From contig JBDRKO010000012.1 in the NCBI GenBank assembly GCA_043813915.1, positions 37,457 through 101,456 on the forward strand: a DNA stretch of 64,000 nucleotides, in the 5' to 3' direction. Each line of letters begins with the position of its first letter. Position 1 is the stretch's first letter. Shown here piece after piece: positions 1-64,000 of the stretch. The notes under the pieces were generated by a model, which was given only the letters and a program-made list of their open reading frames with translations, searched no databases and was not told the DNA's origin. This DNA is from Candidatus Omnitrophota bacterium. GTDB taxonomy: Bacteria; Omnitrophota; Gorgyraeia; Tantalellales; Tantalellaceae. The translations under genes were made by a program, and so were the position numbers.

Positions 1-157
1 AAAAAATTTTTATTTATATCTAAAAATTCTGGAATTATTCAAAGATGATAGCGCGATATTAGTAAGGATTGACAAATATTTAACCCCGGAACTTTGCGAA
101 CTGTCTCAAATAAATGATCCTAGAACACAAAATATTTTCTATGAAGAGCTGTCTCAG

Positions 158-3100
158 ATGATAAAAGAGAACCAGTCTCCTTCTCAAGTAAAGCAGCATA
201 TGGAAGAGATATTGCAAACAAAAATCACTAAAGAAGTTAACGAAGCGAGTGATAGTACACGTTTTTTACCCGCACAAAAACTGGGCAAAGTGCTGGCTTG
301 TATATTTAAACTAGGAGGGAAGATAGATAAAGCGACCTCAAAGGCTTTCAAATTATTCAGCCTGGAACTGGAACCCGAGGGTGATAGTAACACCGCACAT
401 GGGGAGATCATAAGATCATGTTTTATGAGCCTGCCGGAACTAACAATGCAAAATCCACCTGTTGATCCTCCTGTATATAAAAGCCAAAAGGGGCAGAGGA
501 TGAAGGCGCTTTCTAATATCCCGGGCGAAGCAGCCGCAGGTATCCTGCGGCTGCTTAAAGATGCAGAACCGTATAAGGTTTTAGGGCGGACAATAATATA
601 TAAAACAAATGAAGGATATACGGCTTTTAAGTTTCTTAAAAAGGAGCAAACTCTCCAGCCCAACGGAAGTTACGCAGAAAAACGGGAAGACTCCGGGAAA
701 CTTGTTTATGAAAGCGAGATATTCGACTTCCTGAACACGCTTAAACACGAAAAACGCGCATTGCAGGGAGACTATCCGACTGCGGTAAAAATAGGCGGTG
801 AAAGGATGTTTTGCATCAAAACAGAAACGGTCCCAGGTGCCCTGAGCGGGACCCCCGGCATAGATAAAACGGGCGGTTTTTGTACCTTTATGGCCTATGA
901 AACAGAGGATCCGGACTACTTTGTGTATCTTCACGAAGAAGAAAACGATAAAAAAGCAGAGAAAGCTGCTGAAAAAAATATTCACGATCTATTCTTTCTG
1001 GCAAAATACGGGCTTATACATCCGGACATAATTGAACTCTTCCATAACATAACGGCTGTTCCCAGGGATGATGAAGGGAAGTATCTGGGGATGGTCGATA
1101 TAAGCAGGCCTATTATCAACAGAAGGGGGACGGGAAGACTTCATGGATGGGAAAAAGAGGTAACTTACCCAAACATGCGTATTTCCGGTGCGGCTGATTT
1201 TGCCGAACTTGTGAATATAAACGATCTTATATCCCTGGATAACGGACATTCAAAATACCTAAGAAAAAATCTTTACAAAATGCAGGAAGAAAAAAGAGTG
1301 CAACATATACTAGCTCATTTTTTCAGCAATTACTTTTTGTCTTGGGTTTTGGTGGAGGGGAAACGCCTGAAACAGCACGGGAAAATCATAAAACAGGATT
1401 GGAAAGACGCGGACAAAGTAAAGAAACTGGGCGACAGAGCGAAAAATATTTATATAAAGGCTTATAAAACATTTATAAACTCTAACGGAGAAGATCTCGA
1501 AGCTATTGTGGACTGGGACATGTTAGCGCGACAGATGCTGTTTTATTTAGGGGGCGCTTATAAAGATTACGATATAGAGGATATTCCGGCAAACATACAT
1601 GGCATGCAGGGCCTTCGTATAAGCCACGGGGATGGATGGGGGTTCATACATGAAGATATTATCAAAGAAGCGACCGAAAAAAATGATAAAGAACGGGTGC
1701 TTGATGAATATTTCGATAATGCCGTATCATCCGCCGACAGGGAGTTCCCGGAAGGAGTATTGATCTTCAAGCCCGGGTTTGAAGAATTACTTGGAAAAGA
1801 AGAAAATAAACAGCTTGCCGGCATTCTTGGGAAGTTGTACAAAGAATACGCGAAGGGTTGGAGGCTTGACGGCAAGCATGAAGACCTGGGTCCCATAAAT
1901 GGCCCCTTTCCTATCACGGAGCTCATCAAGGCTAACTATATTTATACAATGGCAATGATCGGAAGGTATGCGTATGGCTCTCGGCTGGAGAAAAACCCAG
2001 AAAGCCAAGATCCAGGGGTCAGTGTTAGGGGTTCAGGGTTCAGGGAGATTCCCGGACGGAAAACCGAATACAATGACAGAGGACAGATAGCTAGATTGAC
2101 CGACGACCGTGGGATCGTCTGGGAAGAGTATTTTTACAAGGAAGAAGGTGTCTTTGAAGCGGTTGATCTGTATAACCCGGTTACCGGAAAAAGGATCAGA
2201 TGTGAGCCGGATAAAGCCCCTCAAAAAAGACCGGAATATGCAAAAATACTAATAAAAATAGAAGAAAAGAACGGACAGTTCCGGCAAGTTGGGGATATGA
2301 ACATTAATGCTGACAGTAAGGCGCTTTTCTGCGTGGCAAATATCCAGCTGCCCGAAACGGGAGAAGAAAAAACAAGAGGAAAAGGGATAGGGAAAACGGT
2401 GCTCAGATGGATAGATATGCAGGCTTACAGGCAGAGTAAACCGCTAGAAATAGAACAAGCGGTTAACCCGGTCATGGCTCATATAGCAGGTACGCTGTAT
2501 GAGGTTTCGAGACTCAAAATAACGGTGGGTGATAAGTCTTATTCTGATATCCATGAAGAGGAAGAATTGAGAAATTTGCTTTTTGAGAGAACATATTTAC
2601 TTTCACTGCCGGGAGATTTCACTTATTTGACCGTTGGAAAGGGGTCGGATGAAGTCAGTATCGAGCGCGTATATAATTCCCGAACAGGGCAACTTGTAAA
2701 AGATAATAAACTTCCGCCCGGATACGACTATAAAATTGACAAAGAAAAAAAACGATTAATTATCACGGATCCGAAGGGTAACCCTGCGCGATTAGAATAT
2801 TTTCCGGGGATCACTTTCGTAGGCTTGCCTGATGTCGGTAAAATAGTCAAAACGCAGGAGATGGAAAATGACCAAAGGGTCAAAGGACAGGGTTCAGGGG
2901 ACAGGGTTAAGGGTCCAGGGTTCAGGGAGATCCCCGGGCGGAAAATCGAATACAATGACAGAGGACAGATAGCTAGATTGACCGACGACCGGGGGATCGT
3001 TTGGGAAGAGTATCAGTACAGGGATGACGGGACGATCGATTATGTATCTTTACATAATCCTGTAACCGGAAGAACGATAAAATGTGAATATAAAGGATAT

Positions 3101-6100
3101 CCGGGAGGCATACCCGGTAACCAGAAGTGGGTTATAAGCCGGGAAGTTGAGGAAAACGGGCCTGTTCCGATAGGCAAACTTATAATTCAGGAAGGGCAAG
3201 ATGCGGCAACAGGGCAGAGATATATACGGCAAAGTAATCTTAGTATCCGCGATAAAGACGATCGCAATAAGGGGATAAGTAAAACAGTAAAAATATGGTT
3301 CGCGTTAAGGGCATATCGAGAAAGCAAAGTATTAAAATTTGCTGCGATATGGAGTCCCTTGTCCGCCAAGATAGATATCGGGGTTTGTGATATCTCATCG
3401 CTCAGGATCAGCAAAGAAAAAAGCGCACGATCGGGAGGTAAGCTGATAGTTTTTTCTGACGGAGAGGACCTAAAAAGACAACTATTGGAACAAGAATTTT
3501 ATTTTCAGGGGCCCACGGGTTTGGTCCGTATAAGCGTGGAACCCGGGACCCAAGAAATAGTTACTACTACAAACTGGCCCAAGGAATACACCCGAGAAAT
3601 AAAAGATGGGGAGTTAGTTGTTAACGACGAAAACGGAGAAAGAATATCAATAAGATATGAAGACAGTTTTTACTTCGAAGGTTTACCTGATGTTAAGAAA
3701 ATAGTAGGCGTGCAGGATGTGGAAGAGAGTCAAGGGAGCAGCCCCTCGGCTTCGCTCGGGACAAGAGAGTCCCCGGCGGCGGCGGGGTCGCCTTTGGCGG
3801 AAAAGAGCCAAAGTTCGGGCAGTAATGGGCCAGGAAAGACGGAGATAGAGAGGATCAACATCGAAGAGCTGCGCGAACTGATAACAGGTATACATGAATA
3901 TATTATCAGACCGGGCAGTCCATACGCGCTTGAGTCAGGATTATGTCTTAGCACGAACGTAGTGTTATATAGGACTATAAAGAACATACGCACTATAAAA
4001 AATGAGATCATTAAAAATGGTGGAACGCGGGGGAGGGTAGCCGCAGACATGCCGGAACCGAAAGCAGAAATATGCAGGAAACAAATAGGAGCGGAGGAAC
4101 ATTGGTTTTTGCTTGTGGACAGCGACTTCGTAGTGGATATTTTTCCCAATTATACTGGACGGCGGACAGGGTTGCATAAGACCGTGATAGTGATGACGAA
4201 AAAAGAAGCCGAAGAGTTAAACGGCTGGTATAAAAACGCGGAACAAAGCAAGATGAATAATCATACCTTAGAAAACATCCGTAGAATGGAGAGTGAAATG
4301 GCTAAGACAGGGGCGGATATAGCTTTAAGAGAATGGCTTGATACGCAGATAGACCGCAGAATGCGCGTAGAAAAAATAAAAGATGAAAAAGATACGGCGC
4401 AAATGATGAAGAAAACCAATACTGTCGAGACTGATCCGGAAAAGGTTTTTATCGGGAACTTAAAGGGATTAATGACAGGTTTTTACGGCACTTTTGTCGG
4501 AGAGAGGAGCATATATCGCGCATTTGAAAGAGGGGACAAAGGGATCGACTTGTCGCTTTTGAGGTTGTTTGCCAAAATAAGCGGAAAAGTGCCGGAACTT
4601 AACGTTGAACTCTGCTATTCAGATAACGCGGAAACGAAATATTGGTATTTGCTTGTCAACAGCAGGATCATCGTCAGCATGTATCCGCCCGAAGAGTTCA
4701 ATAGCGAATGGATAGTAATGACAGAAGAAGATGCGGCATTGGAGAGCAAGCTGTATGACAGAAAAAACAGAAACAAGATAACAGGAACGACAGTATTTGA
4801 GCGAGCGCGGAAAAGATGGGATAACCCGGCTATGGAGGAATATGAACCGATGGTTGATGAGCTGATAGAAAAATGGCTTAAATATAGAGTAAACAATATC
4901 GGCAGTCCGGCGAAAGAAAAAGAAAGTATCCGGAACGGACACAGTAACCCGCGTGATACGTCTGAAAACTTCAGAAATATCGGGAAAGTTTACGATGACA
5001 ATATGGACATAGCAGTTACGCAAACGTCGGAAAAAGAAGCCCAGCTGGAGGTCACGGCGTATAATGCCAGGAATCAAAAAGAGGAAACTTTTCATTTGAA
5101 CGCTTCCATTCACGGGCCGCCTACAAAAGAGCAAAAACAGCGGATAACAGATACCGCAAAAAAAGAGCACAAGAGCCTTATAGCCACCATCCTTAGCCTA
5201 TTCCCGGACGATATCCCCTTATACATACTGACTGACCCCTTAAAGGAAGACCTCTTCGGTTTTGCATCGATCAAGAATAAATTTATAGCGCTTCATAGGA
5301 CCATTAAAGATGATCCTGTAGCGCTGTTCCACGAGATAGGTGAATATCTGATCCGTGTCCCGTCGCTCGTGTCTCGTGTTTCCCGTTTACAATTAGAACT
5401 GGATGAAAAAAATAGATTAACTGTAACGATAAACGGAGAGAGACAGGAACCCGTAGTTTTGTCGGAGGCAACGCTTAAGTTTATTGAAGATGAGAAGATG
5501 GAAGGCGAGTGGGGGCCGAACTGGCAGACAAGCCAGCATTATCTCCTGCGTATTTTACAAAGAGAAGTTTTCGGCAAGGCGGACGAAACCCTTACCGAGA
5601 AGATCATTGACGGGCAAATGACCGCAAGAATGGAAAAAGAAGGGTCTAGAGCTGAGCCGTGGGGGCCGATCAAGGTAAACGGCTTAAGCATTTATGCTAA
5701 AGAGGTCATTAAGCCCTCAGAGATCAGAAAAACCTTAGATATATGGTTTGACGGGAAGGAAGAGAGATATTTTCTCAGAGAACAGTGGGAGAAAGCGATC
5801 AACGCAGCAATAAAAAGAGCACGTCCCGCGTTTCTTGTGAAAATTGAATCACAAGAAGGGGAGTTGATGGGGATCTCATATTGCCATAAAGGACTGTTCC
5901 CGTTCGAAGAAGGAGAAGCTGATATTTATATAGGCGATTTCAGTGAGATACCCGGTAAATACAGGGGAAAAGGTCTTGGCGAAGTCATTATGGCCAAAGG
6001 GATGGAAAGGATGGTCAGCGCGCATAGGGACGGTATAGACAGGGAAGAGATCTACGTAGGCCATCCCGCGGAACATGACGAAGAAGAATACGCGGACAAA

Positions 6101-9100
6101 GGAAAACGTGCGGAAAGATTTTTGTATCAACTCGGGTTCAACGATATCTGTTTTTCATGGTTTGAAACTCTTTCGCAGGAAGACAAGGCTAAAAGCCGTT
6201 TCATGGGGATCTCGGCATATAAGGCACAGGGGCTGGTTAACAGGGTAAAGGGAATGATCGGAGGAACAAGAAAGACAATATCTAAGCCTAAGCAGATGAA
6301 ACTATTCCCGCAAGCCCCCGAACAGCTCAAACTGTTCCCGGAAGTCAGTTCTACCTCAGGTGAAAATATCGCGGAACTAGAAAAAGCAAGAAAGAAAGCG
6401 GTAAGAATAAAGAGAAAATTAAAGAAAAAAAAGATCACGGACAAACAACTGAGCTTGTTCCAGAGGGAGAAGGGCCCAGAGAATACCGGTTTGGGCGAAG
6501 ACATGCTAAAAAAGACGCTAGAAGAACAAGGGGTAGATATAAACCGTGTATCGGAATTTCTTGCAGACTTTTCAAAAAACATAAAAGAGGAAAAGAAAAA
6601 TACATTTTTAATACAACTCGCCGATTGTTTTAGGGAAAGCAAGAAAACGAGGCTTGGCACAAAATTAGAAATAATGGAACCATATTTGTCCGATGTTATG
6701 GATAGCCTTCAAATTAAAATGGACATGGCAAACTTCCATTTTACAATTAATCATGGGACAACCAGTGTTGGATATATGGCGGAGAGTGTAAACATTAAGA
6801 ATGAGTATCATGATTTCACCATATACCTAATTGAAGAAGAAATTGACAAAACATATACCGTGAACCTTCTGGTTGATATAGATAAATGTCTCGCCACGCA
6901 ACCACGTCTTGCGGATGCGATAATGAAATTATGTGATGATAGAGGTACTACGATAGGCATTGCGAAACAAGCTGCTAATAATAAAAAAGGGACAGAAGGC
7001 AGGATTAACGGCATAGCGACACGATCAAAGGACGGCGAAAGGCAACTTATCGTATTGCCGCTTTATGATGTGAACGGAGAAAAAATAGGATACGAAAAGC
7101 CGGCAGGATATGCTTACGACGCGGATGTTCTGATCGACGGACGAAGAGTTACCCGTTTAGAAGCGATTTTGAGCCATGAGATAGCTTATTTATTTTTAAG
7201 AAGAACGCAAAAAAGTCAAAAATGGATATTGAAGGTAGACCAAAAAAGAATAAAAAAATTCACAGAGAAACACTCCGAAATAGAATGGGACATTAAAAGA
7301 TACGAAGAAAATATGGAAGAGGGGTTATTTGAACTGGTCTTCGAGATATATGGGATGAGGGCAGAAAGGATCAATGCGGAGTTTGATTTTCGGAGTTTAT
7401 CTTTGGAAGAAAAAGAAACTGTCCTCAAAAAAACATTCGTATCAGCTGAAAGTAGTTTTAACGTGCACGAATTTTTCGCGGATACTTTGGCGGCCTATTG
7501 GCTGGTGCCGGAGTTTGTTAAAGAAAAGGACCGGATCATGTTCGACCTTTTTGAGGCGATAGGCGTATGGAAAGATATTGAGAAGGGAGCGCGAACAGAC
7601 GACGAAAATAATGTAACGGATCCCCCCGGCCGGATAGGGAAATATTACACGGAAATAATCGCCGATGATGAACCGGGAGAAAACAGGTGGATAGTAAAAG
7701 CGATGCGTCACGGCGCATCTAAAGAGGCGGCTATCGATCTCGGCAGAACGTTCAGGGCCCCGCCTGTTGACGATGAGGTTAAGACGGAAATAAGAGATGC
7801 TGTTGACTCCAGAGATGCATCCAGGAAAACCGCGTATAAAGAACTTGTCAAAGAGATCTTAGAACAATTTCCCCAAAAAACCGTTCTTTACATATATAAA
7901 AACCTTTATCGGGACCTTTTCGGTTTTAACGATGTATCAAAAAAAATGATGGCTTTATATCGGGAGCTTTATGATGATAAGAAAACCCGGCCGGTCAGTC
8001 TGTTCCACGAGATATGCGAGTATCTTGGCACATTGAAGGTGATAGGGATAAGGGCCCGGGGAGACAAATTATTTGTGCGGATCAAAGGCAGAGAAACAGA
8101 AGTAGATGTTAGACGGGCGCGAAAAAGCCTGAAAGAAGACGGAGAAGACTGGATCAATTGGACGGAACAGGAGATCAATAAACCGGAAAACCGGCATTAT
8201 CTATTGAGGATACTGCAGAGGGAAATTTTCGGAGAAAAAGATGAGCTATTAACGAAAAAAATAAAAGACCTTGGGGAGCGCGGGTATAGGCGTTCCGCTG
8301 AAACGGATACGAAGAAAGCGGGAATGGCTACGCTAGACCAAATGATCCGGGAACTAGCCAGGGACATGGATATAACGGGCATGGAAAATGAGATAAAAGT
8401 ATTTTATGAAAAGTATATCAGGCTGGCAATGCGTGTACCGGTTGGAGGGCAAATATTGCTGAGCAGTATTAGAGCCGAACATATAGCGGATATGTTCTAT
8501 TTAAAAAAAGCATATCAATTCGATCTGTTCGAACTTCTGGAAGGGAAGCGCGAGACAAAATGGGTAAAAAGGGACGGGGCCGTCACGGATGAATATGTGT
8601 TCTATAACCGAAATGACGGGACATATGTTAATAAAGTAAGCGAGGCCGGGAAAAAGACATTTTTAGGAAAAGCCACCGATGGACGTTTTGGCCTAGAGGA
8701 CCGTGCCCATGACGGCGGAAGGAACATAGGCAATTTTAGGATAAAGACATTCTCTTTAAATAAATGGTTCCAAAAGACCGAGGGAGAGATGTCCTTAAAT
8801 ATAGACCGCGGTAAAGATACGAACGATCCGTATGCGTTATGTCGTTATTATGAAACTATTGGAGCACATGTTGATTGGCGGCTACTTAGCGGGAGCATGC
8901 TAATAACGGGTGGTTTGGATGCGGGCATATCAACAAAGAAAGAAACCGAAAGGATAGAAGGCCTCGAGAAATACGTGAGAAACGTCTGGAGCCAGAGAAA
9001 ACGCGACAGGTATTTCAGATTGACAAAAGATATAGAAACGGCAAGATTAGCCGAAGCTAATCAGGCGTTTACGGACGCGCATATGGATGTGGATATAGAT

Positions 9101-12100
9101 TCTTTGCGGAAGATCCAGCCGGAAGAGGTCGCGGAATTCATACAACATTATGATGGTGCAACACGAGAATTGGAAAAAGACATGGCGTTGAATGATGAGG
9201 TTAAAGCGAGACTGGGATCATTCTGCAGGAAATATTTAGAGATAAAAGAAGAATTCATCCGATGCGGATATGCTCCGGAAGATGAATACATGGTCAAATG
9301 TTTTAACGGGGAGATAATAGCGGATATGTTCTATTTAGCGGAAAAAGACGGGTTCAATGTTTTGGATCTTCGCAGCAAAAACAGGACTAAATGGATGAAA
9401 GAAGAAAATGGCATAACGATCCATTATGAATTCGAAAAGGAAAAAGACAGATCCGTATCAATGTATGAAGTTGATCAGAATAAGCCAAGGCGTAAAATAG
9501 CTTGTTTCAATGAGTTTTCTTATTATTTGGACGATCTAGATGCGGATGGGGGGAAAAATCTTGGAAATTTTCTTACAAAAACCGTTTATTTTCTATTGTG
9601 GGCAAACAAAAAGCAGAAAAAAACAGAGTTTGTGATCAGCTTTGAAATAAGCGGCGCACTAAAAGAGTACTATATGACTACCGGAGCGCGGATAGGAAGC
9701 AGGACTGATTTCGGCGATGAGATAGCACGCGTGGATCTGGTCGGAGGATTAAGAGCCGGGATATTAACTCCGCAGCAGGCAAAAAGGATTAAAGATCCAA
9801 ATGGCCGTCATAGACTTAATCCCTTTATATGGCGCGTATGGAGCCAGAGAAAGCTGGACAGGTATTTCAGATTGACTAAGGCCATAGAGACAGAGAAACT
9901 CGTCGAAGCTAACCGGGCCTTTACGGAAGCGCGCGCGGCGACGGATATCGAGGATCTGCAGAAGATCCAGCCGGAAGAAGTCGCGGAATTTATAAAAACT
10001 TATTTAACGGAAAAAGTTAAAGAGGAAACGGACACAATTGTCTTCGCGCATGGTACGACAAAAGATGCTATTAGCAATCTTGATGCGGGTTTTTTGAAAA
10101 AAAAGCTGTCTTTTCAGGGAGGAAGGGTAGAAGATATTTTGCGCTTGATCGGGACACATATAGAGGGAAAACTGTATGGAGATGAAAAAGAAATGCTTAT
10201 TTACTGCTTAAGTGAACTGTTAGTCAATACTCATTTCAGGGGAAAAGAGACTATGGGTACCGAGGCGTATCTTTACGTGCCGGAGAAGCGGAGAGACCCT
10301 GGGGTATTAAAATTTGTTGTTTCACAGAAAGGCATTAGAGAGGAAAGATATTGGGGTATACTTAAAAAGACCGCTGCAAAATTTTCCCAAAAAGGCAATA
10401 AAGGGTATGAATATTTTATGGATGTCATACAACGTAAGAAAGATAGAACTAGGGTGGGGGATGGAAGCGCGCTTTTCTGGGTTGGCAGACTTATGGAAAG
10501 AACAAATGTTTACCTTGAATATACACGGAAAGGGGAGGAGATAATAACCAATATCTGGATCGACCTTGGCCCGCTTTTGGAGGGCGACGCTCATGACGAA
10601 CAAGGGAAAGAAACGGTTGTTTTTGCGCATGGGATGACAGAGGGCGATATTAATGTTTTTAAAAAGATCGAAGAAGAAAAAGAGCCTGTCCGCATGCCCG
10701 GGGCCGGACATGTTATTAACTTTGTACGTGCCGAGACCGGGAAAAACATTTGGCGGTCGAAATCGTATGCTTTTGGGGAGTGTCTGGGAGAATTGTTGAA
10801 CAATGCGTGCATGCGTGGAAATGGCGTGGTATCCAGCCACGCGTATGTGTATGAAGCCGGAGAACATAAAGAATATATATTGAGATTCAATATTTCACAA
10901 AAGGGTCTCAATGAAGAAGTCTATTGGCATCTACTTAAGAGAACTGCCAAAAATTTTGCGCAACAAGATAAGAAAGGACCCGCGTATCTTCAGGATACAG
11001 AAAAGCGTGAGCGGGAGGAGATAACAATAGGCGGCGGATCTGGTTTTAAGTTTGTCGGGAGACTTATGGAAGAAACAGATGTCTATCTTGAATATACGCG
11101 AAATGGCGAGAATATCGAGACTGATATATGGGTCAGACTCGAACCATTTTTAGGAGAGACGTTCGATGCCGGACAAAAAGAAACGACAATACGCGACTTG
11201 GCCGGAGAAATGATCATTAAAAAAATAACAAAGGCAAAGATCCAACAGGTCGACAGAAAAAGCCAGGAGCTAAGAACCCGACTTAAAAATTCGTGGGCGG
11301 TAATGCCGGAAGAGTCGCGAAAGACGCCGATAGATATAGTGATAGACCTGTCATTAGTGTCAAAAGAGGACCTTCAGGAAAACATCGAAACCTGGGCGTA
11401 TCTTTTCTTGCTACTGTTCAAACAGGAGAATGTGAATTTTGTTTTCGAAAAAGGCTCTGAAATTCTTAAAGGCGTACGTCTTTCCGAAGAATTGGCTAAC
11501 GATGTCGCTCAGGCGCCTGAGGTAGAAGATGTTTTGAGAGATCTGAAAGCGGCGATAAAAAAGAATGCTAAATTTTCTGATTTTCAATTGGAAGATGAAA
11601 AATTTGATAAGATCCTCGATAAACGTGTTAAGACTGTCCGTAGTGAACCGATTCTCCTCGAAAACCGGGAAAAACCGGAAAAACCGGTTGAGATAACGGT
11701 CACATCTCAAGAATGTTTAATATGGGCAAGTAAAAACGATAAACTTCTCGAGGAGAACCAATATCCCATTGCCATGGAGGGGTTTACGCTTAATGAAGCC
11801 GGAGGCGTTCCGCTTAGGAACTTTGAAGCCGCGGTGATGATAGGTTTTGCCAAGGCCTTGCTTGTTCTTGCCAAAAGAAGAGATATACGGAAAAAACCCG
11901 GAGAAGAGAGAGAACTTCCGCTGCTCAAGAAAAGACTTCTCAACCAGCTTAATGGGTTGTATAGCCTTTGTATAGACGATATTATCAGATTTACAGAGGA
12001 TACACTTGATTCTATGGTACATACTTCACCCATCGTAAGGCTGAATTTAGCAATTGATCTTGCGTTGTCGAAGATAACAAGAATGCCGGTGGGAGGCCTT

Positions 12101-12145
12101 ATTGAGCTTCACAGGGCAATACAATCTGCCCTTCAGGCGGCATAA
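158..12145 (+). CDS. Giant repetitive protein of unknown function, at least 3995 aa. The reading frame stays open, with no stop, from nt 2 to 157, so the gene may begin upstream of the window.
   Basis: It is an uninterrupted 12-kb ORF with coding-like composition. Internal protein repeats include RGSGFREIPGRK..ARLTDDRGIVWEEY (twice), SLFHEI.EYL..HYLLRILQRE (twice) and two roughly 150-aa tandem modules near the C-terminus. The N-terminus has no signal peptide. Confidence 0.75.
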   Translation: MIKENQSPSQVKQHMEEILQTKITKEVNEASDSTRFLPAQKLGKVLACIFKLGGKIDKATSKAFKLFSLELEPEGDSNTAHGEIIRSCFMSLPELTMQNPPVDPPVYKSQKGQRMKALSNIPGEAAAGILRLLKDAEPYKVLGRTIIYKTNEGYTAFKFLKKEQTLQPNGSYAEKREDSGKLVYESEIFDFLNTLKHEKRALQGDYPTAVKIGGERMFCIKTETVPGALSGTPGIDKTGGFCTFMAYETEDPDYFVYLHEEENDKKAEKAAEKNIHDLFFLAKYGLIHPDIIELFHNITAVPRDDEGKYLGMVDISRPIINRRGTGRLHGWEKEVTYPNMRISGAADFAELVNINDLISLDNGHSKYLRKNLYKMQEEKRVQHILAHFFSNYFLSWVLVEGKRLKQHGKIIKQDWKDADKVKKLGDRAKNIYIKAYKTFINSNGEDLEAIVDWDMLARQMLFYLGGAYKDYDIEDIPANIHGMQGLRISHGDGWGFIHEDIIKEATEKNDKERVLDEYFDNAVSSADREFPEGVLIFKPGFEELLGKEENKQLAGILGKLYKEYAKGWRLDGKHEDLGPINGPFPITELIKANYIYTMAMIGRYAYGSRLEKNPESQDPGVSVRGSGFREIPGRKTEYNDRGQIARLTDDRGIVWEEYFYKEEGVFEAVDLYNPVTGKRIRCEPDKAPQKRPEYAKILIKIEEKNGQFRQVGDMNINADSKALFCVANIQLPETGEEKTRGKGIGKTVLRWIDMQAYRQSKPLEIEQAVNPVMAHIAGTLYEVSRLKITVGDKSYSDIHEEEELRNLLFERTYLLSLPGDFTYLTVGKGSDEVSIERVYNSRTGQLVKDNKLPPGYDYKIDKEKKRLIITDPKGNPARLEYFPGITFVGLPDVGKIVKTQEMENDQRVKGQGSGDRVKGPGFREIPGRKIEYNDRGQIARLTDDRGIVWEEYQYRDDGTIDYVSLHNPVTGRTIKCEYKGYPGGIPGNQKWVISREVEENGPVPIGKLIIQEGQDAATGQRYIRQSNLSIRDKDDRNKGISKTVKIWFALRAYRESKVLKFAAIWSPLSAKIDIGVCDISSLRISKEKSARSGGKLIVFSDGEDLKRQLLEQEFYFQGPTGLVRISVEPGTQEIVTTTNWPKEYTREIKDGELVVNDENGERISIRYEDSFYFEGLPDVKKIVGVQDVEESQGSSPSASLGTRESPAAAGSPLAEKSQSSGSNGPGKTEIERINIEELRELITGIHEYIIRPGSPYALESGLCLSTNVVLYRTIKNIRTIKNEIIKNGGTRGRVAADMPEPKAEICRKQIGAEEHWFLLVDSDFVVDIFPNYTGRRTGLHKTVIVMTKKEAEELNGWYKNAEQSKMNNHTLENIRRMESEMAKTGADIALREWLDTQIDRRMRVEKIKDEKDTAQMMKKTNTVETDPEKVFIGNLKGLMTGFYGTFVGERSIYRAFERGDKGIDLSLLRLFAKISGKVPELNVELCYSDNAETKYWYLLVNSRIIVSMYPPEEFNSEWIVMTEEDAALESKLYDRKNRNKITGTTVFERARKRWDNPAMEEYEPMVDELIEKWLKYRVNNIGSPAKEKESIRNGHSNPRDTSENFRNIGKVYDDNMDIAVTQTSEKEAQLEVTAYNARNQKEETFHLNASIHGPPTKEQKQRITDTAKKEHKSLIATILSLFPDDIPLYILTDPLKEDLFGFASIKNKFIALHRTIKDDPVALFHEIGEYLIRVPSLVSRVSRLQLELDEKNRLTVTINGERQEPVVLSEATLKFIEDEKMEGEWGPNWQTSQHYLLRILQREVFGKADETLTEKIIDGQMTARMEKEGSRAEPWGPIKVNGLSIYAKEVIKPSEIRKTLDIWFDGKEERYFLREQWEKAINAAIKRARPAFLVKIESQEGELMGISYCHKGLFPFEEGEADIYIGDFSEIPGKYRGKGLGEVIMAKGMERMVSAHRDGIDREEIYVGHPAEHDEEEYADKGKRAERFLYQLGFNDICFSWFETLSQEDKAKSRFMGISAYKAQGLVNRVKGMIGGTRKTISKPKQMKLFPQAPEQLKLFPEVSSTSGENIAELEKARKKAVRIKRKLKKKKITDKQLSLFQREKGPENTGLGEDMLKKTLEEQGVDINRVSEFLADFSKNIKEEKKNTFLIQLADCFRESKKTRLGTKLEIMEPYLSDVMDSLQIKMDMANFHFTINHGTTSVGYMAESVNIKNEYHDFTIYLIEEEIDKTYTVNLLVDIDKCLATQPRLADAIMKLCDDRGTTIGIAKQAANNKKGTEGRINGIATRSKDGERQLIVLPLYDVNGEKIGYEKPAGYAYDADVLIDGRRVTRLEAILSHEIAYLFLRRTQKSQKWILKVDQKRIKKFTEKHSEIEWDIKRYEENMEEGLFELVFEIYGMRAERINAEFDFRSLSLEEKETVLKKTFVSAESSFNVHEFFADTLAAYWLVPEFVKEKDRIMFDLFEAIGVWKDIEKGARTDDENNVTDPPGRIGKYYTEIIADDEPGENRWIVKAMRHGASKEAAIDLGRTFRAPPVDDEVKTEIRDAVDSRDASRKTAYKELVKEILEQFPQKTVLYIYKNLYRDLFGFNDVSKKMMALYRELYDDKKTRPVSLFHEICEYLGTLKVIGIRARGDKLFVRIKGRETEVDVRRARKSLKEDGEDWINWTEQEINKPENRHYLLRILQREIFGEKDELLTKKIKDLGERGYRRSAETDTKKAGMATLDQMIRELARDMDITGMENEIKVFYEKYIRLAMRVPVGGQILLSSIRAEHIADMFYLKKAYQFDLFELLEGKRETKWVKRDGAVTDEYVFYNRNDGTYVNKVSEAGKKTFLGKATDGRFGLEDRAHDGGRNIGNFRIKTFSLNKWFQKTEGEMSLNIDRGKDTNDPYALCRYYETIGAHVDWRLLSGSMLITGGLDAGISTKKETERIEGLEKYVRNVWSQRKRDRYFRLTKDIETARLAEANQAFTDAHMDVDIDSLRKIQPEEVAEFIQHYDGATRELEKDMALNDEVKARLGSFCRKYLEIKEEFIRCGYAPEDEYMVKCFNGEIIADMFYLAEKDGFNVLDLRSKNRTKWMKEENGITIHYEFEKEKDRSVSMYEVDQNKPRRKIACFNEFSYYLDDLDADGGKNLGNFLTKTVYFLLWANKKQKKTEFVISFEISGALKEYYMTTGARIGSRTDFGDEIARVDLVGGLRAGILTPQQAKRIKDPNGRHRLNPFIWRVWSQRKLDRYFRLTKAIETEKLVEANRAFTEARAATDIEDLQKIQPEEVAEFIKTYLTEKVKEETDTIVFAHGTTKDAISNLDAGFLKKKLSFQGGRVEDILRLIGTHIEGKLYGDEKEMLIYCLSELLVNTHFRGKETMGTEAYLYVPEKRRDPGVLKFVVSQKGIREERYWGILKKTAAKFSQKGNKGYEYFMDVIQRKKDRTRVGDGSALFWVGRLMERTNVYLEYTRKGEEIITNIWIDLGPLLEGDAHDEQGKETVVFAHGMTEGDINVFKKIEEEKEPVRMPGAGHVINFVRAETGKNIWRSKSYAFGECLGELLNNACMRGNGVVSSHAYVYEAGEHKEYILRFNISQKGLNEEVYWHLLKRTAKNFAQQDKKGPAYLQDTEKREREEITIGGGSGFKFVGRLMEETDVYLEYTRNGENIETDIWVRLEPFLGETFDAGQKETTIRDLAGEMIIKKITKAKIQQVDRKSQELRTRLKNSWAVMPEESRKTPIDIVIDLSLVSKEDLQENIETWAYLFLLLFKQENVNFVFEKGSEILKGVRLSEELANDVAQAPEVEDVLRDLKAAIKKNAKFSDFQLEDEKFDKILDKRVKTVRSEPILLENREKPEKPVEITVTSQECLIWASKNDKLLEENQYPIAMEGFTLNEAGGVPLRNFEAAVMIGFAKALLVLAKRRDIRKKPGEERELPLLKKRLLNQLNGLYSLCIDDIIRFTEDTLDSMVHTSPIVRLNLAIDLALSKITRMPVGGLIELHRAIQSALQAA

Positions 12146-12501
12146 AAGAGACAGAAACAGGAGCCGGGGGTTAAACCCCGGCTGCAATTGTGGATAGTGT
12201 GCAAAGCGGATATCTCATCAATGTGTCATTCCGAGCGGAGTGATGAGCGATAGCGAGAGAACGGAGTCGAGGGATCTGATAAGAGAAAATATCTCTCAGC
12301 TCGTTCGTCGTTCTACTTCTTGCTCGCTTGAGATGGCGGTGTGGTTTATGGTTTAGAGCCTACGGTCGTATATATATTGACTTTCTACTATTAATTGTTA
12401 AAATAATGTTTAATATGGGCGTCCTTATGAACAAAGCAATGGTCCATGGCCGTTTGCTGTAAGGTGTTTTTGTTTTTATCGAAAAATGGGGGGAAAGATA
12501 T

Positions 12502-12999
12502 ATGGAACAGACACTCATTCTCATTAAACCTGACGGATTAAAAAAATCTTTGACAGGCAATATCCTGACCAGGCTTTCCGAGACCAAGCTGGATATCGTG
12601 GCCGCGAAAATGGTCCGGGTTTCCAGGGAACTCGCGGAAGAGCACTATAGAGCTTTAAAAAATGAACCTTTCTTTGAAGAGCTCGTTAAATACATAATGG
12701 GCGATTATCACAAAAAAAAGGTAATGGCGCTGATCTATGCCGGAGAAGATTCCATAAGAAAAGTCCGGGATATCTGCGGGAAAACGAACCCGGAAGAGGC
12801 GGACTCCGTGTCAATACGGGGGGCATACGGACGGATCACCACAAAAGGCGTATACGAGAACGTTATACACGCTTCCGCGAATCCCGATGACGCCGAAAGA
12901 GAGATCAAATTATGGTTCGATCCGGATGAGATACTGGAAGACGTGTATCCGTTCGAGATCACTGAAGAGACCGTAAAACGAAAAAAATGGACGGTTTAA
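12502..12999 (+). CDS. ndk: Nucleoside diphosphate kinase.
   Basis: The N-terminus LILIKPDG and the motif NVIHASANPDDAEREIKLWF match Ndk. A GGGG RBS lies upstream. Confidence 0.85.
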   Translation: MEQTLILIKPDGLKKSLTGNILTRLSETKLDIVAAKMVRVSRELAEEHYRALKNEPFFEELVKYIMGDYHKKKVMALIYAGEDSIRKVRDICGKTNPEEADSVSIRGAYGRITTKGVYENVIHASANPDDAEREIKLWFDPDEILEDVYPFEITEETVKRKKWTV

Positions 13000-13000
13000 A

Positions 13001-13885
13001 ATGATACGATCGATGACTGGATTCGGCAAAGGAAGAGAAAGATTCAGCGGCGGAATGATCGAAGTCGAGATAAAAACGCTGAACCATAAAACGCTAAGTA
13101 TAACCTGTAATCCCGTAGAAGACCTTTTTCTCGCGGAACAGCAGCTCCAGAAACTTGTAGAGGAAAAAATATTCAGAGGAAAGGTGTTTGTCAGGATATC
13201 GAAAGAAAGAACAAAAGAAGCCGCTGTCCCGCGCAAAATGATACTGAACGAAAAGACCGCAAGAGCATACCTGAGAAAGATAAATACCCTCAAAGGAAAG
13301 CTGAAGCTCAAAGGGAATATAGAGATCCGGGATATAATAGCCTATCCCGGGGTCATGGAAATATCAAAAGAAGAGGAAAAAGCGGTATCCTGGACGATTA
13401 TCAGAAAAGCGGCGTTAAAGGCCTTGGATGGACTTATCGCTTACAGAAAAACGGAAGGGGAAAAACTTGCCAAAGATTTCAAAAAGAGGCTGGCCCGGAT
13501 AGAAAAAGACCTGAAAAACATAAGGGAACACAGCAAAGAAAGCGTGAAGGACCATAGGGCAAAGCTCATACAGTCCACCAAAGAGATCCCGGGGACTGGA
13601 AAGATCGACAGGACAAAACTGGGCGAAGAAATAGCGCTTTTCGCGAGGAACTGCGATATCACGGAAGAGATAACACGGTTGGGAGGCCATGTTTCGGCTT
13701 ATAGATCGGCCATATCCGGCTCGGAGAAAGATGTCGGCAAAAAACTTGATTTTATAGCTCAGGAAATGCAGAGAGAAGCCAACACGATAGGAGCCAAATC
13801 GAGCGATTTCAGCATCTCCAAAGCGGTAATAGAGATAAAAAGCGAAATAGAAAAGATCAGGGAACAGATCCGGAATATAGAATAG
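13001..13885 (+). CDS. yicC: YicC-family protein.
   Basis: The N-terminus MIRSMTGFGKG is characteristic of YicC, and the size (294 aa) fits. Confidence 0.75.
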   Translation: MIRSMTGFGKGRERFSGGMIEVEIKTLNHKTLSITCNPVEDLFLAEQQLQKLVEEKIFRGKVFVRISKERTKEAAVPRKMILNEKTARAYLRKINTLKGKLKLKGNIEIRDIIAYPGVMEISKEEEKAVSWTIIRKAALKALDGLIAYRKTEGEKLAKDFKKRLARIEKDLKNIREHSKESVKDHRAKLIQSTKEIPGTGKIDRTKLGEEIALFARNCDITEEITRLGGHVSAYRSAISGSEKDVGKKLDFIAQEMQREANTIGAKSSDFSISKAVIEIKSEIEKIREQIRNIE

Positions 13886-14000
13886 ACATGACCCTTGCGG
13901 GGCATTGAAGGATGCAGAAGGGTGTAATGTTCTATGTGTTATGTGTAATGCCCGACAATTCGGAAGAGCCTCTTTAGCGAGGAAGAGAAAAACGGGAATC

Positions 14001-14579
14001 ATGAAAAAAGATCCTTTGATCATAGTTGTATCGGCGCCGTCGGGAAGCGGAAAGACCACGCTTACGGAACGTATCTTGGAAAAAATGGACGGTATAAGAA
14101 GATCGGTCTCTTATACGACCCGGCAGCCGCGTGATGGTGAAAAAGACGCACAGGATTATGTTTTTATCTCGGAAAAAGATTTCAAAGAGAAGGCCGATAA
14201 CGGGGAATTCCTGGAATGGGAAGAGAATTTCGGGAATTTTTACGGAACCCCGTTAGATCAGTTCCGAACCGCCATGGAAGAGGGTGTCGATGTGATCCTC
14301 AGTATCGATGTTAAAGGCGGAAAGACCGTAAAAGAGAAATTCCCGGAAAGCGTGAGCGTTTTTATTATTCCGCCTTCGGTCAAGGAGCTTGAGGAGAGAC
14401 TTAGGAACAGGAATACCGACCGGGAAGAACAGGTAGCGATGAGACTTGAAGAGTCCAAGAGAGAGATGGCGGCCGCGGACAGATACGATTATCTGATCGT
14501 GAATGAAGATCTTGATAAGGCATCAGAAGAACTGATGACTATCATCGAGAAAGAAAGGGAAAGCAGGAACAGGGCTTAA
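14001..14579 (+). CDS. gmk: Guanylate kinase. The likely start is the ATG at 14001; the ORF-track start at 13905 is probably too long.
   Basis: It has the P-loop SAPSGSGKTTL and the motif YTTRQPR.GE.DG.DY.F. Confidence 0.85.
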   Translation: MKKDPLIIVVSAPSGSGKTTLTERILEKMDGIRRSVSYTTRQPRDGEKDAQDYVFISEKDFKEKADNGEFLEWEENFGNFYGTPLDQFRTAMEEGVDVILSIDVKGGKTVKEKFPESVSVFIIPPSVKELEERLRNRNTDREEQVAMRLEESKREMAAADRYDYLIVNEDLDKASEELMTIIEKERESRNRA

Positions 14580-14604
14580 AGCGAAATGAGGGGGAAGGAT
14601 ACCG

Positions 14605-14799
14605 ATGGAAGGAATATCGAGAGAAGATCTGATAATAAAGACAGGAAGTATCTACAAACTGTGTAACCTTGCGGCTTTGAGAGCTATAGAGCTGAACGGC
14701 GGGATGAAAAAACTGATAGAAGCCGACAAAAGCGAAAAGGTAACGACGATAGCCATAAGAGAGATAGCGGCGGGTAAAGTTCGCATGAAAATGGACTGA
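14605..14799 (+). CDS. rpoZ: DNA-directed RNA polymerase subunit omega.
   Basis: It is 64 aa and lies immediately after gmk, the conserved gmk-rpoZ order. It carries the motif NLAALRAIEL...IAIREIAAGK. Confidence 0.7.
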   Translation: MEGISREDLIIKTGSIYKLCNLAALRAIELNGGMKKLIEADKSEKVTTIAIREIAAGKVRMKMD

Positions 14800-14806
14800 T
14801 AATAAG

Positions 14807-15373
14807 ATGGTGAAAAAAGAAAAAAACATATTACTGGGGATAACCGGTAGTATCGCGGCTTTTAAGGCCTGCGACCTTATCGGCATGTTCAGGAAAAAAG
14901 GGTTCTCTGTCAGATGCGCGATGTCGGAAGATGCCGGATGGTTCGTTACTCCGCTGACCCTTGAGACCCTGACCGGTAAAAAGGTCCTGCAAGACCTGTT
15001 CGAACTTCCGGAAGACCGCTCACCGGCTCATATAGCGGCCGCGGACGAGGCCGATATAATACTCATAGCCCCGGCTACGGCAGACATGATCGGGAAAATC
15101 GCATGCGGATTGTGCCCTGACATCCTTGCGTGCACGGTATTGGCTACGGACAGTCCGGTAGTTTTCGCTCCGGCTATGAACGACAAGATGTTCAATAATC
15201 CTATGGTTCAAGATAATATCGCCAAGCTGAAAGGGAAAGGGTATTTTTTTATAGACCCGGTAAAAGGACAGCTAGCTTGCGGGAAAGAAGGAATAGGACA
15301 TCTAGCGCCGCTTGATACCATAGTGGAAACAACGGAACGGATACTCAAGAACGCCTCAAAAAGTACGTCATAA
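14807..15373 (+). CDS. coaC: Phosphopantothenoylcysteine decarboxylase (flavoprotein, CoaC half).
   Basis: It carries the N-terminal flavoprotein motifs ILLGITGSIAAFKA...PAMN. Confidence 0.8.
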   Translation: MVKKEKNILLGITGSIAAFKACDLIGMFRKKGFSVRCAMSEDAGWFVTPLTLETLTGKKVLQDLFELPEDRSPAHIAAADEADIILIAPATADMIGKIACGLCPDILACTVLATDSPVVFAPAMNDKMFNNPMVQDNIAKLKGKGYFFIDPVKGQLACGKEGIGHLAPLDTIVETTERILKNASKSTS

Positions 15374-15374
15374 A

Positions 15375-16043
15375 ATGCCCCGAAAACCAGAACAAAAAAA
15401 GATCATTAAAAAGAATATCCTGATAACGGCCGGACCGACAATAGAGCCCATAGACCCGGTGAGGTATCTTACCAACCGTTCTTCGGGTACAATGGGGTAT
15501 AAGATAGCCGAAAAAATGATCGCGGCAGGCCACGAAGTATGTATTATATCAGGCCCTGTCAGCGTTTCTCCGCCTTCCGGAGCCGAGATCATATCCGTGG
15601 AGACGGCGGATGAGATGAACAAAGAAGTGATCGGGCGGATAGACGCGTGCGATTGTATTATCATGGCCGCGGCGGTTTGTGATTTCAGGCCCGCGAGAAA
15701 GGAAAACCGGAAGATAAAAGAACTGGGAAAATATACGCTCGAGATGGTGCGTAATCCCGACATATTAAAAGGCGTGAGAGACCGGAATATCATCAAGATC
15801 GGGTTCGCGCTCGAGACGGATGACCCGATAAAGAACGGCAAAAAAAAACTTGCGGAAAAAGAACTGGATGCCATCATCGTGAATTCGAAGACGGACAAGA
15901 ACGATCCTTTCGGCAAAGCGGAGGTAAAAAGGGAATACATTCTGATCAAACCGGGTGACGACGTGAGAACGATAAAGGACGTGACCAAGGACGAGATGGC
16001 CGAAATGATCAAAAAAGAGGTCGAGAAGATGCTATGGGTCTGA
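15375..16043 (+). CDS. coaB: Phosphopantothenate-cysteine ligase (CoaB half).
   Basis: It carries the motifs ITAGPTIEPIDPVRYLTNRSSGTMG. It starts 1 nt after the coaC stop, in another frame. Confidence 0.8.
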   Translation: MPRKPEQKKIIKKNILITAGPTIEPIDPVRYLTNRSSGTMGYKIAEKMIAAGHEVCIISGPVSVSPPSGAEIISVETADEMNKEVIGRIDACDCIIMAAAVCDFRPARKENRKIKELGKYTLEMVRNPDILKGVRDRNIIKIGFALETDDPIKNGKKKLAEKELDAIIVNSKTDKNDPFGKAEVKREYILIKPGDDVRTIKDVTKDEMAEMIKKEVEKMLWV

Positions 16044-16489
16044 AGAATTGGGCTAGCAAAGGGTTCACCATAAGCGAGCTGCTGGTAGTTATGATCATAG
16101 TTTTCGCAGCGGGATTGGTCCTGCTGCCTGCCGTTAAATACAGCAGCAGCAGGATGGATAAGACCATATGCACGAATAATCTCAGAGAGATGGGTCTTGC
16201 GCTTTACATATACGCCGAGGAACACGGAGGAGAATTTCCCCCGTCGATCAAAGCTTTGTATGAACAGGGGTATCTATCGGATGAACGGATAACGGATTGT
16301 CCCGCAAACAAGGATAAGGGAACGCCTGAACAGCCAGATTACATATATACGGCGGGATTATCCGCCAAAAGCTCCTCTAACGGCGTTTTGCTCAAAGATA
16401 GAGCTAAGAACCATTCCTCGGAGTGGAAAAATGTCATGAGAGTCGACGGGACCATATCAGCAGGGGAAGAGAACAATAAAGCGGATTGA
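16034..16489 (+). CDS. Prepilin-type N-terminal cleavage/methylation domain protein (type IV pilin or pseudopilin-like).
   Basis: The leader MGLKNWASKG is followed by FTISELLVVMIIV, which is the G|FTxxE motif followed by a hydrophobic helix. Confidence 0.7.
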   Translation: MGLKNWASKGFTISELLVVMIIVFAAGLVLLPAVKYSSSRMDKTICTNNLREMGLALYIYAEEHGGEFPPSIKALYEQGYLSDERITDCPANKDKGTPEQPDYIYTAGLSAKSSSNGVLLKDRAKNHSSEWKNVMRVDGTISAGEENNKAD

Positions 16490-16592
16490 CAATTTCCTCG
16501 TATTGTGATAGCTTAACTGGTTATTACAGAATAGCTTATAGTCCGCAAGGCGGGTATTTTAACGATACGGGCGCGAACTTTAAGACAAAAAG

Positions 16593-16666
16593 GGCGCGGT
16601 GGCCGAGAAGCTAGGCAGCGGTCTGCAAAACCGCGTACACCGGTGCGAATCCGGTCCGCGCCTCCA
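16593..16666 (+). tRNA. tRNA-Cys (anticodon GCA).
   Basis: It folds as a cloverleaf by hand. The acceptor is GGCGCGG/CCGCGCC, the anticodon stem is GCGGT-CTGCAAA-ACCGC, the T-arm is ACCGG-TGCGAAT-CCGGT, and the 3' CCA is encoded. Confidence 0.8.
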
Positions 16667-17502
16667 TTCTTCTTCGCCCTTCGATAATGGGGGAAAACTG
16701 GTAGGGCTTCGAAGAAACAAGTTCTTGGTATGAGGTAAGCGAAGAAGAATGCCTCTGCGAAGCCTCACCGGAGGGGCTCTAGAGGAAGGCGAAGCAGGGC
16801 AAACCTTCGCCCTTCGATAATGGGGCGTGATGGTACGAAGTTTCTTCGAAGCTGTACCGTTGTTTACTTTTTGAACAGCGAAGAAGAAGGGCTTCGAAGA
16901 AACAAGTTCTTGGTATGAGGTAAGCGAAGAAGAATGCCTCTGCGAAGCCTCACCGGAGGGGCTCTAGAGGAAGGCGAAGCAGGGCAGATACGGTATAGAT
17001 AATAGTAGTATTAGGTTACATGTATATTGATATTGTAACATAGCGGGCGGTTAGCTCAGATGGTTAGAGCGCCACGTTGACATCGTGGAGGTCACCGGTT
17101 CGATCCCAGTACCGCCCACCATTCTTCTTCGCCCTTCGATAATGGTGCGCATTGGTACGAAGTTTCTTCGAAGCTGTACCGTTGTTTACTTTTTGAACAG
17201 CGAAGAAGAAGGGCTTCGAAGAAACAAGTTCTTGGTATGAGGTAAGCGAAGAAGAATGCCTCTGCGAAGCCTCACCGGAGGTTCTTTTGAGAAAGGCGAA
17301 GCAGGGCAAACCTTCGCCCTTCGATAATGGTGCGCATTGGTACGAAGTTTCTTCGAAGCTGTACCGTTGTTTACTTTTTGAACAGCGAAGAAGAAGGGCT
17401 ACGAAGAAACAAGTTCTTGGTATGAGGTAAGCGAAGAAGAATGCCTCTGCGAAGCCTCACCGGAGGTTCTTTTGAGAAAGGCGAAGCAGGGCAGACCTTC
17501 GC
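16667..17502. repeat. Tandem array of about 4 copies of a roughly 190-bp unit; the first copy is shorter. The unit reads ttcttcttcgcccttcgataatgg...ggtacgaagtttcttcgaagctgtacc...gcctctgcgaagcctcaccggagg...aggcgaagcagggca. The array is interrupted by tRNA-Val.
   Basis: The copies can be aligned directly, at more than 90% identity. Each tRNA 3' CCA is followed immediately by the unit start TTCTTCTTCGCCC. Confidence 0.85.
17045..17121 (+). tRNA. tRNA-Val (anticodon GAC).
   Basis: The acceptor is GGGCGGT/ACCGCCC, the D-arm is GCTC..GAGC, the anticodon stem-loop is CCACG-TTGACAT-CGTGG, and the CCA is encoded. The T-stem has one mismatch. Confidence 0.85.
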
Positions 17503-17709
17503 CTGTGCTGGATGCCTATATTTCATGTAGCTACGGCGGACTAGGCGACATTAAGAAAAGGCGAAGGTTGTCCTCCGTAGTCGAGTGATATCTAAATAGA
17601 TTGACGAAGGAGGACCATTAGAGCATTGGAGCATTAAAAGGGTTATATAGTGGGTTCCATTGCGGTCCATTGTTCGAATGCTCGAATGTTCAAGATATAC
17701 AGGAAAAAC

Positions 17710-19467
17710 ATGAAAAAAACCGACGAAACATTACAGAAACTCCGGCATAGCACGGCGCATATCATGGCTGACGCGGTCTCGAAACTGTATCCGGGAGTCA
17801 AATTAGGGATAGGACCTTCGATCGAGGACGGGTTCTATTATGATTTTGATTTTTCGGGATGCGTAAAAGATGCGGACGACAGAAAAGCCGGGTTTTTGAC
17901 GCCGGAAGATCTCCCGTTAATAGAACAGGAAATGAGGGAGATCATAAAAAAGGATATACCTTTTGAGAGAAAGGTCATCAAGAAAGAAGAAGCTCTAAGC
18001 CATTTCGGACTGAAAAAAGAAGTTTATAAAGAAGAGGTCATCAAGGAGCTCGAAGAACAGGAAGTATCATTATATCGTCACGGAGAGTTCGAGGATCTTT
18101 GTAAAGGACCTCATATCAAGAGCACCGGCGAGGTCAAAGCTTTTAAACTGTTATCTTTGGCCGGCGCGTATTGGAGGGGCGACGAGAAGAATCCTATGCT
18201 GCAGCGCATATACGGGACAGCGTTCGGGAATAAAAAAGACCTTGAAAGTTTTCTGGAGATGATAGAGGAAGCGAAAAAAAGGGACCATAGAAAATTAGGC
18301 AAAGAACTTGATCTTTTCAGCTTTAACGACCTTATCGGAGCGGGACTCGTGCTGTATCATCCAAAAGGCGCCATGCTCAGGCAGATAATCGCGGATCATA
18401 TCACGAAAGAGCACCTGAAAAGAGGATATGAACTTATTTCCAGTCCGCACATATTGAAAAGCGATATATGGGTACGTTCGGGGCATTATGACTACTACAA
18501 AGAGAATATGTATATATTCGAGAGCGAAAAACAGGAATTCGCCGTCAAGCCCATGAACTGTCCGGGGCATATACTGGTATACGGATCGAGGATGAGGAGT
18601 TACAAAGAATTTCCCATAAAATATTTCGAGCTGGGAAATGTATACCGTCATGAAAAATCCGGTGTTCTTCATGGCCTTTTAAGGGTGAGAGGATTTACGC
18701 AGGATGACGCCCATATTTTTTGCCTAAGAGATCAGGTCGAGGAAGAAGTGGGCAAAGTGATAGACTTTGTCGAGGAAACGCTTAATGTGTTCGGGTTCAA
18801 AGAATTCGAGATCGAGCTTAGCACCCGTCCCGCGAAATACATAGGAGAGGAAAAGGATTGGGAAGAGGCCACGGATGCTTTAAAAAAGGCTTTGGCCGTT
18901 AAAGGTCTGCCGTACGAGATAAACGAAGGGGACGGAGCGTTTTACGGGCCCAAGATAGATATAAAACTGAAAGACGCCTTGGGCAGGTCATGGCAATGTG
19001 CTACTATTCAGTGTGATTTCGCTCTTCCCGAAAGGTTCGATCTGACATATGTGGATTCTGACGGCAAGAACAAACGGCCCATTATGCTACACAGGGTCAT
19101 CCTGGGCAGTCTGGAAAGGTTCATCGGGGCGCTTATAGAACATTACGGAGGGGCTCTCCCGATGTGGCTCGCGCCGGTCCAGGTAAAAGTGATACCTATA
19201 GCCGAGGCGCATAAGGAATATGGCGAAAAAATAAAGCAAAAGCTGTTAGAGAAAGGCATAAGAGCCGAGATCGATATACGTAACGAAAAAATGCAAAAAA
19301 AGATAAGGGACGCGGAAATGGAAAAGGTCCCGTATATGGCGATATTGGGCGGACGGGAAGCCGCCGAAGATCAAGTCTCTGTGCGCAGCAGGAAAGACGG
19401 AGATCAGGGAGCTAAACCCGTGCAGGAATTTATTGACATCTTAATAAAAGAGAACGAAAATAGATAA
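17710..19467 (+). CDS. thrS: Threonyl-tRNA synthetase. The probable start is MKKTDETLQ; the N-terminal TGS domain appears to be absent.
   Basis: It has the second additional domain (HSTAHIMADAV) and class II catalytic motifs. Confidence 0.9.
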   Translation: MKKTDETLQKLRHSTAHIMADAVSKLYPGVKLGIGPSIEDGFYYDFDFSGCVKDADDRKAGFLTPEDLPLIEQEMREIIKKDIPFERKVIKKEEALSHFGLKKEVYKEEVIKELEEQEVSLYRHGEFEDLCKGPHIKSTGEVKAFKLLSLAGAYWRGDEKNPMLQRIYGTAFGNKKDLESFLEMIEEAKKRDHRKLGKELDLFSFNDLIGAGLVLYHPKGAMLRQIIADHITKEHLKRGYELISSPHILKSDIWVRSGHYDYYKENMYIFESEKQEFAVKPMNCPGHILVYGSRMRSYKEFPIKYFELGNVYRHEKSGVLHGLLRVRGFTQDDAHIFCLRDQVEEEVGKVIDFVEETLNVFGFKEFEIELSTRPAKYIGEEKDWEEATDALKKALAVKGLPYEINEGDGAFYGPKIDIKLKDALGRSWQCATIQCDFALPERFDLTYVDSDGKNKRPIMLHRVILGSLERFIGALIEHYGGALPMWLAPVQVKVIPIAEAHKEYGEKIKQKLLEKGIRAEIDIRNEKMQKKIRDAEMEKVPYMAILGGREAAEDQVSVRSRKDGDQGAKPVQEFIDILIKENENR

Positions 19468-19598
19468 GTGAGGGACAGTATAAAGGACGCATGTATCGCC
19501 CGGCTTAGGGATGGATATACGGGATATGTGCACATTAAAGGAGGCGGATCATCAGTTACAAACAGGCATATGACGGCAGGAACACGTCGAAGTACAAA

Positions 19599-20108
19599 GA
19601 TTTCACGCGCGTCAACGACAGGATACGGGCTGCCAAGGTCAGATTGGTGGATGACGAGGGGAATCAGATGGGAGTTGTAGAGATCAGAGAAGCGATCAGT
19701 ATAGCCAAAGAAAAAGGGCTTGATCTTGTTGAGGTAGCTTCAAAAGTAGACCCGCCGGTCTGCCGTATAATGGATTACAGTAAGTTCAAGTATGAACAGG
19801 AGAAAAAACAGAAGCAGGCAAAAAAGAAACAGCATATTACCCATGTCAAAGAGGTAAGGTTCAAGCCTAAAATAGAAGAGCATGACTATCAGGTAAAGAT
19901 GAAACAGATAAGGGTTTTTCTGGAAGGGAAAGACAGGGTAAGAGTATCCTTGCGTTTCAGGGGGAGAGAGAACGCCCATAAGGATCTGGGGATGGATCTT
20001 TTGAAACGCATAGCGACGGATGTAGCGGTCCTCGGGGAAATGGAGTATCCTCCGCAAACTATGGGGAAGACCATGATGATGACCCTGCTGCCTAAAAGTG
20101 AAAAATAG
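19599..20108 (+). CDS. infC: Translation initiation factor IF-3, with a probable non-canonical ATT start codon.
   Basis: The conserved N-terminus VNDRIRAAKVRLVDDEGNQ lies upstream of the first ATG/GTG/TTG. The frame opens at the stop at 19536 and contains no canonical start before the conserved residues. An ATT sits at 19599. Confidence 0.75.
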   Translation, partial: DFTRVNDRIRAAKVRLVDDEGNQMGVVEIREAISIAKEKGLDLVEVASKVDPPVCRIMDYSKFKYEQEKKQKQAKKKQHITHVKEVRFKPKIEEHDYQVKMKQIRVFLEGKDRVRVSLRFRGRENAHKDLGMDLLKRIATDVAVLGEMEYPPQTMGKTMMMTLLPKSEK

Positions 20109-20223
20109 TAACGAAAAAACAAGAAGAGTACAATAGGGAATAGTCGCCGGGAGAGGTTGGAATATCAAACCCAAGAAGCTCTAAAAACCCTACAAACTCA
20201 AAAAACTCGAACAGGGAGATATA

Positions 20224-20421
20224 ATGCCGAAATTAAAGACCAATAAAGGTGCTCAAAAAAGGTTCAAGCTCACAAAAAGCGGTAAAGTAAAAAGACACAA
20301 GCAAGGCGCAAGGCATATCCTGACGAAAAAGAGCAGGAGCAGGAAGAGATCTTTAAGATCATCGTCGTTAGTGGAGAAGACGATGGAGAAGAAGATCAGA
20401 AATTTATTGCCTTACGCGTAA
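20224..20421 (+). CDS. rpmI: 50S ribosomal protein L35.
   Basis: The N-terminus is [15 protein letters not shown]. Confidence 0.9.
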
Positions 20422-20534
20422 AACAGTCCGAAGGTCTAAAAGCCAAAAGGTCTAAAGGCCTGGGATCGAAAAATAGAACAACGGTCAGTATAACGCTATA
20501 CGCTATACGACATACTAAAAGATAAGGAGATGAA

Positions 20535-20882
20535 ATGCCAAGAGTAAAACACGCAGTAAGTTCGCTCAAAAGAAGAAAAAGGACCCTTAAATCCGTAAGG
20601 GGACACCGGGGAGCGAGATCAAAACTGCTTAGGACCGCGAAAGAAGCCTCGAGAAAGAGCATGGTCTCGGCTTACGGGGCCAGGAAAAAGAAGAAAAGCG
20701 ATTTCCGTTCCCTGTGGATCACTAGGATAACGGCGGCTTGTCAAGCGGAGGGGATATCTTACAGCAAGTTCATTGCTGCCCTTAAAAAAGCCGACATAAC
20801 GCTTAATCGGAAAATGATCGCGGATCTTGCCGCGACCGACATTAAGGCGTTCAAGGCTATCGTAAAGAAGACCAACAAGTAA
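20535..20882 (+). CDS. rplT: 50S ribosomal protein L20.
   Basis: The N-terminus is MPRVKHAVSSLKRRKR. It follows rpmI in the conserved operon order. Confidence 0.9.
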   Translation: MPRVKHAVSSLKRRKRTLKSVRGHRGARSKLLRTAKEASRKSMVSAYGARKKKKSDFRSLWITRITAACQAEGISYSKFIAALKKADITLNRKMIADLAATDIKAFKAIVKKTNK

Positions 20883-20889
20883 AAAACTT

Positions 20890-22236
20890 ATGAGAAAGCT
20901 GACACCACCGCAGCTTCTGATCTTCAGTTTTTTTTGTGTCATAATTTTAGGCACGGGATTGCTGTCCCTTCCCGCCGCTACGGTGGACGGCAAAGCCTTG
21001 CCGCTGGTAGACAGCATATTCACGGCCACAAGCGCTACATGCGTTACCGGGCTTGTTGTCAGGGATACCGGGACCGTGTTCTCTCCTTTCGGGAGATGGG
21101 TGATATTCGCGCTCTTCCAGGCCGGGGGGCTGGGGATAATGACCTTTTCCACATTATTCGCTGTTCTTTTAGGCCGGAAGATCGGGTTCCGCGAGACCGA
21201 TGTCATAAGGAGCACGCTGAACAGGAATAATATTCTGGGTCTTAAAAAACTTATATCATACATTTTATGCATCACGTTCATAGCGGAAGGAGCCGGGGCT
21301 TTACTTTTATTCCTCAGGTGGAAAGTCTCGACGGATTGGAGTGTGCTGGAGATAGCGGAAAAAGCCGTTTTTCATTCAGTATCAGCTTTTTGTAACGCGG
21401 GATTTTCACTTTTTAAGAATAACCTTGAGGGATTTTTTAACGATCCGTACATAAATCTCATTATGATGGTCCTGATATTTCTCGGGGGTATCGGTTTCAT
21501 AGTTGTAATGGATCTACTGGGACTATTCGTTAAAAAAGGACCGGCAAGGCGCATCAGCCTCCAGGCCAAAGTAGTCCTTACGGTATCGGCCGCGCTGATA
21601 TTGATGGGCGCGGTGCTGCTTATGATCTTTGAAAAAGACAATACGATGAAAGGCATGGCTCTGTCCGGCAGAGGACTGAGCGCGCTGTTCCAATCCGTAA
21701 CGGCAAGGACCGCGGGATTCAATACGCTTAATATCGGGACTCTGACGGTACCGTCACTTCTCTCGGTCATATTCCTTATGTTCATAGGAGCGTCTCCGGG
21801 GTCGACAGGCGGCGGGATAAAGACCTGCACGTTCGCGGTAGTAGCGGCTCTGGTTTTCGGAATGATGAAGAACAAGAAACGCGTTATGTTTTTCGGGCGG
21901 TCCGTGCCCAAGCAGATCATAAGAGAAGCCGTAGTGATATTTTTTCTGGCGCTATCATGGATATTTGCCGGGACAATGCTTCTGGTGTACGCGGGAGGGA
22001 CATTTACCAAGGGAGGCGATGTGCTGGTCAAAGCGCTATTTGAGGTAGTATCCGCATTCGGGACCGTAGGCCTTTCTACCGGGATAACAGGCGCTTTAAG
22101 CGGCGCCGGAAAAATGATCATTGCCGCGACCATGTTCGCCGGAAGATTGGGCCCGCTGACCCTGGCATTGGCTTTAGCGTTCAAAGAACGCAAGGATAAT
22201 TACGTTTACCCCGAAGAGAATATCATGGTGGGTTAG
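20890..22236 (+). CDS. trkH: Trk/Ktr-type K+ transporter membrane subunit.
   Basis: It is a multi-pass membrane protein with repeated pore-loop GGxG motifs (GGIGF, GSTGGGI). Confidence 0.8.
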   Translation: MRKLTPPQLLIFSFFCVIILGTGLLSLPAATVDGKALPLVDSIFTATSATCVTGLVVRDTGTVFSPFGRWVIFALFQAGGLGIMTFSTLFAVLLGRKIGFRETDVIRSTLNRNNILGLKKLISYILCITFIAEGAGALLLFLRWKVSTDWSVLEIAEKAVFHSVSAFCNAGFSLFKNNLEGFFNDPYINLIMMVLIFLGGIGFIVVMDLLGLFVKKGPARRISLQAKVVLTVSAALILMGAVLLMIFEKDNTMKGMALSGRGLSALFQSVTARTAGFNTLNIGTLTVPSLLSVIFLMFIGASPGSTGGGIKTCTFAVVAALVFGMMKNKKRVMFFGRSVPKQIIREAVVIFFLALSWIFAGTMLLVYAGGTFTKGGDVLVKALFEVVSAFGTVGLSTGITGALSGAGKMIIAATMFAGRLGPLTLALALAFKERKDNYVYPEENIMVG

Positions 22237-22285
22237 GCGCCGAGCACGTAATGTCCGAGGTGTGTCGAAACCTCCGCGTTTCGAC
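22236..22285 (+). repeat. Copy A of the dispersed roughly 50-nt element GGCGCCGAGcACGtAATGTcCGAGGTG followed by a hairpin, here GTCGAAAC-CTCCGC-GTTTCGAC.
   Basis: It matches the copies at 35908, 37219, 37268 and 39081. It starts inside the trkH stop codon. Confidence 0.8.
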
Positions 22286-22343
22286 CAGAAGTTAGAGGGT
22301 ATTTAGTATTCGGTATTTGGTATATGGTGAATGGCGGATGGTG

Positions 22344-22371
22344 GTAGAGGCACGGCATGCCGTGCCTCTAC
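22344..22371. repeat. Perfect 28-nt palindrome GTAGAGGCACGGCATGCCGTGCCTCTAC, followed by cggttcacaaatc.
   Basis: It is its own reverse complement. A second copy at 59100 differs only by a compensatory pair. Confidence 0.85.
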
Positions 22372-22417
22372 GGTTCACAAATCCCGAGCTATACGCGACA
22401 AAAAAACGGAGGAGAGC

Positions 22418-23098
22418 ATGAAACAATATGCCGTTATAGGATTAGGCCGGTTCGGATCCAGTGTAGCGAGAGCGCTGGCCGAAAAAGGGAATCAGGTCAT
22501 CGCGGTAGATAAGAACGAAGAGCTGGTCCGTGACATAATGGATGTTGTCGCGAAAGCGGTGTGTTTGGATGCCAGCGATGAAAAAGCCGTTAAATCGGCG
22601 GGTATCCAGAACGTAGACGCCGCTGTCTGCGGAATAGGAACGGATGTTGAGTCGAGCATCTTGGTCACACTGATGCTGAAAGAACTTAATATTCCGGAAA
22701 TAGTATGCAAGGCGACCAGCGCTGCCCATAAAAAGGTCCTTGAAAAGATAGGGGCCACCAAAGTGGTTCTTCCCGAAAAGGATATAGGCGAAAGGCTCGC
22801 CGCTTCTTTGATGTCCCTGTCAGATACTGTCCGCGACCACATAGGACTTTCCGGCAATTCCAGTATAATAGAGATAATCGTACCGGACGAATTCATCGGA
22901 AAGACCTTGAGAGAGCTCGATATCAGGGCCGAATTCGGCGTTAATGTCATAGCTATAAAGAAAAAGACAGAGGGAAGCAAAGAAGAAAAAATAAACGTTA
23001 CTCCTCAAGCTGATGACGTTGTGGTAAAAGGCGACATCCTTGTGGTTTTCGGTGAGAACGAGAAAATAGACGCTCTAAAATTGAAAAGCGAGGGGTAA
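22418..23098 (+). CDS. trkA: Trk/Ktr K+ uptake regulatory subunit (RCK N and C domains).
   Basis: It has the Rossmann motif GLGRFG. A GGAGAG RBS precedes the ATG at 22418. Confidence 0.8.
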   Translation: MKQYAVIGLGRFGSSVARALAEKGNQVIAVDKNEELVRDIMDVVAKAVCLDASDEKAVKSAGIQNVDAAVCGIGTDVESSILVTLMLKELNIPEIVCKATSAAHKKVLEKIGATKVVLPEKDIGERLAASLMSLSDTVRDHIGLSGNSSIIEIIVPDEFIGKTLRELDIRAEFGVNVIAIKKKTEGSKEEKINVTPQADDVVVKGDILVVFGENEKIDALKLKSEG

Positions 23099-23142
23099 GA
23101 GAGGCAAGGCCCAAGGAAGAAGACGCAACAAAGGCATGAACA

Positions 23143-24159
23143 ATGGACGTGACTAAAAACCTGGAACGGATAAAAGCGGATTTCGAGGCCGAACTTGCTT
23201 CTTGCCGAAGCGAAAAAGAGATAGAGGCGGTCAAGGTAAAATTTGCCGGACGAAAAGGGGAACTTACCGAGATCCTAAGGTCTTTATCGGGGCTTTCCGC
23301 CGAACAAAAAAAAGAAGCCGGAAAATACGCGAACATGCTCAAACTTGATATTTCCGCTAAACTGGACGAGGCAGGAAAAAAGGTCAGAAATGAGGCCCGG
23401 GTAGATGAGATCATAGATATAACGTTACCCGGCATAACGAGACCCGCGGGAACGATGCATCCGCTGACAAAGGTATTGGACAAAATAAACAATATATTTG
23501 TGTCGATGGGGTTCAGTATAGCCGAAGGTCCGGAGATCGAGACCGAATTCTATAATTTTGAAGCGCTGAATATCCCGCTCGACCATCCTTCAAGAGACGC
23601 GTTCGACACGTTCTATATCGACCGCGCACATCTGCTCAGAAGCCATACGTCGAATGTTCAGATACATATAATGCAGAACAGTCCCCCGCCGATCCAGGCG
23701 ATAATGCCGGGCAGGGTCTATCGGCCGGATGCCGTGGACGCGTCACATTCTTTTATGTTCCATCAGGTCGAAGGGCTTATGGTGGACACGGATATCACCT
23801 TCGCGGACCTTAAAGGGGTCCTTTCGATGTTTATCCGAATGATGTTCGGCGATAAAGCTAAAATGAGGTTAAGGCCGCACTTTTTTCCGTTCACGGAACC
23901 CAGCGCGGAAGTCGATATCTCCTGTATCATTTGCGGGGGGACGGGATGCCGGGTATGTTCCGGCAGCGGATGGCTCGAGATCTTAGGAGCGGGCATGGTA
24001 GACCCTAAAGTGTTCCAAGCGGTCGGGTATGATCCCGAAAAATATAAAGGGTTCGCGTTCGGTATGGGCGCGGAAAGAATAGCCATGCTGCTCTACGGGA
24101 TAGAGGATATCCGTCTTTTTTATGAGAACGATGTGAGGTTCCTGAAGCAGTTTAAATAG
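23143..24159 (+). CDS. pheS: Phenylalanyl-tRNA synthetase alpha subunit.
   Basis: It has the motif FPFTEPSAEVD and class II motifs. Confidence 0.9.
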   Translation: MDVTKNLERIKADFEAELASCRSEKEIEAVKVKFAGRKGELTEILRSLSGLSAEQKKEAGKYANMLKLDISAKLDEAGKKVRNEARVDEIIDITLPGITRPAGTMHPLTKVLDKINNIFVSMGFSIAEGPEIETEFYNFEALNIPLDHPSRDAFDTFYIDRAHLLRSHTSNVQIHIMQNSPPPIQAIMPGRVYRPDAVDASHSFMFHQVEGLMVDTDITFADLKGVLSMFIRMMFGDKAKMRLRPHFFPFTEPSAEVDISCIICGGTGCRVCSGSGWLEILGAGMVDPKVFQAVGYDPEKYKGFAFGMGAERIAMLLYGIEDIRLFYENDVRFLKQFK

Positions 24160-24246
24160 TTCGTAGAGGGTAGTTCATAGTTCGTAGTTAAAAGTAAAAC
24201 CAAGCTTTCCGCTATGAACTCCGAACTAAACCCGAAGGGTTTTACA

Positions 24247-26277
24247 ATGAAACTCAGTTATGAATGGGTCAAAGAATACGTTAAGACCTCGGTCAGTCCT
24301 GAAAAAATGGCGGAAGGGCTTACCATGTCCGGGTCCGAGGTCGGAGAGATGACGAAGGCAGGCAAAGACACCGTCATGGAGCTTGAGATCACTTCCAACA
24401 GGCCTGACTGTCTTAGCGTTATAGGTCTTGCCCGCGAAATTTCCGCGGTATTTGACGCTGATCTGACATTGCCTTCTTTCGGTCCCGTTCAGGAGAAAGG
24501 CGCCAAGAAAATAAAATGTGTAATACAGAACAAACAATTGTGCCCGCTATATACCGCTAGGGTCATAGAAAATATCACCGTCTCCGGAACGTGTAAGAAG
24601 ATAACAGACAGAATAACCGCGGTCGGCATGAGAGGGGTCAATAATATCGTCGATATAACCAATTACTGTCTTTTGGAGACGGGACAGCCCATGCATGCTT
24701 TTGATCTGGACAAGATAGAGGGCAGCGCGGTGTACATAAGGGAAGCCGCGGAAAACGAAAAAATAACCACAATAGACGGCATGGACAGGACGCTTAAAAA
24801 AGGGATGCTTGTTATAGCCGATGAAAAAGGACCGATAGCCGTAGCCGGGGTCATGGGCGGTAAACGGACCGAAGTCGGAGAACGGACCGTGAATATTCTT
24901 CTGGAAAGCGCTTATTTTGACCCGCTTTCCATAAGAAGGACCTCCCGGGAATTAGGCATTTCCACGGATTCCAGCTACCGCTTTGAGAGAGGAGTGGATA
25001 AAGGCATGGTCGAAAAGGCTTCCGCTCGCGCTTCCGCGCTTATTCTGAAAGAAACCGGCGGCACGGCTTCTCCCTTATCGGCCGAAGGAAGCGTTAAGTC
25101 AGAAATGACGATCATAAAATTCAGAGTGCCGGAAGCCGGCAGGATCCTGGGGATGACCCTGACAACCCGAGAAACCGGAAAGATCTTTCAAAGGCTCGGA
25201 ATGACTGTAAAAAAAGAGGAAAAGGATGTATTGTTCGTTGAGGCACCTACCTTTCGGGGGGATATCGCAAGAGAGGTCGACCTGATCGAGGAAGCCGCCA
25301 GGATATACGGTTATGAGAAGATCCCTTCGGAGATAAAAAAAATGATCCCTCAGGTAACGCGGAAACAGCGGGGGAGAGAGGTCCAGGAAAAGATAAAACA
25401 GATAATGACCCGGTCGGGCTTCAGCGAGATCATGACATACAGCCTCATCAGCGTCGCGGCCTCCGGAAGGTTCGCTATGATATCAGGGGACGAGGTCTCT
25501 CTTATTAATCCGCTGTCGGAAGAGCAGAAAGTGCTTACCCCGCAGCTGATCGATGGTATGATGAAGACCATTTCCTGGAATTTGAACAGAAATAGCAGGG
25601 ACCTCATACTTTTTGAGATAGGAAAGGTATATGCTCCCGGGAAAAACGGTTTTCTCGAAACAGCTGTCCTTTGCGCGTCTATGACCGGAAGCGCACGGAA
25701 CAATTGGGCTGAAGGGAACAGAAAAGCGGGATTGTATGATCTTAAGGGCGCCCTAGAGGCGCTTTTTGACGGGCTTTCCGTCCCGCCTGTTTTTAAAAAG
25801 ACCCGGATCGAAGGAATGGTCAATTGCGCGGATATACACATCGGAGAGTCTGACGAAAAAGAAGGCTTTATCGCGGAGATAGGATATGGGTTATCGGACG
25901 CGTACGGTATTTCTCAGAAAGTTTATGTCTGTCATGTCCGGCTGGATACTTTAACGGCTAAGGCTGTTCTGGACAGCAAATATGTACCGATAGCTAAATT
26001 CCCTTCTTCGGACCGGGATATATCCATACTGTGCGCGAGAGAGACCGCCGCGGAGGAGATAAAGAAGATCATATGCCGTGCCGGAGGACCGGCCGTTAAA
26101 GGGGTGGCATTCAAGGATATTTATGAAGGGGAGCAGGTCCCTGCCGGCAAGAAAAGCCTGACATACGGCATCAAATACGGCTCGGATGATAAGACCCTCA
26201 CCGACGCGGAAACAGAAAGCGTTCACGGCAAGATCAAAGAAGCTCTTATTAAGACCCTCGGAGTATCTTTCAGATAA
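24247..26277 (+). CDS. pheT: Phenylalanyl-tRNA synthetase beta subunit. It appears to lack the N-terminal tRNA-binding (Myf) domain.
   Basis: The start is MKLSYEWVKEYV. The B3/4 and B5 regions are present, and the FDX-ACB-like C-terminus reads KDIYEG. Confidence 0.85.
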   Translation: MKLSYEWVKEYVKTSVSPEKMAEGLTMSGSEVGEMTKAGKDTVMELEITSNRPDCLSVIGLAREISAVFDADLTLPSFGPVQEKGAKKIKCVIQNKQLCPLYTARVIENITVSGTCKKITDRITAVGMRGVNNIVDITNYCLLETGQPMHAFDLDKIEGSAVYIREAAENEKITTIDGMDRTLKKGMLVIADEKGPIAVAGVMGGKRTEVGERTVNILLESAYFDPLSIRRTSRELGISTDSSYRFERGVDKGMVEKASARASALILKETGGTASPLSAEGSVKSEMTIIKFRVPEAGRILGMTLTTRETGKIFQRLGMTVKKEEKDVLFVEAPTFRGDIAREVDLIEEAARIYGYEKIPSEIKKMIPQVTRKQRGREVQEKIKQIMTRSGFSEIMTYSLISVAASGRFAMISGDEVSLINPLSEEQKVLTPQLIDGMMKTISWNLNRNSRDLILFEIGKVYAPGKNGFLETAVLCASMTGSARNNWAEGNRKAGLYDLKGALEALFDGLSVPPVFKKTRIEGMVNCADIHIGESDEKEGFIAEIGYGLSDAYGISQKVYVCHVRLDTLTAKAVLDSKYVPIAKFPSSDRDISILCARETAAEEIKKIICRAGGPAVKGVAFKDIYEGEQVPAGKKSLTYGIKYGSDDKTLTDAETESVHGKIKEALIKTLGVSFR

Positions 26278-26334
26278 GCGCGGCCAAAAAAAATCTGTTA
26301 CAAAACATTTTCAAAGTGATATAATTAAGTTACT

Positions 26335-26510
26335 GCTAAGTGCGTGAAGCGGGAACGATGAATTGGACCAACACGATAAAATAGGGAATCTAACTTTGAC
26401 GTTTTCTTTATGGGAACGGCAAGAGGGTACCCACCTGGGAAACCAGGTCTCAATTCTCTTTCTGCGCACGGCTTGTCGGGGTAGGGCCGGAGAAGTCCGG
26501 CCCTATTTTT
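26335..26510 (+). ncRNA. Candidate roughly 175-nt structured small RNA or cis-regulatory leader, family unassigned. It runs from a promoter-like TTACAA-N17-TATAAT at about 26300-26326 to an intrinsic terminator.
   Basis: No coding ORF fits. It contains a GAAA-tetraloop hairpin CCTGG-GAAA-CCAGG. The terminator GGGCCGGA-gaag-TCCGGCCC plus T7 lies at 26475..26510. Confidence 0.3.
26475..26510 (+). terminator. Rho-independent terminator: an 8-bp GC stem, a 4-nt loop and T7.
   Basis: The sequence is gggccggagaagtccggccctattttttt. Confidence 0.7.
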
Positions 26511-26605
26511 TTAGGAACAGTTCAGCTTGCATAAGGAACGCAAAGAGCATAGGGCATGGCGCATAGAGTTAAGGACCGAGGGATCGAAGGGAATACGGAA
26601 TAAGC

Positions 26606-27007
26606 ATGAAAGAACAGGGAACGGTTATTACAAGAGACGCGGACACAGCTACGGTCCGAATAGAGAAAAGTGAAGCTTGTTCTAAATGCTGTTCCTGCGA
26701 GAACGCGCGGGCGAGGATCATAACGGTAACCGTGGATAAGGCCGCCGGTGTCAATGTCGGCGATATTGTGGAGATAGAGGTAAGCCCTTCGACGATGTTA
26801 AAGACATACTGCTTTATTTATCTTTTTCCGTTAATGCTGTTCGCGGCCGGTTCGCTGAGCGTATACGCGTTCCTGAAAGACCCTCTAAAAAGTTTTGCGG
26901 CAGGATGCGCGTGCGCTATGATATATTACGTTATAATCGGCAGATATATAAAAAAGAAAAAATGTTTTGACGGTAAAGTGAGCATCAATAAGGTTCCGGG
27001 GGAATAG
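26606..27007 (+). CDS. RseC/MucC-family (SoxR-reducing system) membrane protein.
   Basis: It has the Cys-rich N-terminus CSKCCSC followed by two hydrophobic helices, and the size (133 aa) fits. Confidence 0.55.
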   Translation: MKEQGTVITRDADTATVRIEKSEACSKCCSCENARARIITVTVDKAAGVNVGDIVEIEVSPSTMLKTYCFIYLFPLMLFAAGSLSVYAFLKDPLKSFAAGCACAMIYYVIIGRYIKKKKCFDGKVSINKVPGE

Positions 27008-27100
27008 AAGCGGGAAGTGAGACGATAGAGAACAGTTTAAAAAGTTAAAAGGTTAAAAGGTTTAATGTAGGGGCGGGGTTGCCCCGCCCTAATAATAAAG

Positions 27101-27135
27101 GGCGCGGAAACCGCGCCCGTACAGTTTTTATTTTT
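27101..27135 (+). terminator. Probable intrinsic terminator GGGCGCGG-AAAC-CGCGCCC plus a T-rich tail.
   Basis: It is a stem-loop followed by gtacagtttttattttt, downstream of the RseC-like gene. Confidence 0.5.
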
Positions 27136-27232
27136 AATTTCGCTATACGATATACGAATACAACGCTGTGCCCTATGCTCTGTGCGCTATGCGATACCCC
27201 GATATTCTATACTAAAACGACAGGAGGGAAAA

Positions 27233-27454
27233 ATGGAACAACGAGTGAAAGACGCGATAGAAAAGGTGAGGCCGCTTTTGCAGAGAGACGGCGGTGATGT
27301 TGAGTTCGCCGCGCTTGAAGGAAAAACGGTAAAAGTGCGTCTTAAAGGAGCATGCTGCGGATGTCCGATGAGCCAGATGACGATCAAGAGCGTAGTAGAA
27401 GAGACCATCAAGAGGGAAGTTCCGGAAATAGAAAAAGTTGAGAACGTCATGTGA
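27233..27454 (+). CDS. NifU-like Fe-S cluster assembly protein (Nfu/NifU C-terminal domain).
   Basis: It carries the motif GACCGCPMSQMTIK. The start is the ATG at 27233, after an AGGAGGG RBS. Confidence 0.75.
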   Translation: MEQRVKDAIEKVRPLLQRDGGDVEFAALEGKTVKVRLKGACCGCPMSQMTIKSVVEETIKREVPEIEKVENVM

Positions 27455-27456
27455 TC

Positions 27457-28605
27457 ATGAAAACCATATATCTTGATGCCAATGCCGCAACGCGGCTGGA
27501 CCCGGAAGTGCTCGCTGAGATGATGCCGTTCCTGGGCGGAACCTACGGAAACGCTTCGAGCGCGCATATCTTGGGAAGAGAAGCGAAAAAACATATCGAG
27601 CTGGCCAGAAGAAGAGTAGCGGCCTTGATAGGAGCGGATCTTCCCGAAGAGATAATGTTCACATCCGGCGGGACCGAAGCCGATAATGCCGCGATAATAA
27701 GCGTGGCGGAAGCGCTGCGTCTGAAGGGTAACCATATAATAACTTCTTCAGTCGAACATCCGGCCGTCCTGAATACCTGCAGATACCTGGAAAAGAAGGG
27801 GTATAGCGTTACATATCTAAAAGCGGACAAATACGGGATGATAGATCCCCTTGAGGTAAAGGACTCCTTAACGGATAGGACGATATTAATAACCGTTATG
27901 ACGGCCAATAATGAGACCGGGACGATCATGCCGATACGGGAGATAAAAGATATTGCCCGGGAAAGAGAGGTTCTTTTCCATACGGACGCCGTGCAGGCGG
28001 CAGGAAAGATAAAGATCAATGATCGCGGCCCGGCAGCGGATATGATCTCTTTGTCCGGGCACAAGATGAACGGACCCAAAGGTGTAGGGGCATTGTATGT
28101 CAAAAAAGGGATAACATTCACTCCTTTTATCCGCGGCGGACATCAGGAAAACGGGAAAAGGGCCGGGACGGAGAACACGGCGGGTATTGTAGGGATGGGG
28201 AAAGCCAGCGAGAACGCGCGGGAAAAAGGCGAGGAGAGGAAAGAAAAGGTCAAGAGAATGAGGGATCGGCTATACGGCGATATAAAGAAAAAAGTGGACG
28301 CGAAAATAGAGCTTAACGGACATCCTTCGGAAAGACTGCACAATACTTTGAACGTAAGTTTTGAAGGGGTCAATGGAGAGTCTTTGGTCCTTGCCATGGA
28401 CCTGGAAGGGGTGTGTATTTCAACCGGGTCGGCATGTACATCGGGCTCTCAGGAGTCATCGCATGTTCTTAAGGCTATGGGACTTGACGACGACAGGGTA
28501 AACGGCGCGGTAAGGTTCTCTTTGGATCATTTTAATACGGACAGTGAAATTGAAGAAGCTTCGGACCGGCTTAAGGAGAGAGTGGCCCGAATAAGAGATA
28601 TATAA
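27457..28605 (+). CDS. Cysteine desulfurase (class V aminotransferase, NifS/IscS).
   Basis: It has the PLP motif SLSGHKMNGPKG and the active-site loop SSGSACTS. It overlaps the nifU-like gene's stop codon. Confidence 0.85.
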   Translation: MKTIYLDANAATRLDPEVLAEMMPFLGGTYGNASSAHILGREAKKHIELARRRVAALIGADLPEEIMFTSGGTEADNAAIISVAEALRLKGNHIITSSVEHPAVLNTCRYLEKKGYSVTYLKADKYGMIDPLEVKDSLTDRTILITVMTANNETGTIMPIREIKDIAREREVLFHTDAVQAAGKIKINDRGPAADMISLSGHKMNGPKGVGALYVKKGITFTPFIRGGHQENGKRAGTENTAGIVGMGKASENAREKGEERKEKVKRMRDRLYGDIKKKVDAKIELNGHPSERLHNTLNVSFEGVNGESLVLAMDLEGVCISTGSACTSGSQESSHVLKAMGLDDDRVNGAVRFSLDHFNTDSEIEEASDRLKERVARIRDI

Positions 28606-28685
28606 GCTTTTAAAACACTAACAAATAAAAAAGTGGGAATATTTTTAATATTCATGTATAATACTACGGGATAAAAGTGACAAAC

Positions 28686-29243
28686 ATGGAAAGTAAAGAG
28701 GAACTACGAAAGGAGATAATAAGGCGTCTGAAGGACCAAGATCCAGCGTTGCGGGACAAAAGAAGCCGGAAAATACAGGAGAGATTTCTTGCAAGCGAAG
28801 AATTCAAAGCCTGTAGAACTGTTATGACTTACGTTTCTTTGACAACCGAGGTAGATACGAGCATGATCAACGAAGAAGCATTGAGATCGGGAAAGAGGGT
28901 CGCGGTTCCGTATCTGGGACCGGGAGAAGAGAGAATAATAGCTTCTAAGCTTACGGCTATAAAAGACTTGGAAAAAGGGCCTTTCGGCATATGTCAGCCG
29001 AAAAAAAGCCGCGTTGAAGAGGTGCCGCCGGAAGAAATAGACCTGGTAGTGGTTCCGGCGATAGCATATGACACCGATAATATGCGGCTAGGGAGAGGAA
29101 AAGGTTTTTATGATAGATTTCTCGCGGAAAAACACCTTTCCCGTATCCCGACAGTCGGCCTAGCCTTCGGTTTCCAAGTAGTAGAACATCTCCCCTCAGA
29201 CCCACATGACAGACCGGTTTTTCGGGTAATAACCGATATGTGA
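28686..29243 (+). CDS. 5-formyltetrahydrofolate cyclo-ligase.
   Basis: It has the motif GRGKGFYDRFL and an ATP-binding N-terminus. The start may instead be the GTG at 28677. Confidence 0.75.
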   Translation: MESKEELRKEIIRRLKDQDPALRDKRSRKIQERFLASEEFKACRTVMTYVSLTTEVDTSMINEEALRSGKRVAVPYLGPGEERIIASKLTAIKDLEKGPFGICQPKKSRVEEVPPEEIDLVVVPAIAYDTDNMRLGRGKGFYDRFLAEKHLSRIPTVGLAFGFQVVEHLPSDPHDRPVFRVITDM

Positions 29244-29299
29244 ACTCAACCAAGTGTATTTGGTGCCAAGACGTCCTTCTTATTAAAAGGGAGGAACAT

Positions 29300-30871
29300 A
29301 TGACAGGAAACAACATGTGGCACGATTTCGGATTTGCCTTCTTAGGCGGGATATTTTTCTTCATATTGGGATATATTTTGCGCAAATACACCGCCAAGAT
29401 GAAGATCAAACGCGCCGAAGACAAAGCCAAGACCATAATCAACGAATCAAAACTGGACGCTGAAAAAAGAAAAAGGGAATCCATCCTTGAAGCTAAGGAC
29501 CTTTCCCTGAAGATGAGGGCGGAATTCGAAGAAGAAGCAAAAGAGCGGCGTAAAGAACTTCTCGTTACGGAGAAAAGACTGATCCAGAAAGAAGAGAATA
29601 TCGACAAAAAAGCGTCGTTAATGGATCAGAAGGAGAAAGACCTGAAGCAGGTCGAAGAAGCCGCCACCTTAAAACACGAAGAAGCGGCTCGGAAAAAGGA
29701 CGAAATGGAGCGGCTTATACAGGATGAAAAAGTAAAGCTGCAGGAAATATCCGGGATGAGCAAAGAGCAGGCCAAGAGCATGCTGATAGAAAAAATGACG
29801 GCGGAAGCCAGGCAGGATGCCGCTCTTGAAGTAAAAAGGATACAGGAAGAGACTAAAGAGAAAGCGGATAGAGAAGCCCGCAAGATAGTCGGCCTGGCTA
29901 TACAGAAATGCGCGGTCGATCATACCGTCGAGACCACGGTAAGTGTTGTGCATTTGCCGTCCGAAGAGATGAAAGGCCGTATAATCGGCAGAGAAGGAAG
30001 AAATATCCGCGCATTAGAGATGGCCACGGGAGTGGATATCATCATAGATGATACGCCGGAGGCCGTTATCATATCAGGGTTCGATAAATTCCGCAGAGAA
30101 ATAGCCAGAATATCCCTTGAACGTCTTCTTGAGGACGGAAGGATACATCCCGGCCGGATAGAGGAAGTTGTAGGAAAGGTCAAGAAGGAGATGGAAGCCG
30201 CGATCAAGGTGGAAGGGGATAACACTCTCCTGGACCTCGGGATACACGGCGTGCATACCGAGCTGGTAAAACTTCTGGGAAGACTGAAATTCCGCACAAG
30301 TTACGGACAGAACGTTCTTCAGCATTCAAAGGAGACGGCATATCTCATGGCTACCATGGCCGGGGAACTTAGGCTGGATATCGCGTTAGCTAAAAGGATA
30401 GGGATACTGCACGATATAGGCAAGGCCGTATCGCACGAAATGGAGGGGACGCACGCGTCTTTAGGAGCGGATCTTGCCAAAAAGTACGGGGAACACGATA
30501 TCGTGGTGCATGCCATCGCCGCGCATCATGGGGACGTCGAGCCTAAGACACTTCTGGCCGTATTGGTGCAGGCGGCCGACGCGGTAAGCGCAAGCCGTCC
30601 CGGAGCGCGCAGGGAGAGCCTGGAACATTATATAAAACGTCTCGAGAATCTTGAGGCCATAGCCAATGAGTTCGAAGGAGTGGAAAAGACATTCGCCATA
30701 CAGGCCGGACGGGAGATCAGGGTAATAGTCAAACCCGAAAAGGTCGATGATGTCGCGACCGCTGTTCTGGCGCAGGAGATGAAAAAGAAAATAGAAGAAA
30801 GGCTGCAGTATCCGGGACAGATAAAAATAGTGGTTATCCGGGAGACTAGGTCGATAGAATACGCGAAATAG
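29300..30871 (+). CDS. rny: Ribonuclease Y.
   Basis: It has an N-terminal TM helix, a KH domain (GRIIGREGRNIRALE) and an HD domain (HSKETAYL...HDIGK). A strong AAGGGAGG RBS precedes the ATG at 29300. Confidence 0.85.
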   Translation: MTGNNMWHDFGFAFLGGIFFFILGYILRKYTAKMKIKRAEDKAKTIINESKLDAEKRKRESILEAKDLSLKMRAEFEEEAKERRKELLVTEKRLIQKEENIDKKASLMDQKEKDLKQVEEAATLKHEEAARKKDEMERLIQDEKVKLQEISGMSKEQAKSMLIEKMTAEARQDAALEVKRIQEETKEKADREARKIVGLAIQKCAVDHTVETTVSVVHLPSEEMKGRIIGREGRNIRALEMATGVDIIIDDTPEAVIISGFDKFRREIARISLERLLEDGRIHPGRIEEVVGKVKKEMEAAIKVEGDNTLLDLGIHGVHTELVKLLGRLKFRTSYGQNVLQHSKETAYLMATMAGELRLDIALAKRIGILHDIGKAVSHEMEGTHASLGADLAKKYGEHDIVVHAIAAHHGDVEPKTLLAVLVQAADAVSASRPGARRESLEHYIKRLENLEAIANEFEGVEKTFAIQAGREIRVIVKPEKVDDVATAVLAQEMKKKIEERLQYPGQIKIVVIRETRSIEYAK

Positions 30872-30900
30872 AGAATTAAAGGTCACCAGTTACCAGGTTA

Positions 30901-30944
30901 CCCCTGCCTGCCGGTTTACCTGCCGTAGGCATGGCAGGCAGGAA
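30901..30944. repeat. Composite palindrome cccCTGCCTGCCGGtttaCCTGCCgtaggcatGGCAGGCAGGaag.
   Basis: It is related to the CCTGCCTGCCGGCAGGCAGG palindromes at 32015 and 63759. Confidence 0.7.
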
Positions 30945-31003
30945 GTCACCGGTGACTAGGAAACTGGATACTGGTGATCACTTACAGGAAAGCTAGGGTT
31001 ATT

Positions 31004-31780
31004 ATGAGAATATTGTTCCTGGGAGACATAGTGGGGAGTCCCGGACGCGGGATAATCAAGAACCGTATTGCCGATCTTAAGAAAACGAAGAAGATCGACT
31101 GCGTTATCGCCAACGGGGAGAACGCGGCCGGCGGCAGCGGACTTACTCCTAAGATCGCCGAAGAACTGTTCGCCAGCGGGATAGATGTGCTGACGTCCGG
31201 TGACCATATATGGAAGAAAAAAGAGATATTTGACGTCCTCAGGACGACGAGCCGGCTTCTCCGTCCGGCGAACTATCCCGAAGGATCGCCCGGGTCCGGT
31301 TCCACGGTGATCGAAACGCCGAGCTCCGGAAAGGTGGGTGTGATAAACCTTATAGGACGCGTTTTTATGGAAGCGGTGGAATGTCCTTTTCGCACGGCCG
31401 AAAAAGAGATCGCTAAAATAAAGGACAAGACATCCGTCATTATCGTTGATATGCACGCGGAAGCGACAAGCGAAAAAGTCGCTCTGGGGTGGTATCTTGA
31501 CGGAAAGGTAAGCGCTGTTCTCGGAACGCATACGCATATACAAACGGCGGACGAAAAGATCCTTGATAACGGGACAGCGTATATTACGGATTGCGGGATG
31601 ACCGGTCCGTATGATTCCGTTATCGGAAGAAAAAAAGAGAATGTCATAGAAAGATTTATCACTCAGATGCCGGCCAGGTTCGAGGTAGCCGAGGGAAAAG
31701 TCGAAATGCACGGGGTTCTCTTGGACGTAGACGAAAAGACAGGCAAGGCGCGGAGTGTAGAGAGAGTGCAGGAGAGGTAA
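31004..31780 (+). CDS. YmdB-like metallophosphoesterase.
   Basis: The N-terminus MRILFLGDIVGSPGR matches. The rny-ymdB adjacency is as in Bacillus. Confidence 0.8.
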   Translation: MRILFLGDIVGSPGRGIIKNRIADLKKTKKIDCVIANGENAAGGSGLTPKIAEELFASGIDVLTSGDHIWKKKEIFDVLRTTSRLLRPANYPEGSPGSGSTVIETPSSGKVGVINLIGRVFMEAVECPFRTAEKEIAKIKDKTSVIIVDMHAEATSEKVALGWYLDGKVSAVLGTHTHIQTADEKILDNGTAYITDCGMTGPYDSVIGRKKENVIERFITQMPARFEVAEGKVEMHGVLLDVDEKTGKARSVERVQER

Positions 31781-31928
31781 GTGTTAAGATGTAAGTATTA
31801 AGTAATAAGTGTTGTTGGCGGGATGACGTGTAATGTTTTATGTGTAATGTGTGATGGGAAAGAGAAAAGAAGTCAGAGGACAGACGTCAGAAATCAGAGT
31901 GACGAGGGAAGAAGGACGAAGCCCAATA

Positions 31929-32054
31929 TTGTCATCCCGACCGAACGGAGGGAGTGGAGGGATCTGGATAAATGGACATCGGAATCGGGAGATCCCGATG
32001 CACCTCGAGCATTGCCTGCCTGCCGGCAGGCAGGCGGCTCACTCGGGATGACAA
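31929..32054. mobile_element. MITE-like 126-bp element with 12-bp perfect terminal inverted repeats TTGTCATCCCGA / TCGGGATGACAA.
   Basis: It shares the TIRs and internal segments (ggaatcgggagatcccgat; the palindrome CCTGCCTGCCGGCAGGCAGG) with the element at 63666..63821. Confidence 0.5.
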
Positions 32055-32105
32055 CGGAAGTATCGTTCACGAATTACAAATTACGAATTACGAATCACGA
32101 AAAAC

Positions 32106-33359
32106 ATGAAAGACGCAATGATCTATACTGTTACCCAGCTTACGCGGGACCTGAGGGACCTTTTGGAAGAAGCGTTCGCCAAGATCTGGGTGGAAGGGGA
32201 GATCTCGAATTACACGGTCTCATCGGCGGGGCACGCGTATTTCAGTTTAAAAGATAAAGAAAGCCTGCTTAATTGTGTTCTTTTCAAGGGGAGCGGGTCG
32301 AAAATAAAATTTACCGTCAAAGACGGAATGCAAGTCGTATGCGCCGGACGTATAAGCGTGTACGATAAAAGAGGACAATACCAGCTGTATGCGTCGGAAA
32401 TAGAACCTAAGGGGAAGGGAGCTCTTCAGCTGGCTTTCGAACAGTTAAAGGACAAACTTTCCAAAGAAGGTATTTTTGACGAAAAACATAAAAAGGCGAT
32501 ACCGCGCGTTCCCCTGCATGTAGGTATAGTTACATCGCCCACCGGAGCCGCCATAAAAGATATATTAAAGGTCGCGAAAAGACGGTTCGAGAATGTCGAT
32601 ATATCCATACGGCCGGTCAGGGTGCAGGGAGAAGGATCCGCCTCGGAAATAGCGGAAGCGATAAAAGAGCTTAACGATTATAATGGGTATATAGAAAGGA
32701 CCTCGTCCGGCGAGCATCCGATCGATGTCATAATAGTAGGACGCGGAGGAGGAAGCCTGGAAGACCTATGGTCCTTCAACGAGGAAGAAGTAGCCAGGGC
32801 AATTTACAATTCGAATATTCCTGTCGTAAGCGCCGTAGGGCATGAAATAGATTACACAATATCGGATTTTACCGCGGATATGCGCGCACCCACCCCATCG
32901 GCAGCGGCGGAGCTGATCCTGCCTAGGAAAGAGGATCTTATAGCCAGGATCACCCAATCTAGGAGAGGCTTGTATTCCGCGATGAAGGCAACCGTCGAGA
33001 ACCTAAGGACAACGGTAGAAGGGTTAGGAGAAAGTTATGTCCTGAGAAATCCCGTTAATGTGCTTCTTAGGATGAAACAGGAGATAGATGAAAAAGTCAG
33101 AGGGATCAATACTTTCATCTCGCATTTTCTGGATATCAAGCGCAAAGACTTGAACGGTTTGGCCGGCAAACTGCATATGTTAAGTCCGCTTGCCGTGCTT
33201 GAAAGAGGATACAGCATCACTTTGTCGGGCGGCAGCGCCATAAAAGACATAAGATCGGTAAGAAAGGGAGATAGTATAGAGACCCGCATGCACGGCGGAT
33301 ATATATCCAGCACGGTTATCGGGGTCAGTACCCCCGGGCGGGGCAAGGAGGAGGCATGA
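32106..33359 (+). CDS. xseA: Exodeoxyribonuclease VII large subunit.
   Basis: It has an OB-fold N-terminus and catalytic-domain motifs. It overlaps xseB. Confidence 0.85.
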   Translation: MKDAMIYTVTQLTRDLRDLLEEAFAKIWVEGEISNYTVSSAGHAYFSLKDKESLLNCVLFKGSGSKIKFTVKDGMQVVCAGRISVYDKRGQYQLYASEIEPKGKGALQLAFEQLKDKLSKEGIFDEKHKKAIPRVPLHVGIVTSPTGAAIKDILKVAKRRFENVDISIRPVRVQGEGSASEIAEAIKELNDYNGYIERTSSGEHPIDVIIVGRGGGSLEDLWSFNEEEVARAIYNSNIPVVSAVGHEIDYTISDFTADMRAPTPSAAAELILPRKEDLIARITQSRRGLYSAMKATVENLRTTVEGLGESYVLRNPVNVLLRMKQEIDEKVRGINTFISHFLDIKRKDLNGLAGKLHMLSPLAVLERGYSITLSGGSAIKDIRSVRKGDSIETRMHGGYISSTVIGVSTPGRGKEEA

Positions 33360-33580
33360 AAGATACAAATTTCGAAAAAGACCTTCAAAAACTCGAGAAG
33401 ATAGTAGCGGAACTTGAAGATGGGGAATTTTCGCTGGATTCGTCAATGAAAAAATATGAAGAAGGGATAAAACTTGCCCGCGCATGCCGGGAACAGCTGG
33501 AAAAAGCCCAGAAAAAAATAGAGATACTTATAAAAAAAGACGAAAACCTTTTTGAAAAACGGCCGTTTGAGGAAACTTGA
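33356..33580 (+). CDS. xseB: Exodeoxyribonuclease VII small subunit.
   Basis: It is 74 aa with a coiled-coil motif LEKIVAELEDGE.SLD. It overlaps xseA by ATGA. Confidence 0.8.
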   Translation: MKDTNFEKDLQKLEKIVAELEDGEFSLDSSMKKYEEGIKLARACREQLEKAQKKIEILIKKDENLFEKRPFEET

Positions 33581-33601
33581 AAGAGTGCAAAGAAGGAATA
33601 A

Positions 33602-35479
33602 ATGGGAACATTGCTTGATAAGATATCCTCTCCGGAGGACTTGAAAGAGCTCAGCATGGAGCAGTTGAAAGCCCTTGCCGGCGAGATAAGGGAAACGATA
33701 ATCAATGTTACATCCGAGAAAGGCGGGCATGTAGCCGCAAGTCTAGGAGCGGTGGAACTGGCCATAGCGCTCCACTATTGTCTGGACAGCCCAAAAGACA
33801 AGATCATATGGGACGTGGGGCATCAGAGCTATGCCCATAAACTGCTTACGGGCAGAAGAGAGAGATTCGGTACCTTAAGGGAAATGGGAGGGCTCAGTGG
33901 ATTTCCTCTCGCCGAAGAAAGCGAGCATGACCCGTTCACCTGCGGACATAGTTCTACTTCTATTTCAGCGGCTCTGGGAATGGCGTCCGCGAGGGACATA
34001 TCCGGGCAGGATAACAAAGTGGTCGCCGTGATCGGGGACGCGGCCTTGTCCACCGGCTTGGCATTCGAGGGGATGAATAATGCCGGCAACAAGCAGACCA
34101 ACCTGGTGGTGATATTGAACGATAATGAACATTCGATATCCAAGCCTGTAGGAGCGATGAGCAGATATCTTAATACCGTTATCACTAACCCGCTGTATAA
34201 CAAGGTGAGGCAGGAAGCCGAAAAGATCGTTAAGGGAATACCTAAACTGGGCCCGGCCGCGTATAATACGGTAAAAAAATTCCAAGAAGGCCTGAAAAAC
34301 CTTCTGGTCCCGGGTATAATTTTTGAAGAACTGGGGTTTCGGTATTTCGGGCCCATAGACGGGCACGATCTTAAGCAACTTATATCTACATTGCAGAAGA
34401 TATTACCTTTTAAAGAACCTGTTTTTATCCACGCAATGACCAAAAAAGGAAAAGGATACAAGTTCGCGGAAGAAGATCCCACCAGATTCCACGGGGTGAA
34501 CTTTTTTAATATCGCGACAGGCAGAACGGAAGCAGCGGACCCGAAAGGTAAGACATTCACGGAATATTTTTCCGATAAGATGGTAGAACTGGGGGAAAGG
34601 GATAAAAGAGTTGTCGCTATAACAGCGGCGATGCCTGACGGCACGGGACTCTCGGCATTCGCCAAAAAGTTCCCGAAACGGTTCTTTGATGTCGGGATAA
34701 CCGAACCGCATGCGGTAACTTTTTCCGCGGGGCTCGCGAAAGGCGGACTTAGACCCGTAGTAGCGGTTTATTCCACTTTTCTTCAGAGGGCGTATGATCA
34801 GCTTATACACGATGTTGCTCTGCAGAAACTCCCGGTGATCTTTTGTCTGGACAGGGCCGGGCTTGTCGGTAAGGACGGGCCTACGCATCACGGCGTTTTT
34901 GATATCCCCTACACGAGGAGTTTGCCGAATTTCACTGTCATGGCGCCTAAAGACGGAGAAGAGATGAAGCGCATGATGGACCTGTGTTTGGAATTGGAAG
35001 GACCTTCGGTCCTCAGATACCCCAGGGATACAGCCGGCCAGCTTGTAGGCATATCTTCCTGCGAGCCGCTAAAAAAAGGAAAAAGCGAAGTTTTGAGAGA
35101 AGGTAAGGACCTGACTATTTTAGCTATAGGAAGCATGGTGAATACCGCGCTTTCGGCCGCGAACATATTGTCAAAAAAAGGTATAGAGGCAACGGTAATT
35201 AACGCGCGTTTTATAAAACCTTTGGATGCGGAAATGCTGGAAGAACTGCCCCGCAATAAACGCAGAATATTCACTCTTGAAGAAGGGGTCGTTTCCGGAG
35301 GGTTCGGGAGCGGCGTGCTGGAATTCTTCGAGAGAGAGAATATAGCGAATATAAAGATAAGATGTTTGGGCCTGCCGGACGAGTTCATAGAGCATGGCGG
35401 CAGAGAAGAGCTTTTGAGAAAATATCACTTATCGGCTCCTGAAATAGCGGAAACGATACAGTCGGAACTAGGAAGATGA
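33602..35479 (+). CDS. dxs: 1-deoxy-D-xylulose-5-phosphate synthase.
   Basis: It has the TPP-binding motif GDGA.STG and transketolase-like domains. Confidence 0.9.
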   Translation: MGTLLDKISSPEDLKELSMEQLKALAGEIRETIINVTSEKGGHVAASLGAVELAIALHYCLDSPKDKIIWDVGHQSYAHKLLTGRRERFGTLREMGGLSGFPLAEESEHDPFTCGHSSTSISAALGMASARDISGQDNKVVAVIGDAALSTGLAFEGMNNAGNKQTNLVVILNDNEHSISKPVGAMSRYLNTVITNPLYNKVRQEAEKIVKGIPKLGPAAYNTVKKFQEGLKNLLVPGIIFEELGFRYFGPIDGHDLKQLISTLQKILPFKEPVFIHAMTKKGKGYKFAEEDPTRFHGVNFFNIATGRTEAADPKGKTFTEYFSDKMVELGERDKRVVAITAAMPDGTGLSAFAKKFPKRFFDVGITEPHAVTFSAGLAKGGLRPVVAVYSTFLQRAYDQLIHDVALQKLPVIFCLDRAGLVGKDGPTHHGVFDIPYTRSLPNFTVMAPKDGEEMKRMMDLCLELEGPSVLRYPRDTAGQLVGISSCEPLKKGKSEVLREGKDLTILAIGSMVNTALSAANILSKKGIEATVINARFIKPLDAEMLEELPRNKRRIFTLEEGVVSGGFGSGVLEFFERENIANIKIRCLGLPDEFIEHGGREELLRKYHLSAPEIAETIQSELGR

Positions 35480-35480
35480 T

Positions 35481-35702
35481 ATGGAAGAAAAAAAGAAATT
35501 GCGGATAAGAACGGAAAGATGCAAGGGATGCGGGCTCTGCATTAACGTATGCCCTTCCGGACATCTGAGCATGTCCGATGGAGTGAATAAACGAGGATCT
35601 AAATATGTTACGCTCAAAGAAGGCGGGAAGTGCACTTTATGCGGGATGTGCGCGGTAATCTGTCCTGATTGCGCTATAGAGATCAGAGAAGATGAAGGAT
35701 AG
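35481..35702 (+). CDS. 4Fe-4S ferredoxin, the probable delta subunit of the 2-oxoacid:ferredoxin oxidoreductase.
   Basis: It has two CxxCxxCxxxCP clusters. Confidence 0.7.
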   Translation: MEEKKKLRIRTERCKGCGLCINVCPSGHLSMSDGVNKRGSKYVTLKEGGKCTLCGMCAVICPDCAIEIREDEG

Positions 35703-35862
35703 ACGGTCCGAAGGAAGAGAGACGAAGGACGAAAGACGTGTTATGCGAGAAGTAGAAGTAGAAATGCTAACCTGGTTAGAAGATGCCAGGTTAGTATAAA
35801 ACCAGATCATTTACTTGGCAGCGTTAACCAGGTTAGATCGTACTTAACCTTATATTCAGGAC

Positions 35863-35970
35863 ATGAAACAGAAATATTTATGTACAGGAAATGAAGCTTG
35901 CGCGGAAGGCGCCGAGAACGTAATGTTCGAGGTGCGTCGAAACGCCCCTGTTTCGACGTTCCGATAAAAA
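35863..35970 (+). pseudogene. Diverged duplicate of the first 17 codons of the downstream oxidoreductase alpha gene (MKQKYLCTGNEACAEGA), fused to repeat copy B. It forms a 35-codon ORF.
   Basis: Nt 35863..35913 align to 35998..36048 with about 8 substitutions, mostly synonymous. The repeat element starts at 35908. Confidence 0.5.
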
Positions 35971-35997
35971 AATGAATGCTGAACGGTAAACTTGATC

Positions 35998-37056
35998 ATG
36001 AAGCAAAAATATCTATTTACAGGTAATGAAGCGTGCGCTGAAGGAGCGCTCCGCGCGGGATGCCGTTTTTACGCGGGGTATCCTATAACCCCGCAGAACG
36101 AGCTCATTGCCTACATGGCGCTTCATATGGAAGAACGCGGCGGCGTGTTCATACAGTCCGAAAGCGAACTTGCGGCGGTCAATATGGTGTTAGGAGCTTC
36201 TGCCGCGGGAGCGCGGGCTATGACAAGTTCGTCCTCACCGGGGATAAGCCTGAAACAGGAGGGTATATCGTATATGGCGGGGTGTGAACTGCCGGCCGTT
36301 ATAGTGAACGTAATGAGAGGGGGTCCCGGCCTTGGTAACATTTCCGCTTCACAATCAGATTATTTTCAGGCGACGAAAGGCGGAGGCCACGGAGATTACA
36401 GGATCATAGTTCTTGCTCCGTCAAGCGTGCAGGAGATGTTCGATCTTACCTTCAACGCGTTCACGCTAGCGGATAGATATAACACTCCCGTAATGGTGCT
36501 TTCGGACGGGCTTTTAGGACAGATGATGGAACCTCTCGAATATGACGAGGAGAGAGCTCCTGCCGGTATTGTGGATAAACCGTGGGCGATGAAAGGCTCG
36601 AAAGGGAACGCCGCCAAAAGCGTAAAAAGTCTGTATCTCGGGGACGGAGTGCTGGAAGCGCTCAATACAAAACTTCAAAAAAAATACGGAGAAATAAAGA
36701 GTAAAGAACCCATAGCCGAACTCTACAAATGCGATGACGCGGAAATAGTGCTTGTTGGGTACGGGTCCGTAGGACGTATACTGATGTCATGCGTGGATAT
36801 TCTAAGAAAAGAAGGCATTAAAGCCGGAGCGGTCAGACCGATAACTTTGTGGCCGTTCCCATGCGAGGCGATAAAGAAGCTCGCGGAAAAGATAAAGAGG
36901 TTCTTTGTGGTCGAAATGAGCGCGGGTCAGATGGTGGAAGATGTGATGCTCGCCGCTGAAGGAAGAACAAAAGTGGATTTTTATGGACGGACAGGCGGAG
37001 GTATCCCGCAGGAAGAGGATATAATAAAAGAAATAAAGAAAGTTCGTAGTAGGTAG
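35998..37056 (+). CDS. 2-oxoacid:ferredoxin oxidoreductase alpha subunit.
   Basis: The N-terminus LFTGNEACAEGALRAGCRFYAGYPITP matches KorA/OorA. Confidence 0.8.
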   Translation: MKQKYLFTGNEACAEGALRAGCRFYAGYPITPQNELIAYMALHMEERGGVFIQSESELAAVNMVLGASAAGARAMTSSSSPGISLKQEGISYMAGCELPAVIVNVMRGGPGLGNISASQSDYFQATKGGGHGDYRIIVLAPSSVQEMFDLTFNAFTLADRYNTPVMVLSDGLLGQMMEPLEYDEERAPAGIVDKPWAMKGSKGNAAKSVKSLYLGDGVLEALNTKLQKKYGEIKSKEPIAELYKCDDAEIVLVGYGSVGRILMSCVDILRKEGIKAGAVRPITLWPFPCEAIKKLAEKIKRFFVVEMSAGQMVEDVMLAAEGRTKVDFYGRTGGGIPQEEDIIKEIKKVRSR

Positions 37057-37218
37057 TTCATAGTTCGTAGTAGTTCGTGAACCGCCCGAAAAAAGAGGTC
37101 AGAGAGACGAAGGAAGAGAGACGATAGAGGGTCACCGGAGGGTAGAGGCGAGAAGATATAAGGTCACCTGGAGTAGGGGCGGGGTTGCCCCGCCCGAGGC
37201 GGGAAGTGAGAAGGAAGA

Positions 37219-37315
37219 GGCGCCGAGCACGAAATGTGCGAGGTGGGCAAAACGTCCCCGTTTTGATAGCCGAGCACGAAATGTGCGAGGTAGATCGAAA
37301 CCTCCGTGTTTCGAC
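37219..37315 (+). repeat. Two tandem copies, C1 and C2, of the roughly 50-nt GGCGCCGAG element. The hairpins are GCAAAACG-tcccc-CGTTTTG and GATCGAAAC-ctccgt-GTTTCGAC.
   Basis: They align directly with copies A, B and D. Confidence 0.8.
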
Positions 37316-37393
37316 AATCTAGTTCTAGATCTCTCGACCCGCTTTGCTCGCTCGAGATGACAATATAACCGCCGCTAAACAAAAAGAACAAAC

Positions 37394-38125
37394 ATGGCAA
37401 AGACATTTAAAAGACCTGATTCGATGAAAGATGTGCCGATGCATTATTGCGCCGGATGCGGACACGGGTTGATACACAGACTGATATGCGAAGTTATAGA
37501 TGACCTTGGCATAAAAGGAAATACGGTAGCGGTGGCACCCGTAGGATGCGCCGTGCTCGCCTATGATTACTGGGATTTTGATACTATGGAAGCGCCGCAT
37601 GGACGGACACCGGCCGTAGCGACGGGACTTAAACGCGTTCTGCCGGATAGTCTGGTATTTACGTATCAGGGCGACGGCGATCTTGCCGCTATCGGGACGT
37701 CCGAGATCATACATGCCGCCAATCGAGGAGAAAATATTTCCGTTATATTTGTCAATAACGGTGTATACGGGATGACCGGAGGACAAATGGCTCCTACGAC
37801 TCTTAAAGGTCAGATAACCGCGACATCACCGCATAAGCGCAGAGTTGAAAAAGAAGGATATCCTTTAAAGATAACGGAAATGATGGCCCTTCTTGACGGA
37901 ACAGCTTATCTTGAAAGAACATCGGTAGATTCTTACGTGAATATCACTAAAACCAAAAAAGCTATAGAAAAATGTTTCAGGACCCAGCTCGACAAAAAAG
38001 GGTTTTCCATGGTAGAGATAATTTCGCCATGCCCCACTTATTGGGGAATGTCACCGGAGAGATCCATGGAAAGGATACGCAGCGAAGTTGTTAAGGAGTA
38101 TCCGTTGGGAGTTATTAAAGGGTAG
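37394..38125 (+). CDS. 2-oxoacid:ferredoxin oxidoreductase beta subunit (TPP-binding).
   Basis: It has the motifs HYCAGCGHG and GDG. Confidence 0.85.
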   Translation: MAKTFKRPDSMKDVPMHYCAGCGHGLIHRLICEVIDDLGIKGNTVAVAPVGCAVLAYDYWDFDTMEAPHGRTPAVATGLKRVLPDSLVFTYQGDGDLAAIGTSEIIHAANRGENISVIFVNNGVYGMTGGQMAPTTLKGQITATSPHKRRVEKEGYPLKITEMMALLDGTAYLERTSVDSYVNITKTKKAIEKCFRTQLDKKGFSMVEIISPCPTYWGMSPERSMERIRSEVVKEYPLGVIKG

Positions 38126-38357
38126 TTAAAGAGAGGTCAGAAGACAGAAGTCAGAGGGCAGAAAGACGAAGGACGATAGAAGAAGTGTCAGAGTGTCAAA
38201 GTGTCCGGGTGTCAAAAAGTTGTGGCGAATGATGTTCTCTCTTCCGTCATTGCGGGGACTTCTGCGAAGCTCTACCAGGGGCCCATATTATATTAGAGCG
38301 TAGCAGAGGATGAAGCAATCTCAAGAGAGTCTGTAATTTAATATTTGGATCTTATTT

Positions 38358-38903
38358 ATGAAGAATACCATTCACCACACTATTATTTGCGCCGGGTTCG
38401 GCGGGCAGGGCATAATGGTGCTCGGCAAAGTAATTGCCGAAGCCGGAATGCTAGCCGGGATGAACGTGACATGGCTTCCTTCCTACGGCGCCGAGGTCCG
38501 CGGAGGAACGGCACATTCGGCCATAAGAATAAGTTCCGGCAAGATCGCGAGCCCTATCGTCTCCGGAACGGATACGGCCATTATAATGAACGGACCTTCT
38601 CTGGATAAATTCGAAAAAAGAATAGTTCCGGGAGGGCTTCTTGTGCTCAATACCTCCATGGCCGAGAGGACCTCCGATAGAAAGGATATTGAGATAGCGA
38701 ATGCACCCTTGACGGAGGAAGCTATAAAATTAGGTAACATAAGGGTCGCTAATATCATAGCGGTCGGGATATATCTGTCAAAAAGGAATATTTTGACCAA
38801 AGACGCGGCCGTTGAGGCCATAAAAAAAATGGGTTCAGGGAAAAAAGAACTGGTAGAGATAAATATTAAAGCGTTAGAATTGGGGATGGAGATAGGGAAG
38901 TAA
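38358..38903 (+). CDS. 2-oxoacid:ferredoxin oxidoreductase gamma subunit.
   Basis: It has the motif ICAGFGGQGIMVLGKVIAEAGM. Confidence 0.8.
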   Translation: MKNTIHHTIICAGFGGQGIMVLGKVIAEAGMLAGMNVTWLPSYGAEVRGGTAHSAIRISSGKIASPIVSGTDTAIIMNGPSLDKFEKRIVPGGLLVLNTSMAERTSDRKDIEIANAPLTEEAIKLGNIRVANIIAVGIYLSKRNILTKDAAVEAIKKMGSGKKELVEINIKALELGMEIGK

Positions 38904-39048
38904 GGGGTAGATGTCAGAAGCCAGAAGTCAGAGGTCAGAGACACGAAGGAAGAAGGACGAGGGACGAGAGAATAGTTTGAAAAGTTAAAACGTTTTAAAA
39001 GTTAAAAAGTACAAAGGGTAGGAAGAGGGAGGAAGTAGCTACTCCCTA

Positions 39049-39128
39049 TTGTCATCCCGAGTGAGCCGAAGGCGAATCGAGGCGCCGAGGACGAAGTGTC
39101 CGAGGTGGGCAAAACGTCCCCGTTTTGA
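39049..39128 (+). repeat. Left-TIR-like segment TTGTCATCCCGAGTGAGC followed by copy D of the GGCGCCGAG element, with hairpin GCAAAACG-tcccc-CGTTTTG.
   Basis: It links the MITE-like family and the 50-nt element family into one mosaic. Confidence 0.7.
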
Positions 39129-39401
39129 CGATTGTGGGAGAGTATAGTGTCAAAGTGTTAGAGAAAGAACTGACTCTGTGAATCTAATGAGCGGAGATAA
39201 GGGGTCTTCTTTGTAGCTAAGCGAATGATGACTCTATGACTCTAATAAAGGACAATAGTCAATCGTCAATAGTCAATGGTCTGTTAAGACGGTTCACAAA
39301 TCACGACTCACGAATTACGAATTACGATTAAGCATCAATCAATACAACGCTGTGACCTATGCGATCAAAAGGTCTATTGTCTATAAATTAAGGATATTAT
39401 C

Positions 39402-40679
39402 ATGGGAGTACGAGTAAGATTCGCGCCTAGCCCTACGGGGTTCCTTCATCTGGGAAGCGCAAGGACGGCGCTTTTTAACTGGCTATACGCCAGGCGGACA
39501 AAAGGCCGGTTCCTGCTTAGGATAGAGGATACCGATAAGGTAAGATCCGATAAAAAATTCTTGGAAGAGATACTTGAAGACCTTAAATGGATGGGCCTGG
39601 ATTGGGACGGAGAACCTATCTATCAAAGCGGCAGGTTCGACGTATACAAAGAAAAAGCGGAAGAGCTGCTCGCCGCCGGAAAAGCGTATAAAGAAGGCGA
39701 CGCTATCATATACAGGGTCGAAAAAGGAAGGACTGTGGAAGTCGCGGACATTGTTCACGGCATTATCCGTTTCAATACGGATGAGATAAAAGATCAGGTG
39801 ATGATGAAGTCCGACGGATCACCGGCATATAATTTTTGCTGTGTCGTAGATGATGTTGAAATGGGCATAACCCATATTATCCGGGGGGACGATCATCTTT
39901 CCAACACGCCTAAACAGATACTTTTTTATGAAGCGTTCGGTGCGGTGCTCCCGAAATTCGCTCATCTGCCGCTTATGATGGGTGTCGACGGCGCTAAACT
40001 GTCCAAAAGGCACGGCGCGGTTTCCGTGGAGGAATACAAAAAAGACGGGTTCCTGCCTGAAGCACTGGCGAATTACCTGATATTGCTCGGATGGTCTCCC
40101 GGAGACGAAAAAGAAATAATCACGATCGAAGAGGCTTCACGGATATTCGACCTTAAGGATATGAGAGATGTGCAGGCAAGGTTCGATATCCAGAAACTTA
40201 CATGGATCAACGCGGAGTATATAAAAAAAAGAACAGCGGAAGAACTTAAACCTCTTATAAAAGTACATCTAGCCGAGGAGGGGATCGAGGCCCCGGACGG
40301 GACATTAGATAAGCTGATAGACTTATATCATGTCCGTATAAAAACGACAAAAGATTTCGTAGAGCTAACAAGATCATTTTTTACGGACGATTATCCTATT
40401 GACGAGAAAGGGACCAAGAAGTTCGTAGAAGCGGGCGGCAACAAGGAAAACCTTAAGATCTTTGCCGGGGAACTTGAAAAAACGGAGAAGTTCACTCATG
40501 AAAATATAGAAGAAGTGTGTAGAAAAATAATGGAAGAAAGAAAGTTAAAAGCGGCTGAAATAATACACCCCACGCGCATGGCGATATCGGGAAGGACAGA
40601 TGGAGCGGGCCTGTTCGAGATGATGGAAGTACTTGGGAAAGAGAAAGTTATAGAGAGGATGTTGAAGACGGCCGGATAA
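39402..40679 (+). CDS. gltX: Glutamyl-tRNA synthetase.
   Basis: It has the HIGH-region motif PSPTGFLHLG and the KMSKS variant KLSKR. Confidence 0.85.
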   Translation: MGVRVRFAPSPTGFLHLGSARTALFNWLYARRTKGRFLLRIEDTDKVRSDKKFLEEILEDLKWMGLDWDGEPIYQSGRFDVYKEKAEELLAAGKAYKEGDAIIYRVEKGRTVEVADIVHGIIRFNTDEIKDQVMMKSDGSPAYNFCCVVDDVEMGITHIIRGDDHLSNTPKQILFYEAFGAVLPKFAHLPLMMGVDGAKLSKRHGAVSVEEYKKDGFLPEALANYLILLGWSPGDEKEIITIEEASRIFDLKDMRDVQARFDIQKLTWINAEYIKKRTAEELKPLIKVHLAEEGIEAPDGTLDKLIDLYHVRIKTTKDFVELTRSFFTDDYPIDEKGTKKFVEAGGNKENLKIFAGELEKTEKFTHENIEEVCRKIMEERKLKAAEIIHPTRMAISGRTDGAGLFEMMEVLGKEKVIERMLKTAG

Positions 40680-40896
40680 ATTTGTTCCTACGGGGACGTC
40701 CGATCTCCTCCGGCGGGAAATCGGACTCGGTAATTTTCGAACAATTTTTCATCCTTCCGGGATGAAAAAACCAAGCTTGTTCGAAAATTAACGCCCCGCA
40801 CGAAACAAATTGACCCGTCAACTATTCTCTTTCGGCGTGGAGGGGGCGAACGGCCTGCGGCCGTTCGGGAAAAGCGGAAGTGGCTGGGACAAAAAG

Positions 40897-40952
40897 GTTG
40901 GGAGAGAGAAAGTTATAGAGAGGATGTTGAAGACAGCCGGATAAATTTGTTC
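40897..40952 (+). repeat. Direct duplication, 56 nt at about 90% identity, of the last roughly 15 codons plus the stop and 3' flank of gltX (40632..40688).
   Basis: gttgggagagagaaagttatagagaggatgttgaagacagccggataaatttgttcc aligns with cttgggaaagagaaagttatagagaggatgttgaagacggccggataaatttgttcc. Confidence 0.85.
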
Positions 40953-41025
40953 CGGCCTATATCGTCGACCAACGGCACGAGTATTTCCAGCTCAAACAGT
41001 CCTCGCCCCTTAAATCCATCCGGGA

Positions 41026-41070
41026 TAGATCTTATCCCGGATAAGATCTATCCCGGATGGAAAAGCGGGA
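41026..41070. repeat. Perfect 45-nt palindrome: two 22-nt arms (CCATCCGGGATAGATCTTATCC) around a 1-nt centre.
   Basis: It is its own reverse complement except for the centre base. Confidence 0.85.
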
Positions 41071-41296
41071 AGATAGAGGTCAGATAAAAATGTAGGAGCG
41101 GTTCGTGAACCGCCCGAAAAAAGAAGGACGAAGCAATCTCTCTAAGGAGTTGTTGCCTGTAACCAGAAACCAGTAACCAGCAATAGAATGAGAGCACTGT
41201 TTCCTCTGGTAACTGGTAACCGGAAACTGGTTACTTTAAAGAAGCACTGTTCACTATTCACGAGTCACGAATTACGATTTACGAATCACGAAACTT

Positions 41297-42970
41297 ATGA
41301 GCAACTCAAATTTCATTACAGAGATAATAGATAAAGACCTTGCGCAAGGCAAGAACTCGGGACGCGTGCACACGCGGTTCCCGCCCGAACCTAACGGGTA
41401 TCTGCATATAGGACACGCGAAATCGATATGCCTTAATTTCGGATTAGCCGAGGAATATAAAGGCCTGTGCAACCTTAGGTTCGATGATACAAACCCTGAA
41501 AAAGAAGAAGACGAGTATGTCTCGTCCATACAAGAAGACGTGAAATGGCTGGGGTTCGATTGGGCAGACAGGCTGTATTACGCTTCGGATTATTTCGAAC
41601 GTCTTTACGGTTACGCGGTCGAACTCATAAAAAAAGACAAAGCATATGTATGCGACCTGACGATGGACGAGATGAGGGAATACCGAGGAACGCTGACAGA
41701 ACCCGGTAAAGACAGCCCATACAGGACGAGATCCGCTAGCGAGAACCTTGATCTTTTCGGAAGGATGAGAAAAGGCGAATTCGCCGACGGGTCACGCGTT
41801 TTGAGAGCTAAGATAGACATGGCGTCACCGAATGTCACCATGAGAGACCCTATACTCTACCGTATACGCAGAGCCGAACATCATAGGACCGGCAGCGAAT
41901 GGTGCATATACCCGATGTATGATTTTACGCATTGTCTTTCCGATTCCATCGAGGGGATAACACATTCCATCTGCACGCTGGAATTCGAGAACAACCGTCC
42001 TTTGTATGACTGGATACTGGACGAGCTTGGCCTGCATCATCCTCAGCAGATAGAGTTCGCCAGGCTCAACCTGGGGTATACCGTTCTCAGCAAGAGAAAA
42101 CTGCTTGAGCTTGTGGAAGAAAAATATGTTTCGGGATGGGACGATCCGAGGATGCCGACGATATCAGGCATAAGAAGACGCGGGTATACTCCGGGCTCCA
42201 TACGTTCTTTCTGCGCCGGGATCGGAATATCAAAATTCAACAGCATCATAGACATGGTGGTCCTTGAGAACAGCATAAGGGAAGAGCTTAATAAAAAAGC
42301 GCAAAGGGTCATGGCGGTATTGAGACCTCTGAAAATCGTTATTGAGAACTATCCCGAAGGAAAAGAAGAGGAGCTTGACGCTATTAACAATCCGGAAGAC
42401 CCGTCTATGGGCACAAGAAAAGTCTCATTCGCGCGGGAAATATACATCGAGAAAAAGGATTTTCAGGAAACTCCGCATAAAAATTTTTTCCGCCTAGCTC
42501 CGGGACGAGAGGTACGCCTCAGATACGCGTATTTTATCAAATGTGAAAAGGTCATTAAAGACGAAAGAACTGGAGAGATAACAGAACTCGTGTGCTCTTA
42601 TGATCCCAAGACTCGCGGAGGCGATGCGCCCGACGGGCGTAAGGTCAAAGGGACCATACACTGGGTGTCCGCGAAACACGCGTATAAAGCCGAAGTGCGG
42701 CTCTATGACCACCTTTTTACCGAAAGAGATCCCGGAAGCCTGGAGGAAGGGGAGGATTATAAAGATAAACTTAACCCTAAGTCTCTAGAGACGCTTACCG
42801 GATGTTTTCTTGAACCCTCGCTCCGTGAAGCCGAACCTTTCATTCCTTATCAGTTCGAACGCATGGGATATTTCTGCGTAGACCCAGTTGATTCCGAAGC
42901 CGGTAAACCCGTTTTTAACCGGACCGTATCGTTAAGGGATACGTGGGAGAAGGTTAAAGGGAAAGGATAG
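41297..42970 (+). CDS. glnS: Glutaminyl-tRNA synthetase.
   Basis: It has the HIGH-region motif [12 protein letters not shown] and GlnRS-type anticodon-binding beta-barrels. Confidence 0.9.
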
Positions 42971-43205
42971 AAGCCAGAAGACAGAAGTCAGAGGGCAGAA
43001 AGACGAAGGACGATAGAAGAAGTGTCAGAGTGTCCCCGTAACAGTCACTTCGTTCCGGTACAGGGCAGGCGCCGTGTCAAGGTGTCAGAGATGAACAAAG
43101 GATGAAGGACGGGGGACGCATCCTTTGCGTCATTGCGAGCGTAGCGAAGCAATCCATTCCGATCCCCGAGATCCTCTCAAATATTTAATTTCGAATCTCG
43201 ACTTC

Positions 43206-43350
43206 CGCCTGTACATCGATCATACAGTTTATCCTTTATTCTTCTCTTTTTCGTAACTAAACGCTTTAAATTGTTCACACAAATAATCCGGCCTTAGATG
43301 TCTGTATCTTTGGGTCATTGCTAAGTTTTTATGTCCTAAAACTGCCTGTC
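43206..43350 (-). pseudogene. Truncated remnant of a tyrosine integrase (the C-terminal roughly 50 codons only), paralogous to the intact integrase at 48174..49256.
   Basis: Nt 43206..43350 align to 48161..48300 (the integrase 3' end) at about 80% identity. No upstream integrase sequence is present. Confidence 0.6.
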
Positions 43351-43512
43351 GGGCATACCCTTTACACTTTTTCTACTTCTTTTCGGAGGGATTGCTAGTC
43401 TTTTCTAAGCTGTTTTTAAAATAATGTAGCATTTTTACATTTTCTCATACCACTTTATGTTGCATTTTAGCATTATTATTGACATAAGCTAAGTTTATGC
43501 TATACTTATCTT

Positions 43513-44835
43513 ATGAAAAGATTTATTTGGTCACAGCTACTTCATTGGAAAGAGAAAAAAGACCGGAAACCTCTTATTTTAAGAGGTGTTCGTCAAGTTG
43601 GGAAAACATACATACTCCGTTCTTTTGCTAACACTTACTTTTCAAATGTTCATTATGTAAATTTCGAAAAAGAGGAACAATTGATCTCAATATTTGACAC
43701 TGATCTTTCGCCTGTACGGATTCTAAAAGAATTAAGTTTTCATTTGGGTCGATCTATTGATAATAAAAATGACATTATGATCTTTGATGAGATCCAGAAC
43801 GCACCCAAAGCTCTTACCAGCCTGAAATACTTTTATGAAGAAATGCCGGAAATGGCCATATGCTCGGCAGGTTCATTGCTGGGACTTCACTTGGGAGCTG
43901 AGGCATTCCCGGTAGGTAAAGTAGATTTCCTTGAGTTATATCCCTTTTCTTTTGCCGAATTTTTAAGAGGTGTCGGTGACCAAAAATCTTATACTTTTCT
44001 CAGGGATTTTAAAAAGGGACAAATTATCTCGGACCATATACATAAACATTTATGGGAACAACTAAAATTGTATTTCGTTGTAGGCGGCCTTCCTGAAGTC
44101 ATTAATACCTACTCTTCACATAAAGATAATTTATTCTCCGCGCTAGAACTAGTACGAAAAAAACAGAAAGAGCTTATTGTAGCTTATACCGCGGATATGG
44201 CAAAACATTCCGGAAAGCAGAACGCCATGCACTTAGAGCGCTTATTTAGGAACATACCTGCCCAACTTGCCAAAGAACAGGACTTTTCAGTTTCCAGGTT
44301 CAAGTTTAAGGGAATAATTCCCGGTATTAACAGATATTCAAAGCTGGCAGGTTCAATTGATTGGCTGATTAACGCGGGATTAATTATCAAATCCAACATA
44401 GTAAACCACTGTGAACTTCCCTTCTCTGCTTACACAAAAGAAAATTTCTTTAAACTTTATCTTTTTGATCCGGGTATTCTTGGTGCCTTGAGCGATCTTC
44501 CCTCTAAAGCTATCTTGGACTACGATTATGGCTCATATAAAGGATACTTCGCTGAAAATTATGCCGCTTGTGAATTCAAATGCTTTGAAGGCAAAGACCT
44601 TTATTCTTGGCAGGAAAACACCGCGGAGGTGGAATTTTTAAGAGAAATAGATGGTTCCATTTTTCCCATTGAAATCAAGTCGGGGAACATAACCCAGGCA
44701 AAAAGCCTTAAAGTGTTTGCGGACAAATATGATCCGCCATACCGCACTGTAATGAGTGGGAAAAAACCACTTTTCGATGATATAAATAAAATTCACAAGT
44801 ACCCTTTATACCTAGCTTCGCGTTTTCCTGTTTGA
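43513..44835 (+). CDS. AAA+ ATPase with a C-terminal DUF4143-like domain.
   Basis: It has the Walker A motif GVRQVGKT and a Walker B motif IMIFDEIQ. Confidence 0.7.
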   Translation: MKRFIWSQLLHWKEKKDRKPLILRGVRQVGKTYILRSFANTYFSNVHYVNFEKEEQLISIFDTDLSPVRILKELSFHLGRSIDNKNDIMIFDEIQNAPKALTSLKYFYEEMPEMAICSAGSLLGLHLGAEAFPVGKVDFLELYPFSFAEFLRGVGDQKSYTFLRDFKKGQIISDHIHKHLWEQLKLYFVVGGLPEVINTYSSHKDNLFSALELVRKKQKELIVAYTADMAKHSGKQNAMHLERLFRNIPAQLAKEQDFSVSRFKFKGIIPGINRYSKLAGSIDWLINAGLIIKSNIVNHCELPFSAYTKENFFKLYLFDPGILGALSDLPSKAILDYDYGSYKGYFAENYAACEFKCFEGKDLYSWQENTAEVEFLREIDGSIFPIEIKSGNITQAKSLKVFADKYDPPYRTVMSGKKPLFDDINKIHKYPLYLASRFPV

Positions 44836-44906
44836 GATCATAAGATCCAAAAGGGCATATGTTTTAGCAAAAAGAAAAAACCCCCACGATTAGTGAGGGT
44901 TCATTC

Positions 44907-44923
44907 AGATTGGCTGGGATGCC
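44907..44923. repeat. Direct repeat of the tRNA-Gln 3' end (17 nt, TGGCTGGGATGCCTGG), a candidate att site.
   Basis: It is identical to 45103..45119 and 52314..52330. Confidence 0.7.
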
Positions 44924-45102
44924 TGGCCGATTCGGACTATGATGCTTCTGTTCGTCGCATCATTTACGCCCTTATCGGCATTTCCTTGCGCCTTTGGCGC
45001 TCGGTCAGACTCGGCGTTACATTAATTTCATATTATTTTCGCCATCGTCCACTTACACAGACCAATAAACAAAAAACCCCTCTAACGAGGGGCATTTTGT
45101 TT

Positions 45103-45121
45103 ATGGCTGGGATGCCTGGAC
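45103..45121. repeat. Direct repeat of the tRNA-Gln 3' end (19 nt), a candidate attR of the integrative element.
   Basis: TGGCTGGGATGCCTGGACT matches the tRNA-Gln 3' end at 52314..52332. Confidence 0.75.
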
Positions 45122-45216
45122 TATCAGCTAGGCTTTCCCAAGTCCTTTAGTCACTTGTGATTGTAAACTTTCTTTAAATTTTTGGACAGTTTTTGGTCAG
45201 TTTCTAGTGAAATAGA

Positions 45217-47994
45217 TTATGCCTGCTGCAAATATAGTTGTTCTAATTCGTGGAATTCCTGAGCTCCATCAACAGCTTTAAACGCAGGTGGAAGTGCGTA
45301 TGTATCTACATAATACAATTTAGCCTTTGAGCAACCGTTAACCATTAGTTCAAGCTCCTCAACCGAAAACTTACTCTTTCCTTCTATCAAATTTACGCCA
45401 TATCTCTCATAAATCTCCGTGAACTTATCCATTGTTTCGCCCCTAAGCTCTTCATATTCTTCCCATTCCCTGCTTTCCTTATCTTTTACCACTGATCCCT
45501 TTTTTTGTTTTTCCGGCACCTTATCCCACGCAACACGAAGAGCAGCCAAGGATGCGCCCATAACTGCCGCAGCAGTATAATTGGGAACTGCAACTCCCTG
45601 CTTTGTGCTAGCATCCTTAAGCGCGACAACATATTCTCTATCGTCAATAATCCTATCCTTCGTAATATCGTCCAGGTTTTCCAACCTTATGTCAATCAAC
45701 CCATCTCCGGCTTCCGCCCTTGTATGTAATTTAAAGACGCTTTCAATTTTATCGTTCGGGAATTCATCAATATTTCTTAGTTCATTTTTTACTAAGTCAA
45801 TAACCCTTGCGGCATCTTTACCTTTAAACCCATATCTCATATTTAATCCATAAGCATTATTTCGTGTGATTATAAGTGCTAACCTTTTTATGTTTTGTTC
45901 AAGCTGCTCCTGTTTTTCTGGAAGACTTGTTAGATCTATATACATATTTGTCGGCTGATTTTGAAGAATTCTAGATGTTCTTGTTAATAAATATCTTTCA
46001 TCGTTGTTTTCTGGTTTAATTATTGTTGATTTCATATAATCTGTTTGTTTTTCTATTTTCCTATCAACAATTTCCTTATATCTGTTAGCTAATACTTTCC
46101 ACGTTTTTTTAGATCTTTCATCAGTATATAAGGGTAAATACTTGGTCTCTCTAAAATCTGGTTCGCCAAAATATTTGTTTCTAATATTTTCTAATTCAAG
46201 CCCTAATTCCTTTACTCGCTGTGTCAGGTTTGGCACCTTTTGCCGAGCCATAATATTTTCTATATTTCCCCATATTCCTTCATCAGCATTTTCCCATCTT
46301 CGCTGGCTAACAATTTGGAGAATATTTCTGGTTTGATTGGCTAAAACAATGGTAGTTCTAATAGACTCTGTTTCTTCAGGCGTAATAAACGATTCCAAAC
46401 GAGATATAATTTCATCAAAATCTGGTCCAAAATTTATGCCAAACTTATTTGACAACCCAAAGATTAGATTTGAAATACCTCTAAACTGCAATTTTTTAAT
46501 ATTTTTAATATCAAGTGGTAATTGAGAGGGTTTTCCTTGCCATACCTGTAATTGCCTGCATAAATAGGGATGCACTTCTGCCCACATGCCGTCCAGATCT
46601 AAATGAGATTCAACATCTCGATTAAAAACTTCACTATATGAGCCTTCATTAATTTCAATTATTTGTCCCATTGCAAAATAATGATAAATGTCAAAATCTA
46701 TACGTCTATTTTCTATCTCATTTCCCATCAATAATGTAGACCACAAATCTCGTTTAAAACCAAGCGAAAATAATAATTCCGTAAGCATAAGATTTACTTT
46801 GTCTGGCTGTGGCCCCCAGTAATACAGGTCAACATCTGAAGAGAATGTTTTCATATCTCGGAAATAGATTACTGCAGAAGAATCAGAAGAAACTCCTAGT
46901 TCGTTCCAAACTACTGGCAACAATTGATTAATAACCTTTTCAACAAATGTATTGGACCCTAAAGCAACTTCTTTATATATTACATCAAAGGATTTTTCTG
47001 ATAATATCAATTTTTTTTGCTTGTTTCTCAATTCTTCATATTCTCTTTTTAATGTAGCCAAAATGTCCGTCTTGCCCTGTCGAGTTATTGTTGAATTTTG
47101 CTGTGTTGTAGTAATAGTACTATTAGTGTTCTCCATTCGTACAATATTTTTGTATGAGGATAAATCTTCCCCAAGTAATTCAACGGACATATAACCTAAA
47201 ATGTCTGAAATATGATAGCACGCTGTCCAAGGATTTGTTGGATCGATCCCTAAATTTAACAGAACATCAATTAATCTACATAAAGACTGCTTTTTAACCC
47301 CATTATTAAATAATTCCAAAATGGTAGACACTACTGCGTTATCTGGTGAATCGATAGCCTGTTGCCATAAATTGCGAATTAACAAACTCTCTTCATCCTG
47401 GGGAAACTTTGATATCTTTCCACTTATATGTTTAGTAATCCAGTTTTCATATTTTTTAGTTTTTGCTATTTTATTAATGCAAATTCTATCGTTTTCTTGA
47501 CAAACATTCCCCCAGTTTAATTGTTCCATTGGCAAATGCTCTCTTAACACAGCATCTTCAACACTTATGTCTCTTCCTGCTTGCTTTTTAGTATCCGTTC
47601 TTTCCTCTGTTTGCGTATCATTATATTCAATCTCAAAAATAATATTTTCCTTCCCAATTACGTAAAAATTTGCCCTTACAGAATTTTTATCTCTTTGAAC
47701 CTCTGAAAGAAATTCTATGTTGGCCTTCCCCTTTTCAATGCCTTGTTCATGATCTTCGATTAATATTCCGTTAACAGTTGAATGCGATTTCCCGGCCAGA
47801 AGAAGTCTTACGCCTGCAAGTATTTCAAATTGTGTTTGAAGGGACATTTCAATACCTGCATCTACCAAGGCACTGAACCCTGACTGAGGAGAAAGGGTGC
47901 TCCACATATCTCCATAGACTGGATTGGATGCAAAAATGGCTCCTGCTAACAGTATAGATATTAATTTCATATAGAATTTTCTCGTAATAAACAT
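45217..47994 (-). CDS. Hypothetical 925-aa protein with an N-terminal signal-peptide-like segment (MKLISILLAGAIFASNPVYG); the start may be at 47970.
   Basis: It is a long ORF with no recognisable family. It is terminated by the bidirectional hairpin CCCCTC-taac-GAGGGG at 45066..45095. Confidence 0.7.
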   Translation of the reverse strand: MFITRKFYMKLISILLAGAIFASNPVYGDMWSTLSPQSGFSALVDAGIEMSLQTQFEILAGVRLLLAGKSHSTVNGILIEDHEQGIEKGKANIEFLSEVQRDKNSVRANFYVIGKENIIFEIEYNDTQTEERTDTKKQAGRDISVEDAVLREHLPMEQLNWGNVCQENDRICINKIAKTKKYENWITKHISGKISKFPQDEESLLIRNLWQQAIDSPDNAVVSTILELFNNGVKKQSLCRLIDVLLNLGIDPTNPWTACYHISDILGYMSVELLGEDLSSYKNIVRMENTNSTITTTQQNSTITRQGKTDILATLKREYEELRNKQKKLILSEKSFDVIYKEVALGSNTFVEKVINQLLPVVWNELGVSSDSSAVIYFRDMKTFSSDVDLYYWGPQPDKVNLMLTELLFSLGFKRDLWSTLLMGNEIENRRIDFDIYHYFAMGQIIEINEGSYSEVFNRDVESHLDLDGMWAEVHPYLCRQLQVWQGKPSQLPLDIKNIKKLQFRGISNLIFGLSNKFGINFGPDFDEIISRLESFITPEETESIRTTIVLANQTRNILQIVSQRRWENADEGIWGNIENIMARQKVPNLTQRVKELGLELENIRNKYFGEPDFRETKYLPLYTDERSKKTWKVLANRYKEIVDRKIEKQTDYMKSTIIKPENNDERYLLTRTSRILQNQPTNMYIDLTSLPEKQEQLEQNIKRLALIITRNNAYGLNMRYGFKGKDAARVIDLVKNELRNIDEFPNDKIESVFKLHTRAEAGDGLIDIRLENLDDITKDRIIDDREYVVALKDASTKQGVAVPNYTAAAVMGASLAALRVAWDKVPEKQKKGSVVKDKESREWEEYEELRGETMDKFTEIYERYGVNLIEGKSKFSVEELELMVNGCSKAKLYYVDTYALPPAFKAVDGAQEFHELEQLYLQQA

Positions 47995-48173
47995 AGTTTT
48001 GACATTATACTACTTTTATCTTGTTAGTGCAATAGAAAGTATGTAGCTTTTTCCCTCTTAATTACAATTATCTCTATAGAAGGGAGCTGAGAGTCTTTGA
48101 ATCCCGGCGGAAAGCCCTAAACCCTTGTTAGCTAAAAGACTTAAGGCTTACGCCTGTACATCAATTGTACCGT

Positions 48174-49256
48174 TTATTCTTCTTTCTTCTCTTTTTCGTA
48201 GCTAAATGCCTTAAATCGTTCATGTAAATAATCCGGCCTTAGATGTCTATATCTGCGTGTCATTGATGCGCTCTTATGGCCCAAGACCTCCTGAATGGCT
48301 GTTTCTGGTATATCCCTCATATGAGCAATAGAGCAAAAAGTGTGTCTCAGTGAGTGCACATGAACCTCTTTGATCCTTGCCTCCTGACAGCATTCTTTTA
48401 CTTTTTCCAACACCCTACGATTATTAATTACATGTCCTTTCGTTGTCTGAAACAACAGTTCTCCCTCTGTCAGCATTTGGTCTTCTATAATATTTTTTAT
48501 TTCATCGGCAATAGGGGCATATCTGTTCTCTTTATTTTTCGGGTGCCACTCTTTGCCGTCTACTTCTTTCCCGCGGATATACAATAGCGATCTTGCTAAA
48601 TCTACATCATCCTTAGTTAAATGAAGCACTTCGTTGACTCTCATACCTGTAAATAGTATCGTTGCTACGATTTCAAAATAAGGCACTTTATAATCTTTTT
48701 CTTTCATCTTTTTCAGAAGCAGAATAGCTTCTTCTTCTGTTAGATTTTCGACATGTGGTGTTGCCACTTTCTTTGGGGATGTAGCTACTGTGGGATTATT
48801 ATTAGTCCACTTGCGCGCTATAGCATATCTGAACAGGTTAGAAATTACCATCCTCTCCATGTTCCAGGTTCTCCTGGCTATCCCTCTTTCTGTCCGGGAA
48901 TAAAGGTACTCTTCTATCATGCCTGTGTTAATGTCGCTAATATTGCTCACCTTTTTTATTTCAGCAAACTCCTGAAACATCTTTATTATGCCCTGGTACC
49001 TTCTCTTAGATTCTCTTGTAGTAAGATCTGTATCAAACTTACTTCGCAGATAGCTTCTAACTACCATCTTAAAATCCGCTCCCTGCACATATCCGTCTTT
49101 TCTTTTTTGCGCTCTCTGCAACTGATTATCTTTTGCCATACGCTCTGCTTCAGATTTATTGTATGATAAGAATTTCCATACAGCTTTACCAAATTCAGTA
49201 GGACGTATGTAATATCCCTTACATCCTGCCCTGGTAACAATCTTTAATTTCTTCAT
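48174..49256 (-). CDS. Tyrosine-type site-specific recombinase (integrase).
   Basis: Its C-terminal catalytic motifs are HSLRHTF and GH...MTRRYRHL with the catalytic Tyr. The N-terminus is a SAM-like domain. Confidence 0.9.
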   Translation of the reverse strand: MKKLKIVTRAGCKGYYIRPTEFGKAVWKFLSYNKSEAERMAKDNQLQRAQKRKDGYVQGADFKMVVRSYLRSKFDTDLTTRESKRRYQGIIKMFQEFAEIKKVSNISDINTGMIEEYLYSRTERGIARRTWNMERMVISNLFRYAIARKWTNNNPTVATSPKKVATPHVENLTEEEAILLLKKMKEKDYKVPYFEIVATILFTGMRVNEVLHLTKDDVDLARSLLYIRGKEVDGKEWHPKNKENRYAPIADEIKNIIEDQMLTEGELLFQTTKGHVINNRRVLEKVKECCQEARIKEVHVHSLRHTFCSIAHMRDIPETAIQEVLGHKSASMTRRYRHLRPDYLHERFKAFSYEKEKKEE

Positions 49257-49495
49257 ATTAAGCGCCTCCTGTTATTATCAACCTTAAAATCTTTCATCAC
49301 ATCTTCTGGGTCAAATCTTAATGCATTACCTATCTTGATGTATGAAATAAGATTTTGCGAGGTCATCCTGTAAAGTTTTGATAACTTGATCTGGTACATC
49401 TCACAGATTTCCTTTGCTGTAAGATACTGTTTACTTAAGTACTTATTACTCATTTTCTTAATATCCTTTTTTGTATCTATGTCTATTAGGCACAC
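49253..49495 (-). CDS. Helix-turn-helix excisionase/AlpA-like DNA-binding protein.
   Basis: It is 80 aa with the HTH YLTAKEICEMYQIKLSKLYRM. Its stop overlaps the integrase start. Confidence 0.6.
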   Translation of the reverse strand: MCLIDIDTKKDIKKMSNKYLSKQYLTAKEICEMYQIKLSKLYRMTSQNLISYIKIGNALRFDPEDVMKDFKVDNNRRRLI

Positions 49496-50558
49496 TTTAC
49501 CCTAGAGCTATAAGTCGCCCGAGAATTCATAAAATCCCCGTTGTGCCTAGTTTATAGACGCACGAATAGCCTCTATAGTTGCAAAACATAAGCAACTACA
49601 CTTAACTATTGTTAATGATTATGGTTAGATTTTTGTCTGGCAAAGAAAAGGTAGGATTCTCTGCATAAACAATAAAAATAGAGGTCTTATGTAAACGACC
49701 TCTTTCGGGTGTGTTTTTTCTTGATATAACTAAGTAACTTTCTTAGCTTCACTATTATTATATCACTGAAATACGGTTTTTTCAACCACCCCACAAAACC
49801 CCTACCCCGTGGGCGTTTGCTCTCCAAAAAAGCAACTACCAACATCTTTCCTGTCATGACCTTAACTTTCATGCGACCACTCTCCTTTCTTTTGTGAACG
49901 TTTAATTATGTTCACTAATTGTTGATTTTCTTATAGAAAGAAGAAGAACCGGTGCTAAAAGGCACATGGGGCACGAAACAGGAACAACTAGAATATGCTA
50001 ATCGTATATAGGACCTCAGGAATTTTCCAGGATATATTCTTTCTAATGGAGTTTAGTTTTTACTGTTTGATTTTATTTTCAGCCTTTTATAAATTCTCCG
50101 GTTTTGTCTGTTAGTATATAAGTGTAAGACAAGGAAAGAGTGGAGGACAGTGATCGGCAAGATCAAGATGGTAGTGACGACAGTCACCTCATCAACATGA
50201 GGCGTTCGCAAACAGTGATTTTACACTTATGATGTTACGGGATATTTTATCTATTTTTTATGATTAGCGAACGACCCACGCAGGAACAAATATGTAGGCC
50301 TATTTGAGCAAATGGTGAAATTAGGTATGGCTTCCATAATAAACTACAAGGCATCCATAGGAGAACATGAAAGAATATCTTATACCCGATAATAGGCCAT
50401 CTAAGAAGCTAAATAGGCTTCCAATGGCTTCTAAGAAAACATGTCATATTCGCATAAGGAATGTTGTTCTGCCGCCAAACTTTGGAAAGATAGCTATGGA
50501 TTTACACGCGCGGAGAATAAATCATCAGGTGATTGATGTGAAAGAGAAGACGGAACAC

Positions 50559-52046
50559 TTATTCGGAGCTAATTGATCCTATTATTCCAGATAAAAAAAT
50601 CTGATCTCGTGCTTTCTTTTTTAATTCATCGCTGGGGTTTGCGTAAACCTTTTTACATATGTCAAACAAAACTCTCGTATCGAGAAGACCTATGCTTGCT
50701 TCCCTTGCACCTTCCAGCGCAGCAGGATCTGAGTAAAAATTTCCTCTGTTATTTGGAGCTTTATCTCTCTGATAGTTTAGGATTAGAAGTCCTGGTGGTG
50801 ATACATTTTTGATAAGCTTACTATATCGAAGCATATGATTTTTGACTTGCTCCACATATTCGTTACATGGTCCCCGGGTAACACCTTTTGCCTCACATAA
50901 GATTTCTTTGCCGTCCGCCTTCAGTATAAAATCATTGATTAAAGCCTTATCTTCTTTCTCTAGCATCGCATCCATGTCAACAACTTCAAACCCTAACCAT
51001 TCTAGTGTCTTTTTTAATGGTGGTTTTAACTTTTCTTCCTCGTCAACCTTGTCATCATCTCCGTTAGTCAAAAGAGCTCTAAAATGTTTAGAGTTTTCTC
51101 TAGCACTACTGCGTTTAGATTCTAGGTCTTCTATTTTCCCATTAAAGGTTTCTCTTACTTCTTTTTTCTCATTGATAATTCGTATTTCGTCCGAAAATTT
51201 ATACGTCTCTGTATCAAGCCAAAGGCCTTCTTGATAATCCTTACTAAATAGAGCTTCGGGAGATAGCGCAGGTAGCTCTCTAAGAATATGTTTTATTATA
51301 TTTATGTTGACCGCTTTAAAGTCTGGGAAAAACCCAACATTCCCACCATTCGGTAAATGACAAAAATAACTATGTACTAAGGTATTTTCTCCCAGAGCAA
51401 AAAACTTATCGCCTTCACCTATGTGGTCTTTTACGCAATTAAAATGCATTCCCCTTAACAGGTCAACAGAATGCCCTAATGCACCTGTCATAAGCTGTTC
51501 TATATAATTTCCTACGGCTTCGACTTTTGGTTCTGTACGAAAGAATAGATCATACTCCTCGTCCGTATCCCCTTGCGTATAAGTTATCTTCCCTCCTTTG
51601 ATGTCTAGTAGTTTCTTTACCAACAAATCATCTTCTTCAATCCTTGTCTCGCCCATAAAAACTAACACTGTCCCATTTTTTTTCAAAACTTCTGTCCCCA
51701 AACTGTATAATCCTTCCAGGCCACAACATGAGTCACTGTTACGTTTTGGAAAGCCACATATTAAACCGTGAGACTTATAAGAATATTTCTTGTATTCACA
51801 AAATGAGTTTATGCGAACTGATTCTTCGGCATCAGATGGAACTGTTGGCATGTTGTAACAACTCCTATACGCAACAATATCCACCCGGTGTGGATCTGTC
51901 GGAATATTTAATAAATCTCCGTTTAGACCAGTAGCTCCTAAATGAACTTTGTAGCCATAGTCCCTTAAAGTTTGTGCCTCTGTCGGACTAAAATCGATTA
52001 GGAGTATTCTTGGACGTATAGTTTTTTCTATATTAAAAATCTTCAT
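50559..52046 (-). CDS. Hypothetical 495-aa protein. Its C-terminal region may carry a PD-(D/E)xK-like nuclease signature (D..EAK).
   Basis: It is a long ORF in the island. The C-terminus reads DFILKADGKEILCEAKG. No family is recognised. Confidence 0.65.
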   Translation of the reverse strand: MKIFNIEKTIRPRILLIDFSPTEAQTLRDYGYKVHLGATGLNGDLLNIPTDPHRVDIVAYRSCYNMPTVPSDAEESVRINSFCEYKKYSYKSHGLICGFPKRNSDSCCGLEGLYSLGTEVLKKNGTVLVFMGETRIEEDDLLVKKLLDIKGGKITYTQGDTDEEYDLFFRTEPKVEAVGNYIEQLMTGALGHSVDLLRGMHFNCVKDHIGEGDKFFALGENTLVHSYFCHLPNGGNVGFFPDFKAVNINIIKHILRELPALSPEALFSKDYQEGLWLDTETYKFSDEIRIINEKKEVRETFNGKIEDLESKRSSARENSKHFRALLTNGDDDKVDEEEKLKPPLKKTLEWLGFEVVDMDAMLEKEDKALINDFILKADGKEILCEAKGVTRGPCNEYVEQVKNHMLRYSKLIKNVSPPGLLILNYQRDKAPNNRGNFYSDPAALEGAREASIGLLDTRVLFDICKKVYANPSDELKKKARDQIFLSGIIGSISSE

Positions 52047-52313
52047 ATCTTAGATTATACAACTAACTCCCGATAGTCTCAAGCTACAAAAGAGTTATAC
52101 TCAAACTGGCTTCATTTGTCCAATCTATTTTCCTTATTTACCTGTACAACAATTGGACAGTTTTGGACAATTTGTACATGTTTTGTACAGTATTACCAGC
52201 AAATGGAAACAACTACCCACAACTAAAAGAAAAAGCCCAAACCCTTGATTTACAAAGATTTGAGCTCTTTCTTTTTTGTTTTTATGGGCTTCTGGAAATA
52301 CCCAAAAAGATCT

Positions 52314-52388
52314 TGGCTGGGATGCCTGGACTCGAACCAGAAACGGATGATCCAGAGTCATCTGTGTTACCAATTACACCACATCCCA
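52314..52388 (-). tRNA. tRNA-Gln (anticodon CTG).
   Basis: The reverse complement folds as TGGGATG/CATCCCA acceptor, D-arm GTGT..ACAC, anticodon stem GATGA-CTCTGGA-TCATC, and T-arm TCTGG-TTCGAGT-CCAGG, with discriminator G and CCA. Confidence 0.85.
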
Positions 52389-52395
52389 GCGTGAT

Positions 52396-52647
52396 TTATT
52401 TAATTGATTCTCGCAGTATTTGTCTTAAACTGCTTCTTCCTTTCGTTGTCTTAAAATACCGTTCTCTTCTCAAGCTATCTTTTTTATCAAAAAATGCTTC
52501 ATAAAATACTAACTCCGGGTCTTTCATTCTGCTGCTTGTATGGCCTTCACCCTTCTTATGTTCCGTTATTCTTCTCTCTATGTTCCCGGTTGATCCTATG
52601 TAAAACTTTTCACTTTCCTTACTCCGCAGTACATACACATAATGCAT
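52396..52647 (-). CDS. Small stand-alone GIY-YIG nuclease-family protein.
   Basis: The N-terminus HYVYVLRSKESEKFYIGSTGNIERRITEH contains GIY..10..YIG and the conserved Arg. An AAGGA RBS precedes it. Confidence 0.8.
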   Translation of the reverse strand: MHYVYVLRSKESEKFYIGSTGNIERRITEHKKGEGHTSSRMKDPELVFYEAFFDKKDSLRRERYFKTTKGRSSLRQILRESIK

Positions 52648-52719
52648 TTTTTATACATCCTTGATCCAGCCCAGAACCGCTTAGGGTTCTGGGCTACCCG
52701 GCATCCTTTGTGGTGCCGG

Positions 52720-52791
52720 GCAGAGTCATCTGTGTTACCAATTACACTTGCCGTATACCCCACGAGGTATGCGGCCACATCCCAGCGTGAG
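52720..52791 (-). pseudogene. Duplicated 5' half of tRNA-Gln (acceptor through anticodon stem), carrying a 28-nt hairpin insertion in the D-arm.
   Basis: Nt 52720..52750 and 52779..52791 match 52355..52394. The inserted ttgccgtataccccacgaggtatgcggc forms the hairpin CCGCATACC/GGTATACGG. Confidence 0.75.
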
Positions 52792-52906
52792 GGTTATTAT
52801 ACTATAATAGCTTTATTTTAAAAAGTTTTTTGTGGTATACTTTTGAAATAGCGTATCGTATATGCGTAGTTAAGTAAAAACACCAAGGAACGGGGGGATA
52901 TGTATA

Positions 52907-53080
52907 ATGACAAAAGAGCCTAAAAATTACGCTTATTGGAAAAGTATTCTAGATAACGAAGAAAAAGCGGCGGAATTTATAGTGAAAGGCAGCGAACGGC
53001 AAAAAAAAGAACTTAAAAAAGTGTTTAAATATATGGAGATGAAAAAGGAAAAGGAACAGGCCGATCTATTTCCGGGGTAG
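52907..53080 (+). CDS. Possible small protein of 57 aa (MTKEPKNYAYWKSILDNEEKAAEFIVKGSERQKKELKK...).
   Basis: It is an ORF below the ORF-track cutoff, preceded by GGAACGGGGGG and followed by a terminator at 53106. Confidence 0.3.
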   Translation: MTKEPKNYAYWKSILDNEEKAAEFIVKGSERQKKELKKVFKYMEMKKEKEQADLFPG

Positions 53081-53105
53081 GCCGTATCTAGATCAAAGCT
53101 AATGA

Positions 53106-53130
53106 ACCCTCACTAATCGTGGGGTTTTTT
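53106..53130 (+). terminator. Intrinsic terminator CCTCAC-taatc-GTGGGG plus T6. An inverted, near-identical copy lies at 44876..44906.
   Basis: The sequence is aatgaaccctcactaatcgtggggtttttt. The reverse complement of 44876..44906 is ctgaatgaaccctcactaatcgtgggggtttttt. Confidence 0.6.
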
Positions 53131-53156
53131 GTTTCGGTAAATTTGGGGCTAAATTC

Positions 53157-53211
53157 GGGACGTTTCCTAATTAATAAGAGATTAGAAAGCAAGCAAATAG
53201 GGAAACGTCCC
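53157..53211. repeat. Palindromic element of 55 nt: GGGACGTTTCC(C)TATT - a 24-nt loop (aataagagattagaaagcaagca) - AATAGGGAAACGTCCC. This is copy 1.
   Basis: It is near-identical to 58356..58410. Confidence 0.85.
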
Positions 53212-53301
53212 TGATTTATCCCTGATTTAAACGTCTCAAATTTAATTGCAGACGTGTTTACACAAATATAGTATTATAATCATATTAACCATGATCGAAT
53301 T

Positions 53302-54072
53302 ATGAAAAAAGGACTAAAAAAAATCTTCATGTTCTCTGTTTCGACCTGTCTTTTGATCGCGTATCAAGCGGAGGCAGGAGAGGTCGGCAAGAGAGATTTT
53401 ACCGAAAAAATAGAGATCCCCGCCAATGCGTCAGGCGATAGCAAGTTTGAGGCCTACCTTACACATAAACGAGCCTATAAACTTCTTAAAGAATACCAAG
53501 CTAGTGGAGACCTAGATAAGCTCTATATAGCCTTGAATCTTGCCGGTGAAGCACTCGTCTTAGATCCTGGAGAATCCCGTTACTGGGTGACTTTAGGTGA
53601 TATTCATTCTGAAATGACTAAATTCAATATATTCCGTGCGGGCGAGTGGGCTGAGCAAGCATACCAGGAAGCCCTTGTCTTAAATCCTGAAGATACAACT
53701 ACTATGGTGCTATTAGGGATCAGTCTTGCAAAAAGCGGTGACTATAAAGAGGCCCTGCAGTATTTAGAACCGGCGCTTACCGATGATACCTATTTGATGA
53801 CATATGCTATCGGGCAGTGGTTGAATCTATGTTATCTTGCCGGCAGCCAGACTAAACGCGGCACTATATATTATGAGGAGTTTTTAAATGTCAACCCGGA
53901 GTTTTATTATTTAAGGTTATATAAAGCTTTTCTTTATAAAGCGCATTTTGATTATGTGAATGTCGAAAAAGAATTAAAGATCATTTTGGCCGATAAAGAA
54001 GCAGACTCTAAAACCAAAGAGTTTGCCTCTAATCTCCTGAAAGACCTCAAGACAGAGGAGGCCAAAGGGTAA
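53302..54072 (+). CDS. Secreted TPR-repeat protein.
   Basis: It has a signal peptide MKKGLKKIFMFSVSTCLLIAYQA and TPR-like helices (AYQEALVLNPED...GDYKEALQYLEPAL). Confidence 0.7.
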   Translation: MKKGLKKIFMFSVSTCLLIAYQAEAGEVGKRDFTEKIEIPANASGDSKFEAYLTHKRAYKLLKEYQASGDLDKLYIALNLAGEALVLDPGESRYWVTLGDIHSEMTKFNIFRAGEWAEQAYQEALVLNPEDTTTMVLLGISLAKSGDYKEALQYLEPALTDDTYLMTYAIGQWLNLCYLAGSQTKRGTIYYEEFLNVNPEFYYLRLYKAFLYKAHFDYVNVEKELKIILADKEADSKTKEFASNLLKDLKTEEAKG

Positions 54073-56957
54073 TGAAGAAAACCACGCTTTTTCTTATTTC
54101 TGTATTTCTTCTGAGTATCGCAACTTCTGCTTTTGGAGCAATATCCACCGACGATCTGGCTAAAAGAAAGGCTGAAGGAGACAGCATCTTTACCCAAATG
54201 ACTAAAGAGCGAAATAAAGCGGTAGAGTCAATTATGAACGACCCCAACACCTCTGCGATGCAAAAAAAGCAAGCTGTTAGGAGATTACAGGAAGACTTTT
54301 TGCGATCAAGCAGAGAGGTGCATTTAAAGTATCGTGAACCGTTCGTGCAAAGGATCATTGCCGAAACAAATGCTGAATTACCCAAAGACCAACAAATAAA
54401 AAGAAGCCTGGGCAGCGATATTTATAAAAGGGATGAGGTAACGGGTAAAGTTTTAAAGGATGAGTATGGACGCAAGATACTAAACCCTACGCACCGCGGG
54501 ATGCAGGGTGATCTTGATCTAGGGGGTAGCCCGAGCGCCGTGGAAAAGCTGGAGAAGAAATTCGGTGATTACGGGATAGGCAAAAAAGTTGACCCAAAGA
54601 TCCCCGTTAGCCACAAAGATTATAATAAGGTAAAAGACGCACCGGGATACCGAGATTTTAAACAGGCGGAAGTTACGATCAATATCGAAGGCCATGTGGA
54701 TAAGCCCGGAAGCTCTTCTCACTTAACACAGGTTCAGATGGATGCCTTTTCAAAGGAGACTTATGTCTCAGTAGGAATGAATAAGGATCAGCCCGGGCGC
54801 AAATTTGTCGAGGTCAATGACCATATAAAAAAAGGCACTACGGGTTTTGCGGGCCCTGCATCAGTGTTGCTTGATCCAAGATCAGAGGATGTTTTTCAAG
54901 GTGTCGGTAAAGCGACTCTAAAATCTATCGATCCTCCAAAGAAACCCGGCCAGGTTCAACACGTAAGCGATGAGCAGCTCAATAAGATCTTAAAAGAAAC
55001 AGGTTATCAAGGAGACGTGAATACGTTTAAATCTCAGGTTGCTGATATAAAGCAGGGTCACTTGCCTCAAGGCGTGGGGCTTGACGAGAAAAACATAAAA
55101 CCTTTCCAAGAAGCCTGTCAAAAGACAACCGAGCAAGCGTTGGACAATGCCAAGAAAATAGCGGATCAGGAATTTCAGAAAACAAATGAAAGGATAAAGA
55201 AGTACGATGAAGTAGCAAAGTCTCCGGATACTCCTGAATATCAAAAAAAGAGGTTTGAGAAAGAAGCCCAAAAACTCCGTGACGAATTAGCTGATTCAAA
55301 GGTAAGAATAGAACAGACTACCTTAGCTAATCAGGAAAAGTTAAAAGGGGGGAATTACGATACCTTTTACGAAAAAAAAGCGATAAAACCCAAAGCTCTG
55401 CCGGATATCCCGAAAACACCAAATGCGCCGAAATCACCCAGAATAGATGCCATAAAAAACGGACTTAAACCAGACCTTATGAGTACAGCCGGTTACGGGC
55501 TTTCTGCCTATAATGTTTATGATAATGTGCAAAAATATCAAAACGGAGAAATAACTAAGAACGACATGGTCATCGGTGTTAACAAGGAAGTTGTTGATAC
55601 CGGCTTTGGAATTGTGACGGATCTTGGGACTGCTGCGGCTGTCGGAGGTATAGGAACGGGTGCGACAGGAGCAGTTGCCACTGTAGCCGCGCCATTGGTT
55701 GTTTTCGCGGCAACCGGATACGCGGTGAGCCAGGCGGCCGAAGACGGTTTGAAAATGGCGGACGCTTTTAAAGACGAAGAAATTTTGGAAATGATAAGCA
55801 AGTCAAAGACCGAAGAAGCGATCAATACCATGCAAATGGCGGCTGAGGAAGTATTAAAGGCCGGGGAGGTAACCGGTGACTGGAAATTTTTCGCTAAGGC
55901 TGATGATGTTATTTATGCTATGGATAAATTGTATCAGGCAACGGGTGATGTTTTTTATTTACAGAGATCTAATGATCTAGCTGACCGTGTGGATAAGAAG
56001 AAAGAAGAGCTGGAGAAACAGTATGGTTGCTCGATCTATGATGTTAAGAATAAGAAGAAGGAGGAAGCGGAAAAGGAAGCTGAAAAAGAAAAGGTTCCGG
56101 AGACCAAAACCGCTGAAGAGGTTAAAGAAGCCGAGAGGGAGCCGGAAATAGTATTCGAGGAACCAGGGCCGGATGAGAATGAAGAGGAAGACGAATACGA
56201 GATTGTTTTTGAAGATGTTGATGAGGAGACCAAAACGCAGGCGAAGGAGTTTATAGAATATCAAAAGAATAAAGACGCAGAGCAAGACAAAAAAGATATG
56301 TATTACGAGATGCAAGACGCAAAGACGTCTTCTGATACGCAACGTGCTTATGATGAAGCTGCTGAAGAAGCCAGGGAAGAGAATTATTATGCTTTGGTAG
56401 GAGTATCCCAAAAGTGGCAGGATTATAAGCAACAACAGCAACAGCAGGATAAACAATACAAAAAAGAATTGGCGGCGATAAAAAAGCAATACAATGACAC
56501 GCAGAATAATACACAGGCAAAAGATCCTATCCCGGGATCTTTGGGATGGATCAACGCCAAGCCTTCTCAGGCTTCGCAACCCGCAACAAGCTATCAAGAC
56601 GGTACGGCCAGTGATCATAAAACGTATAAGCAGGAGGAGCAAAAGCGGTGTTCTTGTAAAGGGTGGTATTATTTTTGTGTCAGACCGGCTGATGGAGCCG
56701 GAGGATGGACCGGTTTTGAGGGGCTTGATAAAAGCGCAACTTGTGGGATCATGCACTTGCACAAAGTGCCTTTACAGATCCCCGGAGCAGGTACATTATA
56801 TTTTGAGGAACGGCAGGCAAATCAGGCCGGAAAATGTTTAGATAAAGGACACAAATTTCATATCGGCAAGAAGTCGCCCCAGCAGATAGATGATGCGGTA
56901 AAAAAGAGTGATGCTTTTTACGGCAAATCTTACGAGTTCGATAAAATAGATAGATAA
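54072..56957 (+). CDS. Large secreted protein of 961 aa and unknown function. It has a signal peptide, K/E-rich coiled regions, a Gly/Ala-rich zipper-like hydrophobic segment, acidic low-complexity stretches, and a Cys-rich C-terminal domain.
   Basis: The leader MKKTTLFLISVFLLSIATSAFG, the segment GTAAAVGGIGTGATGAVATVAAPLVVFAATGYA, and the C-terminus CSCKGWYYFCV..CG..H are all visible. It is translationally coupled to the upstream gene (TAATGA). Confidence 0.7.
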   Translation: MKKTTLFLISVFLLSIATSAFGAISTDDLAKRKAEGDSIFTQMTKERNKAVESIMNDPNTSAMQKKQAVRRLQEDFLRSSREVHLKYREPFVQRIIAETNAELPKDQQIKRSLGSDIYKRDEVTGKVLKDEYGRKILNPTHRGMQGDLDLGGSPSAVEKLEKKFGDYGIGKKVDPKIPVSHKDYNKVKDAPGYRDFKQAEVTINIEGHVDKPGSSSHLTQVQMDAFSKETYVSVGMNKDQPGRKFVEVNDHIKKGTTGFAGPASVLLDPRSEDVFQGVGKATLKSIDPPKKPGQVQHVSDEQLNKILKETGYQGDVNTFKSQVADIKQGHLPQGVGLDEKNIKPFQEACQKTTEQALDNAKKIADQEFQKTNERIKKYDEVAKSPDTPEYQKKRFEKEAQKLRDELADSKVRIEQTTLANQEKLKGGNYDTFYEKKAIKPKALPDIPKTPNAPKSPRIDAIKNGLKPDLMSTAGYGLSAYNVYDNVQKYQNGEITKNDMVIGVNKEVVDTGFGIVTDLGTAAAVGGIGTGATGAVATVAAPLVVFAATGYAVSQAAEDGLKMADAFKDEEILEMISKSKTEEAINTMQMAAEEVLKAGEVTGDWKFFAKADDVIYAMDKLYQATGDVFYLQRSNDLADRVDKKKEELEKQYGCSIYDVKNKKKEEAEKEAEKEKVPETKTAEEVKEAEREPEIVFEEPGPDENEEEDEYEIVFEDVDEETKTQAKEFIEYQKNKDAEQDKKDMYYEMQDAKTSSDTQRAYDEAAEEAREENYYALVGVSQKWQDYKQQQQQQDKQYKKELAAIKKQYNDTQNNTQAKDPIPGSLGWINAKPSQASQPATSYQDGTASDHKTYKQEEQKRCSCKGWYYFCVRPADGAGGWTGFEGLDKSATCGIMHLHKVPLQIPGAGTLYFEERQANQAGKCLDKGHKFHIGKKSPQQIDDAVKKSDAFYGKSYEFDKIDR

Positions 56958-56963
56958 AGGAAA

Positions 56964-57674
56964 ATGAAGATGAGGTGTAAGACAATAAAATCCACGGTAT
57001 TTTGTATTGTTGCATGTTATTTTTTTTCAGGTGTATCTATAGCTTGGGATATTTCTGAGTTTCCTCATGCCCCCAAAAAGAAACAAAGAGCCTCCTTAAG
57101 ATATCAGCCCAGATCAGAGCTTATGCAAAAGAAATACCCTTTAACCGTAGGGGTGATGGATGTCAGCGATAAAAGGGCAACATCTTTTTTTCTTGCTAAA
57201 GAGGGCGCTACCGACGAATTCTTTCAGGAGACAATAGCCGATGGAATTTCAGAAGCTTTTTACCTTGAGATGAAAAAAAGCGGTCTTTTTGAGAAAGTTG
57301 TAAAGATCGATGAAACCAGGCCCGAGGAATTAACCGCGGGATCTTTATCCGGGTTAAGAGAACAATACAATGTAGATATGCTCGTTGTCGCTGATCTTAG
57401 CAAGTTTAATATGGTAAGGGAAAAAATGGGCGGGTTGCAGTATAATTCATACATTACAAGAGTAGACATTGAGCTTATAGCTCAGCTCATTTATCTTAAA
57501 GCAGGTGTAGTTGTATGGGCAGATGTTGTTGATCGTATCAGCGAGAAGCATTCAGAAACAGGCGCTCTGAGGCCGGGAGAGGTCGGTGAACTTACCACAT
57601 CCACAATGGGTGATCTTTTTAGTGATATGAAAGTATTAATTGCAGAAACCGGTAAAGTGATGAAGGTGAAATGA
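56964..57674 (+). CDS. Putative lipoprotein or secreted protein of 236 aa, possibly with a CsgG/LpoB-like fold (weak).
   Basis: It has a signal peptide with a CIVAC-type lipobox. The pattern TVGVMDVSD...LVVADL resembles CsgG-like lipoproteins. Confidence 0.6.
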   Translation: MKMRCKTIKSTVFCIVACYFFSGVSIAWDISEFPHAPKKKQRASLRYQPRSELMQKKYPLTVGVMDVSDKRATSFFLAKEGATDEFFQETIADGISEAFYLEMKKSGLFEKVVKIDETRPEELTAGSLSGLREQYNVDMLVVADLSKFNMVREKMGGLQYNSYITRVDIELIAQLIYLKAGVVVWADVVDRISEKHSETGALRPGEVGELTTSTMGDLFSDMKVLIAETGKVMKVK

Positions 57675-58318
57675 ATTTAAAGAAAGCGGCACTTTTGATC
57701 TTAGTAAGCATATGTATCACTGCTAATGCTTATGCAGGCGCGCCGCCCATAACTAAAGAGATGGATGCGGCCAGTTTGGAGCTTCCTTTTTATGAGGCTG
57801 AGGACCTGCCCGGAGCAGTTAGTAAGGAGGATATTTCTTTAGCTGCATCAGTTAGCAGCGGGGACGATCTCGAAAGATACTTTGCCTATGATCTTACTAA
57901 ATATGGGTATGTCGCGGTTTTAGTTACCATAACGAACAATTCTGATAAGCCAATATTGATCCACGGCACAGACACTTCTGTTGAGTATAGAGGCAATATC
58001 ATCAGACCTCTTTCGGTTGATAAAGTTTCCTCAAAGGTGATTGCCAATGTAAAAAAGCTGTTCAACAATACCGGCTATGGCCTTTATGAGGTATGGAATA
58101 TGTTCTTTGTAAGACTTGATGCGGTGGGAGAAAATTTCAATAAGAAATCTTTGCGGCATATGGTGCTTCCCGCGGGTGATACTGTGAGGGGGTATGTGTT
58201 TTTCGGTAAAAGTGAGCTTAATAGATCAAATCCAGGCATGAATCTCCGTGTAAACTTCCGCAGAATTGATAAAATAGAGAGCTTTGGACTGATAGCCGAG
58301 ATCGAACCTGATAAATAA
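57671..58318 (+). CDS. Secreted protein of 215 aa and unknown function.
   Basis: It has a signal peptide MNLKKAALLILVSICITANAYA. It overlaps the upstream gene by ATGA. Confidence 0.65.
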   Translation: MNLKKAALLILVSICITANAYAGAPPITKEMDAASLELPFYEAEDLPGAVSKEDISLAASVSSGDDLERYFAYDLTKYGYVAVLVTITNNSDKPILIHGTDTSVEYRGNIIRPLSVDKVSSKVIANVKKLFNNTGYGLYEVWNMFFVRLDAVGENFNKKSLRHMVLPAGDTVRGYVFFGKSELNRSNPGMNLRVNFRRIDKIESFGLIAEIEPDK

Positions 58319-58355
58319 TTGCGGCCAGTTCAAAAAATCCAGCCTGTATAAATTA

Positions 58356-58410
58356 GGGACGTTTCCCTATTAATAAGAGATTAGAAAGCAAGCAAATAGG
58401 GAAACGTCCC
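58356..58410. repeat. Palindromic 55-nt element, copy 2, matching 53157..53211.
   Basis: The sequence is gggacgtttccctattaataagagattagaaagcaagcaaatagggaaacgtccc. Confidence 0.85.
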
Positions 58411-58543
58411 GCGTTATGTCCCGAACAAAAATTTGACGTTTAGAACAGAGCGAATTTCCTTTGAATTCTTCTTGAACTGTTCTAAAATAGTGTTCAAGTA
58501 AATAATATTATAGAGATGATCTGGCAAAAAAAGGGAGGGTAAT

Positions 58544-59089
58544 ATGAGAAAAGTTTTTATGGTGATGCTTTTAACGGCAGCGGTAATATTCGCGTCTGCG
58601 GCAGCAAACGCTTTTGCCGATTCGGCAAAAGTCCTGGATATTAAAGTAGACGATACTTTAAAACTCTTTAAGGCGGTCAAAGGTTCGGATGATCTTATAA
58701 AGAGCGCTAAAGGACTGTTGGTATTCCCAAGTGTTATGAAAGCCGGGATAGGGTTGGGCGGAGAATACGGAGAAGGCTCTCTCCTGGTAAACGGGAGTAC
58801 GCAAGGATATTACAATACGGCTTCCGCTTCAATAGGGTTTCAGCTAGGAGTGCAGAAAAAATCCATAATCATCGCGTTCATGCAGCAGGACGCGCTTGAT
58901 AAGTTCCTGGGCAGCGACGGATGGAAAATAGGGGCTGACGCGTCGGTAGCCGTTATCGCCGTGGGCGCCGAAGGGGCGCTGGACACGCAGAGCACCAACC
59001 AGCCGGTTGTAGCGTTCGTTTTCGACCAGAAAGGGCTCATGTATAACCTTACTCTGGAAGGGACGAAGATAAGTAAGATCAGTAAATAG
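58544..59089 (+). CDS. Secreted SYLF (DUF500/Ysc84-like) lipid-binding domain protein.
   Basis: It has a signal peptide and the Gly-rich pattern AGIGLGGEYGEGSLLVNGS...ASIGFQLG. An AGGGAGGG RBS precedes it. Confidence 0.6.
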   Translation: MRKVFMVMLLTAAVIFASAAANAFADSAKVLDIKVDDTLKLFKAVKGSDDLIKSAKGLLVFPSVMKAGIGLGGEYGEGSLLVNGSTQGYYNTASASIGFQLGVQKKSIIIAFMQQDALDKFLGSDGWKIGADASVAVIAVGAEGALDTQSTNQPVVAFVFDQKGLMYNLTLEGTKISKISK

Positions 59090-59099
59090 AAGTTATGGT

Positions 59100-59127
59100 G
59101 TAGGGGCACGGCATGCCGTGCCCCTAC
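59100..59127. repeat. Perfect 28-nt palindrome GTAGGGGCACGGCATGCCGTGCCCCTAC.
   Basis: It is its own reverse complement. It matches 22344..22371 with a compensatory G/C to A/T pair. Confidence 0.85.
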
Positions 59128-59211
59128 GGTTCAAGAGTTCGCGTTTCCCGCTTTCGCCAAACCTGCGGCGGACAGGCGCAATGACGGAAAGATGAGAAAG
59201 GAGAAGGGCAC

Positions 59212-60579
59212 ATGGCGGACACAAAAATACTTCTTAATAGAAGCGAGATACCAAGGCAGTGGTATAACCTGGCGGCGGATTTCGCCGGACCCATGAGCCC
59301 GCCCATAGGGCCCGACGGTAAGCCTATAACGGCCGATATGTTGGCGCCGGTATTCCCGATGAACCTTATCGAGCAGGAAGTCTCGACGGAAAGATGGATC
59401 GATATCCCGGAAGAGATACTTGAGATACTTTACAGGTGGAGGCCCGCTCCTCTCAGGCGAGCGCGTAATCTTGAAAAATACCTGAAAACCCCCGCCAAGA
59501 TATATTACAAAGACGAAAGTGTGAGCCCTGCCGGAAGTCACAAACCTAATACCGCTGTCCCGCAGGCTTGGTATAACAAACAGTTCGGGATAGAGAACCT
59601 GACCACGGAAACTGGCGCGGGACAATGGGGCAGCGCGCTTTCCTTCGCGTGTAACATCGTAGGGCTGAAGTGCAAAATATACATGGTGAGAATTAGTTTC
59701 GATCAAAAGCCTCTCCGCAAGACGATGATGAGGATCTGGGGAGGAAACTGCGTTGCCAGCCCCAGCGATCAGACGAATTTCGGACGAAAAATACTTAAAG
59801 AAATGCCCGGGACACCGGGAAGCCTGGGGATCGCCATAAGCGAAGCCGTAGAAGAAGCGGTAAGCGATAAGACGGGGAAAACGCGTTACGCGCTCGGAAG
59901 CGTCCTGAACCATGTTATGCTGCATCAGACCATCATAGGGCTTGAGGCCAAGAAACAGCTTGATATAGCGGGAGAAGGAAGTCCCGACGTGGTCATAGGA
60001 TGCGCCGGCGGAGGAAGCAATTTCGCGGGGCTGTCTTTCCCGTTCGTATGCGACAAGATACACGGCGAAAAGATAAGCATTATAGCGGCCGAGCCCACCG
60101 CGTGCCCGACGCTCACCAAAGGGCCCTTCGCTTACGATTTCGGTGATATGGCCTGTCAGACGCCGCTACTTGCGATGTTCACGCTGGGACACAATTTCGT
60201 TCCGCCGCCGATACACGCGGGGGGGCTTAGATATCATGGGATGTCGCCGATGGTGAGCCATGCCGTAAAAGAAGGGCTTGTCGAAGCAAGGGCGTATGAC
60301 CAGATAAAATGTTACAATTCGGCTCTTCTATGGGCAAGGACCGAAGGGCCGATATGCGCTCCCGAAACGAGCCATGCCATAGCGGCGGTCATAGAAGAAG
60401 CCGAGAAAGCAAAAGAAGAGGGCAAAGAGAAGACGATATTGTTCTGTTACAGCGGGCACGGACTTATGGACCTTCTGGGTTATGAAAAGTTCCTTAATAA
60501 TGAGCTCAAGGAATATCATCTGCCGAAAGAAGAGATAGACAGGGCTCTTGCGTCCATAAAGGACCTCCCTAAGCCGTAA
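59212..60579 (+). CDS. Tryptophan synthase beta-like protein, TrpB2 family.
   Basis: It has the long TrpB2 N-terminus (WYNLAADFAGP) and PLP-lysine region motifs. Confidence 0.8.
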   Translation: MADTKILLNRSEIPRQWYNLAADFAGPMSPPIGPDGKPITADMLAPVFPMNLIEQEVSTERWIDIPEEILEILYRWRPAPLRRARNLEKYLKTPAKIYYKDESVSPAGSHKPNTAVPQAWYNKQFGIENLTTETGAGQWGSALSFACNIVGLKCKIYMVRISFDQKPLRKTMMRIWGGNCVASPSDQTNFGRKILKEMPGTPGSLGIAISEAVEEAVSDKTGKTRYALGSVLNHVMLHQTIIGLEAKKQLDIAGEGSPDVVIGCAGGGSNFAGLSFPFVCDKIHGEKISIIAAEPTACPTLTKGPFAYDFGDMACQTPLLAMFTLGHNFVPPPIHAGGLRYHGMSPMVSHAVKEGLVEARAYDQIKCYNSALLWARTEGPICAPETSHAIAAVIEEAEKAKEEGKEKTILFCYSGHGLMDLLGYEKFLNNELKEYHLPKEEIDRALASIKDLPKP

Positions 60580-60653
60580 ACGCGTTCCAGCCCGTGTCCT
60601 GTTCCTGCCGGGATACGGGAATTTTGTGCTATTGACCTCAAGAGGAGAAGGTT

Positions 60654-62681
60654 ATGGTAAAGAAAGAAAAGCGGGACACTTTTCTGCGCGGAAAGGATCT
60701 CACCAAAAGTATCATAAATACAGCTCCGTCCATCATTATGGTCCTCGATACGAAAGGACGCATTGTCACCTTTAATCCTTACATGGAAAGACTTTCCGGA
60801 TATAAACTTAAAGAAGTCGTAGGAAAGGACTGGTTCTCGACATTCCTGTCTAAAAATGAAGCGGCTAAAATAAAAAAAATATTCCGAAAAGCCGTGAGCA
60901 ACATACATACACGCGGTAATGTCAACCCGATCATATCAAAGCATGGGAAAGAGATATTCGTGGAATGGCATGATACAACGCTGAAAGGATACGACGGTAG
61001 AGTTGAGGGAGTGTTATCTATAGGGCAGGATATCACGGAAAGAGTAAGAACCGAAAGAGCGTTATCCGAGATCATGGAACTTCAGGAGAGGGTAGAAAAA
61101 GAGACCAAAATAGGCGGATGGGAGATGGATCTCGTGACCGGGAGATCAAAATGGACGAAAGGGACTTACGAGATAGTCGAAATAGCGAAAGGCAAGCCCG
61201 TTCCCGGGATAAAAGAGCATGTAGGATATTATCTCCCCGAATACCGAGGCCTTGTAAAGAGGTCCATAGAGCAGCTCATTAAGACAAAACGCCCTATGGA
61301 GTTTGAAGCGGCATTCAGGACAGCTAATGGAAATTTGAAATGGGGTTGCGCTACCGGCAGGGCGGTGATGGTCAAGGGAAAGGCCGTAAAGATCAGGGGG
61401 ACATTCCGGGACATTACGGAACAAAAACTGGCGGCAGAAGAGAAAGAAAAAGCAGAGAAACTCGTAAAGAGCTGGATCACGAGATACGAACTTGTTGTGG
61501 AAGCTTCAGGGCAAGCTGCATATGATTATTGCGTGGCTACCGGTGGGATCATCTGGGGAAAGAGCATAAAAAAAGTTTTGGGATATTCTTCTCAGGAAAT
61601 GACCGGTGGTTTCTCTCAATGGAAAGAAATGCTTCATCCGGGAGACAGAGAGGCGACACTTGAGACGCTTTACGCCGCGGAAAAGGATTGCGCCTATTGG
61701 GATCATGAGTACCGGATGAGGCATAAAAAAGGGGAATACCGGTGGGTTCGGGACCGAGGATTTTTTGTCCGCGGAGAGAAAGGAACAGTTGAGCGTCAGC
61801 TGGGAATGATCGAGGATATAAACGACAGAAAACGGAACGAAATAGAACTAAAATCTGCCCGGGAATTGGTGCAAAGGTGGAACAAGGAGCTTGAACATAG
61901 AGTAGAGGAAAGGACCGAAGAATTAAGACGTTCACAGGGACAGCTTATTCAGGCCGAAAAACTTTCAAGTGTAGGTCAATTAAGCGCGGGAGTCGCCCAC
62001 GAGCTTAACAGTCCGTTAACCGGTCTTCTTACCATGCTGGGATCTTATTTAAAAAAAACCGATAAAAATAAGGCTGAATATAACGAGATAAGAGAAATGA
62101 TAGAGGCGTCCAAACACATGGCGCGGATAGTCAAGGATCTGGGCACTTTCGCCAGAGAAACAGATGACGTGTTCACTGAGACCGATTTAAATGAGGTTAT
62201 AAATTCCACACTGAATTTTATTCCTCACCTTTTCCGAAAGGATAAAAAAACGGTTAGGCTTAAAAAAGAACTTAATACAAGCATCCCGGCCATAAAAGGT
62301 AATGAGAGCCGGCTTAGGCAGGTGGTGCTCAACCTGATCACTAACTCGTGTGACGCTATGCCAGAAGGCGGAAAGCTGACAATAAGAACCGGCAAAACAG
62401 ACGGCGGCAAAGGTGTTATGATGACATTCGAGGATACCGGAAAGGGTATTTCAGAAGAAAACATAAAAAAAGTTTTCGAACCGTTCTTTACGACAAAACA
62501 GCCGGGAGAAGGAGTGGGATTAGGGCTGTCCATAGTGCATGGAATAATCGCGACTCATAGCGGCCGTATTAAGATAGAAAGCGAGAAAGGAAAACGCACA
62601 AAATTTACAGTGATCTTCCCCGCGGCTAAAAGACGGAGGAATAATAATGGGAAAAAAAGGAAAGATACTGATAGTAGATGA
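60654..62681 (+). CDS. Cytoplasmic multi-PAS sensor histidine kinase.
   Basis: It has several PAS repeats, the H-box VAHELNSPL, and HATPase N/G boxes (NLITNSCDAM, GLGLSIVHGI). It has no TM segment. Confidence 0.85.
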   Translation: MVKKEKRDTFLRGKDLTKSIINTAPSIIMVLDTKGRIVTFNPYMERLSGYKLKEVVGKDWFSTFLSKNEAAKIKKIFRKAVSNIHTRGNVNPIISKHGKEIFVEWHDTTLKGYDGRVEGVLSIGQDITERVRTERALSEIMELQERVEKETKIGGWEMDLVTGRSKWTKGTYEIVEIAKGKPVPGIKEHVGYYLPEYRGLVKRSIEQLIKTKRPMEFEAAFRTANGNLKWGCATGRAVMVKGKAVKIRGTFRDITEQKLAAEEKEKAEKLVKSWITRYELVVEASGQAAYDYCVATGGIIWGKSIKKVLGYSSQEMTGGFSQWKEMLHPGDREATLETLYAAEKDCAYWDHEYRMRHKKGEYRWVRDRGFFVRGEKGTVERQLGMIEDINDRKRNEIELKSARELVQRWNKELEHRVEERTEELRRSQGQLIQAEKLSSVGQLSAGVAHELNSPLTGLLTMLGSYLKKTDKNKAEYNEIREMIEASKHMARIVKDLGTFARETDDVFTETDLNEVINSTLNFIPHLFRKDKKTVRLKKELNTSIPAIKGNESRLRQVVLNLITNSCDAMPEGGKLTIRTGKTDGGKGVMMTFEDTGKGISEENIKKVFEPFFTTKQPGEGVGLGLSIVHGIIATHSGRIKIESEKGKRTKFTVIFPAAKRRRNNNGKKRKDTDSR

Positions 62682-63033
62682 CTAAAACATAGTTCTCAAG
62701 GGTCTCAGCCGGATATTGGAGGATGAAGGATATTACGTTAAGACAGCGATATCCAAGGATGAGGCAGTAGAGGAAGTGTCGACGGAACGATACGATATAG
62801 TGCATGTTGATCTTGTGCTGCCGTATGCGGACGGAGTTGCGGTATGCAAAGAGGTCAAAAAAAGGTCACCGGATACGGAAGTGGTTCTATTTTCCGGTCA
62901 CCCGAAAAAGCTGGCAAGACATAGATCTGATTTTTTGAATGCCGGAGGAAGGAACGAGATCCTCCGCAAACCGTTGGACGGTGAGGAAATAATATCGATC
63001 ACGGAAAAGATATTAAAGGAGAAAAAGAGATGA
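62647..63033 (+). pseudogene. Response-regulator receiver gene interrupted by an in-frame TAA at codon 13 (MGKKGKILIVDD*NIVLKGL...).
   Basis: The ATG at 62647 is in frame with the ORF at 62716..63033. The TAA lies at 62683..62685, where receivers normally have Glu/Asp. Confidence 0.6.
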
Positions 63034-63422
63034 TGACAGAAGTGAATACGGGCAAAATACTGATAGTGGACGACGAAAAGGTCGTCTGTATGGGATTCGA
63101 AAGGGTTCTCGCCGAAGCCGGATACGAGGTTGACAGCGCTATGAACGGGAGCGAAGCGATCGCGAAAGCGAAAGAAAAAGACTATGATATCGCTTTCATT
63201 GATCTTATCCTGCCCGCAATGAACGGGGTAGAGGTTTGCCGGGCGATAAAAAAGATAAAGCCGGAGATGACGCTTATCTTTATGACGGGAAAACTTGATA
63301 CAGACCCTATAGGCAGGGAAGTAGAGTTCGTAGAAGCCGGCGGTAAGACATACAGCTTTTACAAACCTTTCGGCGCGGAAGAGATATTGGAAGTTACCAG
63401 AAAAGCGATATCCGAAAGGTAG
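63030..63422 (+). CDS. Single-domain CheY-like response regulator.
   Basis: The pattern KILIVDDEKVV...D..FIDL.LP.MNG...K matches a receiver domain. Confidence 0.85.
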   Translation: MMTEVNTGKILIVDDEKVVCMGFERVLAEAGYEVDSAMNGSEAIAKAKEKDYDIAFIDLILPAMNGVEVCRAIKKIKPEMTLIFMTGKLDTDPIGREVEFVEAGGKTYSFYKPFGAEEILEVTRKAISER

Positions 63423-63665
63423 GCTCTAATAACACCTATAAAGTTCCGCGGACGTAAGTCCGGGACTGTGCTCTATGCTCTGTGCGCAGCCCGAAGAGAC
63501 ACTTGACTATTGACGATTGACCATTGTCCTTTATAAGATCGCGCGATCCGTAGGTTCGCGGCATGACGCGTAATGTTTTATGTGTGATGAGAGAAGAGAC
63601 GAAGAACGATAGAAGAAGTGTTAAGTTGTAAGTATTAAGTGAGAATGGGTTTAAAAGTTAAAAAG

Positions 63666-63821
63666 CTGTCATTCCGAGTGAATGACCGTAGGGAATGAGT
63701 CGAGGAATCTTGATGAACGAACATGGAATCGGGAGATTCCGATACACCTCGGACATTACCTGCCTGCCGGCAGGCAGGCGTCCTCGGCGCCTCGGCTTGT
63801 TACACTCGCTCGGGATGACAA
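63666..63821. mobile_element. MITE-like element, the second copy, in the same orientation as 31929..32054. Its TIRs are TGTCATTCCGAG / CTCGGGATGACA.
   Basis: It shares ggaatcgggagattccgat, CCTGCCTGCCGGCAGGCAGG and the right TIR with the first copy. It also contains an inverted GGCGCCGAGGAC module. Confidence 0.5.
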
Positions 63822-64000
63822 CGTTTGGGTATAGTTACAATATGCGGTTTAATATTTCATCTGACTTCTGATTTCTGACATCTGACTTCTTTACCCCGGG
63901 CACGAGTCACGAATTAAGAAAAGAAGCCGTGGTTTTTAACCCGGATACAATTGCGGATAGCTAGCAGAATAGGAATAATAAACATACTTTTACGCGGACA

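Follow-up and report, generated by a model that had tools for sequence, protein, structure and literature searches.

The locus described here lies in a window of 64,000 nucleotides (the whole stretch of DNA analyzed) from a Candidatus Omnitrophota bacterium and consists of four genes between two palindromic repeats (Table 1). The genes are co-directional and tightly coupled, with N-terminal leaders, as the first-pass annotation had proposed and as the sequence confirms: genes 1 and 2 overlap by 1 nt (TAATG), genes 2 and 3 are separated by a 6-nt gap, and genes 3 and 4 overlap by 4 nt (ATGA). Each of the four proteins opens with basic residues and then a hydrophobic segment, which is typical of Sec leaders and is read here as a predicted one. 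Two candidate promoters can be placed ahead of gene 1, in a region where the count of sigma-70-type sites is not above the shuffled expectation.

Table 1. Positions of the genes, repeats and flanking anchors, numbered from the first nucleotide of the window.
Feature	Position	Strand	Remarks
Left anchor: conserved 57-aa ORF	52907..53134	+	66% amino acid identity to the 63-aa ORF of Ca. Aadella gelida
Palindromic repeat copy 1	53150..53217	.	Core hairpin 53157-53211; TAAATTC left flank, degenerate right flank; stem with 2 mismatches
Degenerate tandem echoes of the right-arm end (ATCCCTGATTT, AAACGTCTCAAATTT)	53212..53245	.	Read directly from the sequence
Alternative candidate promoter, TTGCAG-17-TAGTAT	53244-53272	+	Read by eye; weak consensus match only
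Candidate sigma-70-type promoter, TTTACA-18-CATATT	53257..53286	+	Weak consensus match only
Gene 1: TPR protein, 256 aa	53302..54072	+	Predicted Sec-type leader; constant partner of gene 2 at all loci examined
Gene 2: secreted protein, 961 aa	54072..56957	+	No Pfam family
Gene 3: leader protein, 236 aa	56964..57674	+	Possible lipobox (IVAC); only in this organism and two close relatives
Gene 4: leader protein, 215 aa	57671..58318	+	Only in this organism and the same two close relatives
Palindromic repeat copy 2	58349..58416	.	Core hairpin 58356-58410; perfect 16-bp stem, 23-nt loop
Right anchor: SYLF/BPSL1445-family lipoprotein gene	58544..59089	+	Followed by a PALP (TrpB-like) gene; syntenic with Ca. 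Aadella gelida

In NCBIfam, the TPR protein gave weak matches to PilW (5.6e-9) and LcrH/SycD (1.7e-4), far below the family cut-offs. Its one PHROG match, the sole one in the operon, is to a function-unknown family and fits its TPR repeats. The operon resembles known pairs of a TPR protein and an exported protein (PilW/PilF-type TPR lipoproteins, or SycD/LcrH chaperones and their translocators) in that a small TPR gene immediately precedes, with translational coupling, the gene of a large protein that has a hydrophobic Gly/Ala-rich segment. However, unlike those pairs, it has no secretion-system genes nearby. Because Sec leaders are predicted on both the TPR protein and the large protein, the former would be periplasmic and not a cytoplasmic chaperone.

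The gene 2 protein is conserved from residue 1 to about 660, with the Gly/Ala-rich hydrophobic segment at 527-553, and is hypervariable beyond, where an acidic coiled-coil is followed by a Cys-containing C-terminal part confined to the closest relatives. Its AF2 model (pLDDT 62.8) is confident at residues 30-435; Foldseek against the PDB and BFVD found nothing under E = 0.06, and a PDB profile search returned low-complexity matches only. The gene 3 protein has only 2 homologous clusters and an unusable AF2 model (pLDDT 38), while the gene 4 protein bears a weak, sub-threshold resemblance to DUF4352. These two small proteins had been suggested as possible accessory lipoproteins, but a lipobox-like motif occurs in protein 3 only. 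PADLOC and PHROGs assigned no defense family and no informative phage family to the four genes. Moreover, no toxin, pore or defense homology was found with Pfam, NCBIfam, PADLOC, PHROGs, PDB sequence search or Foldseek, and the suggestion of a secreted toxin or pore is thus left without a match.

All four genes recur at 87-88% nucleotide identity in two relatives (loci L119 and L130), each time at a genomic context other than that of the window. Coupling of the TPR gene to the large gene is seen in 7/7 contexts, and the genes downstream of them vary except in close relatives. The large-protein family is rare, with 25 clusters at the 90% identity level and 133 representatives at the 50% level, and its remote members carry in their variable C-termini adhesin-type arrays of CarboxypepD_reg, PKD or SpaA beta-sandwich domains, which are typical of surface proteins. 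Across Omnitrophota and Syntrophales-like MAGs, the TPR/large-protein pair moves from one genomic site to another. A conserved N-terminal part, a variable C-terminal part and co-varying downstream genes are also shared with polymorphic toxin/immunity systems, but the operon has no recognizable toxin, secretion/trafficking domain or immunity family. We infer that a cell-envelope or cell-surface role is most likely for the operon proteins.

The hairpins on either side had been reported as identical. Both are present, at 53157 and 58356, but they agree at 53 of 55 positions, and the stem of copy 1 is imperfect, with one G-T pair and one A-A mismatch (left arm GGGACGTTTCCTAATT, compared to GGGACGTTTCCCTATT in copy 2). 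The repeat extends 7 nt leftward (TAAATTc/a) to a common unit of 62 nt with 95% identity (repeat family D14), and the copies are spaced 5199 nt start to start. In the window, the 16-mer arm occurs 5 times at up to 3 mismatches (0.66 expected), and the 23-nt interior is found exactly twice (0 expected). RNA folding of the two hairpin regions gives -31.7 and -27.9 kcal/mol (z = -4.3 and -5.1). Both copies are intergenic. GGGAC-type hairpins number just two in the 64 kb, both flanking the operon; among the 28 intergenic regions of the window, 13 have repeats of at least 25 nt in common, and 4 adjacent pairs bracket genes.

Neither hairpin is followed by a T-run on either strand (the sequences next to the full hairpins are TGATTTAT and GCGTTATG), and at these sites the terminator listing has a single entry, the minus-strand mini-stem AGGGACGTTTCCCT. 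Copy 2 starts 37 nt past the last stop codon of the operon and ends 133 nt short of the SYLF start codon. Rfam, at gathering and E-value thresholds, gave only spurious miRNA-precursor matches for the hairpin, a literature search with its 11-mer retrieved only unrelated primer sequences, and no mention of palindromes, hairpins or inverted repeats was found in two Omnitrophota papers.

On the left, the 57-aa ORF, which is basic, is followed by a canonical intrinsic terminator with a T-run (53108-53124), 25 nt before copy 1. The only integrase nearby (48174-49256) is part of the tRNA-Gln island, an element with a 19-nt att repeat of its own. No DNA-binding domain or regulator gene was detected with Pfam among the neighboring genes. 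The region beside this integrative island is plastic, and the earlier picture of an operon of uncharacterized secreted proteins next to it, flanked by a real direct hairpin repeat, holds. Omnitrophota genomes are reported to carry hypervariable or mobile-cargo loci at a median of 7 each, cell-surface cassettes included (preprint 10.64898/2026.06.07.730766).

In Ca. Aadella gelida (locus L140), the corresponding order is 63-aa ORF, GGDEF gene, hairpin, SYLF, PALP and PAS histidine kinase, and the four-gene operon is absent. The Aadella hairpin and SYLF promoter region align with 58349-58543 of the window, which makes copy 2 the orthologous one. The arm sequence has diverged (GGGGACGGTGCTTAATT in Aadella, GGGACGTTTCCCTATT in the window), but palindromy is retained: the Aadella hairpin folds into a 24-bp stem, and 5 stem pairs are altered on both sides when five hairpin copies are compared. 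This hairpin lies between divergent genes. The Aadella GGDEF gene sits between two GGGACG-type hairpins and is other cargo at the same locus; of these hairpins, the left one is a canonical terminator (AATTAGGGACGTC-N15-GACGTCCCTAATT, then TTTTATTTT). The left arm contains TAATT in copy 1 and in Aadella. Three other SYLF-bearing Omnitrophota (P0038, P0035 and P0042) show no synteny and no hairpin upstream of SYLF.

Beyond the window, exact-arm copies were found only twice in all JGI metagenome contigs. They lie on separate contigs of metagenome Ga0180007, one (L128) downstream of a thiG/thiH/thiF-like (thiamine-biosynthesis) cluster and the other (L129) downstream of miaA, a FIST gene and a coiled-coil gene. 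Their arms are identical, with CTATT in the left arm as in copy 2, and their interiors match that of the window at 19/23 and 17/23 positions; the two hairpins agree with each other at 52 of 55 positions, which mirrors the 53 of 55 of the window pair. Each stands alone, without a partner within 3-9 kb. AATT stands on both sides of the element at these two loci and in Aadella, compared to right flanks of TGATT and GCGTT in the window, and since AATT is itself palindromic, a target duplication is indistinguishable from an extension of the palindrome. The L128 element also adjoins a triplicated ACGTCCCGAATT, to which the echoes behind copy 1 are akin.

The outer stem GGGACGTTTCC has a wider distribution: palindromic repeats that carry it occur in 55 or more genomes, spread over about 10 phyla or classes. 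Among 120 cross-phylum copies with this stem, 44 are inside an ORF call; those outside long ORFs are mostly downstream of genes (37 tandem, 12 convergent and 3 divergent), with a modal distance of 11 nt past the stop codon. On viral contigs, the motif had 0 matches, as had two permuted controls, which makes this control uninformative for the cross-phylum motif. No recurrent transposase-like gene or RAYT was found beside 118 related hairpin loci, and no autonomous IS with matching ends was found in the window or the fetched loci.

Homology of L119 and L130 to the window is limited to 53284-58309, inside the hairpin bracket, and no GGGACG hairpin was found near the operon in either (their contigs have 0 and 1 GGGACG hexamers). 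The dissociation therefore runs both ways: the operon is found free of the hairpin, the hairpin is found where the operon is absent, and hairpins occur at unrelated loci. Of the two observations that the first-pass annotation had named as refuting its reading, relatives with a hairpin-free operon are thus seen, but copies at dozens of unrelated sites were not seen. With a slightly better than even chance of being right, the hairpins are a REP/MITE-like dispersed palindromic repeat at a chromosomal site, and the operon is a separate, shuffled accessory module. The repeat would then be a property of the chromosomal site and not of the operon. The element would be about 67 nt long, (T/A)AATTN-GGGACGTTTCCCTATT-23 nt-AATAGGGAAACGTCCC-NAATT, and its copies would be few, dispersed, intergenic, near-identical within a genome and diverged between genomes. 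Copy 2 would be native to the region upstream of SYLF and descend from the ancestor shared with Ca. Aadella gelida, and copy 1 would be a recent duplicate or homogenized copy across the 5.1-kb accessory operon, which would have landed in the plastic zone by the tRNA-Gln island. At the core of this operon would be a periplasmic TPR protein whose gene is translationally coupled to that of a large Sec-exported protein, with two small lineage-specific exported proteins after it. Spread or homogenization of the element may proceed in REP/MITE fashion. On the operon transcript, the 16-bp stem-loop of copy 2 may protect or end the mRNA.

Known repeat families offer partial parallels. The REP/BIME/REPIN palindromes of Enterobacteria and Pseudomonas are also short, imperfect, extragenic, mostly at gene 3′ ends, dispersed and near-identical within a genome, and they can stabilize upstream mRNA and serve as recombination substrates. 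However, the arms of the window hairpin begin with GGGACG and lack a GTAG-type 5′ tetranucleotide, no RAYT is linked, the copy number appears low (2 in 64 kb), the 23-nt loop is long, asymmetric and conserved, and the outer stem is common to palindromes in many phyla. With MITEs such as the Neisseria Correia elements and pneumococcal RUP, the element shares terminal inverted repeats, a possible AATT target duplication and gene-adjacent insertion, which in those families sometimes provides terminators or promoters, but it is only about 67 nt long, no parent IS with matching ends was found, and its flanks are degenerate in the window. Several observations speak against the REP/MITE-like reading. 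Because the element is rare, chance placement in two adjacent intergenic regions is a priori unlikely. The operon in L130 is bracketed by a 105-nt direct repeat (92%), and the wider operon region in L121 by one of 310 nt (96%), which hints at recombination and not coincidence; the different cargo of Aadella also lies between two GGGACG-type hairpins. Moreover, there is no linked transposase or RAYT at the 118 loci and no U-tract in the window copies.

It is possible, but rather unlikely, that the hairpin is an att-like recombination site marking a cassette slot, at which incoming DNA integrates through an uncharacterized site-specific recombinase or by Campbell-type homologous recombination with a circle that has one repeat copy. 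Integration would duplicate the hairpin and leave cargo between direct copies, from which it could loop out. The direct repeat with its sharp boundaries and a unit of exactly 5199 nt would fit, as would the rare GGGAC-type hairpins around a variable segment at the same locus in both genomes, the repeat around the operon in L130 and the many assembly breaks beside these repeats. The distribution of TAATT and CTATT is what a crossover within the repeat would be expected to give, but the match is of two bases only. Known cassette systems likewise place differing cargo between short palindromic sites at the same slot, as in integron attC cassettes and the pdif modules of Acinetobacter plasmids. 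However, the hairpin ends in GGGACGT.../...ACGTCCC and lacks an RYYYAAC/GTTRRRY core, the stem of copy 2 is perfect, and there is no IntI and no cassette array, the cargo being four genes with their own promoter region. The 11-6-11 dif architecture is absent as well, and the same operon occurs elsewhere without such sites. Direct repeats are also a property of attL/attR integrative elements, but no recombinase lies between the copies, and the nearby integrase belongs to an island with its own att. Because the operon is hairpin-free in L119 and L130, the hairpin cannot be the attP of the operon. In addition, an empty site with just one hairpin did not turn up (at that position Aadella carries the GGDEF gene and a second GGGACG hairpin), and L128 and L129 are partnerless. 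The idea that the hairpins are the ends of a mobile cassette is not supported: operon homology ends within the bracket in hairpin-free relatives, a hairpin of the same family stands at the Aadella SYLF site without the operon, and two copies lie beside unrelated genes.

An unlikely explanation is that the hairpins are selected RNA or DNA structures (bidirectional terminators, insulators or mRNA 3′ stabilizers), placed independently of mobility. In favor, both stems are highly stable, each copy stands in the gap between the end of a transcription unit and the next promoter, cross-phylum copies outside long ORFs mostly follow genes, and double changes preserve palindromy at the orthologous site. 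As in intrinsic terminators, a G+C-rich stem stands just past a stop codon, and the left Aadella hairpin has a T-run. However, the window copies lack a U-tract on either strand and have an unusually long loop, whose conserved sequence is not required of a pure terminator. The small ORF upstream already has its own canonical terminator ahead of copy 1, and the orthologous Aadella hairpin, between divergent genes, has nothing to terminate. Also unlikely is the proposal that GGGACGTTTCC-type palindromes are the recombination sites of an undescribed, widespread system that defines exchangeable cassette slots. Under it, the locus between the small ORF and SYLF would be one such slot, filled by a GGDEF gene in one lineage and by the four-gene surface operon in another, each with a hairpin on both sides that integration would duplicate, and the recurrence of the outer stem across phyla would reflect its recognition by one conserved protein.

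The earlier idea that the hairpins are operators of a dimeric regulator, with 16-bp half-sites 23 bp apart co-regulating the operon and the SYLF gene, is very improbable: the copies do lie 90-133 nt upstream of both start codons, one is kept upstream of the Aadella SYLF gene, and a conserved basic ORF lies just upstream, but palindromy and not arm sequence is conserved at the orthologous site (GGGACGTTTCCCTATT compared to GGGGACGGTGCTTAATT), copy 1 has two uncompensated mismatches, unrelated DNA precedes the same operon in relatives, three other Omnitrophota SYLF genes lack such a hairpin, other copies follow unrelated genes, and no DNA-binding domain or adjacent regulator gene was detected.

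The bracket more probably arose from the spread of a repeat together with gene shuffling than as a regulatory or mobile system of a new kind. The first-pass annotation had seen a candidate for an undescribed system here; the operon and the repeat are indeed undescribed, but their bracketing gives no evidence for such a system. The apparent single system resolves into two ordinary but undescribed components. One is a family of small, palindromic repeats in intergenic DNA of Omnitrophota, whose outer stem recurs in many phyla; the other is the rare and unannotated pairing of a TPR protein with a large exported protein. Because Omnitrophota are uncultured nanobacteria that may depend on hosts, their variable surface modules could plausibly determine contact with hosts or particles. 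Were the hairpins true recombination sites, they would provide a handle on how such surface modules are exchanged.

The hairpins on either side of the four-gene operon are the only two GGGAC-type hairpins in the 64-kb window, and both border the operon. The first-pass annotation described them as identical 55-nt palindromes; their presence and positions stand, but the copies match at 53/55 positions and pairing along the copy 1 stem is imperfect. Because 7 nt further left (TAAATTc/a) are also duplicated, the repeated unit common to both copies is 62 nt long (95% identity), with a spacing of 5199 nt from one copy to the next. A chance origin of the pair is ruled out, as the arm is observed 5 times in the window compared to 0.66 expected, and the 23-nt interior exactly twice compared to 0 expected. 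RNA folding of the hairpin regions gave -31.7 and -27.9 kcal/mol (z of about -4 to -5 against shuffles), and a T-run is absent after the window copies.

Coordinates of the hairpins and other features (window positions unless a locus is named)
Feature	Position	Details
Hairpin copy 1	53157-53211	left arm GGGACGTTTCCTAATT; imperfect stem
Hairpin copy 2	58356-58410	left arm GGGACGTTTCCCTATT
Second Aadella hairpin	L140 7877-7917	AATTAGGGACGTC-N15-GACGTCCCTAATT, then TTTTATTTT (T-run)
105-nt module, close relatives	L130 3502-3606, 8656-8760; L119 5300-5404	
310-nt direct repeats	L121 4984-5292, 16923-17232	96%
66-nt direct repeats	L121 4705-4770, 18642-18707	94%
Exported protein near TPR and large protein pair	L121 13252-14355; L125 12434-13606; L127 3895-4353	
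Integrated island	45123-52313	7.2 kb; bounded by 19-nt direct repeat of tRNA-Gln 3' end (45104-45122, 52314-52332)
Tyrosine integrase of island	48174-49256	
Excisionase-like gene of island	49253-49495	
Third copy of tRNA-Gln 3'-end repeat	44910-44926	17 nt
Internal tRNA-Gln piece	52353-52379, 52721-52747	exact 27-nt duplicate
GIY-YIG gene	52396-52647	83 aa
Terminator after 57-aa ORF	53101-53130	CCCTCACTAATCGTGGGG + T-run
Inverted copy of that terminator	44876-44905	97%
Aadella copies of that terminator	L140 1785-1808, 3415-3441	adjoin AAA_14/DUF4143 genes
Repeat-filled intergenic regions	31781-43512, 63423-64000	
60-nt exact repeat	38138-38197, 42975-43034	
Intergenic module in metagenome contig	L128 7126-7256	
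tRNA-Cys and tRNA-Val	16593-17495	
Giant ORF	2-12145	at least 4047 aa; extends past window start
Example outer-stem motif loci	L002 7634-7678; L014 4829-4872; L026 3747-3801	

The hairpin occurs without the operon in Candidatus Aadella gelida, the only syntenic relative found (SYLF protein 77% and PALP protein 89% identical). Here the order is a 63-aa ORF, a GGDEF gene in opposite orientation, the hairpin, SYLF, PALP and a PAS histidine kinase, and the four-gene operon is absent from the locus. The Aadella hairpin and SYLF promoter region are collinear in alignment with window 58349-58543, and copy 2 is therefore a resident, inherited element. The arms of the Aadella hairpin are altered (GGGGACGGTGCTTAATT ... 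AATTAGGCAGCGCCCC), yet folding still gives a stem of 24 bp. Pairing holds in 93.6% of cells over the five hairpin copies, with both sides altered in 5 pairs; in just five sequences, such paired changes are suggestive, not decisive. The 63-aa ORF ends in a second Aadella hairpin, of GGGACG type, whose sequence overlaps the stop codon; this hairpin serves as a terminator for the ORF and the GGDEF gene, which converge on it. The 19.9 kb of Aadella sequence contains one clean GGGAC-type hairpin and a degenerate ortholog, both bordering the GGDEF gene. Two more copies, found in a JGI metagenome, have the arms of the window hairpins and interiors matching at 19/23 and 17/23 positions; one follows a thiG/thiH/thiF-like cluster and the other follows miaA, a FIST gene and a coiled-coil gene. 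Their identity to each other (52/55) is about that of the window pair. No such hairpin was found upstream of SYLF in three more distant Omnitrophota.

Conversely, the relatives L119 and L130 (the latter obtained from many samples) carry all four genes at 87-88% nucleotide identity without the hairpin. Neither has a GGGACG hairpin, and their contigs contain 0 and 1 GGGACG hexamers, respectively. Homology to the window spans 53284 (18 nt upstream of the first ATG) to 58309 (9 nt short of the final stop codon), so its limits fall inside the hairpins. The operon's neighbors in these relatives are unrelated to those in the window and differ between the two: the L130 operon follows GH130 and GT4 genes and precedes a PKD protein and MamF; downstream of the L119 operon is a serine recombinase fragment. 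Two direct copies (92%) of a different module, 105 nt long, enclose the operon in L130, and this module contains a consensus promoter (TTGATA-17-TATAAT); L119 retains this module downstream only. Many short-read contigs break directly beside the module. In L121, a MAG from another phylum, 310-nt direct repeats surround a wider region of ~12 kb, which contains a homologous TPR and large protein pair; 66-nt direct repeats enclose it as well.

The hairpin is thus a feature of the site and a member of a dispersed repeat family; it is not part of the operon. It fits a REP/MITE-like palindromic element, having sharp boundaries, near-identity within a genome and divergence between genomes, and several copies are flanked on both sides by AATT. 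In the operon mRNA, copy 2 would give a 16-bp stem-loop 37 nt past the stop codon, and by analogy with REP elements and the T-run hairpin of Aadella it may stabilize or terminate that transcript.

Another, rather unlikely, explanation is that the hairpin is a recombination site marking a cassette slot. GGGAC-type hairpins are rare, yet they border the operon in the window and a GGDEF gene in Aadella, and therefore two lineages have different cargo at one shared locus. L130 supplies a third context, with another direct repeat on either side of the operon, and the left arm of copy 1 has TAATT as in Aadella, where CTATT is read in copy 2 and in the metagenome copies. This explanation is retained on these grounds; however, no recombinase lies between the hairpins, no empty site was found, and the operon occurs elsewhere without the hairpin. 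The last point, together with the attachment of the hairpin to its site and to dispersed repeats, also tells against the earlier proposal that the hairpins are the ends of a mobile cassette. A role as operators fails, as the arm sequence is not conserved and the relatives use unrelated upstream DNA.

The outer stem of the hairpin was also sought across phyla by scanning one genome per species for GGGACGTTTCC-N20-50-GGAAACGTCCC. At least 118 loci in at least 55 genomes were found, a raw count uncorrected for the natural hairpin background. The genomes listed are mostly gut or rumen Clostridia and span ~10 phyla or classes, including Actinomycetota, Planctomycetota, Acidobacteriota, Myxococcota, Desulfobacterota-like bacteria, Gammaproteobacteria, Aminicenantes and Omnitrophota. 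Conservation extends past the selected 11-mer: by eye, in the printed flanks, position -1 is G in 44 of the 55 genomes listed (16/20 of the non-Clostridia), and T-rich positions follow the motif arm. The stem G-GGGACGTTTCC-(C/T)TTT recurs in long nested palindromes, often in multiple copies per genome. Among the copies listed, 44/120 fall within called ORFs of 120 aa or more, and most others are downstream of genes, just after stop codons. No recurrent neighboring gene family or linked transposase was seen among the motif loci listed, and no Rfam family or paper was found for the outer stem.

The four ORFs and their coupled junctions (TAATG overlap, 6-nt gap, ATGA overlap) are as first annotated, and the operon is indeed an unknown secreted one in a plastic region. 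Each of the four products starts with a basic stretch followed by a hydrophobic segment, and only protein 3 has a lipobox-like IVAC. Gene 1 encodes a TPR protein, with NCBIfam matches to PilW and LcrH/SycD far under family cut-offs, and it is coupled to the large gene 2 in every context seen. The gene 2 product has no Pfam family. Its own family is small: the 25 clusters at 90% identity come from Omnitrophota and MAGs labelled Syntrophales and are all named "hypothetical", and HMMER run over the complete set of 1.84 billion representatives retrieved 133 proteins. The family alignment features a signal peptide and a conserved region up to about residue 660, with invariant motifs HRG..GD.D, PG...H.T, D..S.ETY.S and D..KK as well as a hydrophobic stretch rich in Gly and Ala at 527-553; past residue 660 the C-terminal parts are mutually unrelated. 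Remote members join the N-terminal domain to arrays of CarboxypepD_reg, PKD or SpaA beta-sandwiches, which is a cell-surface protein architecture.

A toxin or pore, as first suggested, was not borne out. The AF2 model of the gene 2 product is confident at residues 30-435, and Foldseek matched it to nothing significant in PDB or BFVD; a sequence search of PDB also gave no match. PADLOC and PHROGs found no defense family and no informative phage family in the four genes, the sole PHROG match being a function-unknown one on the TPR protein. Among the loci examined, genes 3 and 4 are confined to the window organism and its two close relatives, and other TPR and large protein loci encode different exported proteins downstream. 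In L121, L125 and L127, which have a homologous pair, an exported protein encoded nearby has a mature part beginning V(M/L)PP.(H/Y)Y...A..S.IKA; this protein, absent from the window, may be a partner that recurs with the pair.

Contigs of an uncultured Omnitrophota bacterium in GCA_018817765.1 (locus tag prefix KKG84) and in a second assembly (prefix ABIG55) match the window at 100% identity. GC content is 33-39% in the tRNA-Gln island, 46-52% in the backbone and 41-44% in the operon. After the island come the GIY-YIG gene, a conserved 57-aa ORF with a canonical terminator, hairpin 1 and the operon, followed by hairpin 2, the SYLF-family lipoprotein gene, the PALP gene and a PAS histidine kinase. 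The island also encodes two large unknown proteins (925 and 495 aa), and the third copy of its tRNA-Gln repeat suggests an older insertion. The GIY-YIG gene, flanked by duplicates of an internal tRNA-Gln piece, looks like an insertion that brought or copied part of the tRNA. The terminator of the 57-aa ORF has copies just beyond the other end of the island and in Aadella, which marks it as one more small, dispersed element. Of the 28 intergenic regions of the window, 13 have a repeat of 25 nt or longer in common with another one, and four adjacent pairs bracket genes. Long intergenic regions are full of purine-rich, hairpin-forming modules common to many intergenic regions, one intergenic module also occurs in a metagenome contig, and tRNA-Cys and tRNA-Val lie inside a 286-nt repeat family (three copies, 71-95% identity). 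The giant ORF is in keeping with reports of very long proteins in Omnitrophota.

A role at the envelope or cell surface is best inferred for the operon, which fits an accessory surface-protein module shuffled among sites. Hypervariable cassette loci of this kind are described as common in Omnitrophota (preprint 10.64898/2026.06.07.730766). The hairpin is probably of a known kind, a REP/MITE-like repeat, and the accessory operon between its copies is unannotated.
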